A stretch of 64,000 nt of DNA. Origin: an uncultured virus (IMG/VR IMGVR_UViG_3300008108_000027) (taxonomy: Duplodnaviria > Heunggongvirae > Uroviricota > Caudoviricetes). The position numbers and the translations under genes were made by a program. A model generated the notes under the pieces. That model saw nothing but the letters and a program-made list of their open reading frames with translations. It had not been told where the DNA came from and searched no databases. The stretch lies in the IMG/VR virus record IMGVR_UViG_3300008108_000027; one strand, given 5' to 3'. Shown here one piece after another: positions 1-64,000 of the stretch (its first letter is position 1; each line of letters opens with the position of its first letter).

Positions 1-1
1 C

Positions 2-1018
2 CGGATTTTCATGTAAAATCTTAATTGTTTTTTTAGACTTAACACCAAATCTATCAAGTATTGATGCAATTAATTTATTATCATTTTTTATAAGATACTT
101 TTTGGTTGGGTACCAATGAAAAATCAAAGATTCATAATTATTATTCGGTACTTTTATTTTTTTCAAGTGAACAAATAGACGAATTAATGTTTCCATAAAC
201 CAATCTTTAGGTTCTCTTAAATCCACATCGGGACAACTAAATCCTTCTATACTTGAAAATGTGTTCTTTAATTCTTTTATAAACTCATAATCGTTTATTA
301 TATCTAAACATTCATTTCGTAAAATTTCACTACTTTTTCTATCACCATAAAATTTTCTAAGAACTCTAACACCAAAACTCATGATTTCCGTGGACAATAA
401 ACTGGTATGTATTTCCCTAAAAGAATTTCTTCTAACTTTATTTGCACCTGATTTGTTTGTGTGGTATGATGTTATGTTACCGGTTTTTAAATCGATGGTT
501 ATACCAAATCTAAACCAATTTTTTTTGAAGTACTTACAATTAATATGTCTTGATTTTGTGAATATCGATTTCTTTATCGTTATTTTATTATCTTTAATAT
601 AAATCGTTCTTTCAAAGACATTTGTACCAATAGATGAAAAAGGTCTAGCATAGTGGTTTTTTATATGTCTATCATTTGTGGTAAAAAAAGTATTATCTTT
701 TTTAAAGAATGGTTCAATTTGTGTGATTACCCCAACACCATTTTCACCAGAATAAAAATATTTTGTTTTATTATTTTTTCTTATTGAATCATTCTCATCC
801 AACCTGAGAGTATAAAAACCATTATCTTGATAAATTGATCTTTGAACCTCGTTTGGTATTGATGATATTGTTCTATGAAATTCATCCTCGTCAGGTGATT
901 CAATAACCTCATCTATATCGAAACTAAACGGATTTCGTTTTTTAGTTAATTTTGAGTAATTTTTAAAAGCCTGAATTTCCGCGAATTCAAATCTTTGATG
1001 TAATATCTGTCTTTCCAT
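2..1018 (-). CDS. Hypothetical protein, truncated by the window edge (possibly PcfJ-like N-terminal region)
   Basis: Hand-translated open frame from ATG 1018 (MERQILHQRFEFAEIQ...) to the window edge; absent from the ORF track because there is no stop in the window; TACATTTG box upstream. Confidence 0.75.
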   Translation of the reverse strand, partial: MERQILHQRFEFAEIQAFKNYSKLTKKRNPFSFDIDEVIESPDEDEFHRTISSIPNEVQRSIYQDNGFYTLRLDENDSIRKNNKTKYFYSGENGVGVITQIEPFFKKDNTFFTTNDRHIKNHYARPFSSIGTNVFERTIYIKDNKITIKKSIFTKSRHINCKYFKKNWFRFGITIDLKTGNITSYHTNKSGANKVRRNSFREIHTSLLSTEIMSFGVRVLRKFYGDRKSSEILRNECLDIINDYEFIKELKNTFSSIEGFSCPDVDLREPKDWFMETLIRLFVHLKKIKVPNNNYESLIFHWYPTKKYLIKNDNKLIASILDRFGVKSKKTIKILHENP

Positions 1019-1037
1019 ATAAAAAAATATCTTTTTA

Positions 1038-1045
1038 CAAATGTA
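1038..1045 (-). promoter_or_regulatory. Bacteroidota-type -7 promoter element TAnnTTTG
   Basis: TACATTTG about 20 nt upstream of ATG 1018. Confidence 0.55.
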
Positions 1046-1067
1046 GTAAAAAATCCAATATTTCGCG

Positions 1068-1074
1068 TATTTAT
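1068..1074 (+). promoter_or_regulatory. Putative phage late promoter motif TATTTAT
   Basis: Recurrent 7-mer just upstream of starts; here 12 nt before ATG 1087. Confidence 0.5.
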
Positions 1075-1086
1075 AGAAAAAAAATT

Positions 1087-1215
1087 ATGGCTAAAGGAAA
1101 AGGTGGATCAGAAAGTAGAAAAATCTCTTTCGGTAAAAGAAAAAAAGGTAAAGCAAGAAAATCATACAACAAACACGATCGTAAATCAAGAAATTACGTC
1201 GGTCAAGGTAGATAA
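1087..1215 (+). CDS. Small highly basic protein (42 aa) ending YVGQGR
   Basis: MAKGKGGSESRKISFGKRKKGKARKSYNKHDRKSRNYVGQGR; TATTTAT upstream; below the ORF track cutoff. Confidence 0.8.
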   Translation: MAKGKGGSESRKISFGKRKKGKARKSYNKHDRKSRNYVGQGR

Positions 1216-1228
1216 TATAAAGTTTATA

Positions 1229-1735
1229 CTATTTTATTAGGTAGTTTTTCAACGTAAAAAATCGGTAGTATTCCAAATACCTTAATATTTGGTCATGTAC
1301 TTTTTTGGGTTTGTTTTTATTCTTACTTGATAATATATCTAACCAATATGACATGAATAACTTAAAGTTATTTGATGAAATCATTTTGGTTTCGCACATG
1401 TATATCAACTTTGTTAAATTATCGAAATATTCATCAAATAGATTTCTTAGAAGAACCTCGTCTTTACTGAATTTTTGTTTAACGTCGTGTGTCTGTAGTG
1501 CTTCAAATAATATCTCATCATTAACGTAAATCTCAGTACCATAAACCTCGACGTTAATTCCATTCCAATCTAATATTTTTTCCACAGATTTTGTTGTTTG
1601 AATTGATCTGAATTTATCAATTTCGTCCAACATAAATTTATTCCTATTCCACTTTAAATTTTCACTATACTCATAGATCCATTTAAACGTGGCGTATAAT
1701 CCACCGATTATTGATAATATAATTTCTATATTCAT
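1229..1735 (-). CDS. Hypothetical protein with N-terminal membrane anchor
   Basis: 168 aa ORF, hydrophobic N-terminus, overlaps the stop of the upstream gene. Confidence 0.7.
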   Translation of the reverse strand: MNIEIILSIIGGLYATFKWIYEYSENLKWNRNKFMLDEIDKFRSIQTTKSVEKILDWNGINVEVYGTEIYVNDEILFEALQTHDVKQKFSKDEVLLRNLFDEYFDNLTKLIYMCETKMISSNNFKLFMSYWLDILSSKNKNKPKKVHDQILRYLEYYRFFTLKNYLIK

Positions 1736-2541
1736 TTACTATTTTCAGATAAAAATTGATCTATTTCAGATTCAGTTAGTGTGAGACAACTTGATCTTTC
1801 ACCAAATTGTTCCTTGAATTTTTCTTTTAACTCATTTGGTATTAACTTTTTTTCTAATCTCATAGCAACATTACCGTATTCATCTTCGGGTTCGGGTTTT
1901 AAGTAGTATAAGATACTAAACTTCGGTTCTTCCAGAACTTTTGCGGTTGTTACCGATTCGTCAAATACCCCTCTAATCATAACTCCTCTATGACCTTCAG
2001 GCACATATTCTTTTGGATTATCTAAAACTTTATCTAATAAATCGTGTAGGTGTTTCCTAAGTATTGAGTCGGGATCTTCAGTAGATCCCTCCACTTTCCC
2101 TAATATTTTATTTATTACATTATCTTGTGCCATTTCTGGTGAAAACTCTAAAACAATTTTTTTACTTGGTTCAAGTGTTTGTGAATTATATGTTGTTGGT
2201 GTTATAACTGCACCATCCTTAACTGGCGTATGTAATTTATTAGGATCGTATATTTTGGGTGTTAATGATACTGATAGTATATAACCAACACCCTTAAATT
2301 TTGTTTCATCACCTACTTTATATGTAGGTACGATAACGGTTTTACCATTTAATTCAAAAGTGGGTAAGTCCACAAAAACAATATCCGATAATCCTTTGAA
2401 TTCATCACATTCGAGTAATTTTTGTTTATATGGTTCTAAATTTTTTGACCCATATAAACAATAATCAGTGATAAATGACCCATCATTTATTGGTTTTGGT
2501 CCATCTTTAAAAATTTCGTCTAATAATTCTTTTAATTTCAT
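1732..2541 (-). CDS. Hypothetical protein
   Basis: 269 aa ORF with 4-nt overlaps to both neighbours. Confidence 0.75.
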   Translation of the reverse strand: MKLKELLDEIFKDGPKPINDGSFITDYCLYGSKNLEPYKQKLLECDEFKGLSDIVFVDLPTFELNGKTVIVPTYKVGDETKFKGVGYILSVSLTPKIYDPNKLHTPVKDGAVITPTTYNSQTLEPSKKIVLEFSPEMAQDNVINKILGKVEGSTEDPDSILRKHLHDLLDKVLDNPKEYVPEGHRGVMIRGVFDESVTTAKVLEEPKFSILYYLKPEPEDEYGNVAMRLEKKLIPNELKEKFKEQFGERSSCLTLTESEIDQFLSENSK

Positions 2542-2738
2542 GTTACAATAAACTTTTCGGTATCTTTTATTTTTTTAATAACGTCTTCAACAGTTTCTTC
2601 AGTGTATACACTACTACCATCCATAGTATAAACAATAGTCTTTGTTCCTGCTTTTCTTATTCTTGTGATGAATGTGGGATTAATTAGTTCTTCATCACCG
2701 GGGATTTGTACTTTTAATTTAATAAACTTACTTATCAT
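2538..2738 (-). CDS. FlbD-like small protein
   Basis: FIKL...INPTFITRI...TIVYTMDGSSVYTEETVEDVIKKI resembles the FlbD family pattern. Confidence 0.55.
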   Translation of the reverse strand: MISKFIKLKVQIPGDEELINPTFITRIRKAGTKTIVYTMDGSSVYTEETVEDVIKKIKDTEKFIVT

Positions 2739-2970
2739 CTTTGTTCAATTATATATTTTCCTTTAATGTATACATTTTTTTTATCAATGTCAATAAATTT
2801 AATTCCGTCGGAAGTTATTTCAAATTTATCTGTTCTGTATCTATGACTATCTTGATATATCACAATATTGTATTTTTTCATTCTATCCTCATCTTTAATG
2901 ATTGCATAAACTAAAAATGAAATTAACACAGAAAAAGATAATCCTAAAATTATTTTTTGAAGTTTGTCAT
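2735..2970 (-). pseudogene. Small membrane protein gene with an apparent 1-nt deletion near the start
   Basis: ATG 2970 reads MTNFKK*; adding one A gives MTKLQKIILGLSFSVLISF..., continuous with the track ORF 2735..2929. Confidence 0.45.
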
Positions 2971-3241
2971 CTTAATTTTTTTACGTAATATCTAATGTTT
3001 ATCTTGTCATTGAACCAAGTGACGGACAACATGCTTTCACCATCTTTGAAATCAACAACATGTATGGTGCATTTAGTTTCTGTGACAAACTCGTAACCGT
3101 CATATGAGTTTCCCTTGAAAGTGTTCCCGGATATATCCACAGATTCATCATCAACTAAGTTCTGTAAGCACTGTATTTTGATTGAGAGAATGTTGCAATT
3201 GTAATTAACAATCCGATAATTAGTGTTGTGATTTTTTTCAT
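2967..3241 (-). pseudogene. Frameshifted secreted-protein gene
   Basis: Signal peptide MKKITTLIIGLLITIATFSQSKYSAYRT then TAG; another frame continues LVDDESVDISG...RYYVKKLR* to 2967. Confidence 0.55.
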
Positions 3242-3252
3242 TTTATTTTTTT

Positions 3253-3486
3253 TTATTTGTTATTATAATTGTTTTGATAAATCCATAAATGATTATAACA
3301 ATTCAGTATGGTTAATTCAATTTGAAATGCCGGTGAATGGTCGTCCTCGTATCTATCGCAATTAATGTTAAGTCTAAAGAATGTTATTCCGTCTTTAAAT
3401 GATCTGGTAATGGCGAATAATTGAGTTTCCCAATATATTCTTTTTTTCTTAAATAATGTTCCGTGATTAATAATACCTATATTCAT
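3253..3486 (-). CDS. Hypothetical protein
   Basis: 77 aa ORF directly after thyA. Confidence 0.65.
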   Translation of the reverse strand: MNIGIINHGTLFKKKRIYWETQLFAITRSFKDGITFFRLNINCDRYEDDHSPAFQIELTILNCYNHLWIYQNNYNNK

Positions 3487-3488
3487 GT

Positions 3489-4646
3489 TTAGTTACTTAA
3501 CGGCATCCGTATTGTTGGATGACTTTGATAGTTTTCAATTACAAAATCAGTATTATCTAAATGAGTTATAAGTGATAGATCTTCAGATAACGATCTATAG
3601 AACTCATCTGTCTTCATATGTTTTAATGTTGGTAGTTTATATGGTTTTCTTGTTATCTGTTCTTTAACACCATCAATTTGATTATTATAGATATGACAAT
3701 CACCAAGATTACCAATTATTTCTTCAGGAACCATATTAACTGCCTTGGCAATGATTTCCAATAATAATCCATATGATGCTATATTGAACGGAAGACCCAA
3801 TGGAACGTCAACACTGCGTTGATTCCACATTAGAGAGATTGCTCGTTTAGGTACACCTAATTTATCTAGATTTTCATTAGTTGCCAACTCAAATAACAAA
3901 TCTAATTTATCTTCGGTTATGTATTTTTTATGAATATCGTATCTTTCTTCATAACCCAACTCTCTCGTATAAACTTGAAATCCGTAATGACAGGGTGGAA
4001 GAACCATTTGATCCAACTCACCTACATTCCAAGCATTAACCATTAACCTGCGACTATCAGGATTCGTTTTGAGTTCGGAGATTAGGTTTGCGATTTGGTC
4101 AACTTGTGTTAAATAATGACTATGTATTCCATTGAAACCAGTAAATAGGTATGTTTTATTATTACCACTTTGACCTGTATTTGGTTCTAATTTAGTCCAA
4201 CTTCTCCACTGCTTTCCGTAGATGGAACCGAGTTCACCCCACTTCTTAGCAAACTCATCATCGGTTTTAATTTTGTTGATGAATTCTTCTTTGATTAAAA
4301 ATCCATTACTTATTGATAAATCATCATTAACAATATCTCTATTGTTGTATGGATTGTATTCATTTAAGTACCTCTTATAAGCGTCCCCGTCCCAAATGTG
4401 ACAATCATTGTCTACAAGGTATTTGATGTTTGTCTCTCCTCTCAAAAACCACAGGAGTTCAGTTATGATACCTTTGGTATACATTTTCTTTGTAGTTAAT
4501 AATGGGAATCCTTCTTCCATTCTATGAACTATCTTCCAACCGAATACAGATCTAGTACCTGTTCCAGTTCTGTCACTTTTATTATTACCAAACACTAATA
4601 TGTGTTCAAGTAGTTCTTTGTATTGCCTATCTATATTATTGCTCAT
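3489..4646 (-). CDS. thyA: Thymidylate synthase
   Basis: DRTGTGT, ELLWFLRG, LPPCH, QRSVDVPLGLPFNIASY and HIY motifs, with insertions. Confidence 0.97.
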   Translation of the reverse strand: MSNNIDRQYKELLEHILVFGNNKSDRTGTGTRSVFGWKIVHRMEEGFPLLTTKKMYTKGIITELLWFLRGETNIKYLVDNDCHIWDGDAYKRYLNEYNPYNNRDIVNDDLSISNGFLIKEEFINKIKTDDEFAKKWGELGSIYGKQWRSWTKLEPNTGQSGNNKTYLFTGFNGIHSHYLTQVDQIANLISELKTNPDSRRLMVNAWNVGELDQMVLPPCHYGFQVYTRELGYEERYDIHKKYITEDKLDLLFELATNENLDKLGVPKRAISLMWNQRSVDVPLGLPFNIASYGLLLEIIAKAVNMVPEEIIGNLGDCHIYNNQIDGVKEQITRKPYKLPTLKHMKTDEFYRSLSEDLSLITHLDNTDFVIENYQSHPTIRMPLSN

Positions 4647-4650
4647 AAAT

Positions 4651-4812
4651 TTATCTATAAATGTTTATCAATGTTACAACGAATATTATCAAAGACATTA
4701 TCGCAAAACAAAATGCAACAAAACTACCTTTCTCTTGACTTTTAATAAATCTTGGGAGTATGTCGGCAAGAGCTAAAAAAATGTATCCAATACTTAAAGC
4801 AATTAAATTCAT
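4651..4812 (-). CDS. Small two-TM membrane protein (53 aa)
   Basis: Hand-translated MNLIALSIGYIFLALADILPRF...FVVTLINIYR; fills the operon gap. Confidence 0.6.
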   Translation of the reverse strand: MNLIALSIGYIFLALADILPRFIKSQEKGSFVAFCFAIMSLIIFVVTLINIYR

Positions 4813-4814
4813 AT

Positions 4815-4913
4815 TTACTTTATTTTTCTAATTTGTTTTTCAATATCAATAATACCAAATATACAAATACCTATTAGTAATCCAAAAACTCCACCGATAA
4901 TTAATTCTACCAT
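4815..4913 (-). CDS. Small single-TM peptide (32 aa)
   Basis: MVELIIGGVFGLLIGICIFGIIDIEKQIRKIK; fills the operon gap. Confidence 0.55.
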   Translation of the reverse strand: MVELIIGGVFGLLIGICIFGIIDIEKQIRKIK

Positions 4914-4914
4914 A

Positions 4915-5379
4915 TTATTTTCTAATTAATGTATTATATTTTTGTTTAACACTTGATCCTATTGGTAATGCCTGTCCCTCTTCATCTATTCTAACAAAAG
5001 TAATGTGTACACGTAAACAGACAACTTCCGCCTCACTCCTAACATTATATTTTCTCATTTCTATTATAATGTTTATAGATGTGTTACCAATACTTTCGAT
5101 ACCACAATAAGTTTTGATTACGTTACCAACTTTAATTGGTGCAAGAAATTCTGCATTTAAACTTCTTGTGACAACTAATGGTGTGTCACATATTTCAGCC
5201 GCAAAAACCGCCGCAATCTCATCAATGTGTGAAAGAAGAATACCTCCAAAAGCATTATTATGAACACCAAGGTCTTTCGTCATGCAAATCCAAGTGGATC
5301 TCATAACCATACCCTTACTTCTTAAAATCTCAACGTTGTTGTCAATAATTTCTTTTTTACTTAAAGGCATATTAAACAA
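4915..5379 (-). CDS. Acyl-CoA thioesterase (hotdog fold)
   Basis: DLGVHNNAFGGILLSHIDEIAA, FLAPIKVG, IGNTS and TFVRIDEEG, typical of YciA-like thioesterases. Confidence 0.85.
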   Translation of the reverse strand: MFNMPLSKKEIIDNNVEILRSKGMVMRSTWICMTKDLGVHNNAFGGILLSHIDEIAAVFAAEICDTPLVVTRSLNAEFLAPIKVGNVIKTYCGIESIGNTSINIIIEMRKYNVRSEAEVVCLRVHITFVRIDEEGQALPIGSSVKQKYNTLIRK

Positions 5380-5617
5380 TTAGATCATCTAAATTAATTC
5401 CACGTTCATTCATTTCTTCCCACAACTTATCAAATACTTTATCTACAGCCTCATAAGCGTCCAACTTATTAAATTCAATTTGATTGTGAATACTTTTTTT
5501 AGTGTTATGTGCCATTTCCCATAACACTAATGCCATGTCTAATGATTTTACCGCCCTAAGATGTGCCATTGAATCGTCATGGTCATTTAAATCAAATTCT
5601 AATATTCCTTTAGCCAT
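5372..5617 (-). CDS. Hypothetical phage protein
   Basis: 81 aa ORF in the operon (MAKGILEFDL...). Confidence 0.7.
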   Translation of the reverse strand: MAKGILEFDLNDHDDSMAHLRAVKSLDMALVLWEMAHNTKKSIHNQIEFNKLDAYEAVDKVFDKLWEEMNERGINLDDLIV

Positions 5618-5618
5618 A

Positions 5619-5819
5619 TTAATATCCTTCTTGTATTTGAAATCCGATCATTATTGTAAACCATCTGATTGTTATCCCCCACGCGGGAGTGTAAACCCCC
5701 GTTTCTAAAAAAGTATTTTTATCATAATAAAAAACAATCGTAGGAATTATAAACCAATGATGTTTCTTTTTATATATAAAGAAATCTTTTAGATATATTT
5801 TTTTAGTTTTCTTTAACAT
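5619..5819 (-). CDS. Hypothetical protein
   Basis: 66 aa ORF in the operon. Confidence 0.6.
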   Translation of the reverse strand: MLKKTKKIYLKDFFIYKKKHHWFIIPTIVFYYDKNTFLETGVYTPAWGITIRWFTIMIGFQIQEGY

Positions 5820-6018
5820 CTTGTTGTTTACTTTTTAACTTATTCAAACACTCATATATAATATGGGATTCTTCGAATGAAAATAAACCATTTTTAAGTG
5901 AAAAAAGTAGAGCCATTTCAATTAATTTAATTGCATTCTCATCATTAATTGTTTCAACAAAATTGTTGAATTGTTCTCTACTTTCAAATTGAACTAAGCC
6001 ACCAAATATTGTATCCAT
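5803..6018 (-). CDS. Hypothetical protein
   Basis: 71 aa ORF, first gene of the operon. Confidence 0.65.
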   Translation of the reverse strand: MDTIFGGLVQFESREQFNNFVETINDENAIKLIEMALLFSLKNGLFSFEESHIIYECLNKLKSKQQDVKEN

Positions 6019-6077
6019 TTTATCAGTTTTTATAATAATACAAAAATTATTTGAAATAACAAAATAATTATAGATAT

Positions 6078-6437
6078 ATGTCAGTAAGAATTAATAATCA
6101 ATTGTTCCCGGCCGAGTACGTGTCCACACCTGAACAAATCGAAAAAGGTATGATGGGTCGTGAGTCACTTAATGGTTGTATGGTTTTCAAAATGAAAAAG
6201 GGTCACCATACTTTTTGGATGAAAAAATGTAAAATTCCGTTAGATATTGTATTCGTACTAAACAATAGGATTAGTAAAATACATAGAGATTGTCAACCAT
6301 GTGAGGGTGAATGTCCTGAAAGATATTCAGGAATTGGTGATCATGTTATCGAATTTCCTGCGGGAACCACTAAAGATTGGAAAGAGACTGATCGAGTATC
6401 AATGTATCTTGGGACACCTCAGAACCCTGTTCGTTAA
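6078..6437 (+). CDS. DUF192 family protein
   Basis: GMMGRESL..MVF....FWMKKCKIPLDIVF...VIEFPAG signature. Confidence 0.85.
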   Translation: MSVRINNQLFPAEYVSTPEQIEKGMMGRESLNGCMVFKMKKGHHTFWMKKCKIPLDIVFVLNNRISKIHRDCQPCEGECPERYSGIGDHVIEFPAGTTKDWKETDRVSMYLGTPQNPVR

Positions 6438-7086
6438 TTAATTTTACATTATAATCTACTTTAGGTTTTACTTTTTCAAAAACCCAAAAATAACTGTGGT
6501 ATTTTCTTGCGTGTTCTTGTTTAGTCCATTTAGATCCAAAACTGTTAATTCTCATTTTAGCAAGTAAAATAAACAAATCCTTTGGATAAAATCCCATTTC
6601 CATTGCCATATTCATAACCATAACATGACTAAAATGATTTTTACCGCCAGATACCGTATCTTGACATTTCATAATAACATAACCACCTTTTTTACAAACT
6701 CTATACAATTCTTTTAATGAATTATAATAATTTGATTTAAGATGATTAAAAGTTTCATAACCCTCAAATCTTTTTGCAATTATTGAACTACCTTCTTTAT
6801 TATTTCTATACGTTTTACCGACAACCACAAATGGTGGATCGTACATTATACTTGACATTGAGTCACTTTCGAATGGTAAATTCTCTGAACTAGCATTTAT
6901 TACAGTATCGTTAATAGGATATATATCTGATTTTAATTTTGGTTGTGATAAGTCTTTCCAAAAAGAACCTTTAGAATATGTACAATCTAAATCAAATTGT
7001 TCAATACCATACAATTCCATTATATTAGTTATAACTTCAAAATTTGAAGAATATACACTTTTTACGGGTTTAAAATCTTTTTCCAT
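6370..7086 (-). CDS. Putative amino (N6A/N4C) DNA methyltransferase
   Basis: LDCTYSKGSFW SAM-binding motif and DPPF catalytic motif. Confidence 0.75.
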   Translation of the reverse strand: MEKDFKPVKSVYSSNFEVITNIMELYGIEQFDLDCTYSKGSFWKDLSQPKLKSDIYPINDTVINASSENLPFESDSMSSIMYDPPFVVVGKTYRNNKEGSSIIAKRFEGYETFNHLKSNYYNSLKELYRVCKKGGYVIMKCQDTVSGGKNHFSHVMVMNMAMEMGFYPKDLFILLAKMRINSFGSKWTKQEHARKYHSYFWVFEKVKPKVDYNVKLINEQGSEVSQDTLILDQSLSNL

Positions 7087-7115
7087 TTACTTTTTTAAAT
7101 TTTTAGAATATGTTA

Positions 7116-7123
7116 CAAACATA
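7116..7123 (-). promoter_or_regulatory. Bacteroidota-type -7 element
   Basis: TATGTTTG upstream of ATG 7086. Confidence 0.5.
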
Positions 7124-7171
7124 GGTATTTAAAACCAATAAACCAAATATTTATTAAAAAACATTATTATC

Positions 7172-7345
7172 ATGGGATGCGGATGTAAAAAAAACAGACC
7201 AGTACAACAACCTCAACCTCAAGTACAGGTTCAGGTGCAAGAATCAACAACTAATCAACCAAATCAATCTGGTGTTCAATTAACTGAAGAACAACAAAAA
7301 CAAGTTGATGTCATCATGGATAAATTAAAACAATTGAACTCATAA
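7172..7345 (+). CDS. Small Gln-rich protein with an MGCGCK N-terminus (57 aa)
   Basis: Hand-translated; TATTTAT at 7148-7154 upstream and a hairpin immediately downstream. Confidence 0.75.
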   Translation: MGCGCKKNRPVQQPQPQVQVQVQESTTNQPNQSGVQLTEEQQKQVDVIMDKLKQLNS

Positions 7346-7379
7346 TATCGGACAACTAAAAATTGTCCGATATATTTTT
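7345..7379 (+). terminator. Rho-independent terminator
   Basis: 11-bp stem ATATCGGACAA/TTGTCCGATAT followed by ATTTTT. Confidence 0.65.
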
Positions 7380-7406
7380 GAATAAAAAGTATATAAATAT
7401 ATAAAT

Positions 7407-7604
7407 ATGATAGATAAAGTAAAATTAACCAGTGTAAACATTTTAGATGATGTATACAAAAAATTTAAAATAGAAACTGTTAATGATGAGATTAATTTAC
7501 AAAAATTAGTTAATAGATCGTTAGATTTATACAATAATGACGAACAATTTAGAGAAAAAATAATAAATCATTTAAATTTAAAAAATAAAAACACTAAATT
7601 TTGA
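7407..7604 (+). CDS. Ribbon-helix-helix-like DNA-binding protein
   Basis: LTSVNI strand then helices DDVYKKFKI and NLQKLVNRSLDLY; 65 aa. Confidence 0.55.
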   Translation: MIDKVKLTSVNILDDVYKKFKIETVNDEINLQKLVNRSLDLYNNDEQFREKIINHLNLKNKNTKF

Positions 7605-7644
7605 TTTAGGTTTTTTTTTGTTTACATTTATCAAAAAACATTAA

Positions 7645-9162
7645 ATGATTACTGTAATTTATTCCACACATAAAGACCAAGAGTACAATAAAAATTTTAA
7701 AAGTCATATTGAAAATACAATTGGTGTAAAAGATTACCAAATTCTTGAGTATAAAAATGATAATGAATTTGGATTATCTGAAATTTATAATAAAGGAATA
7801 TCCGAATCAATACATGATATTGTTGTTTGTTGTCACAATGACATAAAATTAGAAAATAATTGGGGTAGGAGATTGATGCTGGACTTTGTCAATAATCCTG
7901 AATATGGTATCATTGGTAAAGCCGGTTCTTGTTATTTTCCCGAATCAGGAATCTATTGGGAAAGAATGAATGAAACAATGGTCGGTCAGGTATATCATCA
8001 TCCGAAAGACTTTACAAAATGGTTAAGTAAATATTCCGCAAAAGTACCCTATTTAATTCCCGTTGTAACAATTGATGGTTTATTTATTTCATTTGATAAA
8101 ACAAAAATTAAACATCAATTTGACGAATCAATTGGGAAATTTCACTTTTATGATCATGGATTTTGTGTGCCAAATTATTTAGATGGAGTTAAAATTGGTG
8201 TTACGTCTTCATTTGAAATAACACACCAATCTGTTGGTGTACCCAATGAAGAATTTTATTTATCAAAAGATAAGTTTGTTGAAAAATATAAAACAAAATT
8301 ACCGATAGATTTGAAGCCAGAAAAAGTTTATGTTCCTAAATTAGACATTAAAATATCTAAAAGTTTCGGTAAAGTTGCGGTTATTATCCCAACTAAAAAT
8401 AAAGTTGATTTACTTTTCAATTGTTTAAATTCATTTATTAAAAATTGTACTCAGTCAAACTACGAAATTTTTATTGCAGACACGGGATCAGATGAAGATG
8501 AAAAAAATAAAATAAAAGATTATATTAAAAATAACGAAGAGAGTATTAAAATAAATTTAATTGAATATGATTATTACAACTTTGCAAAAATAAATAATGA
8601 TGTTGTAAAAAATCATGTTAGTGATGAATTTAAATTTATACTATTCTGTAATAACGATATTGTTCTTTTAAATAATGTAATTGATGGAATGATGGATGTC
8701 TTTAAAAGAAATCCTAAAACGGGGACTGTTGGGGCTAGATTACATTACGGGGATAACACAATTCAACATGAAGGAATTGTCAGTGTTTTAAATAGCGAAA
8801 ATGTATTTGGTGTTACACACATGGGTTTAAGAAGTTATTATAGTAAACAAATCAACCCAATGAAAGTATGTGGTAACACAGGTGCTCTTTTAATGATAAG
8901 AAAAAATGTATTTGAAAAGTGTGGTTATTTTAATGAAAATTATATTTCTTGTTTCGAGGATGTTGAATTGAATTACAAATGTTTAATTAATAATTTTGAA
9001 AATTATTATGATGGTAACTTAGTTGCCTATCATTTTGAGAGTCAATCCAGAAATGAAGATCCAAAAAACATGGAAAAATTACAACAGGATTACATAAATA
9101 ATCTAGCACCATTTGTTCAAAGTAATTTTGAGAAATTATCTAAATGGTTTGTTAGAATCTAA
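7645..9162 (+). CDS. Two-domain glycosyltransferase (GT-like plus GT2)
   Basis: HNDI and FHFYD in the N-domain; VIIPTK, DTGS, NNDI, TGALLMI and FEDVEL in the C-terminal GT2 domain. Confidence 0.9.
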   Translation: MITVIYSTHKDQEYNKNFKSHIENTIGVKDYQILEYKNDNEFGLSEIYNKGISESIHDIVVCCHNDIKLENNWGRRLMLDFVNNPEYGIIGKAGSCYFPESGIYWERMNETMVGQVYHHPKDFTKWLSKYSAKVPYLIPVVTIDGLFISFDKTKIKHQFDESIGKFHFYDHGFCVPNYLDGVKIGVTSSFEITHQSVGVPNEEFYLSKDKFVEKYKTKLPIDLKPEKVYVPKLDIKISKSFGKVAVIIPTKNKVDLLFNCLNSFIKNCTQSNYEIFIADTGSDEDEKNKIKDYIKNNEESIKINLIEYDYYNFAKINNDVVKNHVSDEFKFILFCNNDIVLLNNVIDGMMDVFKRNPKTGTVGARLHYGDNTIQHEGIVSVLNSENVFGVTHMGLRSYYSKQINPMKVCGNTGALLMIRKNVFEKCGYFNENYISCFEDVELNYKCLINNFENYYDGNLVAYHFESQSRNEDPKNMEKLQQDYINNLAPFVQSNFEKLSKWFVRI

Positions 9163-9557
9163 ATATCTTTACTAATTGTTATATCTAAAAATTTATTAAA
9201 GTCTAAAATATAGTCATTTATATCATAGTTTGTTGAACAAACAACTAATATTTCACTATTTTCTGTCAAAAATTTTTGTGAGTCCCAAATTAGTTCAGGT
9301 ACTAATATTTGTTGACCAATTTCAAGTCTATATGTTTTTTCCGATTCACCATCATGTAATATAACATCAACAGAACCATTCACACAAATTATTAATTGTT
9401 TCGTTTCATGATGTGCATGATTACCTCTAATCTCATTAATTGGTACATTGTTTACTAAAAAGACTCTCTTGGGAATAAAGGGGAGATTGTGAAATTCAAT
9501 TGGTATTAACAATCCTCTTTCATCATTAAACACATTAATATTCTCAATTTTACGCAT
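9159..9557 (-). CDS. fdtA: dTDP-4-keto-6-deoxyhexose 3,4-ketoisomerase (FdtA/QdtA/WxcM-like cupin)
   Basis: DERGLLIPIE, PKRVF, RGNHAH, LVVCS..YD..DYI. Confidence 0.85.
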   Translation of the reverse strand: MRKIENINVFNDERGLLIPIEFHNLPFIPKRVFLVNNVPINEIRGNHAHHETKQLIICVNGSVDVILHDGESEKTYRLEIGQQILVPELIWDSQKFLTENSEILVVCSTNYDINDYILDFNKFLDITISKDI

Positions 9558-10473
9558 TATAACTTTTAATTATATTAATAATATATAAAACTTCTGAATT
9601 AGTCAATAATTCATTAAAAGGTATTGACACGGTTTTTTTAGATTTTAATTCAGACATTGGACATTTTATACTATCAATTGAATATACGGGGTTCATGTGT
9701 GCCGCATCATAATGTATACCACATAAAATATTATTTTTATACATATAATCAATAAAATTAGATCTATTTTCAACTTCAATTCTATATAAATGATTACTAG
9801 TATTTAAATAATTCAATTCCTTATTGTATGTTTCTCTAATCTCGCCTAATCTTTTTAACTTTGTATTATATGTTTTAAAATTTCTAAGAGCAATATCACA
9901 CTGTATACTATTCATATACATTTTATAACCAGGAAATTTAATTTTTCGATCCCAATTATTTTCAGCATACGACATACCATTTAATGCCAATTCTTTTAAT
10001 TCTATGATTTTTTCAAAATCATTTGAAACAATAATACCCCCGTCACAAGAACCGATTGGTTTTGTGGGGTAAAAACTGAATACCATTAAATCATTTGGAT
10101 TACATTCATTTTTAAATTGGTTCTTTTCTAGTTTTTGTGCCGAATCAATAACTTTATAATCACCAAAATCGTGTAATAAATATGAATCACCAACCCAATC
10201 TGTATTATCGGAAAAATTATGTTTATTTCCTGATGTTATTATTGCGTTAAGTACAACTGGTGGTATCATACTAGGTACCGTGATAGTTAAATTTTTATAT
10301 TTTGATAATAATAAAAATATCGCACTAGTTGCACTATTAAAACTAACAGCATATTTTGCACCAACATATTCTGAAATTTTTTCTTCAAATTCATTTACTA
10401 TCTTATCATGTAAAAGATTAGAATATTCACCAGTATTGATTATATGGTTATTTATGTTAAATAATTGTATCAT
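9550..10473 (-). CDS. DegT/DnrJ/EryC1/StrS PLP-dependent sugar aminotransferase
   Basis: FEEKISEYVGAKYAVSFNSATSA, DSAQ, FSFYPTKPIGSCDGG (PLP Lys), GIHY. Confidence 0.9.
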   Translation of the reverse strand: MIQLFNINNHIINTGEYSNLLHDKIVNEFEEKISEYVGAKYAVSFNSATSAIFLLLSKYKNLTITVPSMIPPVVLNAIITSGNKHNFSDNTDWVGDSYLLHDFGDYKVIDSAQKLEKNQFKNECNPNDLMVFSFYPTKPIGSCDGGIIVSNDFEKIIELKELALNGMSYAENNWDRKIKFPGYKMYMNSIQCDIALRNFKTYNTKLKRLGEIRETYNKELNYLNTSNHLYRIEVENRSNFIDYMYKNNILCGIHYDAAHMNPVYSIDSIKCPMSELKSKKTVSIPFNELLTNSEVLYIINIIKSYNA

Positions 10474-11063
10474 TTTTTTCTAATTACTACTTGATATTCT
10501 TTTTTAATTAATTCATACTGATTTTCATATTCGTTCAAAAATTTGTCAATACCAAAAGATGTTGCTTCTTCGTGGTACATTTTTCCCCAAGAGTAGTCAT
10601 CAAATATAATGACACCCCCTTTTTTACATAATTTAAATGAATTAATTGAATCAATATAGACTGCCGATGCTCTGTGATCACCATCAATATAAATTAAATC
10701 AAATTGTGATTCATATTTTTCTAACAATTGGGGAAAAACTTCTGAACTAATATTTCTATATAATTCTAATTTATTATTTTTAATGTGATGATTTGTATTA
10801 TTTATAAACCTATCATACTGATTATTAAAATATTTATAAATGGTATTGTTATTATGAACATCACTTTCCTTTAATTCTGTGTTTAAATAAACATCGGTCA
10901 GTGGATCGACACATATTAATTTACCATTTTCATTTAATATATTATCAATTATATAATTCGATGTTAGTCCTTCGAAACAACCGATTTCTAAACACAATGT
11001 TAAATTTTTAACACCGTTAGTATTAATTTTGAATTCATTATTCCAATCGTAAGTGTATTCCAT
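10470..11063 (-). CDS. Class I SAM methyltransferase (Methyltransf_24-like)
   Basis: LEIGCFEG, FDLIYIDGDH, GGVIIFDDY. Confidence 0.88.
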   Translation of the reverse strand: MEYTYDWNNEFKINTNGVKNLTLCLEIGCFEGLTSNYIIDNILNENGKLICVDPLTDVYLNTELKESDVHNNNTIYKYFNNQYDRFINNTNHHIKNNKLELYRNISSEVFPQLLEKYESQFDLIYIDGDHRASAVYIDSINSFKLCKKGGVIIFDDYSWGKMYHEEATSFGIDKFLNEYENQYELIKKEYQVVIRKK

Positions 11064-11068
11064 ATTTT

Positions 11069-11542
11069 TTATTTTTTTAATTTAAATTTTGCCATTGTAC
11101 CAACTTGTTCAACTAATTCTAAAAAATTTAAAGCATCTTGATATTCGGGTCTATTAAAATCATGAATGAAAATAATTGTGTTATCGTGTGACATTAATTT
11201 CACAACTGAAGCACAAGAAACCCTTGCTCTACCATCAATTAAGATAACATCAAAAGGTCCTTTATCTAAAGGTGCCTCAATATAAGATTTAAATTCTTCG
11301 TATGTACCACAATGTCCACCCTCTACATATGGTAAGTCAGGTTTTTTTAATATTATCTCGCAATTAGATAATAATCCATCTTGTAATTTATTATACCAAT
11401 CTTCTTGATGTTCTATCGAAATTATATTTAAACACTTATCGGCAATTTCAAATGTCGATTGACCAGAGCCATATTCTAGTACTTTTTTTGTTTTATCTAT
11501 TTCGGCTAAAAAAAAGACTGATTCATTTGTTGTTGTAAACAT
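11069..11542 (-). CDS. SAM methyltransferase, probably a sugar O-methyltransferase
   Basis: VLEYGSGQST, DVILIDGRAR, IHD. Confidence 0.8.
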   Translation of the reverse strand: MFTTTNESVFFLAEIDKTKKVLEYGSGQSTFEIADKCLNIISIEHQEDWYNKLQDGLLSNCEIILKKPDLPYVEGGHCGTYEEFKSYIEAPLDKGPFDVILIDGRARVSCASVVKLMSHDNTIIFIHDFNRPEYQDALNFLELVEQVGTMAKFKLKK

Positions 11543-11558
11543 ATTATATTGTATTATA

Positions 11559-12311
11559 TTATTTTAGTTCGATATAACATATCCAAGTGTAATCTTTTTT
11601 TTCTTCAAAAAAAGTGGGATACTTTTCGTTATCGTTTATTGTTAATAAAGGTTCTGGTGTTGGATAATTTTCATCCCAATTATCACCCCATCTTGTTATC
11701 TCTGATTTAAATAATGGTGGCATTTCTTGATAAACCGAAACATTTTCTTTAAAATAATCTAAATCTGAATCGTTCTTATCATACCAAGTTTTAATTCCGT
11801 CCAAGTCAATAACATATCTGGTGTTGGATAATATTTTTTTTGGTGTATAACAGTCACCTAACTGATAAGGATAATTATCTTCAGTCATAAAAACCTTAAA
11901 ACCCAATGATTTGGCATGTTTTAGTCTCTCTAAAAAATTTTGATGATCATCAAAAAAAATCATAGTATCTTCTTTTGGTATGTGATCCCAATCAGTTTTT
12001 AAAAAATCTAATGTTTGATATGTGACTTTAGGACTCGTATAAACTCTAAAATGTGGTGAAGGGTCAATAGATATTATTTTTGTATCTGGACTAGCTTGTT
12101 CAAAAAACCAAGTGCCAAGTCCTTTCCATACACCACTCTCAATTAGATATTTAGGTTTAAGTTTTTTAACAACATACCAAGCCGAAAACATGTGTCCAGA
12201 TTTCATACCACCATTATTGTCTTTTATGGGTCTTGATTCGTATAATGTCTTAAATTCATCTAAATGTTTTAACATATCTACTCTATCCCATTTGCTTAAA
12301 AATTCAGTCAT
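11559..12311 (-). CDS. Methyltransferase-like protein
   Basis: IESGVWKGLGTW, IISIDP, FFDDH, EDNY. Confidence 0.65.
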   Translation of the reverse strand: MTEFLSKWDRVDMLKHLDEFKTLYESRPIKDNNGGMKSGHMFSAWYVVKKLKPKYLIESGVWKGLGTWFFEQASPDTKIISIDPSPHFRVYTSPKVTYQTLDFLKTDWDHIPKEDTMIFFDDHQNFLERLKHAKSLGFKVFMTEDNYPYQLGDCYTPKKILSNTRYVIDLDGIKTWYDKNDSDLDYFKENVSVYQEMPPLFKSEITRWGDNWDENYPTPEPLLTINDNEKYPTFFEEKKDYTWICYIELK

Positions 12312-12904
12312 TTGTTTTTTTCTTTAAATAAATAATTATTATCAATATTATTAATTATATAACCATATTTTTCACATAAATAAATCAAATTATTTTTATT
12401 GTGAAAATATCTATATGTTGTAATTTCATCATACGCATCATATGTTTCGTAATAGCTAGGTTTATCGGTTATTTCCATTCTACCTATTAATAATTTTTTT
12501 GGTGATAGTTTTAACATATTTTCTAATACATCATCACCATTTGGTAGTACATCCAATAAGGCACCTATATGAATCATATCAAAATTATTTATATAATCTG
12601 ACGATAATTCATTTATATCTTTAACATAGAATTCTTCGTAATTCCATTTATTTTTGGCCAATTCAATTGCATCAGACGAATAATCTATTCCAGTATATTT
12701 TATATTATTAAACTCCCTATTACATAATTCATAGTAAGTACCACATCCACAACCAATATCTAAAATGGATGTGGGTTTTTCTTGGATGATAAATTTAATA
12801 AAATCCATCCAATGTTGTGGGTAGTTATTTGATAGTTGTTTTATATTTAATTCTAATTGTTTTTCAAAAACGTTTTTATTTTTCCAAGAATCAATTAATG
12901 CCAT
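12308..12904 (-). CDS. Class I SAM methyltransferase
   Basis: ILDIGCGCG, YTGIDYS..AIELAK. Confidence 0.88.
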   Translation of the reverse strand: MALIDSWKNKNVFEKQLELNIKQLSNNYPQHWMDFIKFIIQEKPTSILDIGCGCGTYYELCNREFNNIKYTGIDYSSDAIELAKNKWNYEEFYVKDINELSSDYINNFDMIHIGALLDVLPNGDDVLENMLKLSPKKLLIGRMEITDKPSYYETYDAYDEITTYRYFHNKNNLIYLCEKYGYIINNIDNNYLFKEKNK

Positions 12905-13781
12905 ATTTTTTAATTTGATTTTTAAATTTAATAAGTAAATTATCCATATTATTTTTTATTGATTCTGGATGTTCGCCAATAAATTCACTTGTTTTACATT
13001 CACCGCGAACGTGTGGTTTAAATTCGTGTACACCATTCCACATTTCTTCAATATAATTTTTTTTATCGATATCACCAGTAACCCAAGGTAGATAAACATC
13101 ATTAAAATAATTATCAATACAATTATTTCGACTAACACTATCTTTATAATAATTTACTTTCTTATAAACTTGGTCAGGAAAAACATATGAATAATGATAC
13201 ATCTGTACCCCCAATTTTTCAAATAATTGATCACTATCGATATGTTTTCTTACGATATTTGATGTTACCGGATATTGAATTGTGGGTGGTCTATGTGTTA
13301 ACCATGTTGACCCCTTTGTATATTTAAACACTCTTAAAAAGTTATCTCTGTTTAATTCAAAACCAGTTAAATAATGATTAAACCCACCATAAAAAGAACA
13401 ACTTCTAATGCCGACACTTGTCGGTTGTTCTTCTTTTAAAAATTCGATCATTTTAACCAAATCTTCAGTTTTATAAACCTCATCTGAATCTAAATTCCAT
13501 ATATAATCAATATCATCATTAATATGTTCCATGTACGCCCTACATTGATCATCTTTTTCAGTAAACTGACCATGTACAATTTTTATTTTATTCTCGGGAT
13601 CTGGAAATTCATTTAATATTTTATTTGTTTCGTCAGTAGAGGTTGTCCTACCTTGCCTTTGCCAATAAGAAACTGGCCCTTCCGCAATTAAAATTTGACT
13701 TGCAAATGGATAAACCTGTTCTAAACATTCTTTTAAAACATAATCACCCTCAAAAATTATCATACCAAATGCTATCTTCAT
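12891..13781 (-). CDS. GT-A fold glycosyltransferase
   Basis: IAEGP, STDET, WNLDSDE (DxD), YHYSYV. Confidence 0.8.
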   Translation of the reverse strand: MKIAFGMIIFEGDYVLKECLEQVYPFASQILIAEGPVSYWQRQGRTTSTDETNKILNEFPDPENKIKIVHGQFTEKDDQCRAYMEHINDDIDYIWNLDSDEVYKTEDLVKMIEFLKEEQPTSVGIRSCSFYGGFNHYLTGFELNRDNFLRVFKYTKGSTWLTHRPPTIQYPVTSNIVRKHIDSDQLFEKLGVQMYHYSYVFPDQVYKKVNYYKDSVSRNNCIDNYFNDVYLPWVTGDIDKKNYIEEMWNGVHEFKPHVRGECKTSEFIGEHPESIKNNMDNLLIKFKNQIKKYGIN

Positions 13782-13793
13782 TAGTTTTGTTTT

Positions 13794-14663
13794 TTAATTG
13801 TAATATTTAATTTTGGTTTCTTTTAATTTATTGTAATAATCATCATATATCAATTTTAAAGACTTAACGTTTGTATACATTTCAATTGGTGTATAGATAT
13901 GATGTTGTGTTGATGGTATATACCCATTTTCACGGAAATCAAATTGTGAAAAATGTGTAAAAATAAGTTTTTGTTTTCTTCCTTCCCAAATAATATTATG
14001 ATTAGATTCATAATCTGAATAATCATATAATTGCCATTGCCAAGGTGCTCCGTGTCCAATTTCACCATCTATAAATATTAAATCACTCGGACACATATTT
14101 GGAAACTCATCTAAATATTTTTGATCTCCACAGGTTGCTAAATGTGGATATTTTTGATTTAAAACCGCATCTGACCACCAGTTTAGTATTTTCTTACCTA
14201 TTGTTCCATTTTTAAAAAAAACAATCCCGACATTATAAAAACCTTCATCTCTACTATAATTTAATGGAAATTGTCTATGTCTGAAAATACCAATTTCTTT
14301 ATTTCCAATTGAATTTAAAATAACATCAACGTCATCGTGTAATAAAATATCACTATCAATGTACATTATGTCGCCAATATTTTTATTAATTAAAAAATTT
14401 GAAAAATATGAAGCTAAAGACCAACAGAAATATCTGTAATTACTATTTTTTAATTTTAGTAATATCTCATCGTTTGATAAAAGTTCTGAGACATTATAAA
14501 TAATTAATGTTTCTGATTCATGTTTTTTTGCAATTTCATAGCTTTGATCATCAATACATAAATAATGTAGTTTAAAATTTTTTGAATATTTCAATAGGGA
14601 TTCATATAATGTTAAACCCTTTATTAAATAATTTATATCTGAAACTGTACAAATGTTTATCAT
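13794..14663 (-). CDS. Glycosyltransferase (GT8/nucleotide-diphospho-sugar transferase-like)
   Basis: YIDSDI (DxD), YNVG, WW, GDQKYLD, APW, HFS. Confidence 0.85.
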   Translation of the reverse strand: MINICTVSDINYLIKGLTLYESLLKYSKNFKLHYLCIDDQSYEIAKKHESETLIIYNVSELLSNDEILLKLKNSNYRYFCWSLASYFSNFLINKNIGDIMYIDSDILLHDDVDVILNSIGNKEIGIFRHRQFPLNYSRDEGFYNVGIVFFKNGTIGKKILNWWSDAVLNQKYPHLATCGDQKYLDEFPNMCPSDLIFIDGEIGHGAPWQWQLYDYSDYESNHNIIWEGRKQKLIFTHFSQFDFRENGYIPSTQHHIYTPIEMYTNVKSLKLIYDDYYNKLKETKIKYYN

Positions 14664-15325
14664 AAATAAAAATTTTTTTCTTGTCTTCTTTTAAATGTTA
14701 AAAAATCATCACCGTAGTGTGTTTCGTTTCTCTGATATAAAGAATCAAATTCATTGGATTTATCAACACTGTGATGTTTATGTCTTATGATAACTTTACT
14801 ATTATAAACTTGTTTTTTTAACATATTACCGACAATTGTAAATTCATTATCAGACCATAAAGATTTATATTCTGGATTGTATATGTAATTAAATCTATCA
14901 TAATATTTTTTACCTAAAATACACAACGTATTCAAATTATCTCCATGATTTCCATCATTAAACCATAAAATACCGTCGGTATCAACGAAGTTTTTTTTCA
15001 TTTCATCTCTTATTATTTCATCATAATTTTTTATTTCTGGCACCATATCATCAGAAGCCAATAAAATAATATCATACTCTATATCACTAAAACCATTATT
15101 TATTGCTTCTATTTTACTTTTATTTTGATTAAATACTAATCTTGTATTTTTAAGTTTACTTATCTCGTTTTTAATATCATTATTATTCATTAACTGATCA
15201 TCAACATCACAACTGACATTAATAAAATAATTTTCATTATCACTTAATAAATCATTATAAATTTTTAAAACATTTAAAAATTTAATGGGTCTGTTTCTAG
15301 TTGGAAATTGTATTAATAATTTCAT
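14660..15325 (-). CDS. GT2-like glycosyltransferase
   Basis: PTRNRP, KIEAIN, LASDDM, YKSLWSDNE, HKH. Confidence 0.82.
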   Translation of the reverse strand: MKLLIQFPTRNRPIKFLNVLKIYNDLLSDNENYFINVSCDVDDQLMNNNDIKNEISKLKNTRLVFNQNKSKIEAINNGFSDIEYDIILLASDDMVPEIKNYDEIIRDEMKKNFVDTDGILWFNDGNHGDNLNTLCILGKKYYDRFNYIYNPEYKSLWSDNEFTIVGNMLKKQVYNSKVIIRHKHHSVDKSNEFDSLYQRNETHYGDDFLTFKRRQEKNFYL

Positions 15326-16032
15326 ACGTATGCGGGTTTAAATTTTTCATTATTACCATGAACTGTTATTTCATATCTTTGAGTGTTCCATATATTCTCA
15401 TCAGGAATTATGTTAAAACTAATGTTTAGTTTCCATAATGTAAATGGTAGAGATACCTGACATTGTGGATAAATCATTCCAAATTTCATTATTTCTTTAA
15501 ACCATAATTTATTAAATTCAATAACATCTAAATATCTGTTGTTTCTTAAAAGAAATCCACTTTGGTATAGTCCATTATTTTCTGGATAGTTATGTAAATT
15601 CTTATATTCATTTAATTGAGGTAATATTTTTTCTTTTGAATATTTTGGTATTGTCAAACTATATATACCTTCTTGGTATATACAATTTCTCGGGAACCCA
15701 GCCAAACAAAAATGTTTATATAATAAAATTTTATCTGATTTAAAATTTTTAAATAAAAAATTAACGTAGTCTTTATCTTTTATAACAAAATTAGCATCTA
15801 ACCAAATAGTGTAATCGTAATCTGGTAAGTAATTGTGTGAAAGACATTTTATTTTTTTATATGAAACAGCCGGTGGAACATTATTATCTTTTTCGATATA
15901 TATTATCTTCCAATCATCCGATTTTAAATCGGGATTATCGGTGAAACATATATAATCTAATCCATCTATTTTTTCTGGTGGTTTTAGTGTTTCGTAATCA
16001 CCAAATATCGCCGTATATAAACAAATTTTCAT
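15322..16032 (-). CDS. DUF616 (TOD1/MUCI70-like) glycosyltransferase
   Basis: YTAIFGDYE, YICFTD, IWLDAN, RNCIYQE, QVSLPF. Confidence 0.82.
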   Translation of the reverse strand: MKICLYTAIFGDYETLKPPEKIDGLDYICFTDNPDLKSDDWKIIYIEKDNNVPPAVSYKKIKCLSHNYLPDYDYTIWLDANFVIKDKDYVNFLFKNFKSDKILLYKHFCLAGFPRNCIYQEGIYSLTIPKYSKEKILPQLNEYKNLHNYPENNGLYQSGFLLRNNRYLDVIEFNKLWFKEIMKFGMIYPQCQVSLPFTLWKLNISFNIIPDENIWNTQRYEITVHGNNEKFKPAYV

Positions 16033-16805
16033 TATAAATTAATATTAAAAATATTATCAACTAATTTTGTTCTTTCATTACCGGGCGGTGTTGTGGTAAA
16101 AAAAATGTCACCTAATTTATATTCGTCGTACATTTTTAAAAATTCATCAATGTTTTTAAAAGCATCCTTAGAAGAACTATTTATTAATTTTGTTTTTATA
16201 TTTTTTCTAACATAACTCATGTGATGCATCTCCATTTCATCTCTAGTTAATATTAATGGTTTATTTGAATCCATTCTACGAGTTGGGTCCACCAATACAG
16301 GTGATATGTTTCCAAACTTATATGTAGAATTATTTAATATTTTAAAAATCAAAGAAACATAATATGTGTTATATGGAAAAATTTCATATGTGGGTTCTTT
16401 AAAATAAGTCTTCATCTGACAATATGATGAATCATAGTCCCCATCTATTAGTTTATTTTTTAGATATTTGAATTGTTCCAATAAATAAAATTCATCGGAA
16501 TCCATACTCATATGGTGAGTACATCTATTTCCTTGGGAAATATAAAGACCAATATTTCTTTTTACAATTTCGTTGTAATGTCCACCATTCTCGATCTTTG
16601 GTTTGTATTCGTATAACTCATCAACTAAACCTTCCGATTTTAATCTATTGAGTAATGGTATCAATTCTTCATTACATTTATTTCCAAAATTAGATATTGT
16701 CTGATAAACAACTGAAATATAATCGACTTCTGATCTTATTTGCTTAATAGAACCTTCGAGTAATTCTTCTCCATCAAATATGTTATAACTTACACCTAAA
16801 CGCAT
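16032..16805 (-). CDS. GT-A fold glycosyltransferase-like protein
   Basis: SYNIFDGEELL, KRNIG, MDSDEFY (DxD), DPTR, MHHMSYVR. Confidence 0.78.
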   Translation of the reverse strand: MRLGVSYNIFDGEELLEGSIKQIRSEVDYISVVYQTISNFGNKCNEELIPLLNRLKSEGLVDELYEYKPKIENGGHYNEIVKRNIGLYISQGNRCTHHMSMDSDEFYLLEQFKYLKNKLIDGDYDSSYCQMKTYFKEPTYEIFPYNTYYVSLIFKILNNSTYKFGNISPVLVDPTRRMDSNKPLILTRDEMEMHHMSYVRKNIKTKLINSSSKDAFKNIDEFLKMYDEYKLGDIFFTTTPPGNERTKLVDNIFNINL

Positions 16806-16807
16806 AA

Positions 16808-16840
16808 AAAAATATTCACTAAAATATAATGAATATTTTT
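16808..16840. repeat. Inverted repeat at the head of the glycan operon
   Basis: AAAAATATTCA-11 nt-TGAATATTTTT. Confidence 0.45.
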
Positions 16841-16869
16841 CAAAATAAAAAGTATTTTATCTTTTTTTT

Positions 16870-17115
16870 TTAATCGGTTAAATCGGTAAAAAATCCTTTG
16901 GTTGTTAAATCCTCAGAATTGTTTTTAGATCTTTCTTCTGCTCTGGCAATCTCCTTTTCTGTGAATAGAAGACATCTTTCGTTTTTACCGTCAGCATCTT
17001 CTACCCAAACGGAAACATATTTAGCAGAAGCGTTTGAAAACTTCTTCTTTTCAGTATTCCAAACTCTGATTAATCTACCTGATTTAACTTTTACCTTGTC
17101 AATTAAACTAGCCAT
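16870..17115 (-). CDS. Hypothetical protein
   Basis: 81 aa; TATTTAT at 17128-17134. Confidence 0.75.
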   Translation of the reverse strand: MASLIDKVKVKSGRLIRVWNTEKKKFSNASAKYVSVWVEDADGKNERCLLFTEKEIARAEERSKNNSEDLTTKGFFTDLTD

Positions 17116-17134
17116 ATGTTTTTATTTATAAATA

Positions 17135-17377
17135 TCATGCGAAAAAATAAAGTACCGCACCTAATGAAGTTACACCAGCATCGACCCAATCAAATTTTTC
17201 TTTTTGATAAAATCTATCATAACATTCTTTAAGTAATCCTGCAATTGTTGCCACACCTAAACAAATAAATCCTAGTGTTGGTTGTGTGAAAAAATCAAAC
17301 CGAGCGTTTATAATTACAATTAAAAGGGATAATGCGAATCCTGCGGTAAAATGCATTGCTTTGTCTTGTGGTATCAT
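17135..17377 (-). CDS. Small membrane protein (DKxxHF...KE..D, VanZ/YfiM-like)
   Basis: DKAMHFTAG, GLLKECYD, FDWVD; hydrophobic. Confidence 0.65.
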   Translation of the reverse strand: MIPQDKAMHFTAGFALSLLIVIINARFDFFTQPTLGFICLGVATIAGLLKECYDRFYQKEKFDWVDAGVTSLGAVLYFFA

Positions 17378-17388
17378 ATTTTGTTTTT

Positions 17389-18315
17389 TTAATATCCTAC
17401 TAAGTTTCTTATTATTAGACTATCGTTTTGAATACTAGTACATCCAAATGAATTAGGTCCTATCCACCAATATCCAGGTCTTGAATAAGAATTACCCATG
17501 ATAGGTGCTCTACCTGTTGTAGAATTTCCAAAACCTGCGAAATATTCTGCAAGAAAATTACAATTAGCATCATAATTTGCTTGGTGGTACAATCCAAAAG
17601 TGTGTCCTACCTCATGAGATGAAGCTTCCCAAATAGATTTTTGTCTATATCCTAATGCTTTACTAAATACAAAAGCAACTACCTCTTCACCCCATTTTAT
17701 TGATTCTATAAAAGCGACACCTCCTGCACAAGCTGTTGGTCCACAATACCATTCATAGTTTTCTGTAATTATCAATCTCTGTCTACGAACAATAGAAGCA
17801 TTATTATAAACACTAGAGTCTGTAGTGACATTGATGTTTTTAAATTGAGCAAAGTCAGTGGTTATAGAATCTACAATGTTTTTTATTTCTGTTGAACTAA
17901 GTCCTGATGGTGTAGCATAAAATGGTAAACCTCCGTTTTGCCCTATCCAATAAGGACTATTTACATATTCCCCATCAAAATCTAAAAATATAACCCAGTT
18001 TCCTGTACCAACAATAGGTGGAAATGGTGTTGCATCACAAGCGTCTCCTATACCATCTTTATCACTATCTAATTGATCGGGGTTAAATGTGACAGAACAG
18101 TTATCCTGTGTATTAGGTATACCATCTTTGTCTGTGTCCCTTACTCTTGTTCTAAGTGCAATCTGTTGTTCTTGTGGAGACATTCTAGCAACGGTATTGT
18201 AATTACCGTTTAGAAAGTCACATGATTCTGGTTTATTTTTTAATGTAAAATTGTTTGTTATTTTTTGACAAGAAAAAAACAAAAATAGAATAAAAAAAAG
18301 ATAGGTATTTTTCAT
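17389..18315 (-). CDS. Lipoprotein with thrombospondin type-3 repeats and a metzincin zinc metalloprotease domain
   Basis: Lipobox FFSC; DTDKDGIPNTQDNC...NPDQLDSDKDGIGDACD; HEVGHTFGLYH and Met-turn APIMG. Confidence 0.88.
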   Translation of the reverse strand: MKNTYLFFILFLFFSCQKITNNFTLKNKPESCDFLNGNYNTVARMSPQEQQIALRTRVRDTDKDGIPNTQDNCSVTFNPDQLDSDKDGIGDACDATPFPPIVGTGNWVIFLDFDGEYVNSPYWIGQNGGLPFYATPSGLSSTEIKNIVDSITTDFAQFKNINVTTDSSVYNNASIVRRQRLIITENYEWYCGPTACAGGVAFIESIKWGEEVVAFVFSKALGYRQKSIWEASSHEVGHTFGLYHQANYDANCNFLAEYFAGFGNSTTGRAPIMGNSYSRPGYWWIGPNSFGCTSIQNDSLIIRNLVGY

Positions 18316-18355
18316 AGGATATTGTTTACTATAAATATCATATGAAAATTAAATT

Positions 18356-18775
18356 TTATATGATTTTATACCACCACAACCAACCTAACAACCTAACAAC
18401 ATAATATCTTAATTTATTATCAAACTTGTTTGAATTGGTGATATTTGTCCAAAACAACATTTCTTTATCACATTCCTTTCTTGTCATGTTGTGATTTCTA
18501 TTAACATATAAAACGTCGTGTACTAAATAACCAAATAGACCGTCATTATATGGTCTCACAATTGACCACAACCATTTAGGTACTGTGGACATATCATAAT
18601 AAAATCCTTTGGGGATGTTTATGATTTTACCACTACTTAATACTACCGTAATTGGTTGTGCTATTTTCCAATATTTGGAACTATTATCGGAATATACGTA
18701 GGATTGGATAATTAATTCGTCGGTTAGTAGTTTTTCGACTACATTATCTTTAGTTATATAACCTCGACTTACCAC
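18356..18775 (-). CDS. DUF1353 family protein
   Basis: IPKGFYYDMSTVPKWLW, VHDVLY, RKECD. Confidence 0.82.
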   Translation of the reverse strand: MVSRGYITKDNVVEKLLTDELIIQSYVYSDNSSKYWKIAQPITVVLSSGKIINIPKGFYYDMSTVPKWLWSIVRPYNDGLFGYLVHDVLYVNRNHNMTRKECDKEMLFWTNITNSNKFDNKLRYYVVRLLGWLWWYKII

Positions 18776-19133
18776 TTTGAATTGAATTAGTTATCAACGC
18801 AAAATTATTATTTCTTATCTCGGTAACATTCTCTGAAAGTTGAATCCAATTAGGATCATTATTACTCACACCTGTCACTATTTGTGATTGTAATAAAGTT
18901 AACATTTCTGTATTTATTTCATTATAACTACCTTCAGGTTTTTGAGACAAAATGTTAAAAACGGTTGTTACAGTATTAACATCGGACTCAATAGTTACTA
19001 AATCGTCATCACCAACACCAATACAACCATCTTTTATTTTGTGTAATGTTGAAAACGAACTATATGCTGCAAATCCGAATAATATTTCAGCAATTAAGTA
19101 AAAATGTTTTGCTTTTAATTCTATTTGTATCAT
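18750..19133 (-). CDS. Hypothetical protein
   Basis: 127 aa; TATTTAT at 19146-19152. Confidence 0.7.
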   Translation of the reverse strand: MIQIELKAKHFYLIAEILFGFAAYSSFSTLHKIKDGCIGVGDDDLVTIESDVNTVTTVFNILSQKPEGSYNEINTEMLTLLQSQIVTGVSNNDPNWIQLSENVTEIRNNNFALITNSIQSGKSRLYN

Positions 19134-19227
19134 TGTATTTTATTTATAAATATTTAGTTTATTGTAATTTTATAAAAAGTAACTTAAATTAATTTCACTT
19201 CTTAATGTTTGGTTACTTCCACCATAA

Positions 19228-20463
19228 TTATCTACTTATTTCTTCCCAATCCATTGATGCAAGAATAGCTCCTCCTCCACCTCCTACATTAGAAGCTACT
19301 ACAATAGTAAGTTCAAATGGAGTTCCTGTTAATCCATTTCTTTCAAGTTGTGTTTTAAAGAGTGCTTCTTTAAGAATATCAACTTGAGTTGAACCTTGGT
19401 TTGACACACTAAAAAACCCACTTGCAAGTATTCTTCCTCCTGTAAATGAAGTTCCGTCTATGTTATATTGAACAGAAGAGTTATTAGGAGCATCAACCCA
19501 AGTACCACCTGTTGTAGTTCCAGATGATATTACCTGCCAATTATAATCTCCTGAAATAGTTGCCATTATAGAAATTGCGGTAGATATCACTATAGCATCT
19601 AAACGATTAGGAGATGTTTTAAGACGTATACTTAGTACAGGATAAAACGTTCCTGCAACTGCTAATGTTGTTGGAGTTGTTACAGGAATACCAACAGCTT
19701 GTTGTAACCCATTAAGTTGATATCCTCCTTCAGATAACACTGTAGAACATATTTGCTTTAATGTACTTGCTCCACTTGTAGCAGTTGTATTTGTTATTTC
19801 ATATCTTAATGGTAGTGAAGCTGTTGTAATATATGTAGATGTAATTAAATTAGCATGCTGAAACTTATGACAAACATGAAAGTTACCATCTATTACAAAT
19901 CCTATTCTAACTGTACCCACACCCAACCACTCCAAATCCATAAATAAAATTTGGGCTTTTGTAAAATCAAGTATTATTCCACTTGGCCCTGAGCCATTCA
20001 TAGGGTCAACATTCCAACTTGCCTGAGCAACAGGTGTATCTACTAATGCTCCTGAGACAGAACTTCTTTCAACAAAACTTACTGTACTACCACTCTGTTC
20101 TAAATAATATCCATTTTCTGCTCCATAATAACCCACTCTTTGTCTAAGACCTGTTTTAGCAGCACTCATTACAAATGTAGATAGTACAAGAAGACTTTTA
20201 CCAGGTTGATATGAAAATACCTTTATAGTTTCTCTTGTAACAGAAGAACCTGAATCCGCTGTTACATCTAAGTTAATTAGTCCTTGGTTAGCATCAAATG
20301 TAGCAGTACCACCTGTAGCAGTGGCAGTAGACCATAATCCATTATCATCATACCTATGGCTTGAATCAAATAATGTAAATGGTTCACTAACTCTTAATCT
20401 ACCAAACGAATCTATGTTTGGAGAGTTTGAATATTTTATTTCATTGTTAATTATATATGACAT
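19228..20463 (-). CDS. Putative virion structural protein (beta-rich)
   Basis: DSFGRLRVSEPFTLFD, YQPGKS and WLGVG motifs; follows the fibre gene. Confidence 0.65.
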   Translation of the reverse strand: MSYIINNEIKYSNSPNIDSFGRLRVSEPFTLFDSSHRYDDNGLWSTATATGGTATFDANQGLINLDVTADSGSSVTRETIKVFSYQPGKSLLVLSTFVMSAAKTGLRQRVGYYGAENGYYLEQSGSTVSFVERSSVSGALVDTPVAQASWNVDPMNGSGPSGIILDFTKAQILFMDLEWLGVGTVRIGFVIDGNFHVCHKFQHANLITSTYITTASLPLRYEITNTTATSGASTLKQICSTVLSEGGYQLNGLQQAVGIPVTTPTTLAVAGTFYPVLSIRLKTSPNRLDAIVISTAISIMATISGDYNWQVISSGTTTGGTWVDAPNNSSVQYNIDGTSFTGGRILASGFFSVSNQGSTQVDILKEALFKTQLERNGLTGTPFELTIVVASNVGGGGGAILASMDWEEISR

Positions 20464-20475
20464 ATATTATATTTT

Positions 20476-22650
20476 TTATATTATCCACCAATTATTATCT
20501 CTTGCCATTAAATGAAGGGCGACATATCTTAAATTAATATCAACATAATTATTCCCATCAATTAATCCTGAAGATGGAATTAATCTTATTCTATGTGTTG
20601 CCGCATATCCTCCTTCATCTTTAATTGTAAAATTATAACCATCATAACCACTCGGATTTGGTAATGTTAAATCAACATCTCCATTATAATTAACACCATA
20701 ATAATTGAATGACGTTGTTAATGTTTGTGATGATACGGTTATACCTGTTGTACTATAAGCTAATGCTGATGATAAATTTCTATATCCAATTACACCGTTA
20801 GAATCTGAAGTTAATATTCTTGTGTCCCCCGAACTTATTTGGAGTCCTTGTATTCTAATTGGGTTTGTTGTTGCCGATATTGATAACTTATGTCCACTAT
20901 CAACTGTTGTACCAATTAAAGTATTTCCAGACAAACTATTTAATATGTTATCACCCGTTGTGTTTTGATATGCGATGTGTGTTACGCCCGTCATACCCGA
21001 CAATATTGGGTTATAATATATACCTCTTATTGTTGTAGAAAACGCATTGGTTTTATTAATTACTGGGTCTATTAATAAAGTATTTGCGTCCCATCCATTA
21101 GTGTTAGGATTTGTCCAACCTAAATTTATGTTTACAATAGATGAATTACCCTGATAATAGTCTCTCACTAATCCATATCCACCTCTTCTAACAAAAGTCC
21201 ATTTGTCTTTTGCACCGCCTTGTTCATCTTCAATAAAATATGTTGAATTTCCATTTCCTGGTTTTCTATATATACCAACATTTGCAATTGGTACTGTGGA
21301 TGATGTTGTGTTTATTTCAAAGCCAGATGATACACCACCAATTAATACGTTACCAGTAAAAGTACCATTAGAGTTAACAAATAAATTACCACTTGAACTT
21401 ATATTTGTTTTTAATGTTCGATTTTGTGTTGGTGGATTACAACCAGATCCATCACAAGCGGCAGATGAACCCGTATCGGTAAATGAATTTGTACTTGTGT
21501 TATAAAACCTATTTGTACTATTCCAAGGATTTGATCTATATACTCTATACGAGGATATACCGGCGATTGCCGTCCATGTAAGACTAACAGAATTAGTTAA
21601 TCCAGAAAGTGAAACAGAACTTATTGTACCAGCTGGTGTGGTATAACCAAGATTATCAACACCAACAATGCGATATGTGTATGTTGTACCTGTTGTTTCA
21701 CCTGTAATCGCACCACCCGTTGTTGAATCAGTTAAAATTGGTTGTGATGGTGTGGAAAAAGTTCCAACACCAAAATTATTTTGAATTCTTGTTACACCGT
21801 AACTATCTAATTTAACACCAGAATCAGTTGTCGATCCGACAATTATATTTCCATTATTATTAAAAAGTGCACCAAATGTTGTACTATTATCTACAGGCCC
21901 CCCGACTAACCATTGACCACTTAATTGTCCTGTTGGATAGTTACCTGAGTAGACTCTAAAATTATTTCCGTTCTGTTCGATACGACTCCACCAATTACCA
22001 TTATAACCACCGGAATTTCCCGATGGTCTAAATGTCATTCTTGTTATAAAAGAACCTTCATCAGAAATTTCTACAATACCGTCATTTGAATTTCCATACA
22101 AAAAACCATATCCATAACTAGAACCAATAACAACACCCGCATTTCTTGTTCTTAAATCTATATTTGTAACATTGGAATGTGGTGAATTTGTATACGTTGG
22201 TGATATATCGAGACCAATTAAAGTATTTCCAGATATTGATGCCGTCAATGATGGATTAAATATTGTACCTATTGTTGTTGCGGTGGTTACTGTTACCGAT
22301 GTAATTGAAGGTGAAAAAGTTGTTTGTGGATTAATTGTTAATGTGTACCCACTTGTGGTTGATACCGTTCTGTTTGATTGTAATGTTCCATCAATATTAT
22401 AAAGATTATCTACATTAGTTAAATTAGATCCATCACCATATATCGTGTTCCCACTAATGGTAGTTGCGGTAACACCACTTTGAAATAATACATCACCAGT
22501 AACTGTTCCACCACTTAATGGTAAATAATCTGTAATAACCGCTGTTGTTCCTGTCCATACACCCCAATACTCACCTGACCACTGCCATGTTGTACTAGCG
22601 AAAGTATATAAATCTCCGATAACCGGTGAATTTGGAAAATTAATTGCCAT
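20476..22650 (-). CDS. Tail fibre-like protein with an FN3-like segment
   Basis: MAINFPNSP..G, YLPLSGGT, G/T/S-rich; YRIVGVD...LTWTAIAG.SSYRVYR. Confidence 0.7.
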   Translation of the reverse strand: MAINFPNSPVIGDLYTFASTTWQWSGEYWGVWTGTTAVITDYLPLSGGTVTGDVLFQSGVTATTISGNTIYGDGSNLTNVDNLYNIDGTLQSNRTVSTTSGYTLTINPQTTFSPSITSVTVTTATTIGTIFNPSLTASISGNTLIGLDISPTYTNSPHSNVTNIDLRTRNAGVVIGSSYGYGFLYGNSNDGIVEISDEGSFITRMTFRPSGNSGGYNGNWWSRIEQNGNNFRVYSGNYPTGQLSGQWLVGGPVDNSTTFGALFNNNGNIIVGSTTDSGVKLDSYGVTRIQNNFGVGTFSTPSQPILTDSTTGGAITGETTGTTYTYRIVGVDNLGYTTPAGTISSVSLSGLTNSVSLTWTAIAGISSYRVYRSNPWNSTNRFYNTSTNSFTDTGSSAACDGSGCNPPTQNRTLKTNISSSGNLFVNSNGTFTGNVLIGGVSSGFEINTTSSTVPIANVGIYRKPGNGNSTYFIEDEQGGAKDKWTFVRRGGYGLVRDYYQGNSSIVNINLGWTNPNTNGWDANTLLIDPVINKTNAFSTTIRGIYYNPILSGMTGVTHIAYQNTTGDNILNSLSGNTLIGTTVDSGHKLSISATTNPIRIQGLQISSGDTRILTSDSNGVIGYRNLSSALAYSTTGITVSSQTLTTSFNYYGVNYNGDVDLTLPNPSGYDGYNFTIKDEGGYAATHRIRLIPSSGLIDGNNYVDINLRYVALHLMARDNNWWII

Positions 22651-22684
22651 TTATTATAAATATTTTTTTATTCATTTATCTTTA

Positions 22685-22924
22685 TTAAATTGGTTCTGTT
22701 GGTATCAACCCAGATGAATTTAAATCATCGTACAATTGAATAATTTCATTTTTATTTTGGGTCACCCATTTTCTTCTATCATCACTATAACCAAATTCCA
22801 TGATCTCCGCTTTAAATTCATTGTATTTGATTACAAATAAATCGGCGAAGGAATTGAAACCAATCATATAGTCAACCCCAAATTGAACTAATTTACCATA
22901 TTTAATTGCCAATTCTTCAGTCAT
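22685..22924 (-). CDS. Hypothetical protein (possible fibre chaperone)
   Basis: 79 aa between two fibre genes. Confidence 0.6.
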   Translation of the reverse strand: MTEELAIKYGKLVQFGVDYMIGFNSFADLFVIKYNEFKAEIMEFGYSDDRRKWVTQNKNEIIQLYDDLNSSGLIPTEPI

Positions 22925-22932
22925 AATTTATA

Positions 22933-25900
22933 TTAATTAAATCTTAAATTTGCTCCGATTACACTTGTTGAACCTCCGGCAAATCTTTCCATTATTATTT
23001 CAAATTTTATATAATAAACGGGTTGACCCAAATAATTTTTAGGTACATTAACAACAACATCAGAATATTGAAGTGCATAATTTGTACTTGTTTGTGATAA
23101 GTACGTCGCTGGTGCAATTGTATTATATGGAAACTCACCGGCAGTACTTGCAAGTACCGTTCTAACACCGACATTATTTTGAACACCACCAAATTGTTCA
23201 TGTGTTGTTACTCTAAATGAATAAACATAATCTGTTGCCGTTGTGGTATGTGGTAATTTTAATGCAGTTTCTAAATCAAAAGCAACGAACATACCCCTAT
23301 CAAGTAGTCCAAAATTTTGTACTCCAGTTCCACCAAAAACTTCATAATTAGGTATACCGTTAAAACCTAATTTAAAACTAACTGGAAGTGTTGATGCGAA
23401 TTGAGGTAGTGTACTAGAAGCGAGAACACCATCATTGTTTATTGTAACAACTTTATTGTTTGTATCACCACTTTGTAACCCCTCAATTCTTACTGGATTT
23501 TCTGAACCAACAATATGTAATTTATTTGTTGGTGATCTTGTTCCAATACCAATACCACCTTTACCTTCTGATAGTTGTATACTAATACCTGATGTTGATG
23601 ATCCAAAATTTATGTCACCCTCGTTTAAGGGATTAATATTTAATGGTGAACAAGAATGTATATTTGAAACATATAAATCATTAACACAATCTCCGGATAT
23701 ACCTATTTGATTTACATTAATTGTATTTGCAGTTAAACCACTTAAAACTAAATAATCACCGATTGTGGTAGTACCACCTCCACCACCTCCTATTGTTGCC
23801 GGTTGTACCCATTGTGATGAATTTCCGTCATTTATCCACACATATTCAATACCATTGTTTGTGTTATACCATCTATCACCATTAACTAAAACATAACCCG
23901 TTGGTGTTGATCCCGAAATAAAATATCTCGATGCGTTTACTAATGTGTTTCCAGTGTTACCTGTTATATCTAAATAAATTCTAAATCCACCTCCAGTATT
24001 ATACCCTAAATAAAGTATATTATATCTATTATCAAAACTACCACCAGAAATCCATTTATCATTTGTTAACCCACTATATGGTGAATAATGTAGAACACCG
24101 TTAGAGTCTACCGTAACTATATTGTTGTCATTTGATAATTGTAGACCTTGAATTCTAACAGGATCGGTAGAACCTGTAATATGTAATAAATTTGTTGGGG
24201 ATTCCGTACCAATACCAACATTGGTACCGTCATATGTGAATCCTGTACTGCCCGATAATATACCATTATTATTGTATATTACTTGTTTATTAGAACCGAC
24301 ACCATAAAATGTTTGACCACTTATAGTTGTTGCGGTGATTCCACTTTGGAATAATACGTCGTCAGTAACCGTTCCACCACTTAATGGTAAGTAGTTTCCT
24401 GATATTGTTATATCACTTAAATTTTTATATTTTATAATACCATTATTGTCGGATGTTAATATTCTGGTTTCCGTTGTTCCACTTTGTAATCCAACGAATC
24501 TAACAGGATCGATTGTATCTTCAACATGTAATCTGTTTAAAGGTGTTACGACACCTATACCTATTTTTCCTGTTGTTGTAGGTGAATCACTAGGACTTCC
24601 ACCAGAAGTATCAAAATTAGTATTGATACCAAATAATACACCACCAATATTAATAGAATCCGTGGTTCCATTTGGTAATGTGATAGAATTACCAATAATG
24701 ATATTATTTTTTCCTATTTTACTAAACCCAAATCTAGGTGTTCCTACATTAAAACCTATTAATGTTGAATACGATGCGTTGGTTGAATCTTTACCTGCCA
24801 AATAACCAATAAAATTTGAAAATCTAGCGTAATTAGCATTTGAACCCGCGTTAGTACCTATAAAAGTTGAACCTGACGCATACAATGCACCACTACCCGC
24901 TAAATTACCTATAAAATTTGAATCAAAACCTCTGATTTGTCTATCAAATCCAACAATTGTTTCACCGTTGATATTATATCCCGCATTATACCCTATAAAA
25001 TTTGAAAATCCTGCGTTTTTTGAATTTTGTCCCGCACCAATACCAATAAAATTTGAATTGTTTGAATTTTTTGAATCTGAACCGGCACTTTGTCCAATAA
25101 AATTACTTAGATCACTATCATTAGCCCTAATACCTGATCCATACCCTATAAATGTTGATCTACTTGCACCTGTTGTTTCTCTACCCGCAAAATCACCAAA
25201 CGAAATTTGGTCAAAACTTAAAGACTGGGCATTAGGTCCTAATGCAAATGAACCTTGACCAGTACTACCAGTAATGACATATGGTTTCTCGTATGGATAA
25301 ACTGTAGGTATAACATCACTTTCGGCATACCATTTTGGGATACCTTGTAAATTTCTTCCGTCACCATAAAATGTTTGACCACTTATAGTTGTTGCGGATA
25401 TTGTATTTACCTCTAAGTAATTTAAATTAGTGTTTCCACTAACACTTAAATCACCGTTAATAGTTAATCCTGTTAGTTCATTAATAAGTACACTAAACGT
25501 AGATCCTGAATTATCAAATATTGTAAATTTATTTGAATTGTTATATGTGAATCCAGTCACATATGTGTCACCTGTCACAGAAGATATAATATCCGATAAT
25601 GATCTATATTGAATGGTGTTACCAGTACTTAAACTTAATATTTTTGTGTCAGATGTACTTAAATTAACCGTATCTAATTGAACAGTATTTGAAAATCTAC
25701 TTGTACCATTAACATCAAATTGAAATGTGCCGGGTAAAACATTAACGCCCACTTTACCATTAAATCTCAACAAATCATTTGCGAAATCACCATATATCAA
25801 TGGTGTTGATGAAGTGGTATTTTCAATGTAAAGTAAATTTGATCCCGTTTCGTTTCTACCCGCATTAAGACCAATAAAAACATTATTACTACCAGTTATA

Positions 25901-27141
25901 TTATTAAAACCAGCATTTTTTCCGACAATTGTGTTACCATCTCCAGAAGTCGCATTTTGTCTTGTGTTGGTTCCGATATATACGTTGTTTCTACCTGTAA
26001 GTTGATTCAATGCTGAACCATTTCCTATAAAAACATTGTCATCACCAAACGTCCCTGTTGTTGCACCAGTAAAATTAATTGCAACAGTATCACCAATTAT
26101 ACTATTAAAACTACCTCTAATGAGTTTTGTTAAAGAATTATTACCAAAAACTGTATTTTTAACACCACTAGTGATTCCCGTCATTGAGGTGTTACCAACA
26201 ACTAAGTTAGTTCTAACGTTAGATGTTGAAATTCTACCAGCATTTTTACCGATAAATAAATTTGCAAATTCTAATTCCGCGGGATTAGTTATAGATGATC
26301 TTATTTCAAATAATATATTTCCCGACTCGTCTAATCCATTTAAAAATCTATCATTAATATTAGAAGTTCTTCTTAACGATAACGTATTTCCACTTAAATC
26401 AACAATCCTATTTGACAATAGATAACCATCGACAGTATATATATTATCTATATTTGTTAAGTTAGATCCGTCACCATATAATGTTCCACCACTTATCGTT
26501 GTTGCCGATATTATATTAGAAAATAAAGTATTGAGATTTGTGTCTCCACTAACACTTAAATCACCATTAATGGTCAATCCTGTTAAATCGTTTATTGTAA
26601 TAACAAACGAAGAATTGTTATTATCATTAATTGTAAGTGTATTATTTCCATAGGTGACTCCCGTAACAAAAATATTTGGGTCTATTGGAAGATTTTGATA
26701 AGTAGTCGCACTTATTGTCGTTGCAATAAACCCGCCATTTAATGTGGTGTTACCCGTTATATTTAAATCACCATTAAGATCTAAATCACCATTAATTGTT
26801 AATCCTGTTAGTATGTTAAAAGATGCGGTTAATGTGTATCCCGACCTGTCGACTATTGTAAAAGTATTGTCACTATATGTAAATCCTGTGGTATAACGAT
26901 CAAAATCGTATTCAAAACCACTAACAGTTATCGTGTTACCACTATTGCTAGTTAGTGTTAAGACACCTTGACTAAATGATCCACTATTAAGATACAAATC
27001 ACTTATTGGTGTACCTGACAAATATATATTCTCAGAATATATTGCATCTATAGGTCCATCAATTTTACCTATTTGAACCGTGTACCCCGAAGGTACGGTT
27101 ATGGAGTCAATTTGTGACCAATTTATCTTTTGTAATCCCAT
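22933..27141 (-). CDS. Long tail fibre/adhesin with xNxFIGxxAG beta-roll repeats
   Basis: Repeated N(F/V)(F/Y)IG..AG, VGIGT..P...LH, LTINGDL and GDRWY modules. Confidence 0.75.
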   Translation of the reverse strand: MGLQKINWSQIDSITVPSGYTVQIGKIDGPIDAIYSENIYLSGTPISDLYLNSGSFSQGVLTLTSNSGNTITVSGFEYDFDRYTTGFTYSDNTFTIVDRSGYTLTASFNILTGLTINGDLDLNGDLNITGNTTLNGGFIATTISATTYQNLPIDPNIFVTGVTYGNNTLTINDNNNSSFVITINDLTGLTINGDLSVSGDTNLNTLFSNIISATTISGGTLYGDGSNLTNIDNIYTVDGYLLSNRIVDLSGNTLSLRRTSNINDRFLNGLDESGNILFEIRSSITNPAELEFANLFIGKNAGRISTSNVRTNLVVGNTSMTGITSGVKNTVFGNNSLTKLIRGSFNSIIGDTVAINFTGATTGTFGDDNVFIGNGSALNQLTGRNNVYIGTNTRQNATSGDGNTIVGKNAGFNNITGSNNVFIGLNAGRNETGSNLLYIENTTSSTPLIYGDFANDLLRFNGKVGVNVLPGTFQFDVNGTSRFSNTVQLDTVNLSTSDTKILSLSTGNTIQYRSLSDIISSVTGDTYVTGFTYNNSNKFTIFDNSGSTFSVLINELTGLTINGDLSVSGNTNLNYLEVNTISATTISGQTFYGDGRNLQGIPKWYAESDVIPTVYPYEKPYVITGSTGQGSFALGPNAQSLSFDQISFGDFAGRETTGASRSTFIGYGSGIRANDSDLSNFIGQSAGSDSKNSNNSNFIGIGAGQNSKNAGFSNFIGYNAGYNINGETIVGFDRQIRGFDSNFIGNLAGSGALYASGSTFIGTNAGSNANYARFSNFIGYLAGKDSTNASYSTLIGFNVGTPRFGFSKIGKNNIIIGNSITLPNGTTDSINIGGVLFGINTNFDTSGGSPSDSPTTTGKIGIGVVTPLNRLHVEDTIDPVRFVGLQSGTTETRILTSDNNGIIKYKNLSDITISGNYLPLSGGTVTDDVLFQSGITATTISGQTFYGVGSNKQVIYNNNGILSGSTGFTYDGTNVGIGTESPTNLLHITGSTDPVRIQGLQLSNDNNIVTVDSNGVLHYSPYSGLTNDKWISGGSFDNRYNILYLGYNTGGGFRIYLDITGNTGNTLVNASRYFISGSTPTGYVLVNGDRWYNTNNGIEYVWINDGNSSQWVQPATIGGGGGGTTTIGDYLVLSGLTANTINVNQIGISGDCVNDLYVSNIHSCSPLNINPLNEGDINFGSSTSGISIQLSEGKGGIGIGTRSPTNKLHIVGSENPVRIEGLQSGDTNNKVVTINNDGVLASSTLPQFASTLPVSFKLGFNGIPNYEVFGGTGVQNFGLLDRGMFVAFDLETALKLPHTTTATDYVYSFRVTTHEQFGGVQNNVGVRTVLASTAGEFPYNTIAPATYLSQTSTNYALQYSDVVVNVPKNYLGQPVYYIKFEIIMERFAGGSTSVIGANLRFN

Positions 27142-27190
27142 ATTAAAAGTAAAGTCTTTATATAAATACTTTTATATGGTTTAATTAATA

Positions 27191-27219
27191 AAAAAAGGAG
27201 GTTAAACCTCCTTTTTTTT
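27191..27219. terminator. Bidirectional rho-independent terminator
   Basis: AAAAAAGGAGGT-TAA-ACCTCCTTTTTT, between the redox genes and the fibre genes. Confidence 0.85.
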
Positions 27220-27222
27220 ATT

Positions 27223-27492
27223 TTAGAAATAATTTTTTATTATTTCAACAATTTCATCTTCTGTTTTATAATTTATTGATGGTACATATATATGTCCTGT
27301 TTCAGAATTATCAGGAGACACTAAAATTGTAGGTAAAAAATCATAATTTGTTAGTTTAACAATTTCATCCCAAACTTCTTTATTTTGTGTTACCTCAACC
27401 TCCTTATATGATATATTAATTTCATCAAGTCTTTTTTTAAGACTTGAACAATGGTAGCACCCATCAAGAGTAAAAATAACTATTTTATCCAT
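27223..27492 (-). CDS. Glutaredoxin-like protein
   Basis: FTLDGCYHC (CxxC) and LPTI cis-Pro loop. Confidence 0.85.
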   Translation of the reverse strand: MDKIVIFTLDGCYHCSSLKKRLDEINISYKEVEVTQNKEVWDEIVKLTNYDFLPTILVSPDNSETGHIYVPSINYKTEDEIVEIIKNYF

Positions 27493-27800
27493 TATTTTAT
27501 TTTATCAAGAAATTCTTTATAATATGAATCAGGTCTAGCCCCATTTGATCTATCTATTAGATTTGATCCGTCATATATCATAATCGTAGGTACAGAAGTT
27601 ATTCCTAACTCAACTGTAGAATCTCTATTTTGGTCAACATCAACCTTTAAAAATTTAAACTCGGGATATTGTTTTGATAATTCATCTAATCTAGGTGTTA
27701 ACATCCTGCAAGGTCCACACCAAGAAGCCGAATAACTAACCAATAATTTATTACCTTCTGATTGTAGTTGTTTAACTACGCTTGAACTTACATTTTCCAT
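27492..27800 (-). CDS. trxA: Thioredoxin
   Basis: WCGPC, KVDVD, SVPT. Confidence 0.93.
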   Translation of the reverse strand: MENVSSSVVKQLQSEGNKLLVSYSASWCGPCRMLTPRLDELSKQYPEFKFLKVDVDQNRDSTVELGITSVPTIMIYDGSNLIDRSNGARPDSYYKEFLDKIK

Positions 27801-27802
27801 AA

Positions 27803-28876
27803 TTAATTTCTATTAAATCCTATTTTATTTTCTTTTTGTGTTTTAAAAGTTTCAACATCAATATTATATATATCTGCTAATACCATTCCTTCATTTACTT
27901 CCACATTTTTTCCTAATTTTTTTAATAGTTTATTCGTTTCTTCGGAATTTAGGGACCCAAATTTGTGTTCCGCAATCAATCTACCTTTACGCAAAAGAGC
28001 GGGGTCGATTTTTTCTCTTTTCATATTAAATGTGGCAATTATTTGAATACCTAAACAATCACCCAAAATACCATCTGTTAAATTTAATATGTTCGATACT
28101 CCTGCAGGTGAACCATTACCTTCCCTATCTGAAATTACACGTTCAGCGTCTTCAATTACTAATATTGAGTTTTTATGTTCCATCAAAAATGGAATTATTG
28201 ATGGTTCAGATAGAACTTCCGCCATTGACGGAGGGATAAATAAAATTTCCTTTTCTTTTATTAATTTAGTTAGAAATTTTAAATAAGATGTTTTACCTGT
28301 GCCAGGATCTCCATGTAAAAGGATTATACCTTTATCCATTTCTTTATTTAATCTTTCAACAATTACATCATGTATCTTTGCAAATTTACCACCATAATTT
28401 AATTCGAGATCGATTTCGGTTGTTGGTAAATCATATTCCTCCAAATCCAAATGACCCATCTCACTTTTGATTAAAGAAATATTTTTCTTCTTCTTAATTC
28501 TTTCAAATTCTTTTAATTTATCGAAATTAAGTTGTTGATCTATCTCGCCATTTCTAAAGTCATATAATATTTCTAATTGGTAATATTCGTCAGCATTATT
28601 TGTTTCGTTTATCATTTTTAAAATGATACCGTTTTTTTTGTTGATGAAAATAAACGACATCACCGTTCTATTTGATTTTCCAAATGTTTGATTTCTTGTT
28701 TCAACAAGAAAACCATTTTCGATTAAATAATTTTTAAGTGAAATATCATATACTTTAGAATAGTTAGAGTACTTTGAGGGTATAACGTCAAATAACGTTA
28801 TAAAAACTTGTTCTAATGGGAAATCATTACCATATACAGTATCGTATAAGGGATAATATTTGGATAATTTTGACAT
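27803..28876 (-). CDS. AAA+ ATPase
   Basis: GDPGTGKT Walker A, LVIEDAE Walker B, IDPALLRKGRL. Confidence 0.92.
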   Translation of the reverse strand: MSKLSKYYPLYDTVYGNDFPLEQVFITLFDVIPSKYSNYSKVYDISLKNYLIENGFLVETRNQTFGKSNRTVMSFIFINKKNGIILKMINETNNADEYYQLEILYDFRNGEIDQQLNFDKLKEFERIKKKKNISLIKSEMGHLDLEEYDLPTTEIDLELNYGGKFAKIHDVIVERLNKEMDKGIILLHGDPGTGKTSYLKFLTKLIKEKEILFIPPSMAEVLSEPSIIPFLMEHKNSILVIEDAERVISDREGNGSPAGVSNILNLTDGILGDCLGIQIIATFNMKREKIDPALLRKGRLIAEHKFGSLNSEETNKLLKKLGKNVEVNEGMVLADIYNIDVETFKTQKENKIGFNRN

Positions 28877-28880
28877 ACTA

Positions 28881-28888
28881 CAAATGTA
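28881..28888 (-). promoter_or_regulatory. Bacteroidota-type -7 element
   Basis: TACATTTG 4 nt upstream of the AAA ATPase start. Confidence 0.5.
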
Positions 28889-28912
28889 ATAAAATTAATG
28901 AATAAAAAAAAA

Positions 28913-29212
28913 TTAGTTCAAACATATTTTACCAAAAGTACCGACATCCATAAATAACTTATCTTCTATAGTCTCTTCCTTAAATTCTTTTTTGGTGATA
29001 TCAACTAATTGTAATGTTTTTCTTATTAACTCAAACTGATCTTTTGTTAATATAGGTTCACCATCTTTTTCAAAATTTTTTTGTGATATCTCAGTTAGAT
29101 ATTTAAAAAACATTTCCTCATCTATCTCATTTAAAAAATAGTTTCTCGCATCCAAATCTTTATTTAGATAGTTTCTAACATTTTGAACATATATTAAAAC
29201 TTCAGGTGACAT
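28913..29212 (-). CDS. Hypothetical protein
   Basis: 99 aa, coupled to nusG. Confidence 0.7.
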   Translation of the reverse strand: MSPEVLIYVQNVRNYLNKDLDARNYFLNEIDEEMFFKYLTEISQKNFEKDGEPILTKDQFELIRKTLQLVDITKKEFKEETIEDKLFMDVGTFGKICLN

Positions 29213-29739
29213 TAGTTTTGATTTTTTATTTGATTTACTGATAGTGTTACCGGTGTCGTTCTACCAAAAATCTTAACGTCAACATCTACTTTATCATTTT
29301 CTACCGAAGATACTGTACCGATAAATCCACTGAATGGACCATCACAAATTGTAACACTCGATCCAATATTCACGGACATTTTTTTATTGTTTTTATGTTC
29401 TTCAAGAAGATCATCTTTAATGATTTTTTCAACGTCACTCTTTCTCAATAATAAAGGTTTTTTATCTCCCATCATACCCATTATATTTGGTATTGATGAT
29501 ATTTCTTTTAATTCATCTTCATTCATTTCTTTATTGGCTTCAAAATAAAGATACCCACCATATATCACTTTTTCCCTCAAAACTTTTTTCTCTTTAACCA
29601 TAACAAATTCGGTTTCAGTGGGGCAAATAAATCTTTTAATGTTCTTTATATTACCCAAAGAAATCTGCATGTTATACTGTTCGTTTAATTGTCTCTCTTT
29701 ACCAGGTAAAACTTTAATTACATACCAAAATGTGTTCAT
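29212..29739 (-). CDS. nusG: Transcription termination/antitermination factor NusG
   Basis: WYVIKV..GKE (NGN), GYLY, KOW GPFSGFIGTV, IFGRTTPVTL. Confidence 0.93.
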   Translation of the reverse strand: MNTFWYVIKVLPGKERQLNEQYNMQISLGNIKNIKRFICPTETEFVMVKEKKVLREKVIYGGYLYFEANKEMNEDELKEISSIPNIMGMMGDKKPLLLRKSDVEKIIKDDLLEEHKNNKKMSVNIGSSVTICDGPFSGFIGTVSSVENDKVDVDVKIFGRTTPVTLSVNQIKNQN

Positions 29740-29756
29740 ACTATATAAATATTTAG

Positions 29757-30599
29757 TTAATAGTTCATTATTAATAATTCAGTACCTTCGTTTTGTGTAC
29801 CATCTTTTTTAGCTGCTGCCGCTTTTTTGAAATTTTTACTTTCCCATTTATATTGTGTTTGGGGGAACCATATGTGTAACAATTCAAATTCATAATAAGA
29901 TAAAGAAAATTTACCTTTTATTGTTTTTAGACTATTTGCCAATCTTTCGTGGTCGTTTCTATCAAAATCATGGTTTGAATAATAGTTCTCTGTTTTCCAA
30001 TAGGGAGGGTCCATATAAAAATATGTTGTGGGTGAATCATATTTTTTAACAACATCTTCAAAGTCCTTGTTTTCCACAAAAGTTATTTTATCAATATGTT
30101 CCCTATATTTTGGATTTTTTAGTTTGTCCATGAATATCAATACTTTACAACGATATTTTCCCTTGTAATCGGTATAAGATGATGTCTCGGGTTTAGATCC
30201 GGAAAAAACTTGGGTTAGAACATACACATATTTACATGCAATTTCAAATTTATTTTCTTCTGTTATCACCAGATCAGGACTAAAAACCTCTCTCTGATAT
30301 TCACTAAACATTTGTGAATATTCCGGTGGTGTGTCCACCACACCCAACTGTTGACAGGGGTATTTGGATAATTCTTCCCAAAGTCTATCGTATTCTTTGG
30401 TACAATTAAATAAATTGGTATTTAATCTATTAAAATCGTTATATACTACCGTTTTAAGGTTAGGGTAATCTTTTAGATCCATATTATAAAAGACCCAAAA
30501 CATACCTGAAAAACCCTCTACGTATGTTTCTATGTCTTTAGGTATAAAAGGTACTATCCATTTCCCTATTCTAGCTTTTCCTCCAATGTATGAAATCAT
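29757..30599 (-). CDS. D12-class N6-adenine DNA methyltransferase (Dam-like)
   Basis: YIGGKA, YVEGFSG, YND, FYMDPPY, ELLIMNY. Confidence 0.9.
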   Translation of the reverse strand: MISYIGGKARIGKWIVPFIPKDIETYVEGFSGMFWVFYNMDLKDYPNLKTVVYNDFNRLNTNLFNCTKEYDRLWEELSKYPCQQLGVVDTPPEYSQMFSEYQREVFSPDLVITEENKFEIACKYVYVLTQVFSGSKPETSSYTDYKGKYRCKVLIFMDKLKNPKYREHIDKITFVENKDFEDVVKKYDSPTTYFYMDPPYWKTENYYSNHDFDRNDHERLANSLKTIKGKFSLSYYEFELLHIWFPQTQYKWESKNFKKAAAAKKDGTQNEGTELLIMNY

Positions 30600-30694
30600 A
30601 TTATGTTTTTAACTTGTTTAGAATTAAAAATAGATAAAAAAAATTAAAAAACGAAATCGTTTTGAAAATTGTAGAAAAATACTTATATTATAGT

Positions 30695-30847
30695 ATGGCA
30701 TGTAACGAATGTAAAAAGAAAAAAGAAGAAAGAATAAAGAAAGAAAAGGAAATTAGATTTGTGGAAAATTGGGTAATTGTCTTTATGGTTGTTTGGACAG
30801 GACTCGCAATTTATGGTCTGGTTTCTTTAATTTCAAAACTTTTATGA
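30695..30847 (+). CDS. Small CxxC membrane peptide
   Basis: MACNECKKKK...C-terminal TM; ATG 30695 preferred over the track start. Confidence 0.6.
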   Translation: MACNECKKKKEERIKKEKEIRFVENWVIVFMVVWTGLAIYGLVSLISKLL

Positions 30848-31482
30848 AAAATGGTAAATATTTCATAGTTCTTTTTTGTAACAAAAAAAGAGTTAAAATA
30901 CTTTATCGTTGTATGAAAAGAACAACAATATATGAATACTGGAGGGAATTTAGAACTCAGAAAAAACCTCCATTTATAAAGCTACGCGGTAATAAACGAA
31001 AATTAGAATTAACTTATGAATTGGCACTAATCTTCCCAAATAATAGATGGGCAACAAAAACATATGTTAAAGATAGTTTGGGTAGAAATGTTGAGGCAAA
31101 AATTGAAAACGATAAATTTAGAATAAAAGAAATGATCCCGTATTGGGAAGAAGAATTGATTTATGATTTTCAAAAGAAAAAAAGAATAAGATATCATCAA
31201 ATGATGGATCAAATCACACCAATAAAAGATATTGCCCAGATCTTCACTTTAAACAACAAAGTATTTGTTCAGATAGAAAATGATGTTATGATGTTTGGTA
31301 ACAAAAATATATCTGATTCCGAAAGATTATTTGAAATAATAAAAGAAGATATATTAAAAAGAAAGATAGGTAATTTTATTTTTGTAAAAGATGTGTCAAC
31401 ACATCAGAGAAAATTGTTGTATAATTTATTGGAATCTAAAGGATATAAACGTAGTGAATTGTTTAGACATTATTCATATTAA
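30844..31482 (+). CDS. Hypothetical basic protein
   Basis: Likely start ATG 30844 (MKNGKYF), ATGA-coupled to the upstream ORF. Confidence 0.7.
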   Translation: MKNGKYFIVLFCNKKRVKILYRCMKRTTIYEYWREFRTQKKPPFIKLRGNKRKLELTYELALIFPNNRWATKTYVKDSLGRNVEAKIENDKFRIKEMIPYWEEELIYDFQKKKRIRYHQMMDQITPIKDIAQIFTLNNKVFVQIENDVMMFGNKNISDSERLFEIIKEDILKRKIGNFIFVKDVSTHQRKLLYNLLESKGYKRSELFRHYSY

Positions 31483-31696
31483 AAATAATATCAATCGTAC
31501 CTATACTTATTTTAAAAGTATCTTTTGGTTTATCCATTTTCTTATTATATTTTTTTTGTACTAAATCGAATATTCTTTCGAATTCTTCCTTAGATATACC
31601 AAATACTATTGTTGAAGAATCTGTGTTAGCATTAACTTTTTCAAGTAAGTCAGATATTATTGCCAATTGATTTAAAAAATCACCTTTTTTTTCCAT
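31463..31696 (-). CDS. Hypothetical protein
   Basis: 77 aa in the operon. Confidence 0.65.
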   Translation of the reverse strand: MEKKGDFLNQLAIISDLLEKVNANTDSSTIVFGISKEEFERIFDLVQKKYNKKMDKPKDTFKISIGTIDIIFNMNNV

Positions 31697-31892
31697 ATCC
31701 CAATATTCTAACTATTTTTTTAAAAAATAAATATTTTTCTTTTGGTTTAGGTTGAAACATTTTTGTTTTATCGAGATTTTTAACCTCATCAATCATCTTC
31801 TCCTTGTGTTTCGCTATCTCCATATTGTCCTTCTCTATCTCCTTCTTCAACCATTCCAATCCCTGTTGTATCCTCTTGTCCATTTTCGTCAA
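31680..31892 (-). CDS. Hypothetical protein
   Basis: About 67-70 aa, overlaps the upstream gene. Confidence 0.55.
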   Translation of the reverse strand: MTKMDKRIQQGLEWLKKEIEKDNMEIAKHKEKMIDEVKNLDKTKMFQPKPKEKYLFFKKIVRILGYGKKR

Positions 31893-32244
31893 TTAATTTA
31901 ATATCTTTTAATTTATCCAATGACTGATTTTGAAATAAAATTTTCAATTCATTAACTTTCTCTTCAAATAATTTTCTTTTTTCTTCCTCTTCTTTATTAA
32001 CTAAAATAATTTCATTGGCACATCCAATAACAATATCGTAACCTTCTTGTGTTGCAACTGAAAATATCGAAATGAGATTAAACTTATCATTCTTATCTTG
32101 TACTTTAAATTTAATTGACCTATATGGTGCAATTATATGTTCATATTTCCAAGATGTTGGTAGTTTAATATCTAAACTAACACTGTTATCAACTTCTCTT
32201 AATGAGAAAAAATAAGGTTTAAGTGATTTTATAATTTCGTACAT
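31789..32244 (-). CDS. Hypothetical protein
   Basis: 151 aa, coiled-coil and acidic tail. Confidence 0.7.
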   Translation of the reverse strand: MYEIIKSLKPYFFSLREVDNSVSLDIKLPTSWKYEHIIAPYRSIKFKVQDKNDKFNLISIFSVATQEGYDIVIGCANEIILVNKEEEEKRKLFEEKVNELKILFQNQSLDKLKDIKLIDENGQEDTTGIGMVEEGDREGQYGDSETQGEDD

Positions 32245-32250
32245 ATGTTC

Positions 32251-32457
32251 TTAAATAAAGAAATAAGTTATAATATAGGAAATGGCAAAATATAAAAAAA
32301 TTTGATTATTTTTTGATATCACCAAAACAGAAGGATTCTCTTCAAATAATTTAAAGATAAATTCTATAACAAATCTTGATGTATATATTATACTCAAAAT
32401 GAATAAAAATATTTTAATTTCCGACATCATCTTTTTTATGTTTTTTAATTTCTTCAA
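32251..32457 (-). CDS. Small membrane protein
   Basis: Two hydrophobic segments; the start may lie near 32427-32430. Confidence 0.55.
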   Translation of the reverse strand: MKKLKNIKKMMSEIKIFLFILSIIYTSRFVIEFIFKLFEENPSVLVISKNNQIFLYFAISYIITYFFI

Positions 32458-32611
32458 GTATTTCTTTTCTAAATACTTTTGTTAAATCTTTTATTTCTTG
32501 TGCATATTTTCTGGCTCTTATTGACGCACTATGATTTCCTTTTAAAAATACCTTGTTTGTATCAACAGACATTTTCTCAACTAAATCTTTTATGGCTTTT
32601 AATGTTTCCAT
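32414..32611 (-). CDS. Histone H1-like (Hc1 family) nucleoid protein
   Basis: D..K...KGNHSASIRARK...EIK......RKEI, matching the Hc1 GNK.A..RARK pattern. Confidence 0.75.
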   Translation of the reverse strand: METLKAIKDLVEKMSVDTNKVFLKGNHSASIRARKYAQEIKDLTKVFRKEILEEIKKHKKDDVGN

Positions 32612-32648
32612 AATATCCTGTTTTTAATATCAATATAAGGAAAAAAAT

Positions 32649-33110
32649 TCATTTTTTCAAGTTTTGATCTAACAATCTATATATTTCTGTGACAACATCT
32701 AATTCGGATTTATTTTTTATAAAATCCATATCAAAAAGTTTGTCAAAATATTCGTCAATTTTAATCTTTTTATTTTCTATTTTATTAAAATAAAATGCCT
32801 CTAAAAAAAAATTCCAGAAATACTCGTGACAGTTACTTCTATTTTTAAAATATATTTTTTCCTTGTTGAAGTTCTCTACAATTTTATCCCAACACCAGTT
32901 AAAGTGACCTTTAATATCTTCAGTTGTGGAAAGTACATCGGAACCTAAATAAGTATTTTCAATTATCTCATATAATGAGATAAGAAAGTCGTGAAAAAGT
33001 TCCATTTTCTCACGACTTATATTGTAGGCCCTATACCAAATTTCTATTTGATATCTGTAGTTATCTAACGGATTGAATCCATCAATAATTTCTTTTTTAT
33101 TCATAATCAC
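32649..33110 (-). CDS. Hypothetical protein
   Basis: 153 aa ORF. Confidence 0.7.
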   Translation of the reverse strand: MIMNKKEIIDGFNPLDNYRYQIEIWYRAYNISREKMELFHDFLISLYEIIENTYLGSDVLSTTEDIKGHFNWCWDKIVENFNKEKIYFKNRSNCHEYFWNFFLEAFYFNKIENKKIKIDEYFDKLFDMDFIKNKSELDVVTEIYRLLDQNLKK

Positions 33111-33131
33111 TATATGTTACAATATAGTGAT
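33106..33131. repeat. Perfect 10-bp inverted repeat
   Basis: ATCACTATAT-GTTACA-ATATAGTGAT, overlapping the gene start. Confidence 0.55.
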
Positions 33132-33152
33132 AAATAAAAATAAAAAAAAGAA

Positions 33153-34607
33153 TTACTGTGTTTTTTTATTGTAGGAATATAATTTATTTATTTTTTTAAG
33201 TTCTTCTTCAAGTACGTTAGATAATTTATTAGTTGATTCTTTAACAAAATGAACATCTGCAGGATTTTCCCAACTGTGTCCCCAACTAACATCTTTTTTC
33301 TTTTTAATACTTTCTTTTTTTCTTTTTGTCTTATCTACAATTTTACTTCCTGTTTTATCTTTTACGACGTTTCCGGCATCAGATGAATTACCCATTGTAC
33401 TATCACCTTCTAAAGCCTTTTTAACTCTATCTTTAAAACCTTCTGTTGGTTCATAATCAAAAGTTAAATCGCTAGCGGTTTCTCCTCTTTTATCTTCTAT
33501 CTTTTTTTCATCTTCTGATGTGTTTCTAAAAGCCATTTTATCTCCTTTACCTATTGGTTTTGGAAATTCAGGATTATCGTTTCCATCAAAACTTAAATAT
33601 TTTTTCAATTTAGTTGAAAGTTCTTTAGCATAATCTTCATTTTCTTTTTTAGATCCTGATTGAGCTTTTTTAGTTACAGTGACACCAGGAATGCCGGGAA
33701 TACCAGGTTGACCTTTAGCCGCTTCTGTTACCATATTACTAATTAAAGAAACTAATTCAGATTCTTTTAAACGTAATTTTTTCTTTGTGGATTCTTTCAT
33801 TGAACCACATTCGTTACATTGACCTTCTTCATTTAATTCACCGATACCACATTCAGAACAAGTTGTTTTTTCACCATCTTCCGCAATATAATCTAAAGAT
33901 TTCGCCATATCGGGTTCATAATCACGTAAACTATCATTGAATCTATCTCCAACTTTTTTACTTATGTCACGTATTTTAGAAAATAATGATATTTTTCCTT
34001 TTTTACTTTGGATATCACTAAGATCTTTATCTAGTTCTGATGTATTTTCGTCTTCGAAACCATCCATGGCTAGATCTATTTCAGATAAGTCAGTATCGTT
34101 AGGTAAATTACCGTCTTCGGGATTTTCATCAGTTTCATTATCCAAATCCTCTTCCATGTTACATTCTTCACAAGTTTCTTCTTCTTCCATTTTTTTCCAC
34201 ATTTCCTCAACGTCGTACACTTCTTCGTTTATTTTTAATTTACTTTTGTTTTGTGTTTTAGCCAATAAAATAGCCTCAGCTAAACTTTTTACTTTTGGTT
34301 TACTTTTCATATCTTGATTTTCTTTTTCTTGTAATTCTTCACCCATTTTATCCAATTCATCTAACATATGATCATATGAATCATATTCACCTGGTTCAAT
34401 AATAAATTGTTTACCTGGGTGTTCTTTTTTTAATTTATCAACAATTTCATTCGCTTCTTCTTCACTTCCACAAACTTGTACGGGTTCACCCTCACAGGTT
34501 ATTTCATAAACCTCATGTTTTCCTTCTTTAGATTCATTAATTATTCTTTTTTTAACCTCGTTAAATAAAGAACTTTCAATAAGATTATTTAAATCAATTG
34601 GTTTCAT
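33153..34607 (-). CDS. Acidic protein with CxEC motifs (possible head/scaffold-associated protein)
   Basis: Likely ATG 34607 after TATTTAT 34613-34619; CEEC, CSECG, CNECG; LRLKESELVSLI. Confidence 0.65.
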   Translation of the reverse strand: MKPIDLNNLIESSLFNEVKKRIINESKEGKHEVYEITCEGEPVQVCGSEEEANEIVDKLKKEHPGKQFIIEPGEYDSYDHMLDELDKMGEELQEKENQDMKSKPKVKSLAEAILLAKTQNKSKLKINEEVYDVEEMWKKMEEEETCEECNMEEDLDNETDENPEDGNLPNDTDLSEIDLAMDGFEDENTSELDKDLSDIQSKKGKISLFSKIRDISKKVGDRFNDSLRDYEPDMAKSLDYIAEDGEKTTCSECGIGELNEEGQCNECGSMKESTKKKLRLKESELVSLISNMVTEAAKGQPGIPGIPGVTVTKKAQSGSKKENEDYAKELSTKLKKYLSFDGNDNPEFPKPIGKGDKMAFRNTSEDEKKIEDKRGETASDLTFDYEPTEGFKDRVKKALEGDSTMGNSSDAGNVVKDKTGSKIVDKTKRKKESIKKKKDVSWGHSWENPADVHFVKESTNKLSNVLEEELKKINKLYSYNKKTQ

Positions 34608-34608
34608 A

Positions 34609-35298
34609 TCAAATAAATATCTTCTTAATCTCATTTAATACGATATTTTCCAATTCTTTCACTGGTATACCGTGTTTTTTAGATACATCATCTATTGATT
34701 CCCTCAAAACCTCCAATGCATTTATGTCACCCTGATTACAATATGGGAATTTTTTACATTTATCCTTTATTTTTATAAAGATTCCACCTGGTCCACCCCA
34801 CTTTGGGAAGTTTTTATCTTTAACCGCCCTACTTTTACCTATTGTTTCGGGTCCACCGATACTTAAAGGATTCTTTCTACCCTTGGTGGTTTTACCAAAT
34901 AATGGAACATCAAAAGCTGCCCCTGCTGATACAGAAGAGTCCAATGCTTCTGTAAATTCACCTTTTTTACCGTATTCTTTTGAATTTGGTATTGTACTTA
35001 TTTTTCTTTTGATTATAGGTGAACTTAGACCTGCCTCAAATGAACCAGACGCGTCGGCGCCCATCATTTCTTTTGTTTCGATCTTTTTTAATTTAGTGTA
35101 ATATTTCGGATCTTCAGATAAATGATCCATAGCAATCTCTCTGGCCATTAATAAATCTTTAGTGTGTTCTTTTTCAACTTTTTGACCTTTTTTTAACTGA
35201 TCTTTTAAGTATTCTATGGATACCTTATGTTTTTTAGATATATCAGTCAAAGACATTTTATCTGACAACCCACCTTTTAATTTATTAGTTTTTTTCAT
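34609..35298 (-). CDS. DUF5661-like domain protein
   Basis: KGQKVEKEHT...AREIAMDHLSEDPKYYTKL. Confidence 0.75.
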   Translation of the reverse strand: MKKTNKLKGGLSDKMSLTDISKKHKVSIEYLKDQLKKGQKVEKEHTKDLLMAREIAMDHLSEDPKYYTKLKKIETKEMMGADASGSFEAGLSSPIIKRKISTIPNSKEYGKKGEFTEALDSSVSAGAAFDVPLFGKTTKGRKNPLSIGGPETIGKSRAVKDKNFPKWGGPGGIFIKIKDKCKKFPYCNQGDINALEVLRESIDDVSKKHGIPVKELENIVLNEIKKIFI

Positions 35299-35299
35299 A

Positions 35300-35539
35300 T
35301 TATCTAACAGATTTTAAAGAACTTTCCCAAAACGACTTTCTCTGCCATAAGGTTTTAAATAACTCAACAACTACTTTAGTTGAGAGGTCTACGATTTTAT
35401 CATCAATGTTTTTAGTTCCTAACTCTTTTTGTATTATTTTTATAACGATATTATGTGCATTTGTCGAATCTAAAAAATCTTTCATCTCCTTTTGTGCAAT
35501 TTTCTGTATTTCTTTCTTATCGTCATTAGTGAGAGCCAT
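35300..35539 (-). CDS. Hypothetical protein
   Basis: 79 aa in the operon. Confidence 0.7.
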   Translation of the reverse strand: MALTNDDKKEIQKIAQKEMKDFLDSTNAHNIVIKIIQKELGTKNIDDKIVDLSTKVVVELFKTLWQRKSFWESSLKSVR

Positions 35540-35540
35540 C

Positions 35541-36062
35541 TTAATTATTTTTTCTTTTTCTAATTATTTCATTCATTGTGGTTGAAAATGTCTCATTAAA
35601 CTTTTCCAACTTTGTTATGATTTCTATCACATCTGTCTCAACTTTTAACATATCTGCATTCAAATAAAGTCCATTTTCATCACCCGCAATAAATACAAAA
35701 TCAATATCTTGATCCGTTACCGTACCATCCAATCTTATTTGTTCTTGTGTAATTGTTAAACCCGGATCAAATTCAACTAAATTTGAAACTTGTGATTTAA
35801 AATTATCAATTAATCCCGATATTGAGGTCTTATCTTCTTCAGAAATTTTCATATCAATTTCATCAGAAGAAACTATTTTAACGTCAACATCATTTATAAC
35901 TGTTATATCATCCTGAGTATCGGTATTATTATCTACGGTAGGTATTTCTTGTTCATCTTCTCTTAAAATGTTACCATAAATTTTATTACTTTCATTGATT
36001 CTCCTCAATGTGTTTAACATTTTCTTTGTCTGATCATAATTTGACATTTGTTTGTTCTGCAT
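35541..36062 (-). CDS. Hypothetical acidic protein
   Basis: 173 aa in the operon. Confidence 0.7.
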   Translation of the reverse strand: MQNKQMSNYDQTKKMLNTLRRINESNKIYGNILREDEQEIPTVDNNTDTQDDITVINDVDVKIVSSDEIDMKISEEDKTSISGLIDNFKSQVSNLVEFDPGLTITQEQIRLDGTVTDQDIDFVFIAGDENGLYLNADMLKVETDVIEIITKLEKFNETFSTTMNEIIRKRKNN

Positions 36063-36657
36063 TTTTAAAAAATATATTAAAGTTAAATGAAGGGTTTATA
36101 TCTGTATAAATATCTGAAAAATTCGATTTACATGTTATCCCCCTAAAATTTCGAGCATTATTAAAAAATCCTTGTGAGGGTACTATTTGTTTATTTATAC
36201 CGTGATTATCACATAGTTTTTCACATAATTCGGAAAGGACAGATAATTGATCGTCGTTATATTTGTCCCAAAAATAGTGGTTTCTCCAATTTTTAACGAA
36301 CGGTTCAGATCTATATGGGTCTCCGATCCAATTATTTAAAAACCCATTTATTGTATTTTTATTTAACCACCCAAGATTTTCAATTGCTATTTTTATTATT
36401 TTTTTATCTAATTTATCGTCTTTAAATGTTCTTGAACTATAATTTGTGTCAAAAATTTGATATACCATACCTAATTTAGAGACAACAAAATGGGGCACAT
36501 CTTCATATGCCCCATTTTTACGATATCTTATTTTATTTATGAAATCATCTACTCTTCTTTTGGTATCATAAAGTAGAATTTGACTTTTTTTCGTTTTTTT
36601 TCTAATTATATTAATTTTCGAATTATCTAAATTTTCTACGTTGTGAATTATTAACAT
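36034..36657 (-). CDS. N-acetylmuramoyl-L-alanine amidase (Amidase_2)-fold protein with degenerate zinc ligands
   Basis: PHFVVSKLGMVYQIF, IAIENLGWL, YNDDQL..L..L, TDINP; the expected His ligands are replaced (ILLYDT, GITCKS). Confidence 0.7.
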   Translation of the reverse strand: MLIIHNVENLDNSKINIIRKKTKKSQILLYDTKRRVDDFINKIRYRKNGAYEDVPHFVVSKLGMVYQIFDTNYSSRTFKDDKLDKKIIKIAIENLGWLNKNTINGFLNNWIGDPYRSEPFVKNWRNHYFWDKYNDDQLSVLSELCEKLCDNHGINKQIVPSQGFFNNARNFRGITCKSNFSDIYTDINPSFNFNIFFKNAEQTNVKL

Positions 36658-37078
36658 TTCTTAACACTTTTTTTACTGTACCTCCGTTATTGTTTGGATC
36701 TTCTCCATTTTTATTTGGTCCATAACTATAATAATATGGTATATGTGTGCCCTCGTTAGTAAATTTCATATCATCAATCTTATTGTCAATAGGATTTGAA
36801 TCGTTTTCTTTAATTTCAGATTGAGTAATGTCTTCTTGAATTAAGTTTTCCGTATTTTTTTCTTCTTGGATTTCCTCAACTTTATTTTCAGATAAGGTTT
36901 CTTTAACTTCTTCTTGGATTTCTTCGATTTTAGGATCAATTTCTTTTTCGTTATTTAAATTATCGTTTGTTTCATCCTGAATTTGATTATTGATAATTTC
37001 TTCTTCAATAATTTGATCTTTTTTTTCTATCGTTTCATTATTTTCTAACTTTGTTGAATTCTCTATTTGGTTTTCTAA
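36623..37078 (-). CDS. -1 frame C-terminal extension of the upstream membrane protein (151 aa)
   Basis: Open frame LENQIENSTK...VLRNVNNSQRRKFR* starting at the A10 run; same acidic composition; no start codon near its 5' end. Confidence 0.7.
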   Translation of the reverse strand, partial: LENQIENSTKLENNETIEKKDQIIEEEIINNQIQDETNDNLNNEKEIDPKIEEIQEEVKETLSENKVEEIQEEKNTENLIQEDITQSEIKENDSNPIDNKIDDMKFTNEGTHIPYYYSYGPNKNGEDPNNNGGTVKKVLRNVNNSQRRKFR

Positions 37079-38163
37079 TTTTTTTTTTCTTCCTCTTCTT
37101 CTATTAATTTAGACTGTGGTATATTTTCATTTTGAACTTGTTCTTCAATTTTTTGTTCTTCTCTATCTATAAAATTATTTTCATTTGATTCAGATTCTAT
37201 TTCTTCTACTTGATCAATATTTTTATTTTCTTGGAAAATATTTTCCTCTTTTGATTCTATAGTGGAAAATTCTTCACTTTCAGAACGTTCAGTGGGCTCT
37301 ATAGTGGAATAATTTTGTTCTTCTTTTTTTGTGCTTTGATGAATTAAATCACCATCACTAATATCTTCACGTTCATGTTCGTGCACATATTCATTATTTG
37401 AGTTATTTTTTATTTCATTTTTTAATGAATCACCTTCACTTTCATCTTTTGAATTCTTTATTCTTTTTTTATCATTTACAATTTCATTGTCTGTTTTTTC
37501 AGTTTTTTTATTGTCGCCATCAGAATTATTTATTTTATTTTCTTTACTTTTTTTTGTTATAAATTCTTCAATTTTTTGTAGTTCTTCTTCTGTTGGTGTG
37601 TATTTTTCACTTAATTCCTTTTCCGCTTCGATAATAGCCGCCTCCCTACTTATTTTTTCTATATCAACAACAGGTTCAAGTGTCTGTGTTTTTTTTCTAT
37701 CTTCTTCAGTAAATTTAACTAACATATGAAGAAACGATAACGAAATGATGGGAAGCATACCTCCAGCAAAAAACGCCAAAAATCTTTTATGACCAACTAG
37801 ATCGGTGTTATCTACACCCATAAACTCAACCATTGGGGAGACGAGTTCTATCCAATCTTTAAAAGATTTACTATCTATATCAATAAAGGAATAGGCAAAA
37901 TAAATATTACCAATAAATTGTACTAATGTAACTAACCCGAATGGGAAATATACTTTTTTACCCATATCAGCAGAAATGGCTGCAAGTGTAGATAACGCAG
38001 CAATTTCAATACCTATTGAAAGATATATTGCCCAACTAACCGGATTAGATATTCCGTACCATTTAGTTACGTGTGAAATTGAAACTAACGCAACTGTGAA
38101 AATTGGTACCAAAAAGGCACCAATGATCAAAAGTTTATAATTTTTACTTATCCAATTCTTCAT
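37075..38163 (-). CDS. Multi-TM membrane protein with a long acidic disordered tail
   Basis: About four hydrophobic helices in the first 150 aa, then E/N/K-rich; ends GAA AAA AAA AAT TAG. Confidence 0.8.
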   Translation of the reverse strand: MKNWISKNYKLLIIGAFLVPIFTVALVSISHVTKWYGISNPVSWAIYLSIGIEIAALSTLAAISADMGKKVYFPFGLVTLVQFIGNIYFAYSFIDIDSKSFKDWIELVSPMVEFMGVDNTDLVGHKRFLAFFAGGMLPIISLSFLHMLVKFTEEDRKKTQTLEPVVDIEKISREAAIIEAEKELSEKYTPTEEELQKIEEFITKKSKENKINNSDGDNKKTEKTDNEIVNDKKRIKNSKDESEGDSLKNEIKNNSNNEYVHEHEREDISDGDLIHQSTKKEEQNYSTIEPTERSESEEFSTIESKEENIFQENKNIDQVEEIESESNENNFIDREEQKIEEQVQNENIPQSKLIEEEEEKKN

Positions 38164-38167
38164 AATA

Positions 38168-38455
38168 TTATTTTAATTTACCTTCAAGAGTTGTGATTTC
38201 CTGATCAATTTGTGTTTGTCTATTAACGTCCAAAATTTTACGATCAGTTGATTGTATCATTCTCTTTTCAGATTTAAGACCTTCGATTTGTAATCTTAAA
38301 TCCAACTCCTTTTTATTGTAAGTAGAATCTTTTAGTTCTTTCATTTCTTTTCTGATTTTACTAATCTCTCTACTATCACCACAACTTTTAAAGAATGATA
38401 ATAACATAATCACAAATACAATAATTGTAAATTTTTCTTCGATAAACTTTTTCAT
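38168..38455 (-). CDS. Membrane-anchored coiled-coil protein (spanin-like)
   Basis: TM followed by KSCG, then a coiled coil; TATTTAT at 38468-38474. Confidence 0.55.
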   Translation of the reverse strand: MKKFIEEKFTIIVFVIMLLSFFKSCGDSREISKIRKEMKELKDSTYNKKELDLRLQIEGLKSEKRMIQSTDRKILDVNRQTQIDQEITTLEGKLK

Positions 38456-38465
38456 ATTTTTTTAT

Positions 38466-39281
38466 TTATAAATAGTTAAATAGAGAATAACTCTCATTTC
38501 TTAATTTTTTTATTGCTTTATCTCTTAGTTGTCTTATTCTTTCTTTTGTACATCCGAATTGTTCTCCCAAGTCATCCAAATTAGATTCGACACCGGTTAA
38601 ACCATAATATCTTTCGATTATTGTTTTTTCTCTATCATCTAAAACACTTAACATCAATGAAACCTTTTTTTTGATTTCTTCTTTTGTGTTTAAAGAATTT
38701 TCAGGATTATCGGCATTTTTATTTGGTACAATATCAATTATTTGGTCGCCGTCTTCATTTATCTCACTGTTCAAACTAATACAATAAGGTATACTAACAT
38801 CAATAAAGTTATCGTTATTTTTGACCAAAAACATATCTTCGTCGTGTTCTACGTTTTTTTTCTGTTTCTGTGTTTCTTGAATAACATTTGATGGAATACG
38901 TATAGTTCTTGAATTTTCATTTAACGACGCTAAAATAGATTGTTTAACCCACCAAACAGCATAAGATATGAATTTAAATCCACTTGTTGGGTCGAACCTT
39001 TCTGCTGCTTTTATTAAACCTATATTACCTTCTGAAATTAAATCAAGTAATTCCAATCCTTGATTTTGATACATTTTAGCAACGGAAATAACAAATCTAA
39101 GATTACCTACAACCAACTCATTTAATAATTTTCCTCTTTCGTTTTTAGATAAGTTTTTGTCTTTTAAAGTTTCGAAGATTTCTTCTTGTCTTTCATGACT
39201 GATTACAGGAATCTTTTTAAGGTCTTTAATGTAGGATTGTAATTCTTCCGTGTTCGGTGCAATCGACTTTTTTAGTTGCAT
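38466..39281 (-). CDS. RNA polymerase sigma-70 family factor (RpoD/RpoS-like)
   Basis: NLRFVISVAK, DLISEGNIGLIKAAERFDP..GFKFISYAVWW, RTIRIP, TKERIRQL. Confidence 0.95.
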   Translation of the reverse strand: MQLKKSIAPNTEELQSYIKDLKKIPVISHERQEEIFETLKDKNLSKNERGKLLNELVVGNLRFVISVAKMYQNQGLELLDLISEGNIGLIKAAERFDPTSGFKFISYAVWWVKQSILASLNENSRTIRIPSNVIQETQKQKKNVEHDEDMFLVKNNDNFIDVSIPYCISLNSEINEDGDQIIDIVPNKNADNPENSLNTKEEIKKKVSLMLSVLDDREKTIIERYYGLTGVESNLDDLGEQFGCTKERIRQLRDKAIKKLRNESYSLFNYL

Positions 39282-39347
39282 AGTAATGGTATACGTTTTA
39301 CGTTATAAAATATAAACAAAAAAAATGAAAATGGGAAATTATTTCAG

Positions 39348-39977
39348 TTATTTTTTTAACTTAATCTTCCAATAAATTCCCGCCTGTATAGATGTGGTAA
39401 AGTTATTATTTAACCCGATACCCAAACTATACATGTGATCTGTTTTGGTTTTCAACACTAAGGTAGGTCCAAAATAATTAAAACCAACTCTTCTATCTGC
39501 CCCGATCTGACCACCAACATAAAGTTGAGGTTTTGGTAACTCTTTTACAATGATACTATCACGTACATGAACCTGATTTATGTTAGACTTAAAAGTCCTA
39601 GAAACAATTTTATTTTTCTGTATTGTATCAGTAATTTGAACTGTTCCCAAACTATCTTCAAGTTTAATAGTATCTTTATAAATGTATTTAGCGAAGTAAT
39701 CTTTTAAAATTTCTCCAGTATCAACATTACTAGGTACGTCAACATAAATTGGTTTTTCAACATATATTGTTTCACCTTGTTTATATATTGTCTGTGTTTT
39801 TGTTATATACTGTGTGTCCCTTATTCTTTTAATGACCTCATACTTTTTACCATCTACTTTTATTATTTCACCGGGTTTTGGTTGAGGTTTGGGTGTACAC
39901 ATCTTCAACAATAATATAACAATAATTAAAACCGCAATTAGTAATGTCTTAAAATCTAATTTTAATAAATTTCTCAT
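39348..39977 (-). CDS. Membrane-anchored or lipoprotein with C-terminal amphipathic beta strands (Bacteroidota-phage type)
   Basis: TM then KMC; IRDTQY/YKDTI/ITDTI repeats; ends SIQAGIYWKI. Confidence 0.6.
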   Translation of the reverse strand: MRNLLKLDFKTLLIAVLIIVILLLKMCTPKPQPKPGEIIKVDGKKYEVIKRIRDTQYITKTQTIYKQGETIYVEKPIYVDVPSNVDTGEILKDYFAKYIYKDTIKLEDSLGTVQITDTIQKNKIVSRTFKSNINQVHVRDSIIVKELPKPQLYVGGQIGADRRVGFNYFGPTLVLKTKTDHMYSLGIGLNNNFTTSIQAGIYWKIKLKK

Positions 39978-40012
39978 GTTTTTTTATAAATAAATACACA
40001 AAAATGAGATTT

Positions 40013-40687
40013 TTACTTTTTCTTTTTGACGATTTCATCAATGATACCATACTCCAAAGCCTCTTCTGAAGACAACCACAAATCCCTTATTGTGTCAGTT
40101 TTTATCTGATCTGCAGTCTTTCCACAATATTCCCCAAGTAATTCAAACAATTTATCATTTAATCTCTTCCATTGTTTCATGTCTATCTCAGCATCTTGAA
40201 TATTACCTCTGAAACCACCACTAGATTGGTGTAACATTGTTTCGGAGTTCTCCAAAGAACCTCTTTTCCCTTTGGTTCCCGCCCCTAATAATACTGACCC
40301 CATTGATGCGGCCATTCCCGTATTAATAGTTCTAATGTCGGACTTAATATAATTCATAACATCAACCATTGATAACCCAGATTTAACACTACCACCTGGA
40401 CTATCAATATGCATGGTTATGTCATTATAATCTATACTATCCAAAAACATAAGTTGTGCTTGGACAATTGTGGACATGTGATCATTTACCTCACCAGCAA
40501 CCCATATGATACGTTCCATCATTAATCTTGAAAAGACATCCATTGCGGTAACATTCATTTGTCTTTCCTCGAGAATGTAGGGGGTTAAACTATTTTCTAT
40601 TCTTTTGTTATAGTAGTCCATTTTTAATGAACCGATACCGTGATCTTTGGCAAATAAACCGAAATTTTTTAAGTCTTTTGGTGTCAT
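40013..40687 (-). CDS. clpP: ATP-dependent Clp protease proteolytic subunit
   Basis: DVFSRL, SPGGSV, GMAASMGS (Ser), MLHQ (His), RDLWLS..EALEYGIID. Confidence 0.96.
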   Translation of the reverse strand: MTPKDLKNFGLFAKDHGIGSLKMDYYNKRIENSLTPYILEERQMNVTAMDVFSRLMMERIIWVAGEVNDHMSTIVQAQLMFLDSIDYNDITMHIDSPGGSVKSGLSMVDVMNYIKSDIRTINTGMAASMGSVLLGAGTKGKRGSLENSETMLHQSSGGFRGNIQDAEIDMKQWKRLNDKLFELLGEYCGKTADQIKTDTIRDLWLSSEEALEYGIIDEIVKKKK

Positions 40688-40700
40688 ATTTTATTTTTTT

Positions 40701-40708
40701 CAAAATTA
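40701..40708 (-). promoter_or_regulatory. Bacteroidota-type -7 element
   Basis: TAATTTTG upstream of clpP. Confidence 0.5.
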
Positions 40709-40736
40709 AGTAATAATGTCTAGTATACAAAAAATG

Positions 40737-43076
40737 TTAAGAAATTTTTGTTGTTATGTAATCTATGGAAGAAATGTTTTCATCTTTTTTAATCATAATG
40801 ATGTTATCGGACCAATTTCTAATCAATGGGTTATGTGAGATAACAAATATGTGTTCAAAATAATTTTTAATCTTCTTAAAAAATTCACCAACCATTTCTA
40901 AATTATCGTCAGCAATTTTACCAAATACTTCATCCATCACAACAATATTTGGTTTAGGTAAAGACGATACCTTTGTAAGAACACTCCTAATTGCAAGTGA
41001 TGATATTGTTTTTTCGTAACCAGATCCACTTGATAGAGGTTTAACGACTCTTGTTTCATTATCGATCATTAGGAATTCTAACTCGTTTTTATCGTTAATA
41101 TTCAACTCCAAAGTAAAGTAACAACTATCTGACAATAACCTATGTAATTCCTGATTCAATAATGGTATCATATTTTTTATGATAACTTTTGATATACCGT
41201 TTTTACCATATATTGTTAAGTAAGTTTTAAAGACAGATATCAATTCTTCTTCTGATTTAATTTTTTTAATTAAATCATCATTAATTGTTATCTTCTCTTC
41301 TAAATTCTTAATGTTGTTTCCATGTCTTTCAATACTTGTGGTGATTTGTCTTATTTCACCATTAGTACTTTCGATCTGAGTTCTCAAATTAATAATTTCA
41401 GAATCTATTTTTTTATTTTCCTCAAGTTTACTTTTATTGCTTTCGTATACTTCTAATTTTTTTTCTTTTGAATCTATTTCTAATTGTTTCTGTTCACACT
41501 CTAATTCGTATTTGGCCCTACGAAGTTTATTTTTCTCATATTCATCATACTCCGTTTTTAAATTATTAAAAACAGATTCAGATTCCTTCAACCCATTTAA
41601 CTTTTCTTCTGATTTTTTAAGTTCATCTTTTAACTCATTAATCTTTTTCCTTAAATTTTCAATTTCCTCGGTATGGTCAACATCTTCAAGGGGTCTACTA
41701 CATGTTGGACATATAGTTCCTTCTTCAAATTGTTTAATTAATTTTTCATCTTTATCAATTGTACCACCATCTAATTTAATCTTAACGATTAAATCATTTA
41801 TTTCTCTTTTTAATGTTTCATGTTCATCTTCAAGGTAATATTCTGATGGTTCTTTAACATTGACTTCGTCAGCAAGTTTCTGTGTGTTTTGTTTTTTTAA
41901 TTTTAATTCTGAAATTTCTTTAACTAAAGTATCGGGATTTATTTTAATTAATTCTTGATCAACATCATTGTTTCTTCTTTTAAGAACCTCTTCTTTTTGA
42001 TCGTCTAATTTTTTTAATTTCTTATTAGTATTTTTAAGATCCTTTTCCAGTTTATCGATTTCGGAATTTGAAGAGTCAATTTCCTCACGATTTTTTTTAT
42101 TCTTATCTTCTAAATCAACGATATTGTTTGTATTTGATATTAATTTTTTAGACCAATCATTATAAATGTTTTTACATATTTCTTCTTTATGTTTTAAACT
42201 TTCAAGACCTAAAAATTTTGTAAGTATTTGTCCTCTTGCAGTTGGTTTGGATTCAATCAACTCTTCTAAGTTGTTGCCGGTTGTTAATATTGTAGAAAGG
42301 AAGTCCTCTTCAGTACCGATTGCCGAAGTTATAATAATTTCAGTTTCTCTTCTTTGTTCACCAGATAAATTGATAATACTGCCATCCTTTTCTATTTTAG
42401 AAAATTCCAAATCATTTTTTACTGTATATTCACCTGATTTACTTTTCTTTCTTGAAACAATTCTAGAAATTATATAATCTTCTCCGTCAATAGATACGTA
42501 ACCTTTAACATTAACTTCATCAACATCAGTGAATTTATTAAAAATTTCTATATTTGTTTTTGTTTTCGTTGTTGAATTAAAAAATAAGAACATCAATAAG
42601 TCAACTGTTGATGTGGTTTTACCACCAAAGTTTCTCGGTGTAGATTCAATAACAGTAATACCATCAAGATTGTCGAAATCAATAACATTGTCTTGTCCAA
42701 AAGATAGAAAATTTGAAAATTCCAATTTCTTTATATGCCATTTATTATACCTAACTCTGTTTTGATTTAATTTATCAATTTCACCATTAACGCGATCATC
42801 TAATCTATTTATCATCTCCCACTTAATATCTATTTTATTATCTTGAATAAAATCTTTAATTAAGTTTTTTTGATTTTGATAATCCAAAATACTGTCACTA
42901 ACATCTAGTGATTTCAATTTTGTTTTTGAATTATTAGACAGTATCTTAGTTACGATCTTTACGTTTGTTGAGTTGTATTTTTTTTCAAAATACGACTTGA
43001 CTCTCTTTATTCTTTCTTGTGTTAAGTTTTCGGGTGTATCCTCCCATTCAACCTTTATAAAAGGGTTATTCATCAA
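40737..43076 (-). CDS. sbcC: SbcC/Rad50/gp46-like recombination ATPase
   Basis: FSNFLSFG, NFGGKTT Walker A, CPTC zinc hook, SGSGYE signature, VMDEVFG, ISH. Confidence 0.93.
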   Translation of the reverse strand: MMNNPFIKVEWEDTPENLTQERIKRVKSYFEKKYNSTNVKIVTKILSNNSKTKLKSLDVSDSILDYQNQKNLIKDFIQDNKIDIKWEMINRLDDRVNGEIDKLNQNRVRYNKWHIKKLEFSNFLSFGQDNVIDFDNLDGITVIESTPRNFGGKTTSTVDLLMFLFFNSTTKTKTNIEIFNKFTDVDEVNVKGYVSIDGEDYIISRIVSRKKSKSGEYTVKNDLEFSKIEKDGSIINLSGEQRRETEIIITSAIGTEEDFLSTILTTGNNLEELIESKPTARGQILTKFLGLESLKHKEEICKNIYNDWSKKLISNTNNIVDLEDKNKKNREEIDSSNSEIDKLEKDLKNTNKKLKKLDDQKEEVLKRRNNDVDQELIKINPDTLVKEISELKLKKQNTQKLADEVNVKEPSEYYLEDEHETLKREINDLIVKIKLDGGTIDKDEKLIKQFEEGTICPTCSRPLEDVDHTEEIENLRKKINELKDELKKSEEKLNGLKESESVFNNLKTEYDEYEKNKLRRAKYELECEQKQLEIDSKEKKLEVYESNKSKLEENKKIDSEIINLRTQIESTNGEIRQITTSIERHGNNIKNLEEKITINDDLIKKIKSEEELISVFKTYLTIYGKNGISKVIIKNMIPLLNQELHRLLSDSCYFTLELNINDKNELEFLMIDNETRVVKPLSSGSGYEKTISSLAIRSVLTKVSSLPKPNIVVMDEVFGKIADDNLEMVGEFFKKIKNYFEHIFVISHNPLIRNWSDNIIMIKKDENISSIDYITTKIS

Positions 43077-43092
43077 TAAATTGTTATTAATT

Positions 43093-43100
43093 CAAAAATA
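43093..43100 (-). promoter_or_regulatory. Bacteroidota-type -7 element
   Basis: TATTTTTG upstream of sbcC. Confidence 0.45.
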
Positions 43101-43125
43101 GTAATATTATAAGTCTTTCTAAAAA

Positions 43126-43638
43126 CTAGTTTTCAACAATATTTAAAACAAACTTACCATCAATCAAATCATATGTTTCCACGTCTTCCCTTCTAAAACT
43201 CATCCAATCTTCCAATAAATTAGTGTTACTTGGGACAAAACTAGTTATTAACAATTTTTTATTATCTCTTACGGTTTCGGGTCTAATTAATATAAATTGT
43301 GTAAAATCCTTATTTGTTCTGATAAATATGTTTTTTTCTGCTCTCGGATTTAGTTTACCTTTATGTTCATCCAACCAGTATTTGTGTTTTCTTATTGGTA
43401 TGTTTATTGTTCTAAATCCTTGACCACTTATTAACGAATAGGAATCGTTATTCCAAAAATTATTTTCCCACTTACCATGTTCTACCTCAATCCCAAAATT
43501 AGGATCGTCGTCACATATTAAATCAATTTTATTATGTTCAGGATTTATGTGTACATTTATGTTAAATGTATCCTTCATCATTTTGATGACAAAATTTTTA
43601 ACTAAACTGTCATCCAAACTTTTTTTAGTGAATCCCAT
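43126..43638 (-). CDS. Putative PD-(D/E)XK-type endonuclease
   Basis: IDLI.....GIEVEH pattern; IPIRKHKY. Confidence 0.5.
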   Translation of the reverse strand: MGFTKKSLDDSLVKNFVIKMMKDTFNINVHINPEHNKIDLICDDDPNFGIEVEHGKWENNFWNNDSYSLISGQGFRTINIPIRKHKYWLDEHKGKLNPRAEKNIFIRTNKDFTQFILIRPETVRDNKKLLITSFVPSNTNLLEDWMSFRREDVETYDLIDGKFVLNIVEN

Positions 43639-43642
43639 CTTA

Positions 43643-43954
43643 TCATTTTGGTCTATTCTCTTCGTAGTATTCTACGATTGAGTTTATAGCCCAAACGGCT
43701 CCTGCGGTAAACATACCGTCAAAAAATATTGATGGTATCCAATGAATTTCAAATAATCTGGTTGTTAGTCCACCTAAACAAAATGACAAGAAAAACCCGA
43801 CCCATGTTGATGTACATAGAGTACAACTAATTAAGTCACCAAAAAAAACAGAATTTCTTTTAATAAATTCTCTTGTAGATTCAAAAATGGATCCCCATAC
43901 CAATATTGATGTCATTCCATATGCCATAAAAATCCAAAAAATTAAATACATCAT
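43643..43954 (-). CDS. DUF1360-like membrane protein
   Basis: FESTRE...LISCTLCTSTWVG plus TM helices. Confidence 0.7.
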   Translation of the reverse strand: MMYLIFWIFMAYGMTSILVWGSIFESTREFIKRNSVFFGDLISCTLCTSTWVGFFLSFCLGGLTTRLFEIHWIPSIFFDGMFTAGAVWAINSIVEYYEENRPK

Positions 43955-44021
43955 AAATTATAATTTTTTTAATCAATAAATTATACACAAAAAAAACGAT
44001 AAAAAAAAGAATATTGCCGGA

Positions 44022-44297
44022 TTATTCGTCATATAAATCTTTAACTTCTTTTTTTATTATTATTGGTTCCACACTTTTTGGTTCGGATGTTAATACTGGT
44101 TCGGATGTTAATACTGGTTTAGTAGTCAATTCTTTATTTAGATGAATTGATTTAGGTAACTCACCGTATTTAACAATTGTAAAACCTTTTTCGAAAACTT
44201 GTTTCGCGAATTTCACCACATCATTAATATTATTCAATTTACAATATTGAATGAATTCATCATCCAATATTAACGTGTTCTTCGGTTTCATTTTCAA
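44022..44297 (-). CDS. Hypothetical protein
   Basis: 91 aa, overlapping the sbcD end. Confidence 0.65.
   Translation of the reverse strand: MKMKPKNTLILDDEFIQYCKLNNINDVVKFAKQVFEKGFTIVKYGELPKSIHLNKELTTKPVLTSEPVLTSEPKSVEPIIIKKEVKDLYDE
44080..44119. repeat. 18-bp tandem duplication (PVLTSE x2)
   Basis: GGTTCGGATGTTAATACT twice plus GGTT. Confidence 0.9.
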
Positions 44298-45078
44298 TAT
44301 CTTTAATGTCTTTTATTTTAAAGTGTAGAAATGGTTGTTCATTTGGTAGATCAAAAAATTCATAATTATCTTCTTCTACATCATATACACCATACCCATG
44401 ATGTTTCACTGTTTCACCAAAATTTTGTTGTATTAAACTACCAACCATTATTGCCTTACCACCATTAGGTAATTTGAATTGTTGTCTTTTATGTATATCT
44501 CCACATAGTAATAAATCAAGATCAACAAAATTTAATCTGTCATATGCATCTTCAAATTCAAACCCCAAATCTGTTGATAACCCCTGTATTGGTCCGTGAA
44601 ATAAACCAACATAAAAATGATCCTTTTCTTTTGTGAATACAGGTCTTTGATTATGTTGATACAAAGAATATACGATCCAACTAACATTATCATCAACGTA
44701 TTCACCACTATCTTTATAATATGTAATCCATTCATTTTTTAATAATTCAACAACCGGTGATATACTATCTAATCGTTGAACGTTGTTTTCCAAGAAGTCG
44801 TGGTTGCCGGGTATAATAACAACTTTACCAAATTTAGTTAATTCATTTAAAAACCAACTCGTTAACATTAATTGTTCATTTGATATGTTAATCTTTTGAT
44901 GTGCAATATCTCCCGTGATAACTATTCTTATATCAGAAGGTCCAATATTATCATCATACCAATCAACAACTTTTTTAGCAAGTTCATCTATCAATATTTC
45001 AAATTGTCTTTTATATAGATCATGTAATTGAAATGTTCTGATATGTAAATCAGAAATATGTATAATCTTCTTTATCAT
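44260..45078 (-). CDS. sbcD: SbcD/Mre11/gp47-like metallophosphoesterase nuclease
   Basis: HISDLH, GDIAH, PGNHD, FHG, GDIHK, GSLIQQNFGE. Confidence 0.92.
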   Translation of the reverse strand: MIKKIIHISDLHIRTFQLHDLYKRQFEILIDELAKKVVDWYDDNIGPSDIRIVITGDIAHQKINISNEQLMLTSWFLNELTKFGKVVIIPGNHDFLENNVQRLDSISPVVELLKNEWITYYKDSGEYVDDNVSWIVYSLYQHNQRPVFTKEKDHFYVGLFHGPIQGLSTDLGFEFEDAYDRLNFVDLDLLLCGDIHKRQQFKLPNGGKAIMVGSLIQQNFGETVKHHGYGVYDVEEDNYEFFDLPNEQPFLHFKIKDIKDIENETEEHVNIG

Positions 45079-45932
45079 CTTTTAATATATTTTGTTAAAT
45101 CCAAATCAAATACTTTTTTATTTACATCTTGTGGTACTTTATATTCAACAAACGTACCATCATCTTTTAATAAAACAACAACACAACCAAGTAATCTTAA
45201 ATTTTCATACTTAGTTCCTTTTAACATTTTAAGGAAAAGTCTGGCATATAATGGTAATTGTAAATAATAATGACCTAACGCCGTATCGTGATAGTCTTGA
45301 AACGGTGAATATAATTTACCCGTATAATGTTGTACTTCAAAATTTTTAGGTTGATTTGTTTTCCAATCGGTAACTACCAACCCATAATCTGTTTTATCTT
45401 TATTTAACATTAACCAAAATTTATCTGGTTGTCCTGTGTAACCTAATTCATTGTCACCTAAAACCATTTCAGTATCTAATAGTATCGCACCTCTTTCGTT
45501 CATTAAATCTAAAAAATTCTTACCTGCCGAAATCATACTATCCCCTTTTTGAATTTGGTTTTCATCACATTCAAATATTGGTTGTCTAACTTCTTTATAG
45601 TTACCGTATCTTTCAACAAGTTCACTTTCTAAAATATAATGAACTCTACTACCCATATTAGTGGAAGTATTACCCGCCTCTCTCCATTGTTCCTGTAATT
45701 TTTTCGCTTCAATCGGATCACCATTACACATTCTTAAAGCGGTTCCTTCGGCATCAAATGGTTTGTAGAATTTTTTAATTAATTTAGATACAGATGGAAA
45801 ATTACTTTTTATTTTACCGTCAGTATCCACCATATAATAAATGTGTTTATCCTCCACAAATGTTAATTGTAGTTCTTTTTGTCTTTTTGAAATAACTTCT
45901 TTTATTTCGTCAGAAATTTGTTTTAAATCCAT
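45075..45932 (-). CDS. PD-(D/E)XK exonuclease
   Basis: PSVS, GSRVH, E......GQPD....DWKT, YYLQLPLY. Confidence 0.85.
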   Translation of the reverse strand: MDLKQISDEIKEVISKRQKELQLTFVEDKHIYYMVDTDGKIKSNFPSVSKLIKKFYKPFDAEGTALRMCNGDPIEAKKLQEQWREAGNTSTNMGSRVHYILESELVERYGNYKEVRQPIFECDENQIQKGDSMISAGKNFLDLMNERGAILLDTEMVLGDNELGYTGQPDKFWLMLNKDKTDYGLVVTDWKTNQPKNFEVQHYTGKLYSPFQDYHDTALGHYYLQLPLYARLFLKMLKGTKYENLRLLGCVVVLLKDDGTFVEYKVPQDVNKKVFDLDLTKYIKR

Positions 45933-45933
45933 T

Positions 45934-46875
45934 TTAATCTAATTGATGTATTTTATAATCGTCTAATTTTCCTTGTAAGTCGGCAATGTCTTTGTCGCCT
46001 TCTAATTTTATAACAAATACTTTACTAAATAATTTACCACAATTTATTCTGTGATAAAGTTTTTCTGTATCTAACCAAGCATCGGGGTCAAGTACTAAAA
46101 TTATTTTTTTTGCCTTTTCATATAATAAATTAAATATTTTTTCACTCATAAATTTACCCAATAACGGAATTGAATTTGGGATAAATATACTATCAAAAAC
46201 TCCTTCAACAATATAAATCGGTTCATCCCATTTTATTAAATGTTCATTCCAAACTATCGTTTCTTTTGGAACATCGGGATTTTTATATTTCAATTTTGTT
46301 TTTGACAAATACGAACGAGCAATAAAATAATTTAGATTTTGTTCCTCATCATATGATGGTATCAATATTCTGTTTTCATAATGACCAGTATAACAAAATC
46401 CAATGTTATACTTTTCAATCATTTCATCTGTTATGTTTCTTTTTTTAAGATAACCCATTGCTTGTTTATAGTGATGAGTTAATTTTAAACCAGATGAAAT
46501 ATTTTTAAATGGTACGAATTCTTTTGGTAATCTTACTTTTTTATATGTTCTATTTTTAAAATCCTCAACTTCTTCTGGTTTTAACAATTGATATTTTTTC
46601 AATTGTTTTGGTGTTCCGAATTTTTTAATAAGTTTATATATTGATCCGTGTGTTTCATGGGTTTCACAACAAACCCAACATTTATAAACTGAATATTTGT
46701 AATTAACCTCTAAGTTACCTTTACCGTCACCAGAATCCAAACCTTTAACATCGTATGAACAAACAGGACAGTCAAAGGACATTTGGTATCTGTAATCATT
46801 GTGTGATCTACATTCACCAAGAATATCTTCTAATATCTCTATTATCGGTTCGTATTGTACTTCTTGTTCGGTCAT
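45934..46875 (-). CDS. dnaG: DNA primase (Zn finger plus TOPRIM)
   Basis: CPVC...CWVC, YL..R.I, RILIP, KYKNP, VEGVFD, LDPDA; likely start ATG 46875 (MTEQEV). Confidence 0.9.
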   Translation of the reverse strand: MTEQEVQYEPIIEILEDILGECRSHNDYRYQMSFDCPVCSYDVKGLDSGDGKGNLEVNYKYSVYKCWVCCETHETHGSIYKLIKKFGTPKQLKKYQLLKPEEVEDFKNRTYKKVRLPKEFVPFKNISSGLKLTHHYKQAMGYLKKRNITDEMIEKYNIGFCYTGHYENRILIPSYDEEQNLNYFIARSYLSKTKLKYKNPDVPKETIVWNEHLIKWDEPIYIVEGVFDSIFIPNSIPLLGKFMSEKIFNLLYEKAKKIILVLDPDAWLDTEKLYHRINCGKLFSKVFVIKLEGDKDIADLQGKLDDYKIHQLD

Positions 46876-46902
46876 TGTCAAATGATAAGAAAAAAAAGTG
46901 AT

Positions 46903-46939
46903 AAAAAAAAATCCCCCGGAGACACCAACTCCGAGGGAT
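46903..46939 (-). terminator. Rho-independent terminator
   Basis: ATCCCTCGGAG-TTGGTGT-CTCCGGGGGAT followed by T8. Confidence 0.85.
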
Positions 46940-46972
46940 ACCAACCAACATGTATTTCTACATGCCCCGTCT
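46903..46972 (-). ncRNA. Candidate small structured RNA (GAAA-tetraloop hairpin plus terminator hairpin)
   Basis: TATTTAT at 46975-46981, CATGTA-GAAA-TACATG, 11-bp GC stem and a U-run; GC-rich island. Confidence 0.55.
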
Positions 46973-47026
46973 ATATAAATATAGTTGAATAATTATAAAA
47001 TGTAAAATTTAAGTTGCCGGATTTTT

Positions 47027-47110
47027 TTAAAAATTTAATATTGCTCTATTAACACCTATTTTCATTGTTAATTCAGTTGGATTATCTGAACTATAATCTA
47101 ATTCACCCAT
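47027..47110 (-). CDS. 27-aa mini-ORF resembling a tail-tube C-terminus (possible remnant)
   Basis: MGELDYSSDNPTELTMKIGVNRAILNF, 1 nt after the RuvC stop. Confidence 0.45.
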   Translation of the reverse strand: MGELDYSSDNPTELTMKIGVNRAILNF

Positions 47111-47111
47111 A

Positions 47112-47717
47112 CTAATTTTTTTCTAATTTAATCATGTTAACATAACCAATAACAGCAGTTGCGGCATCACTCATATCAAAGTTTTCTTTCTTTAATTTGT
47201 TATTTTTATCATATAACCACTTAACATCTGCACAAACCGCATTTACATGTTCCCAAATTACTTGTTTTTTATCAATGTCTTTTGGATAACCACCAAACAA
47301 AACATTTTTACCTTTGTCATTTTTATTAACTAAATCAGGAAATGCAAATTTTCTTGCATTATATGTTGATATAAAGGTGGGCACAATTCCCAAAGTATCA
47401 TAAACTATTTTACAAATCATTGTATTATACCTCAATAAAGTCTGAACGGTATAAATGTTATTTGAATTTAACAATGGTTCTTCGATGATTACACGAAGGA
47501 TACCCATATCTTTATAATTCTCGATATGTTTTTTGAAGGCATCCGCCTTCTTCAATAATTCCTCAAGTTTGTCTTCAGGTTGAGGTTTTATTTTTGGAGA
47601 AAAGTGTGTTAATTCCAATAATTTAGAACCAGTTAAATCAAATAACGCAAATCCAATTGTCTTTGTTGATATATCCAAACCTAATATCTTTGGACTATTC
47701 TTTAATTTTATACTCAT
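47112..47717 (-). CDS. ruvC: RuvC-like Holliday junction resolvase
   Basis: ILGLDISTKTIG, IIEEP, DKK, FDMSDA. Confidence 0.8.
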   Translation of the reverse strand: MSIKLKNSPKILGLDISTKTIGFALFDLTGSKLLELTHFSPKIKPQPEDKLEELLKKADAFKKHIENYKDMGILRVIIEEPLLNSNNIYTVQTLLRYNTMICKIVYDTLGIVPTFISTYNARKFAFPDLVNKNDKGKNVLFGGYPKDIDKKQVIWEHVNAVCADVKWLYDKNNKLKKENFDMSDAATAVIGYVNMIKLEKN

Positions 47718-47755
47718 AAAAGAATATATACGTGATATTTTTAAAAATGTAAAGT

Positions 47756-49861
47756 TTAGAAGTCTATTTTGATTGCAAAAACTTGTGTTCCTCTTCTAAC
47801 AATTGGTTTCGCTGATTTAGCAACAACCAAGGCTTCTTTATTACTATCTAAAAGAGCAATCTCAGTTATCTTTTTATCTTCACCAGCAACATATGTTGGG
47901 TTCTGTGTTTCGGTAAATTGTGTACTTGGTAAGTTAACCAAAAAATTCATAACCTCAATGTCACTTGATCTAACAACTTTTATACTTCCAGGAAACGGTT
48001 GTTCATCACCAAACTTTGGTTGCGTTGATGGTTCATGTACAATGTAACCATTACCAAAATAATTGTCTATCACATATTGTGTTCCGCTGTTATATTTTGA
48101 AAAATTAACAATAAATGAAATGTCTCTTAAATTTACGGGGTCAAGAAAATTAACTCCGTTACCTCCCGCTTCTGTTGTAAAATCAATTTCAATCCAATCA
48201 TCAGGTACGGGTCTTTGACCTGTTTTTGTTATTTGTACTAAAATTTTAAACTCAGTACCAACGAATCCATCAACAACATTTGGAAGAGTTGTTTTCATAT
48301 AACTAAATGCGGTGGTATCGAATTTAACAACTAAACTTGTTGGTATTGTTGTGCCCTGTATTTTTGAATAATAATTACAAGGTAAACCATTTAAACCTTT
48401 ATCTGAATTGGTAAAAGTATATGTCACCCATATTGTTTGATCTGTTGATCCTGTTAAAACTGAATTTGGTGCTGTGGTGTCACTTGGTACCAAATATAAT
48501 TTTGGTGCATCTAAAGTATATCTTCTATTGCTTCTGTAATCTAATAAAGCAACTAATTCTTGGTCATCAAAAATTATTGTTTTTTTAGTGTAAAAAACTT
48601 TACCAACTCTATTATTTTGTTCATCAAGTAAGTATCTATATGGTATATTTGAATTACCATTTAAGATTGGTGATGGTGTCGTGATTTCATAATCAACTGT
48701 ATCCATATTAAATAACGCTCCAACAACATTACTTGTATTTCTATGGTAACAAATAAATGGTATAAATACTTGGAAGTATTCTAAATCAGTTAATGGTAAA
48801 CCATTTTCATCTTCTAATATTGAATCATTAACATTGTTATTGGTACTTAAATAATCATCATATTTAAAGAATCTTTCAGGATCAAATCTTATATCACCTA
48901 ACTCTGAATAATGTATAACCGCCAATACCCTTTGTTCTTCAGGTGTCACGGTTATTGATTCACCAAAAGAATTTTTGTACGATGTGGTATTATTAATGGT
49001 TTGTCCGGATGATGTTGTGTATCCTAAAAATTGTTTTGTTGATATGTGTTGATTACTTGTGAAACCTGTTAAGTTTATGTTTGTTAAACCACTATAACCT
49101 ATAGGATTCTCATTCCACACAACATTTAATGTCCACGGATCGTGTTGATCCATTGGATCAATTGGTTGTGGTAAACATATCGGTGCAACACTAGTTGATG
49201 GTGGAAATTCTATTTGACATTTATTACAAACAACTTGTGCAAAACCTGTTAAAGTTGATAAGTCTGGTGTGGGTCTATCAAGATATATTGTATTTCCACT
49301 AATACTTAAAACTTTATAAATTAAACTATTTGATTGTCCGGTTATTATTGGAACATTTGGATCGGTCCCACCAAACTGATCGAATACCAACGTAATATAT
49401 TCACAAGTTTGAAATGTATCTCCAGATAAAACATCAATAGAAGAAGAACCATTAATTGTGGATATATCGATTCTATCCGTCACACACATTACCTTTGTTC
49501 CTATACAATCAATATCATCATATTCAATATATTGTGAAACAAATCCCGCGGGACCCATCGGATTTCTTAAAATGTCAGTATATGAATTTTGAACAGGGAC
49601 CCCATAGGTTGTTGTTGTTACTGTTGTGTCTATTTTGTATGGATATTTAACAACTGTTTCTTTATCGTGTGGGGCAAAAACTTTTTGAAATGGTTTTTTA
49701 AAAGTACCATCTAAATTTGTAAATGGTGCACTATAATCATATTCGGAATCACCAATTTGGAAATATGAAATTACAAAATTTCCCTTAGCGATTGAATTTC
49801 TACCTTTTTTTGTTACTCTGGCCGATAAAAACTCAGAGTTATTTTCTGTTAAAAAGCTCAT
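47756..49861 (-). CDS. Virion structural protein (baseplate/tail)
   Basis: ARVTKKGR...F.IGDSE.DY N-terminus; ITEIALLD...LVVAK.AKP C-terminus like tail-collar domains; TATTTAT upstream. Confidence 0.7.
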   Translation of the reverse strand: MSFLTENNSEFLSARVTKKGRNSIAKGNFVISYFQIGDSEYDYSAPFTNLDGTFKKPFQKVFAPHDKETVVKYPYKIDTTVTTTTYGVPVQNSYTDILRNPMGPAGFVSQYIEYDDIDCIGTKVMCVTDRIDISTINGSSSIDVLSGDTFQTCEYITLVFDQFGGTDPNVPIITGQSNSLIYKVLSISGNTIYLDRPTPDLSTLTGFAQVVCNKCQIEFPPSTSVAPICLPQPIDPMDQHDPWTLNVVWNENPIGYSGLTNINLTGFTSNQHISTKQFLGYTTSSGQTINNTTSYKNSFGESITVTPEEQRVLAVIHYSELGDIRFDPERFFKYDDYLSTNNNVNDSILEDENGLPLTDLEYFQVFIPFICYHRNTSNVVGALFNMDTVDYEITTPSPILNGNSNIPYRYLLDEQNNRVGKVFYTKKTIIFDDQELVALLDYRSNRRYTLDAPKLYLVPSDTTAPNSVLTGSTDQTIWVTYTFTNSDKGLNGLPCNYYSKIQGTTIPTSLVVKFDTTAFSYMKTTLPNVVDGFVGTEFKILVQITKTGQRPVPDDWIEIDFTTEAGGNGVNFLDPVNLRDISFIVNFSKYNSGTQYVIDNYFGNGYIVHEPSTQPKFGDEQPFPGSIKVVRSSDIEVMNFLVNLPSTQFTETQNPTYVAGEDKKITEIALLDSNKEALVVAKSAKPIVRRGTQVFAIKIDF

Positions 49862-49888
49862 ACATTAATAAATACATTTATTTTTATT

Positions 49889-51976
49889 TTACATTCCCGT
49901 ACATTGGTTTAATCCATAAATTTTGTAATTATTCGTACCAATAGTAATTATTTGTGGATTTGTTGTTAATCCAATTCCATTTACAGCCAAATTAATTACT
50001 CTTAAACTAGCAACACCGATTTCACTAACACCTGTACTATCAGTCGCCGATGTGTTTCCGGCAGGTAATAATAAACTAGGTAAGGTCGCGTTTCCACTTA
50101 CAAATGTTGTACACGTCGGATCACTAAATCTTCTAATGACAAAATCGAAATCTAATAAATCTAAAGTCGTCCCCGCAATCACATTGACTGTTCCATTAAT
50201 AAATCCAGAACCATCACTTTCACCAAATGCAACAATTTCAGCGGTTATTCCGGTTGGTGTTGGTGTACTAGTTGGTGTTGGTGTACTAGTTGGTGTAGGT
50301 GTACTAGTAGGAGTTGGAGTGCTAGTCGATGTAGGTGTTGGTGTACTAGTAGGAGTTGGTGTACTAGTTGGTGTTGGTGTTACGATGGGTAGTGAACTGC
50401 AAAGTGACAAATTAAATCCTAAGTTATTTAGTGAGTTAATTATCAGATCTGCATAATATGATGGTGTTGACGCCGCCAAAGTATTTAATTCATAATTAAT
50501 GTTATTTCTTCCAGATAAACCATATGTTGATCCAGTATATAGTGTTGATAAGGATGTATCACCACTAACAGCCTGAATAAATGAACCATACTCGGTACTT
50601 CCAATAACCCTAAATATGGTTGCAAAATATCTCCCAAATGGTAATTGATTTAATGTACTGGTTAAAGCAACCATATCTGTATCATACTGAGGTGTTCTGG
50701 CGGTTTCCCATGATGAGACACCCCATTCTGCACCGTATGGACTATTTTCATCCGAAAAAACTAAATTAATAACAGTGGTTATTGATGGTGAACTACCTGT
50801 ATTATTCATCCATTGGAATATTCGTTCGTCACTAATTGATGTGATACTAACTCTTTGATCATATAAGACAGAATCATTATTAAAATAAGGTAATAAACAT
50901 GGTTTTAATATTCCACTGTTCATATTGATTAATGGAGATAATGTTGAATTCATCGATCCGGATGAATCAAAATAAATATTTATTTCCGTATTTTCATCTA
51001 TTTCTGGTATGGTCAATTCATAAGTAAAATCACAAGGTAATGTTGTTCCTGTTACTTGAATATCACATGATGGTGGACATTCCTCAAATCTACTTGAAAA
51101 AATATCACCAACATTGGATGTGATTGCAGACCACATATACGTTGGTGGATTACTTACAGGATAATCAACATCATATGATAAAATAGAATGTAATGTACCA
51201 TTACCAATATCATCTCTTACTTCCCATCTATTATTAGATTCATTCCAAAATACATAATAATCATCACAACATATTTGATAATATGGTCTTTCATTGTAAA
51301 CACCCATTGGATAATATAGTGTTGTATTATATTCTGTATCTGAACTATAACATAAATGATTAAAGCATACGGGGCATCCAATAAAAACAACCCTTACTTG
51401 AAATCCACCTTGTTTTTTTGGATCAGTTAATGTATTATTTTTTATACTACCGTCCCCATGTTCAAGAAAAATATAAACAGGTTTGTGTGTTGGACTAAAA
51501 TTTTTAAATTCATAAATAAACCCAGTAGATGGATTTGTTGTTGCCGTTGTTACAAATGTTGAAGCCGAAATTTCATATGTGAAACCTGTATATATACGAT
51601 AACTATTTGGTACACCGTTAACGACAGATGAATGATTACCAAAATTTGTTGCACCTGAAACCAAATCATATATTGTAACACTACTATTAGTACAACTACC
51701 TGTGGTACTAACATCAAGATAAAAATCTACAGTATCATAACATTCATAAACCTTACTATCATTAGTATATATTGTAGTTATTGTTGATGTACCATCAACA
51801 ATATCCGTTACTTTTATAAAGTACCTCGTATCAAATTCCAAATTTGTTATAACAACAGATGATGTTAGGCTTGGAAATGCCCCAAAAAACACATATGAAC
51901 TTGATGACCCTCCACTATATTCTACAATAAAGTTATGTGGTATTTGTAAATTATATAACCTAACATTTAAACCCAT
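49889..51976 (-). CDS. Virion protein with a VWA-like domain and a Pro/Thr tract
   Basis: IYFDSSGS (MIDAS DxSxS), FSDE; (TPTPTS)n. Confidence 0.65.
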   Translation of the reverse strand: MGLNVRLYNLQIPHNFIVEYSGGSSSSYVFFGAFPSLTSSVVITNLEFDTRYFIKVTDIVDGTSTITTIYTNDSKVYECYDTVDFYLDVSTTGSCTNSSVTIYDLVSGATNFGNHSSVVNGVPNSYRIYTGFTYEISASTFVTTATTNPSTGFIYEFKNFSPTHKPVYIFLEHGDGSIKNNTLTDPKKQGGFQVRVVFIGCPVCFNHLCYSSDTEYNTTLYYPMGVYNERPYYQICCDDYYVFWNESNNRWEVRDDIGNGTLHSILSYDVDYPVSNPPTYMWSAITSNVGDIFSSRFEECPPSCDIQVTGTTLPCDFTYELTIPEIDENTEINIYFDSSGSMNSTLSPLINMNSGILKPCLLPYFNNDSVLYDQRVSITSISDERIFQWMNNTGSSPSITTVINLVFSDENSPYGAEWGVSSWETARTPQYDTDMVALTSTLNQLPFGRYFATIFRVIGSTEYGSFIQAVSGDTSLSTLYTGSTYGLSGRNNINYELNTLAASTPSYYADLIINSLNNLGFNLSLCSSLPIVTPTPTSTPTPTSTPTPTSTSTPTPTSTPTPTSTPTPTSTPTPTGITAEIVAFGESDGSGFINGTVNVIAGTTLDLLDFDFVIRRFSDPTCTTFVSGNATLPSLLLPAGNTSATDSTGVSEIGVASLRVINLAVNGIGLTTNPQIITIGTNNYKIYGLNQCTGM
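50252..50380. repeat. Pro/Thr/Ser-coding tandem repeats
   Basis: GTTGGTGTACTAGT-type 18/24-bp units. Confidence 0.9.
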
Positions 51977-52016
51977 GATATAATAAATATAAATTGTTTA
52001 TTTTTAATAATAAAGT

Positions 52017-52682
52017 TTATGGAACCGCAGCACTTGATGTTAATCCTACTGCTTCGGCATATTTTAACCAAGTTTCAACTCCTGCAAATTTTTCATTTTG
52101 ACAATCATATATCATTCCTTTATCAAGTAATTTTAATAAAAATAATCCTCTAAAATTTTCACTTTTGGTATCCAGATAATCAAGTAAACATTTTATAGAA
52201 ATATTACCTAATAATACTACACCTTTATCTAAAATCACTTTAGTGGTATTATATCCAAATTCAGAAATAATTCTATTTAATACTGTATTAAAATCTAAAT
52301 ATGGGCAATCATTTACTATATTTATACAATTCTGAAATGGTGGATCTCCCGTTGCACCTAAAGAATTTAAAAGTATGTCATAAGAATTAATATTACCATA
52401 AGCACTAATACAACAAGTTAAACCACTTACTGGACATGTACCATCATATGTTAAACTAACCGCTTCCGCATATTTCAAAAAAGTTTCAATCGACGCAAAT
52501 ACTGTGGTACCCGATAGATCACATTCATCACAACATATAGTTTGAGTATATGCTGATGTAGAAAATCCTTCATCTAATAATTCATCCCAAGTACTTAAAA
52601 CATCATCATCGGTAGGTGATGGTGAATTATCTTCACAATAATTTATCAAAAATTCAAGAATATTATATTTTCTATTACTCAT
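52017..52682 (-). CDS. Cys-rich hypothetical protein
   Basis: Internal repeats ASIETFLKYAEAV/AGVETWLKYAEAV and LDKG. Confidence 0.7.
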   Translation of the reverse strand: MSNRKYNILEFLINYCEDNSPSPTDDDVLSTWDELLDEGFSTSAYTQTICCDECDLSGTTVFASIETFLKYAEAVSLTYDGTCPVSGLTCCISAYGNINSYDILLNSLGATGDPPFQNCINIVNDCPYLDFNTVLNRIISEFGYNTTKVILDKGVVLLGNISIKCLLDYLDTKSENFRGLFLLKLLDKGMIYDCQNEKFAGVETWLKYAEAVGLTSSAAVP

Positions 52683-52694
52683 ATATAATTATTT

Positions 52695-53657
52695 TTAAGG
52701 TATAATAGGGCTGGGTGGTGGTGTTGTTAAGTCTTCAATTGTTTTATTAAATCCTCCATGATCACCCATTCTATAATCACGACCATGACATAAAAAGAAA
52801 ATACCACTACTCATCCAATCTTGGATTGTATCTCCAATCGTATTAATTCCGTCATAATTATTTATGGTGTTACCGGTATAAAAATTTATTAAGTTATCTA
52901 ATCCGGTTGAATTTCCGATTGTACCCACTTCAAAAATTCCAATCTCAATTAAACTACTAAATTTAGTTGGATCTAGAGTTTTTAACAATTGAATTTTTTC
53001 TTTAAATCCATTGTTACATGAAGAATATTTGTATACCACACCATCTATTTCTTCATCAGGTGGAATTGCATTTGATATCCCGACAGTGGGAATGTAATCC
53101 AATAAATATGTTTGTGCCGACATAGCGTAGTTTATACAACAACCTGTTAAGGCATTTATATACGTTTTATCATTTGGAACTGAAGCAGTCTCAAACATTG
53201 ATAGGTACGTGTAAGTGTTACCTATATAATAAAAATCATTACATGGTGGACAAATTAGACATGATTGTGATTGACCCAAACCATTACTTAAAAATACATC
53301 GGTAAGCCAATCTATCGGATTTGTTAAACTTGGTTCTAGTGATGGATTTTCATCTAATTCGATTATTGATTTTAATGTCAAATCAAAAATAAAATCAAAT
53401 GGATTTATTGGTTGGCAATATTCAATGTCATGTGCCTTAACTTTAATTAATATATTTCCACATTCTTCACACGAAAGTTTTAGAAAATAATGTTGTAAAG
53501 TATTCGATCCGAGTACTAAATCTGTTATTTCAAAAGTATGTTCAAATGAATTTGTAACATTGGTTGCAATCAAATTAACCGTTGTACTTGATGTTAATCC
53601 GGAGTATATATCGAACGCTTGTCCTGTTGGTACTAAATTTATTGTTGTTTTAAACAT
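52695..53657 (-). CDS. Cys-rich hypothetical protein, partly paralogous to the next gene
   Basis: CPPC, GCCINYAMSAQTYL. Confidence 0.7.
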   Translation of the reverse strand: MFKTTINLVPTGQAFDIYSGLTSSTTVNLIATNVTNSFEHTFEITDLVLGSNTLQHYFLKLSCEECGNILIKVKAHDIEYCQPINPFDFIFDLTLKSIIELDENPSLEPSLTNPIDWLTDVFLSNGLGQSQSCLICPPCNDFYYIGNTYTYLSMFETASVPNDKTYINALTGCCINYAMSAQTYLLDYIPTVGISNAIPPDEEIDGVVYKYSSCNNGFKEKIQLLKTLDPTKFSSLIEIGIFEVGTIGNSTGLDNLINFYTGNTINNYDGINTIGDTIQDWMSSGIFFLCHGRDYRMGDHGGFNKTIEDLTTPPPSPIIP

Positions 53658-53675
53658 ATCATATTTTTTATTTTA

Positions 53676-54623
53676 TTAACAAGTACCTCCACTGTAATTA
53701 ATATTACATGGTATACCTGTTGTATATATTTGTAAATCAGAAAATGAGAATAATGTTGTTGGCCAAGTTTTACTACATACCAATGTCTCTGATGGTGATC
53801 CAAAAGTACCTGATGGTATAACAACATCTTGAGATGTGTCATCACAACAATCTGTTATTGTAACAATTTTTGTTGATCCTGCGTTATATATCCTGAAAGA
53901 TCTACATTCACTTGAACAATCAAAAGTGGGTATTGATGGTTGTGAATTATAAATAATCTGTGCACTTCCAGTAAGATCATAAACTCTATTATTACTTACC
54001 CATCTACCAATTGATTGTGTTGATGTGACATAATTCGTACATAAACACAATGGATAAAATAAAGCATCACAAGGATTACTTGGGTCTCCACAAAGAACAA
54101 GTGGATTTGAATAATTCACTGGTATACCTAAAGATGATGAATTTATTAATAGTTGTTGATTATTAGATATGGCCCCTGATGGTATACATACGTTACCCTC
54201 AATAAAAACGGCATTATTTAACCATGGTAACCCATTCCCTGTACCTAAAGATGCGGTATTAGAAAGAAGTAACCCAACTTGACCACATTCAAATGATGAT
54301 GGACAATTAACAGATGGTACAACCGGTGGTGGTGGTGTTATTGTTGGTGTACTAGTAGGTGTCGGTGTTGCCGTAGGTGTTGGTGTACTGGTGGGGGTTG
54401 GTGTTGATGTTGGTACAGGTAAATTATTGGGTATTTCTAATGTACATTGTTTTTCAATACTAGAAAAATATATAACATACGTACCAAACACATAATTACT
54501 AATATATGTGTACGGTAATACTTGTGATCCTAAATTAAAAGTACCGCCAGTATCGGGGAAAAAAGTTATTTCTCCTGTTTCCCCCTCATAATTTTGTGTT
54601 TTTATTATTATTTCTTGTATCAT
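53676..54623 (-). CDS. Cys-rich virion protein with a Pro/Thr tract
   Basis: N-terminal ~60 aa shared with 54653..56992; PTSTPT repeats. Confidence 0.7.
   Translation of the reverse strand: MIQEIIIKTQNYEGETGEITFFPDTGGTFNLGSQVLPYTYISNYVFGTYVIYFSSIEKQCTLEIPNNLPVPTSTPTPTSTPTPTATPTPTSTPTITPPPPVVPSVNCPSSFECGQVGLLLSNTASLGTGNGLPWLNNAVFIEGNVCIPSGAISNNQQLLINSSSLGIPVNYSNPLVLCGDPSNPCDALFYPLCLCTNYVTSTQSIGRWVSNNRVYDLTGSAQIIYNSQPSIPTFDCSSECRSFRIYNAGSTKIVTITDCCDDTSQDVVIPSGTFGSPSETLVCSKTWPTTLFSFSDLQIYTTGIPCNINYSGGTC
54325..54420. repeat. Pro/Thr-coding tandem repeats
   Basis: PTSTPTPTSTPTPTATPT...PPPP. Confidence 0.85.
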
Positions 54624-54652
54624 CTTTTATTAAATACCTAAAATTATTTTTT

Positions 54653-56992
54653 TTATGGACAACTAAAAGTATTTAATATCACACCACCACTATCAACTTG
54701 TATTGCTAATCGTGATGTTCCAGAACAAAAAGTTGTCGAATTAACAATAACTATCCAATTTCCACCACCATCAGACGGAGCGGTTAATCCCGGGTCATCA
54801 TACATTATCATACCAGCACTAAATACAGGTATGTCTCTATAAAAAGCTCTTGCACATGTTGATCCCGCAGCACAAGCCAATCCCGATGTGGAATAAGTAC
54901 TCACATTTCCGGCGAACACATATGAACTTGGTGGTGTACTACTAACCGTAGGAGTTGAGGTACTAGTTGGTGTTGGTGTACTAGTAGGAGTTGGTGTACT
55001 AGTTGATGTAGGTGTTGGTGTTGCAGTAGGAGTTGGAGTACTAGTCGATGTAGGTGTTGGTGTTGCAGTAGGAGTTGGAGTACTAGTCGATGTAGGTGTT
55101 GGTGTTGGTATTATAAATGATCCACACTGTTGTAATATACCAGATGATCCCGAATATATTACACCTATAGTGTAAGTGTCGGATGGTAATCCCGAAAAAG
55201 TGTCATGGAAATAATTCGTATTAAAAGGTGAACTATATACATCTTGATCGATAATTGTTCCTGATGAATTTAATGCACATACAATTATTTGTGTTATTGA
55301 TGGATTATTTTTTACAGAATTTTCAATACCAACTTCATAACCAAACTCTGTTGAATTTATATCACTTTGTATTGTAAAAGGACAATTTAATGTATATGTT
55401 ATTGGGCAACCTGAAGTTGGGTCCACACTAAAAAATGGTGCAACATAGTCGGGATCACCAACTGTATTATTTTTAATTTCACCTGTTGGGGTATTTGTGT
55501 TTATGTCATATTTTTCAAGTGTGTCAACTATTACATCACCCGTGTTTTCCAATCCGGTAACCGCGTTATTGTAAAAAACAACACTACCTTCACTTCTGTC
55601 TACTATTACTCCTCCCCAACCTACTGTGGGACCAGGACTTACTGACATTAAACTATTTGTCCCGTATTCATTTGTAACTTGTTCAATACCGGATAGATAA
55701 TAATTAGGTATCAATCTTTTTATTTCATATGTGTCTCTATCAATTTCATAAGTTTGATATATTACAGTTGCATCTCCATTCACATTATTAATTAATTGAG
55801 TTGCTATGTATAACTTACCGCTAACGGGATCTAAATTAAAAGTATAAACACCAACATCTTTACCTTGTAATCTTTTATTAAAAATAATTGTTGTTACAAT
55901 TGTTGCTCCCGTATTTGTTGAATTTGGATTTAAAACCCACATTCTTCTTCCACCAATATCACTTACATAAACTTTGTTTTTTTCTATGTCATAAAATAGA
56001 TATTGCCAATATCTACCAGATCCACCGGGAACTGAGGTAGATGATCCTGGTAATGTTATATAGGTTATAAAATTGAAATTATCATCAAAAACACCGATAT
56101 TACCAACTGTACCTGAACCCGAAGTTGACGTTACCCATAAATATGTTTGAGAGATCCCTGTACCAATTTCACGTGCAGTTGGTGCCCCTCCAACAAAATA
56201 AGTGTTTAGTTGAGTATTTCTTGGTATTATTGTTTTTGGTAAAGAAGGATTTTCTCTATTTATTCTTATTAAATCACCTGTTGGTGTTATTCCTGAAAGT
56301 GAACCGCCTCTAATGTCACCATATATAAAATTTTCTGAAACGTAAAGAAAATTTCTTTCGAATATATTATCACTACCGTATGATATTTGTGTTATGGTGT
56401 TTCCGGTTGTGTCATAAATGATCATTCCTGTTATAATAGTATCAGTTGGTAACGTATTAAGTGGCGTTTGATTTGTACCTGTAAAATATATTCTCTTGTA
56501 TGTTTTATCAAAAGTGCTAATATACAATGCAGGTGCTCTCAACCAACTTACATCACCAGTTGCACCAGTGATAAATGTTACATTTGATACGGATGTAGAT
56601 GCTGTGGTTGGTGTAAACCAATATATATTACCCCTAAGATTGTCATCCGCGTCTGCAACCCAAACTCTATTTGTATCATCGTCATACCAAACATAAGATG
56701 GTGATGATATACCAGATAGTGAATTAGTGATTAAAAAGTTTGCACTTTGTTCACATGTGAAATCTAAAATTCTCCAAGCAAGTTCGGGTGACGTATCTAT
56801 TAAAGTTGACGAACATGTTATACCAAAACCAGAAAAATATAAAAAATATGTACCATAGGGATACGTTGACTCATATTGATAAGGTATAACATGTGAACCT
56901 AAATTAAATGTTCCGCCGGTATCTGGATTAAATGTTATCTCCGCAACTTGGCCATTATAATTTTCACTTGTTAATGTAACATTATATTTCAT
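54653..56992 (-). CDS. Virion protein with a beta-propeller-like region and a Pro/Thr tract
   Basis: YDDDTNRVWVAD, FDKTYKRIY, YDIEKNKVYVSD and LDPVSGKLY blade repeats; long TPTPTS tract. Confidence 0.7.
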   Translation of the reverse strand: MKYNVTLTSENYNGQVAEITFNPDTGGTFNLGSHVIPYQYESTYPYGTYFLYFSGFGITCSSTLIDTSPELAWRILDFTCEQSANFLITNSLSGISSPSYVWYDDDTNRVWVADADDNLRGNIYWFTPTTASTSVSNVTFITGATGDVSWLRAPALYISTFDKTYKRIYFTGTNQTPLNTLPTDTIITGMIIYDTTGNTITQISYGSDNIFERNFLYVSENFIYGDIRGGSLSGITPTGDLIRINRENPSLPKTIIPRNTQLNTYFVGGAPTAREIGTGISQTYLWVTSTSGSGTVGNIGVFDDNFNFITYITLPGSSTSVPGGSGRYWQYLFYDIEKNKVYVSDIGGRRMWVLNPNSTNTGATIVTTIIFNKRLQGKDVGVYTFNLDPVSGKLYIATQLINNVNGDATVIYQTYEIDRDTYEIKRLIPNYYLSGIEQVTNEYGTNSLMSVSPGPTVGWGGVIVDRSEGSVVFYNNAVTGLENTGDVIVDTLEKYDINTNTPTGEIKNNTVGDPDYVAPFFSVDPTSGCPITYTLNCPFTIQSDINSTEFGYEVGIENSVKNNPSITQIIVCALNSSGTIIDQDVYSSPFNTNYFHDTFSGLPSDTYTIGVIYSGSSGILQQCGSFIIPTPTPTSTSTPTPTATPTPTSTSTPTPTATPTPTSTSTPTPTSTPTPTSTSTPTVSSTPPSSYVFAGNVSTYSTSGLACAAGSTCARAFYRDIPVFSAGMIMYDDPGLTAPSDGGGNWIVIVNSTTFCSGTSRLAIQVDSGGVILNTFSCP
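54930..55110. repeat. Pro/Thr/Ser-coding tandem repeats
   Basis: Includes a near-identical 42-bp unit in tandem. Confidence 0.9.
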
Positions 56993-57017
56993 TATACCTA
57001 AATATATTTTTTTTAAT

Positions 57018-60000
57018 TTATGTTGTAAAGTTTAAACATATTTCATAATATGAACCGAGGTGGAACAACGGATCATCAGTTGTAAAATCAATAAACAATG
57101 TGTGTGTTGTTCCTGCCGATAAGAAATATGGTCCAGGTACAATGATATTCTGAATAACAGGACCCATTGTACATCCTTGATTCAAGTCTTGTGATGTTGC
57201 AGATGCTAACAATGTTCCATCAAGATAGAAAGCTATGTTTTCATAACCCGTATCTTGTAATTCGGCTAAACCACTAAAACTTAAGTGTAAATAAGTATCA
57301 ACCGGACCTACTGTTATTGTTGCAGTTGCGGTACCATTTTGTGTTATATCACACGTACCACCACAGTTTAATGAATCCGCAATATTAAATCTAACACATA
57401 AATTATTTGGTGATACTACCCACTCAGCCGTTTCGCAACCCGTGACTCCTGACGTATTCTTAGTTGTTGTCCATATTAAACCAGATACAGGTAATGTTCC
57501 TGTTGGCGTAGATGTACTAGTAGGTGTTGGTGTAGATGTACTAGTAGGTGTTGGCGTACTAGTAGAAGTAGGTGTTGGTGTAGATGTACTAGTAGGTGTT
57601 GGCGTACTAGTAGGTGTTGGCGTACTAGTAGAAGTAGGTGTTGGCGTACTAGTTTCAGTTGGTGTTGGTGAAGGTGTTGGGGTTGGAGTTGCGGTAGGTG
57701 TTGGTGTGGGTGCTAATTGTAACTCAGCGGTACAACACTCTGGTATTTGTGATGCACCGTAAACCACTAATGACGGAATTGTTTGTATTAATGTTGGTGT
57801 ATGTGGATATGTTAAAGGTATATTATATATTTTACCATCCACGTTCGCAACATATAATGAACCATTATCTTGGAATATTCCATATGGTGTTGTGGCAGTT
57901 GTATTTAAATCTGAACTTGTTTCAAATAAACCTGTATTATAATCATATTGAACTAAAAATACACCACCTAATTTTGTTATTGTTATTAAAATTTTATTAT
58001 TTGTAGTAAACATTATATCTCCGGCAATTGACTCAGTTGGTAGTAATGAAAATATTACATTTACCGTAGCCACAGAATTACTTACGTCTATTTCTATGAT
58101 TTCCCACAAACCAGATATACCATTGTATGATGATGACAATAATTTAGTATCATTTATTGCACATAATCCAGCACCAATATTTATTCCACTTGGTAAAGAT
58201 ACAATCCTATTAAATGTTGTCGACCAAGGATTAGTACTTATATCCCATTCATATATAAAGGAATTATATAACCACATCTTATTTAATGTGTGAGCAATAT
58301 CTGCGGAAAATATAAATGTACCTAAATTGGTTTTAGTGTTTGAAGAATAATCATAATAATAAACATCATTAGAATCATCATTAATTAAAACACTACATTC
58401 AGGTAATATTAGATTTGATGGTATTGAACATTCACCTACTGATGAGATTCCAGATAATGGTAATGTGGAACTCGTGTTACCAGTCCAAATGTATGTATCA
58501 TTAGAAACAGGATATTCACTATTGTTACCTAAGTAACCATATATTTGACCGCCAACTGTATTTGTGAAAAGGTCATAAGTTTCCCTATGTTCCCATATAG
58601 TTGTACCACTATTCCAAACAACATATGTAATAAAACCAGGAATAGAAAGACTAATTAACATATAATTAATTTTACCATCATAATATGTGTAAGATTGTCC
58701 ACTAAAAATAAAATTAGAACTGTTTCCGGAAGTTAAATAAAAGCATAATTCAGGTAAACAATCATTTAACTGTGAATTTACTAAACCAAATTGATCTTCA
58801 ATACGAATCCAATTTTCTGTCGGTTCATTTGTTGGTGTGTCAAGGTTAACATTTAAATAACTTAAAACACCATATACAGTATCGGGTATTTTGTTTACAA
58901 CATCATAATTAGAATAGTTTTCCCATCTTGTTGTACCACTATTCCAAACAACAACACCGAATGGATAAGTCATGCCTGTTCCTGTATTTGTGTAACCTAA
59001 ACTATAGTAGTACTTACCATCATGGTATCCTGCAGGGTATCTAAGATTAACATTAGATCCCATATTACCAAAAGTTTCACCAGGGTCGTATGTAAAACAT
59101 ACTTGTGGTGGACAATCATTTACTGTTGTAATGTACGCTCCAAGTTCAGGATTATAATCATAAACCCATTGATATTGTGAACTACTAATTGGTGTGTTTC
59201 CACTATAATTTAAATACGAATATAATGTTCCTGATGTTCCGACATTTACGTCAAAGTTTTCCCAATTTTCCCATCTAGTTGTGCCACTGTTCCATATCAA
59301 ATAATATGGGAAATTTACATCAGTAGATTTATAATAATTTCTATTGTTATACACACCAAATATTTCGTAGATATATGAAGTATATTGTGTTGTTGATGAG
59401 TATGTTCCTATTAAACAAATGTCACTACATATTTCATCACTACAATCATCCGGTAATTGTTGTGTTGGTGGTATACAATTTCCACTAATTGAATTTATTA
59501 TTTGGTAACTTGCAGATGGTAAATCAATAATATTCCAAGAATATGATCCTTCAACGATTGGTAAATTTGGATTTTCATTATATTGGTACAATGTACCTGA
59601 ATTTAATGATGATCTATATTCCCATCTATTATTATTTATCGACCAAGAAACATAATAAACAAACGTATCGTTTTTAGGACTAAAAATATATGATGGTTTT
59701 TCATTAACGATAACCCCCGGACTAACTGTTACAAATTCAGGGTTAGAAAACGCTTCGGCAGCAATTTCAAAACATATAGTTGGTTCGGTAAAATATTCTG
59801 TAGGGCAATCTTCAATATCACTATAGAATTGTTGTGGACAATCTTCTATTAAATTAGAAACATGTGTTTGATATTTGTGTTGTAGTAATACTTGATGACT
59901 ATCGTTACCATTAAATATTATTAAATCTTCACCGACAGGTACATCTCTACCAGAAGTTTCAAAATTAAAATTATAATACATATTTGGTTCACAGTAATCA

Positions 60001-63000
60001 AGATCTACCGCAATAACCTCAATAGGAAAACCATCGACATTCAATAAGAAATCACCATAATTTTCATAATAATCTTTTGGATATGGACAACATGGTTCTG
60101 GTGGTGTTTCTCCGGGTAATTGTAAATGTTCAGGTATTCTCTCATCAAGGAAATAATCTGTTTTAGTTACAATACCTCCATCAACTATTTTGTTTGTATA
60201 TACTCTTAATTTTGTTGTTGGTAAAACTTCAATAACTGTTGTTGTATTATTTACTGTTCTTCCCGTTATTAAACTTTTCTTAACAGATCCAAGACATTCT
60301 ATACTTTTTACTTCATTATAATCATATTGAAAAGTAAAGGCATATCCATATAGATAAGCAAGTTTAAAATCTTGATATGAGAAATTACATGGTTTATATG
60401 TTGCGGTTAATAAAATATCACCAACAACAACGTCCTCAACATTTGTTATTTCAATATCACCAAAATTAATATAATGTACTATTGCGTTGTAATCTATTGT
60501 ACCGTTTTCTATTTGAATTATTGGAAACTGTCCAACAATTTTTAAAACTTTACTATCAGACAATAATCCATAATCATAAGATGGTTCATATTTTAATCTT
60601 GGTACGAATATACAGTCAATAAAATTATCACAAAATGTGACCGCTGTTTGTGAAGAAATTAATGTTTCACCACTACAAGGTAGTGAACATCCACTCATAT
60701 ATGTATTGATAACAAATTGTTGATAATATTCTTTAGACTCATTATGTTCATATTTTTTCTGAAATCCGTCTATTGATATTTTTGTCTCACAATTAGCAGC
60801 ATCTAAAAAATTTAATTCTATTTTTTTACTAAGAGAAGCACCTGATATAGATATTTTACAATTATCAACTTCACCAAATTTAATTCCTGTACTTGTTGTT
60901 CCAGTTTTACCTGTGATAAACATACAATCAGAGTGGTAATAAGTAGAAGAACCAAAACCACCTTTTTGTATACCAACATTATTTTTAAGTACAATATCTA
61001 AATCAATAATAGGACAATAGTCTGTTTGACACTCTGTTGTATTTACATTAATATCTAAATCATTATTACATATTGGATTTATTGGTGTATATTCAGTGTC
61101 AAATCTATATATAAAATAATCTTCAACAGAACAATCATTAAAATCATATTTTATTGATGTGAATCTAACTTTTTCTTTACCGTCAATATCGGTGAAAAAT
61201 TCAAAAGTTAACTTTGGTTTATATTCCCATGTGTATGTTGAATTAGGTTGTTGTAGAAAAGGTTCGTAATTTTCATATCCCGCAGTATATCCCGTTGTAA
61301 ATTTATTTACAACATTTTCAACCAACCCAGATAATGCAACCACCCAAAGTTCTTTTATTTTATCGACATCGGGATCTACAAATTCTTTATAGTCACATAT
61401 CAAAGGCAATGCCGTTGTACCGCTATCAGGTAAAATTGTACAACCAGTCATTGGCATTGGATTAAATAATTTAGCACTGTTACTTGTATTTGTTGTCCCA
61501 CTAACAAGTACACAATAAGGGTGTCCAGAAAACACATATCCATCAATTTCTATTATTGGACAATATGTTACCCCTGTTATATTGATTAATCCTCTAAAAT
61601 TTTCTTCTTCACCTAATATTGTTTCTAAATCTTCATTTATCGCATCACCAAAATTTGGGTATAAATTCTCAACTATTGTTTTTGGTTGACATCCTAAATT
61701 ATATTTATATTTTGGTCTACCAAAAAAGTTATTATCTATTAAATTACCTCCTGTCCATAATGTAGTTGCGGGAATTACTTGATCAAGTATTTGCATCCAA
61801 TATGGACTCATTCGTTGTATAAACTCATGTGAATCAATATAATTATAAGAAGTAAAACCAGTGCTAGTGAAATAAGATGTGTAAACATCCTCGAGTGCAA
61901 TGTAATTTTTCTTATATCTTATAACGTGGGAATTTTTTAATTGGGAATGTAATGTCTTTTCTAAAAATTCCGCAAATGTGACACCTGTTTGTGGATATAA
62001 TGTATTTGAACCGAATGTTAATAATAAATCTCTAGATTTTCTCCAAATATCATAATCGATCGCCCTACTTGGTGATAAGTAGACTTCAATATTTTTTCTA
62101 TTTAAAACATAAGATGAATTTCCATCATAGAAACTGGCCTTAACGTTATCTATTTCAGAATCCAAACCATATCCAGTATCTAATCCTGGTAATGTTCTAA
62201 AAACGTCAAAATATTCTTCACCATAAGAATATGGTTTTGCCTTTGTTTTAATCGTTTTTGTTCTACCTGTTAAAATAGAATTTTCTTCATCAAGTATATC
62301 GGGTGTTCTATGTTTTAAAGTCATATCATACCATCCCGAACCTTTCTGAAAAAATATATCACTTATTGGATCAAATGCTCTTCTAGGTAATCCGGTTTTT
62401 TCATCAACAGGATAACCCTCTCTATTAAATGTTGTTAATCCTTGTTCTATATTTTTTGTATAAAGATATGTTGTTGGTGAAAATAATGCTGTCGTTAAAA
62501 ATTTACTTCTTTGTAAAACATCATAGATATCATTTTCGAGGTCACTAGAATTTGGCATTGATGTGACTCTGTAAATATATTCATCAATTCTTATTAAAGG
62601 TTCAGGTGCACCCAAAAATCTTAGAAAGAAATGTATCGATGATCTAGTTCCTTTTGATTTATATAGATAGGCTAAATTAACTAATAGTCTTCTATAGAAT
62701 TCATATTCGGCTTCAATTAAATTTTTACCAATACTTTGTGATGAATAGTTAGATCTACTTCTACTATACAATGCACTATCTAATGTATCTTCATCAAATA
62801 AACTAACAGTGGTCAAACCTAAATTTTCCGCTAAATTCTTAAGTAGAATATCGGGTAAATTATTTATACCATCATAACTTACATTTCTCATGTAAGCGAT
62901 GTTGTCTATATATTTCTTTATTTTATCAAAACTTTGTCCATATAATTGAAAAACACTTTCTGCCTTTTTTTCATCAGAATCAAACTCATACAATTGGGGT

Positions 63001-64000
63001 GATGTTAAAAATCTAATAAATAAATTAGATTTATAATTATCGATTTCGTCTCCTAAATTTTTTAAACTATCTAGATACCCATCAAAATCAGAACCAATTA
63101 TTTTTATATTCCAACCATCTTTAGATAATGGCCAATTATATGCAACTTGTATTAAATTTGTATTTGTTTTATCAAAATTTTCTCTTGGCACAACAAAAAA
63201 TGCAGTAAACTTTGGATTAGTTTCTCTATTAACTAATTGTTCCTCAATTTCATCTAAACTTTTATAAAACTCCTCAACAATACCATCATTTGGTCTAACT
63301 AATATATTTTCAGTATAAGTCGTGTCGCCAGAAAACGGATTACCCTTTATTTTTAATTTAAAGTTACTTTTACTGTCTGGTTGTACAAAGTCAACTATTT
63401 CGTAAGGTTGTTCTTTGATTACTGTTACATATTTCTTAAATGAAGAATAAAAGTTTCTAATATTAGTATCACCATCAGGTAAGGTATTACTTTGTGGTCT
63501 ACTTAATTTTATTTCAAACGTATTAAATAGTCTAGGTAACTCAACTTCAAAAATTGTTGTGTCTCTATCAATATCGTATGATATATTATAGGCCGTATAT
63601 TGATTTGTTACAATTAAACTGTCTTTGTCTATTAAAAAAGATGCGGGATATTTTTTAATAATATTTTTAATTGATACTTCTAATCTTCTAGATAACGACC
63701 CGAATAAAGATTTACCAGCATCATTTTTAGCATTTCTAAATCTCAACTCTCTGTCACTTTTTTTAGTCGATGACATTAATGGAGTTGAAAATTCATTTTC
63801 TTCTTCTTTTAACGTGTCTAATGTTAAAAAATCCGAAAACGGACTTGTTCTAAAATTTTTACTGTCTTTTTCAGGAATTGCTCTATCTAAAGCAAAGTTG
63901 GTATTAGTTAATTGACTAGACCCATCGGTAATTTGCACACCGACTAAACTATCACTAAAGGTTTCTCTTCCACTTGCTGCCTGACTTGGTACTTTTCTTC
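57018..64000 (-). CDS. Giant baseplate wedge/tail protein (>2300 aa; start outside the window)
   Basis: Frame open to the window edge (RKVPSQAASG...); YRRLLVNLAYLYKSKGTRSSI tail/baseplate motif; Hint-like segment, WNSGTTRWE repeats, propeller-like region, Pro/Thr tract. Confidence 0.8.
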   Translation of the reverse strand, partial: RKVPSQAASGRETFSDSLVGVQITDGSSQLTNTNFALDRAIPEKDSKNFRTSPFSDFLTLDTLKEEENEFSTPLMSSTKKSDRELRFRNAKNDAGKSLFGSLSRRLEVSIKNIIKKYPASFLIDKDSLIVTNQYTAYNISYDIDRDTTIFEVELPRLFNTFEIKLSRPQSNTLPDGDTNIRNFYSSFKKYVTVIKEQPYEIVDFVQPDSKSNFKLKIKGNPFSGDTTYTENILVRPNDGIVEEFYKSLDEIEEQLVNRETNPKFTAFFVVPRENFDKTNTNLIQVAYNWPLSKDGWNIKIIGSDFDGYLDSLKNLGDEIDNYKSNLFIRFLTSPQLYEFDSDEKKAESVFQLYGQSFDKIKKYIDNIAYMRNVSYDGINNLPDILLKNLAENLGLTTVSLFDEDTLDSALYSRSRSNYSSQSIGKNLIEAEYEFYRRLLVNLAYLYKSKGTRSSIHFFLRFLGAPEPLIRIDEYIYRVTSMPNSSDLENDIYDVLQRSKFLTTALFSPTTYLYTKNIEQGLTTFNREGYPVDEKTGLPRRAFDPISDIFFQKGSGWYDMTLKHRTPDILDEENSILTGRTKTIKTKAKPYSYGEEYFDVFRTLPGLDTGYGLDSEIDNVKASFYDGNSSYVLNRKNIEVYLSPSRAIDYDIWRKSRDLLLTFGSNTLYPQTGVTFAEFLEKTLHSQLKNSHVIRYKKNYIALEDVYTSYFTSTGFTSYNYIDSHEFIQRMSPYWMQILDQVIPATTLWTGGNLIDNNFFGRPKYKYNLGCQPKTIVENLYPNFGDAINEDLETILGEEENFRGLINITGVTYCPIIEIDGYVFSGHPYCVLVSGTTNTSNSAKLFNPMPMTGCTILPDSGTTALPLICDYKEFVDPDVDKIKELWVVALSGLVENVVNKFTTGYTAGYENYEPFLQQPNSTYTWEYKPKLTFEFFTDIDGKEKVRFTSIKYDFNDCSVEDYFIYRFDTEYTPINPICNNDLDINVNTTECQTDYCPIIDLDIVLKNNVGIQKGGFGSSTYYHSDCMFITGKTGTTSTGIKFGEVDNCKISISGASLSKKIELNFLDAANCETKISIDGFQKKYEHNESKEYYQQFVINTYMSGCSLPCSGETLISSQTAVTFCDNFIDCIFVPRLKYEPSYDYGLLSDSKVLKIVGQFPIIQIENGTIDYNAIVHYINFGDIEITNVEDVVVGDILLTATYKPCNFSYQDFKLAYLYGYAFTFQYDYNEVKSIECLGSVKKSLITGRTVNNTTTVIEVLPTTKLRVYTNKIVDGGIVTKTDYFLDERIPEHLQLPGETPPEPCCPYPKDYYENYGDFLLNVDGFPIEVIAVDLDYCEPNMYYNFNFETSGRDVPVGEDLIIFNGNDSHQVLLQHKYQTHVSNLIEDCPQQFYSDIEDCPTEYFTEPTICFEIAAEAFSNPEFVTVSPGVIVNEKPSYIFSPKNDTFVYYVSWSINNNRWEYRSSLNSGTLYQYNENPNLPIVEGSYSWNIIDLPSASYQIINSISGNCIPPTQQLPDDCSDEICSDICLIGTYSSTTQYTSYIYEIFGVYNNRNYYKSTDVNFPYYLIWNSGTTRWENWENFDVNVGTSGTLYSYLNYSGNTPISSSQYQWVYDYNPELGAYITTVNDCPPQVCFTYDPGETFGNMGSNVNLRYPAGYHDGKYYYSLGYTNTGTGMTYPFGVVVWNSGTTRWENYSNYDVVNKIPDTVYGVLSYLNVNLDTPTNEPTENWIRIEDQFGLVNSQLNDCLPELCFYLTSGNSSNFIFSGQSYTYYDGKINYMLISLSIPGFITYVVWNSGTTIWEHRETYDLFTNTVGGQIYGYLGNNSEYPVSNDTYIWTGNTSSTLPLSGISSVGECSIPSNLILPECSVLINDDSNDVYYYDYSSNTKTNLGTFIFSADIAHTLNKMWLYNSFIYEWDISTNPWSTTFNRIVSLPSGINIGAGLCAINDTKLLSSSYNGISGLWEIIEIDVSNSVATVNVIFSLLPTESIAGDIMFTTNNKILITITKLGGVFLVQYDYNTGLFETSSDLNTTATTPYGIFQDNGSLYVANVDGKIYNIPLTYPHTPTLIQTIPSLVVYGASQIPECCTAELQLAPTPTPTATPTPTPSPTPTETSTPTPTSTSTPTPTSTPTPTSTSTPTPTSTSTPTPTSTSTPTPTSTSTPTGTLPVSGLIWTTTKNTSGVTGCETAEWVVSPNNLCVRFNIADSLNCGGTCDITQNGTATATITVGPVDTYLHLSFSGLAELQDTGYENIAFYLDGTLLASATSQDLNQGCTMGPVIQNIIVPGPYFLSAGTTHTLFIDFTTDDPLFHLGSYYEICLNFTT
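57500..57712. repeat. Pro/Thr/Ser-coding tandem repeats
   Basis: About 70 aa of TPTPTSTS units. Confidence 0.9.

Follow-up and report, generated by a model that had tools for sequence, protein, structure and literature searches.

The RuvC-like gene, the primase gene and the element between them

The window analysed here is the whole 64,000-nucleotide stretch of an uncultured virus (IMG/VR record IMGVR_UViG_3300008108_000027). It is AT-rich DNA of a freshwater giant phage with a G+C content of 29.4%, and nearly all of its ORFs lie on the minus strand. A RuvC-like Holliday-junction resolvase of 201 aa is encoded at 47112..47717 on the minus strand. This protein matched PHROG phrog_159 (E 3e-06), and no Pfam match was obtained for it. 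The downstream neighbor is a DNA primase gene of 313 aa (45934..46875, minus strand), which matched PHROG phrog_47 (E 7.7e-40) and Pfam DNAG_N (3.5e-07). The two genes are separated by a gap of 236 nt, which holds the element described in this study and is bounded on its 3′ side by the primase ATG at 46875 on the minus strand. An ORF of 27 codons (47027..47110, minus strand) was read from the sequence between the RuvC-like gene and the promoter of the element. In relatives, the RuvC stop codon is followed directly by a GGCAAC motif, or an unrelated 68-aa ORF is found in place of the 27-codon ORF. This ORF is probably a window-specific filler that lies outside the element. A DNA similarity search of positions 45900-48000 against GenBank phages gave no match. 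The first-pass annotation of this DNA stated that the element does not resemble a tRNA, and ARAGORN likewise reported 0 tRNA or tmRNA genes over the window.

The element is a predicted small RNA of approximately 67 nt (66-69 nt) at 46903..46971 on the minus strand, where covariance model R1, described below, scored 69.6 bits (E 4.5e-15). It overlaps no gene on the opposite strand of the window. Read 5′ to 3′, it begins with GACGGGG (46971..46965, minus strand). This is followed by hairpin 1 (46964..46949, minus strand), in which CAUGUA and UACAUG form six Watson-Crick pairs around a GAAA loop according to both sequence and fold. With two basal G·U pairs, hairpin 1 extends over 46966..46947 on the minus strand. 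The linker GGUUGGU (46940..46946, minus strand) was unpaired in both the minimum-energy and the consensus folds. A terminator scan together with the sequence placed an intrinsic-terminator hairpin of 11 pairs, seven of which are G-C, at 46911..46939 on the minus strand. Its loop is the 7-nt UUGGUGU (46928..46922, minus strand). The U tract is encoded by T9 at 46903..46911 (minus strand); one of these nine T residues pairs in the stem, leaving T8 after it. The sequence thus predicts, on the transcribed strand, a G+C-rich stem-loop that runs directly into a U tract, which is the form of an intrinsic terminator. The TATTTAT motif at 46981..46975, the GAAA hairpin, the 11-pair stem and the T run had already been described in the first-pass annotation, and each was recovered at the same position.

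The minimum free energy of a 91-nt stretch was −28.8 kcal/mol compared to −18.5 ± 2.9 kcal/mol in 200 shuffles (z = −3.5), and 1 of the 200 shuffles folded equally well. Among the terminator-like sites listed from 1-40000 and 44000-64000, a scan that left out 40001-43999, the terminator of the element had the most G-C pairs. Its description as a GC island was also borne out, as the element has a G+C content of 45% compared to 29.4% for the whole window. The view that it contains no credible ORF agrees with the relatives, in which the ATG triplets of hairpin 1 are not kept, CTTGTA or CCTGTA stems occur instead, and no ORF is conserved.

A putative promoter lies immediately upstream. The −35-like hexamer TTTACA (47001..47006, minus strand) was recognized as a consensus match, and the −10 or Bacteroidota-type −7 box TATATTTA (46976..46983, minus strand), which contains TATTTAT, by consensus match and conservation. 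With TTTACA, a 17-nt spacer and TATATT, the promoter of the window has 10 of 12 consensus matches. In the 49 distinct relatives of the unbiased sample described below, the −10 hexamer was TATATT in 37, TATACT in 7 and TATAAT in 3, and 2 were mis-parsed by the script. At the −35 position, TTTAC[AT] was found at 17-nt spacing in 22 of the 49, and T-rich hexamers in most of the others. The −10 hexamer sits 8-12 nt upstream of a conserved [AG]CGG block in 47/49. The small RNA would therefore appear to possess a promoter of its own, conserved at a suitable distance; for both this promoter and the terminator, activity is proposed from matches to consensus. In the accessible text of a study on Flavobacterium psychrophilum, the sigma-A box TAnnTTTG was placed at −12 to −5 (PMC9723704). 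This spacing would put the RNA start at approximately 46971 and, with a 3′ end in the U tract, would give a length of 66-69 nt. TATTTAT had also been said to stand before convincing genes elsewhere. We found it at most 40 nt upstream of 14 of 73 ORF starts in a crude ORF map, compared to approximately 0.022 expected per 40-nt stretch; its rate upstream of ORF starts is about nine times the background.

A second promoter-like box, TATCATTTG (46879..46887, minus strand), was identified from the sequence and the relatives 3 nt before the primase ATG. In relatives, the T run is followed by (A/G)TCA, a T-rich stretch, a TATATTT-type box and the primase ATG, and TATATTT[ACGT] lies 3-5 nt before this ATG (8 nt in two relatives). 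The box may be a promoter, from which a nearly leaderless primase mRNA would be made, and the U tract of the terminator would then form its upstream part. Leaderless mRNAs account for 5.5% in F. psychrophilum, as given in the accessible part of the same study (PMC9723704).

Four metatranscriptome runs from freshwater or lake samples hold parts of this stretch, as contigs only and at a depth of approximately 3. Contigs X1 (46931-47175) and X2 (46966-47123) were identical to the window. Both run from the 3′ end of the RuvC-like gene across the proposed promoter into the element, and X1 ends inside the terminator hairpin. No contig of the four runs bridged 46911-46875 into the primase gene, where contigs cannot show ends or levels and the uncovered part is uninformative. 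These results suggest that some transcription comes into the element from the RuvC side, unless the contigs stem from contaminating DNA. At most, the region is represented in RNA libraries, and the contigs neither support nor exclude a discrete small RNA.

Conservation, covariation and copy number

A first IMG/VR search with the primase protein yielded 28 loci, 5 of which were identical to the window. Three further groups, with 74, 70 and 64% primase identity, retained the element with visibly compensating changes. Among these 28 loci, the element was absent in one group with 65% identity and in all groups with primase identity of 53% or less. A DNA pattern for the terminator loop recovered approximately 20 more distinct versions, all of which were located between ORFs of approximately 200 aa and approximately 313 aa. 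Since this pattern forces the loop sequence, an unbiased sample was drawn by primase similarity alone. Alignment A1 of ten primases gave 549 confirmed IMG/VR relatives, and the best 80, with 65-100% amino acid identity, were used. In this sample, the element was found between the RuvC-like gene and the primase gene in 80/80 of the best of the 549 relatives, which represent 49 distinct upstream regions, all 49 containing it. The RuvC position is occupied in relatives by an ORF of approximately 200 aa, and the distance from the U tract to the primase ATG was 26-28 nt in relatives with a called ORF. Such a constant distance, together with the strict synteny, would also be compatible with an element that acts in cis. 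In 11 loci of distant primase relatives with RuvC beside the primase, the covariance model gave no match at E ≤ 0.01.

The contigs of the relatives are 100-330 kb long. Distant relatives have TAnnTTTG-like boxes, and the nearest cultured phages are Flavobacterium myoviruses, with a primase identity of only 32%. Because Flavobacterium phages are the nearest, Shine-Dalgarno sequences are lacking and TAnnTTTG-like boxes occur in the distant relatives, these data suggest a Bacteroidota host.

Covariation was examined in two alignments. RNAalifold applied to 51 distinct sequences returned hairpin 1 and the terminator, with the base of the hairpin longer by G·U, G·U and A-U pairs, and 14 of the 17 pairs of this MAFFT-based consensus showed double changes. 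Covariance model R1 was then built, and its 57 hits, 56 of them distinct, were realigned as A3; an alignment fitted to a model favors the structure, and the MAFFT-based count agrees with it. Across the 56 distinct sequences, standard pairs made up 97.1% of 991 pair cells compared to 64.0 ± 1.1 after shuffling, and both sides had changed in 311 cells compared to 93 ± 8. The covariation score was 0.868 compared to 0.241 in the shuffled data. None of 500 shuffles equaled the observed standard pairs, double-changed cells, further pair types or covariation score. The number of pairs with a double change (15) was equaled by 300/500 shuffles and is non-discriminating. When the 3′ partner was slid by 1-3 columns, 34-61% of the cells remained paired (maximum 60.6%). 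In the main helix of hairpin 1, 99.2% of cells were paired, with double changes in 4 of 7 modeled pairs and in both inner pairs. All nine modeled pairs of the terminator had changed on both sides in relatives. The hairpin is thus not of the unconserved, non-covarying kind that the first-pass annotation had allowed for, as hairpin 1 and the terminator strongly covary.

The pairing is also strand-specific. G·U or U·G occurred in 161 cells compared to 2 cells with A·C or C·A, and without the three basal pairs the counts were 61 and 2. This excess of G·U over A·C indicates that selection for the fold acts on the sense strand, which is the transcribed one. The selected form would be RNA or single-stranded sense DNA, rather than a cruciform or the opposite strand.

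The unpaired positions were counted in 55 distinct full-length sequences. The loop of hairpin 1 was GAAA in 30/55 and a GNRA tetraloop (GAAA, GUAA or GCAA) in 36/55, while the others were longer and A/U-rich. In hairpin 1, the stem appears to be under selection and the tetraloop does not. The original description of a structured RNA of approximately 70 nt with its own promoter and terminator gains from the covariation and from a promoter kept at fixed spacing, whereas its GAAA tetraloop is not itself conserved. The 5′ block (A)GGACGGGA(C) is well kept, and its GGGA pairs with the UUU ahead of the linker. The linker has the consensus UUURGUUGG[U], with GUUGG in 52/55, mostly as UUUAGUUGGU or UUUGGUUGGU, and with G/A changes at two positions. 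These G/A changes would fit pairing to U or an absence of pairing. The 5′ arm of the terminator was C-rich in 28 sequences and G-rich in 27, showing that the sequence of the stem is fully turned over. Its loop contained UGGUG in 55/55 and GUGGUGU in 51/55, and was present in all 49 unbiased regions. The base after GTGGTGT was C or T in 46/55, and a T run of at least 7 was found in 52/55. A fixed loop inside a changing stem is not needed by an ordinary terminator, and the linker motif and fixed loop were absent from the other terminators of the window. From their conservation, the two exposed GKUGGU copies have the appearance of a functional surface. Conservation resides in the UUURGUUGG linker and the GUGGUGU loop, of which the first-pass annotation had the linker and not the loop.

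The element is a single-copy, non-tandem feature. Model R1 found one copy in the window (69.6 bits; next hit, 15.7) and one in the nearest record, G001, of 287 kb, to which the core-only model R2 added no further copy. In records of five distant relatives, R1 gave only weak hits of at most 24 bits; these are ordinary gene-end terminators after UUUAG(G)UUGG-like words. Two shorter versions, separated by 2.3 kb, are present in G007, a distant and complete genome of 325 kb. Both have a promoter-like box, the linker AAUUGGUUU, a hairpin whose loop contains UGGUG and a U7 run, and both lack hairpin 1. They sit among small ORFs of unassigned function, away from the primase gene. These forms suggest that the core of linker and loop predates hairpin 1 and the location beside primase, and that it is more portable than either. 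A loose pattern, GTTGG..GTGGTGT..T7, was also searched in bacterial genome contigs; none of the at least 120 matches listed resembled the family, and the pattern is too loose for inference on bacteria.

Candidate functions of the element

The best explanation, to which we give an even chance, is that the element, present once, encodes a stand-alone phage small RNA of approximately 67 nt that acts via two exposed motifs. A host-type promoter (TTTACA, 17 nt, TATATTTA) would start transcription at approximately 46971. The RNA would have a short 5′ tail, (A)GGAC, followed by a protective 5′ hairpin with a selected stem, an exposed UUURGUUGG linker and a strong intrinsic terminator that always displays GUGGUGU in its loop. 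The two G/U-rich GKUGGU motifs may pair in trans with C/A-rich targets (ACACCA or CCAAC), or may bind a protein in two copies. The terminator would also end transcription from the RuvC-like gene, and its U tract would overlap the upstream part of a separate primase promoter that gives an almost leaderless mRNA.

The first-pass annotation had proposed target prediction for the linker. This did not lead to the neighboring gene, as the primase start region showed no consistent or conserved complementarity. Most exact complements of the motifs in the window belong to repetitive coding sequence at 50.2-55.1 kb, and no paired target sites for the two motifs were found in the window. Among start regions of the window, the best duplex was that of the gene starting at 40687, in which AUGACACCAAAAG pairs with the loop UUGGUGUC at −12.6 kcal/mol. 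This gene is very conserved in relatives and mostly starts with MTPK, and a conserved MTPK N-terminus can explain the complementarity. A homologue on one relative's contig starts with MELK and has no complementarity, while the loop there is unchanged. This gene was rejected as a general target.

Several other roles for the conserved stretches were also rejected. Pairing of the linker with the conserved upstream word GGCAACTAA showed no covariation. A kissing interaction between the loop of hairpin 1 (GAAA) and that of the terminator (GGUGGUGU) fails, as these are not complementary. The GG tracts are not conserved, as shown by G/A changes in the linker, which makes a G-quadruplex unlikely. The loop is also unlikely to act as an anti-Shine-Dalgarno mimic, because it has an invariant U where an A is needed to match the Flavobacterium Shine-Dalgarno complement. 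A guide RNA for the RuvC-like protein is likewise unlikely, since distant relatives keep RuvC without the RNA and a protein of 200 aa is too small.

The element may instead be a promoter-proximal leader that gates the primase gene in cis. The strong terminator of such a leader would halt most transcripts arriving from the upstream promoter and from the RuvC-like gene, and read-through by means of a phage or host factor that recognizes the linker and loop would time primase expression. Factor-dependent read-through has precedents in the nut and put sites and in lambda Q. Such a gate would account for the constant position beside the primase (80/80 loci), for the fixed spacing of 26-28 nt between U tract and ATG and for the entry of RNA contigs from upstream, and fixed motifs at unpaired positions suit a protein site. 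Against it stands the separate promoter-like box that relatives have 3-5 nt ahead of the primase ATG. This second box also weakens the first-pass alternative of an attenuator controlling read-through into primase, as the downstream gene would not depend on the leader promoter. A covarying alternative helix that excludes the terminator was not seen by inspection, and there is no simple conserved antiterminator, as the terminator arms swap fully while the upstream RNA stays constant. Moreover, distant relatives with a short RuvC-primase spacer lack the RNA, and the G007 variants are not beside the primase gene. Taken together, we regard a cis gate as unlikely.

The strand-specific structure fits single-stranded sense DNA as well as RNA, and the element could then be a DNA-level signal, that is, a transcription-activated origin or a priming site at which sense-strand hairpins present GTGGTGT(Y) to primase. 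The phage T7 primary origin, with its promoters, AT-rich tract and primase site, is comparable, as are plasmid ssi hairpins. The invariant loop, followed by C or T in 46/55, the T/A-rich tract after the hairpin and the constant position beside the primase gene would all suit this function. On the other hand, the perfect layout of an intrinsic terminator, whose U tract has 7 or more residues in 52/55, points to RNA 3′-end formation, the GC skew shows no turn at the element (46.9 kb), and the G007 variants lie away from the primase gene. A DNA-level signal is improbable on this balance. In a specific form that we hold to be very improbable, replication would start beside the primase on activation by transcription, with the GTGGTGT(Y) loop and GTTGG linker as the loading or priming site and the primase encoded 30 nt downstream. 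The promoter would open the duplex, and the displaced sense strand would fold into the same G·T-tolerant hairpins. The G-rich transcript and T-rich tract would act like the promoters and AT-rich tract of the T7 primary origin.

We also considered that the gap holds a bare terminator of the RuvC-like gene and a primase promoter, and that hairpin 1, the upstream boxes and the motifs are incidental. By its match to consensus the terminator is real, RNA contigs extend into it from the RuvC-like gene, and the weak model hits in distant relatives are of this ordinary kind. However, hairpin 1 covaries, with 99.2% of cells paired and 4/7 double changes, and has no purpose in a terminator. A complete −35/−10 promoter is kept at the right distance, the loop is fixed in 55/55 while the stem changes, and the other terminators of the window lack the motifs. 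A bare terminator is thus very doubtful. Least of all do we credit a binder of tRNA 3′ ends, in which the twin UGGU/UGGUG would pair with the ACCA-3′ or CACCA-3′ of uncharged tRNAs to sense or sequester them, as the UGGN bulge of T-box leaders does with the uncharged tRNA 3′ end: UGGUG occurs in 55/55 and UGGU also in the linker, both unpaired in the consensus fold, but Stem I and any specifier-like domain are absent, the motif is placed in the loop of a terminator rather than in an antiterminator, a contact of four to five pairs is weak, and no Rfam T-box match was obtained at E ≤ 10.

Relation to described RNAs and significance

A stand-alone small RNA, the reading we prefer, has partial parallels among phage RNAs. 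Lambda oop RNA is a 77-nt transcript from promoter pO to terminator tO, antisense to cII. Like oop, the element would give a short non-coding phage transcript with a host-type promoter and an intrinsic terminator, located between replication or recombination genes. Unlike oop, which acts on the overlapping cII mRNA, it has no overlapping gene, and it carries conserved G/U-rich motifs for which no complement was found nearby. The c4 antisense RNAs of P1 and P7 and the CI RNA of P4 are processed from a leader and have their targets in the same operon. Like the element, they have two short exposed stretches, one in a loop and one single-stranded, and through these they contact two sites of a target; no paired target sites were found for the element in the window. 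The lambda PR′-6S RNA-tR′ unit and StxS of Stx phages are terminated promoter-proximal transcripts, and the genes downstream have no promoter of their own and depend on Q. The order of a promoter and then a strong terminator within approximately 70-200 nt, ahead of timing-critical genes, is similar. In contrast to these units, the primase gene is preceded by a promoter-like box of its own, and neither a factor nor a site resembling those of Q is known here.

The first-pass annotation suggested an Rfam scan, and no match at the gathering score was obtained with Rfam 15. The partial scores of PyrR (RF00515, 24.0 bits against a gathering score of 54), NsiR1 (RF02399, 21.6 against 39) and His_leader (RF00514, 20.7 against 49) were below threshold, and these sub-threshold matches ride on the terminator. 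In the loci of ten relatives, Rfam gave nothing at E ≤ 1. No account of this RNA was found in the literature searched.

GibS and other intergenic trans-acting sRNAs have been described in Bacteroides thetaiotaomicron (PMC7366714). As far as the accessible portion of that article goes, the element resembles GibS in its TAnnTTTG-like box, in genes without Shine-Dalgarno sequences, in its 5′ hairpin, its intrinsic terminator and a conserved stretch that is single-stranded, and in a Bacteroidota setting that is probable here. It differs in being phage-encoded, in having no sequence relation to GibS (no Rfam hit) and in carrying a second motif in the terminator loop. A catalogue of 10,006 candidate structured RNAs from IMG/VR has also been published (Fremin et al. 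2023, PMC10690425). According to the available passages of that paper, 1241 IMG/VR candidates have a predicted terminator, and some lie at most 25 bp upstream of TOPRIM or primase genes. These candidates come from the same data source and are the same kind of object, and in those passages none is named or explained so as to cover this RNA. The present RNA may be within the catalogue, unnamed, the comparison having been made by passages and a table of downstream domains.

Our comparison of sequences suggests that the element represents a well-supported family of phage-encoded small RNAs, the unusual feature of which is a sequence-selected terminator loop. The comparative support is unusually clean, as dozens of distinct sequences covary heavily, the wobble pairs are strand-specific, and both promoter and terminator are conserved. 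In the sources searched, no small RNA of uncultured freshwater giant phages was described, and small RNAs of phages with Bacteroidota-like hosts are almost unexplored. The covariance model marks a whole clade of uncultured phages. The family raises the question of what G/U-rich seeds recognize in hosts without Shine-Dalgarno pairing, and it provides a concrete, short and synthesizable object for how such phages use RNA around their replication genes.

Sequence conservation and insertions around the predicted small RNA

The predicted promoter of the small RNA lies downstream of a short conserved word. In most relatives, GGCAAC(T)AA is found ahead of the -35 hexamer, in the position that it occupies in the window (about 47013-47018, minus strand), some 30 nt before the -10 box. 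In some relatives, the word forms the final codons and stop of RuvC (..SGN*), and in others it follows the RuvC stop. Since the word lies past the stop in the latter, what is conserved is the DNA or RNA itself and not solely the coding sequence. It could serve as an upstream element of the promoter or as the site of a regulator.

The window carries about 95 additional bases between the RuvC stop and this word, which hold a 27-codon ORF (47027-47110, minus strand). An unrelated 68-aa ORF occupies the same site in four relatives (L031, L042, L072, and L100), and this position seems to be a hot spot of small insertions. On the other side of the RNA, eight distinct relatives (L208, L145, L159, L162, L164, L175, L197, and L206) had about 15-25 added bases between the terminator and primase. 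These bases include a second T run, indicating that the U-tract region was duplicated or extended.

Paralogous cassettes and complements of the RNA motifs

The distantly related 325-kb genome G007 contains two terminator-promoter cassettes, at 318.7 kb (locus L344, 1503-1574, minus strand) and 321.1 kb (locus L345, 1501-1556, minus strand). They are paralogous and separated by 2.3 kb. Both have the linker, the UGGUG loop, and a U7 run, and the sequences downstream of them are similar over about 45 nt. Both are surrounded by small ORFs of unknown function.

In the window, words complementary to the G/U motifs of the RNA (ACACCA/ACCAAC) cluster at 54937-55106 and 50261-50381 (minus strand), inside ORFs 54653-56992 and 49889-51976. 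They repeat every ~42 nt, a spacing that suggests tandem peptide repeats in these ORFs. Both ORFs and a third, 57018-63776 (2252 aa), have a phrog_15511 domain near their C-termini.

Other hairpins and a conserved protein

Three further strong hairpins (27190-27218, 7345-7373, and 36487-36518), bordered by runs of A and of T, resemble two-way terminators and lie at strand switches or operon borders. The G/U motifs were absent from all three. A 224-aa protein of unknown function (40013-40687, minus strand) was 77-84% identical across the 80 best loci and more conserved within the clade than primase; its N-terminus is mostly fixed as MTPKDY.

Promoter-like boxes close to start codons

A promoter-like box of the TATATTT type (46879-46887, minus strand) lies directly upstream of the primase ATG. 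In most relatives (L031, L042, L050, L062, L064, and others), such a box precedes this ATG by only 3-5 nt. In the window, 14 of the 73 ORF starts have a TATTTAT-type box 4-30 nt upstream. Leaderless mRNAs are described as rare in one report on Flavobacterium psychrophilum (5.5%; PMC9723704). If the boxes act as -7/-10 elements, this phage clade would have several genes with leaderless or near-leaderless mRNAs.
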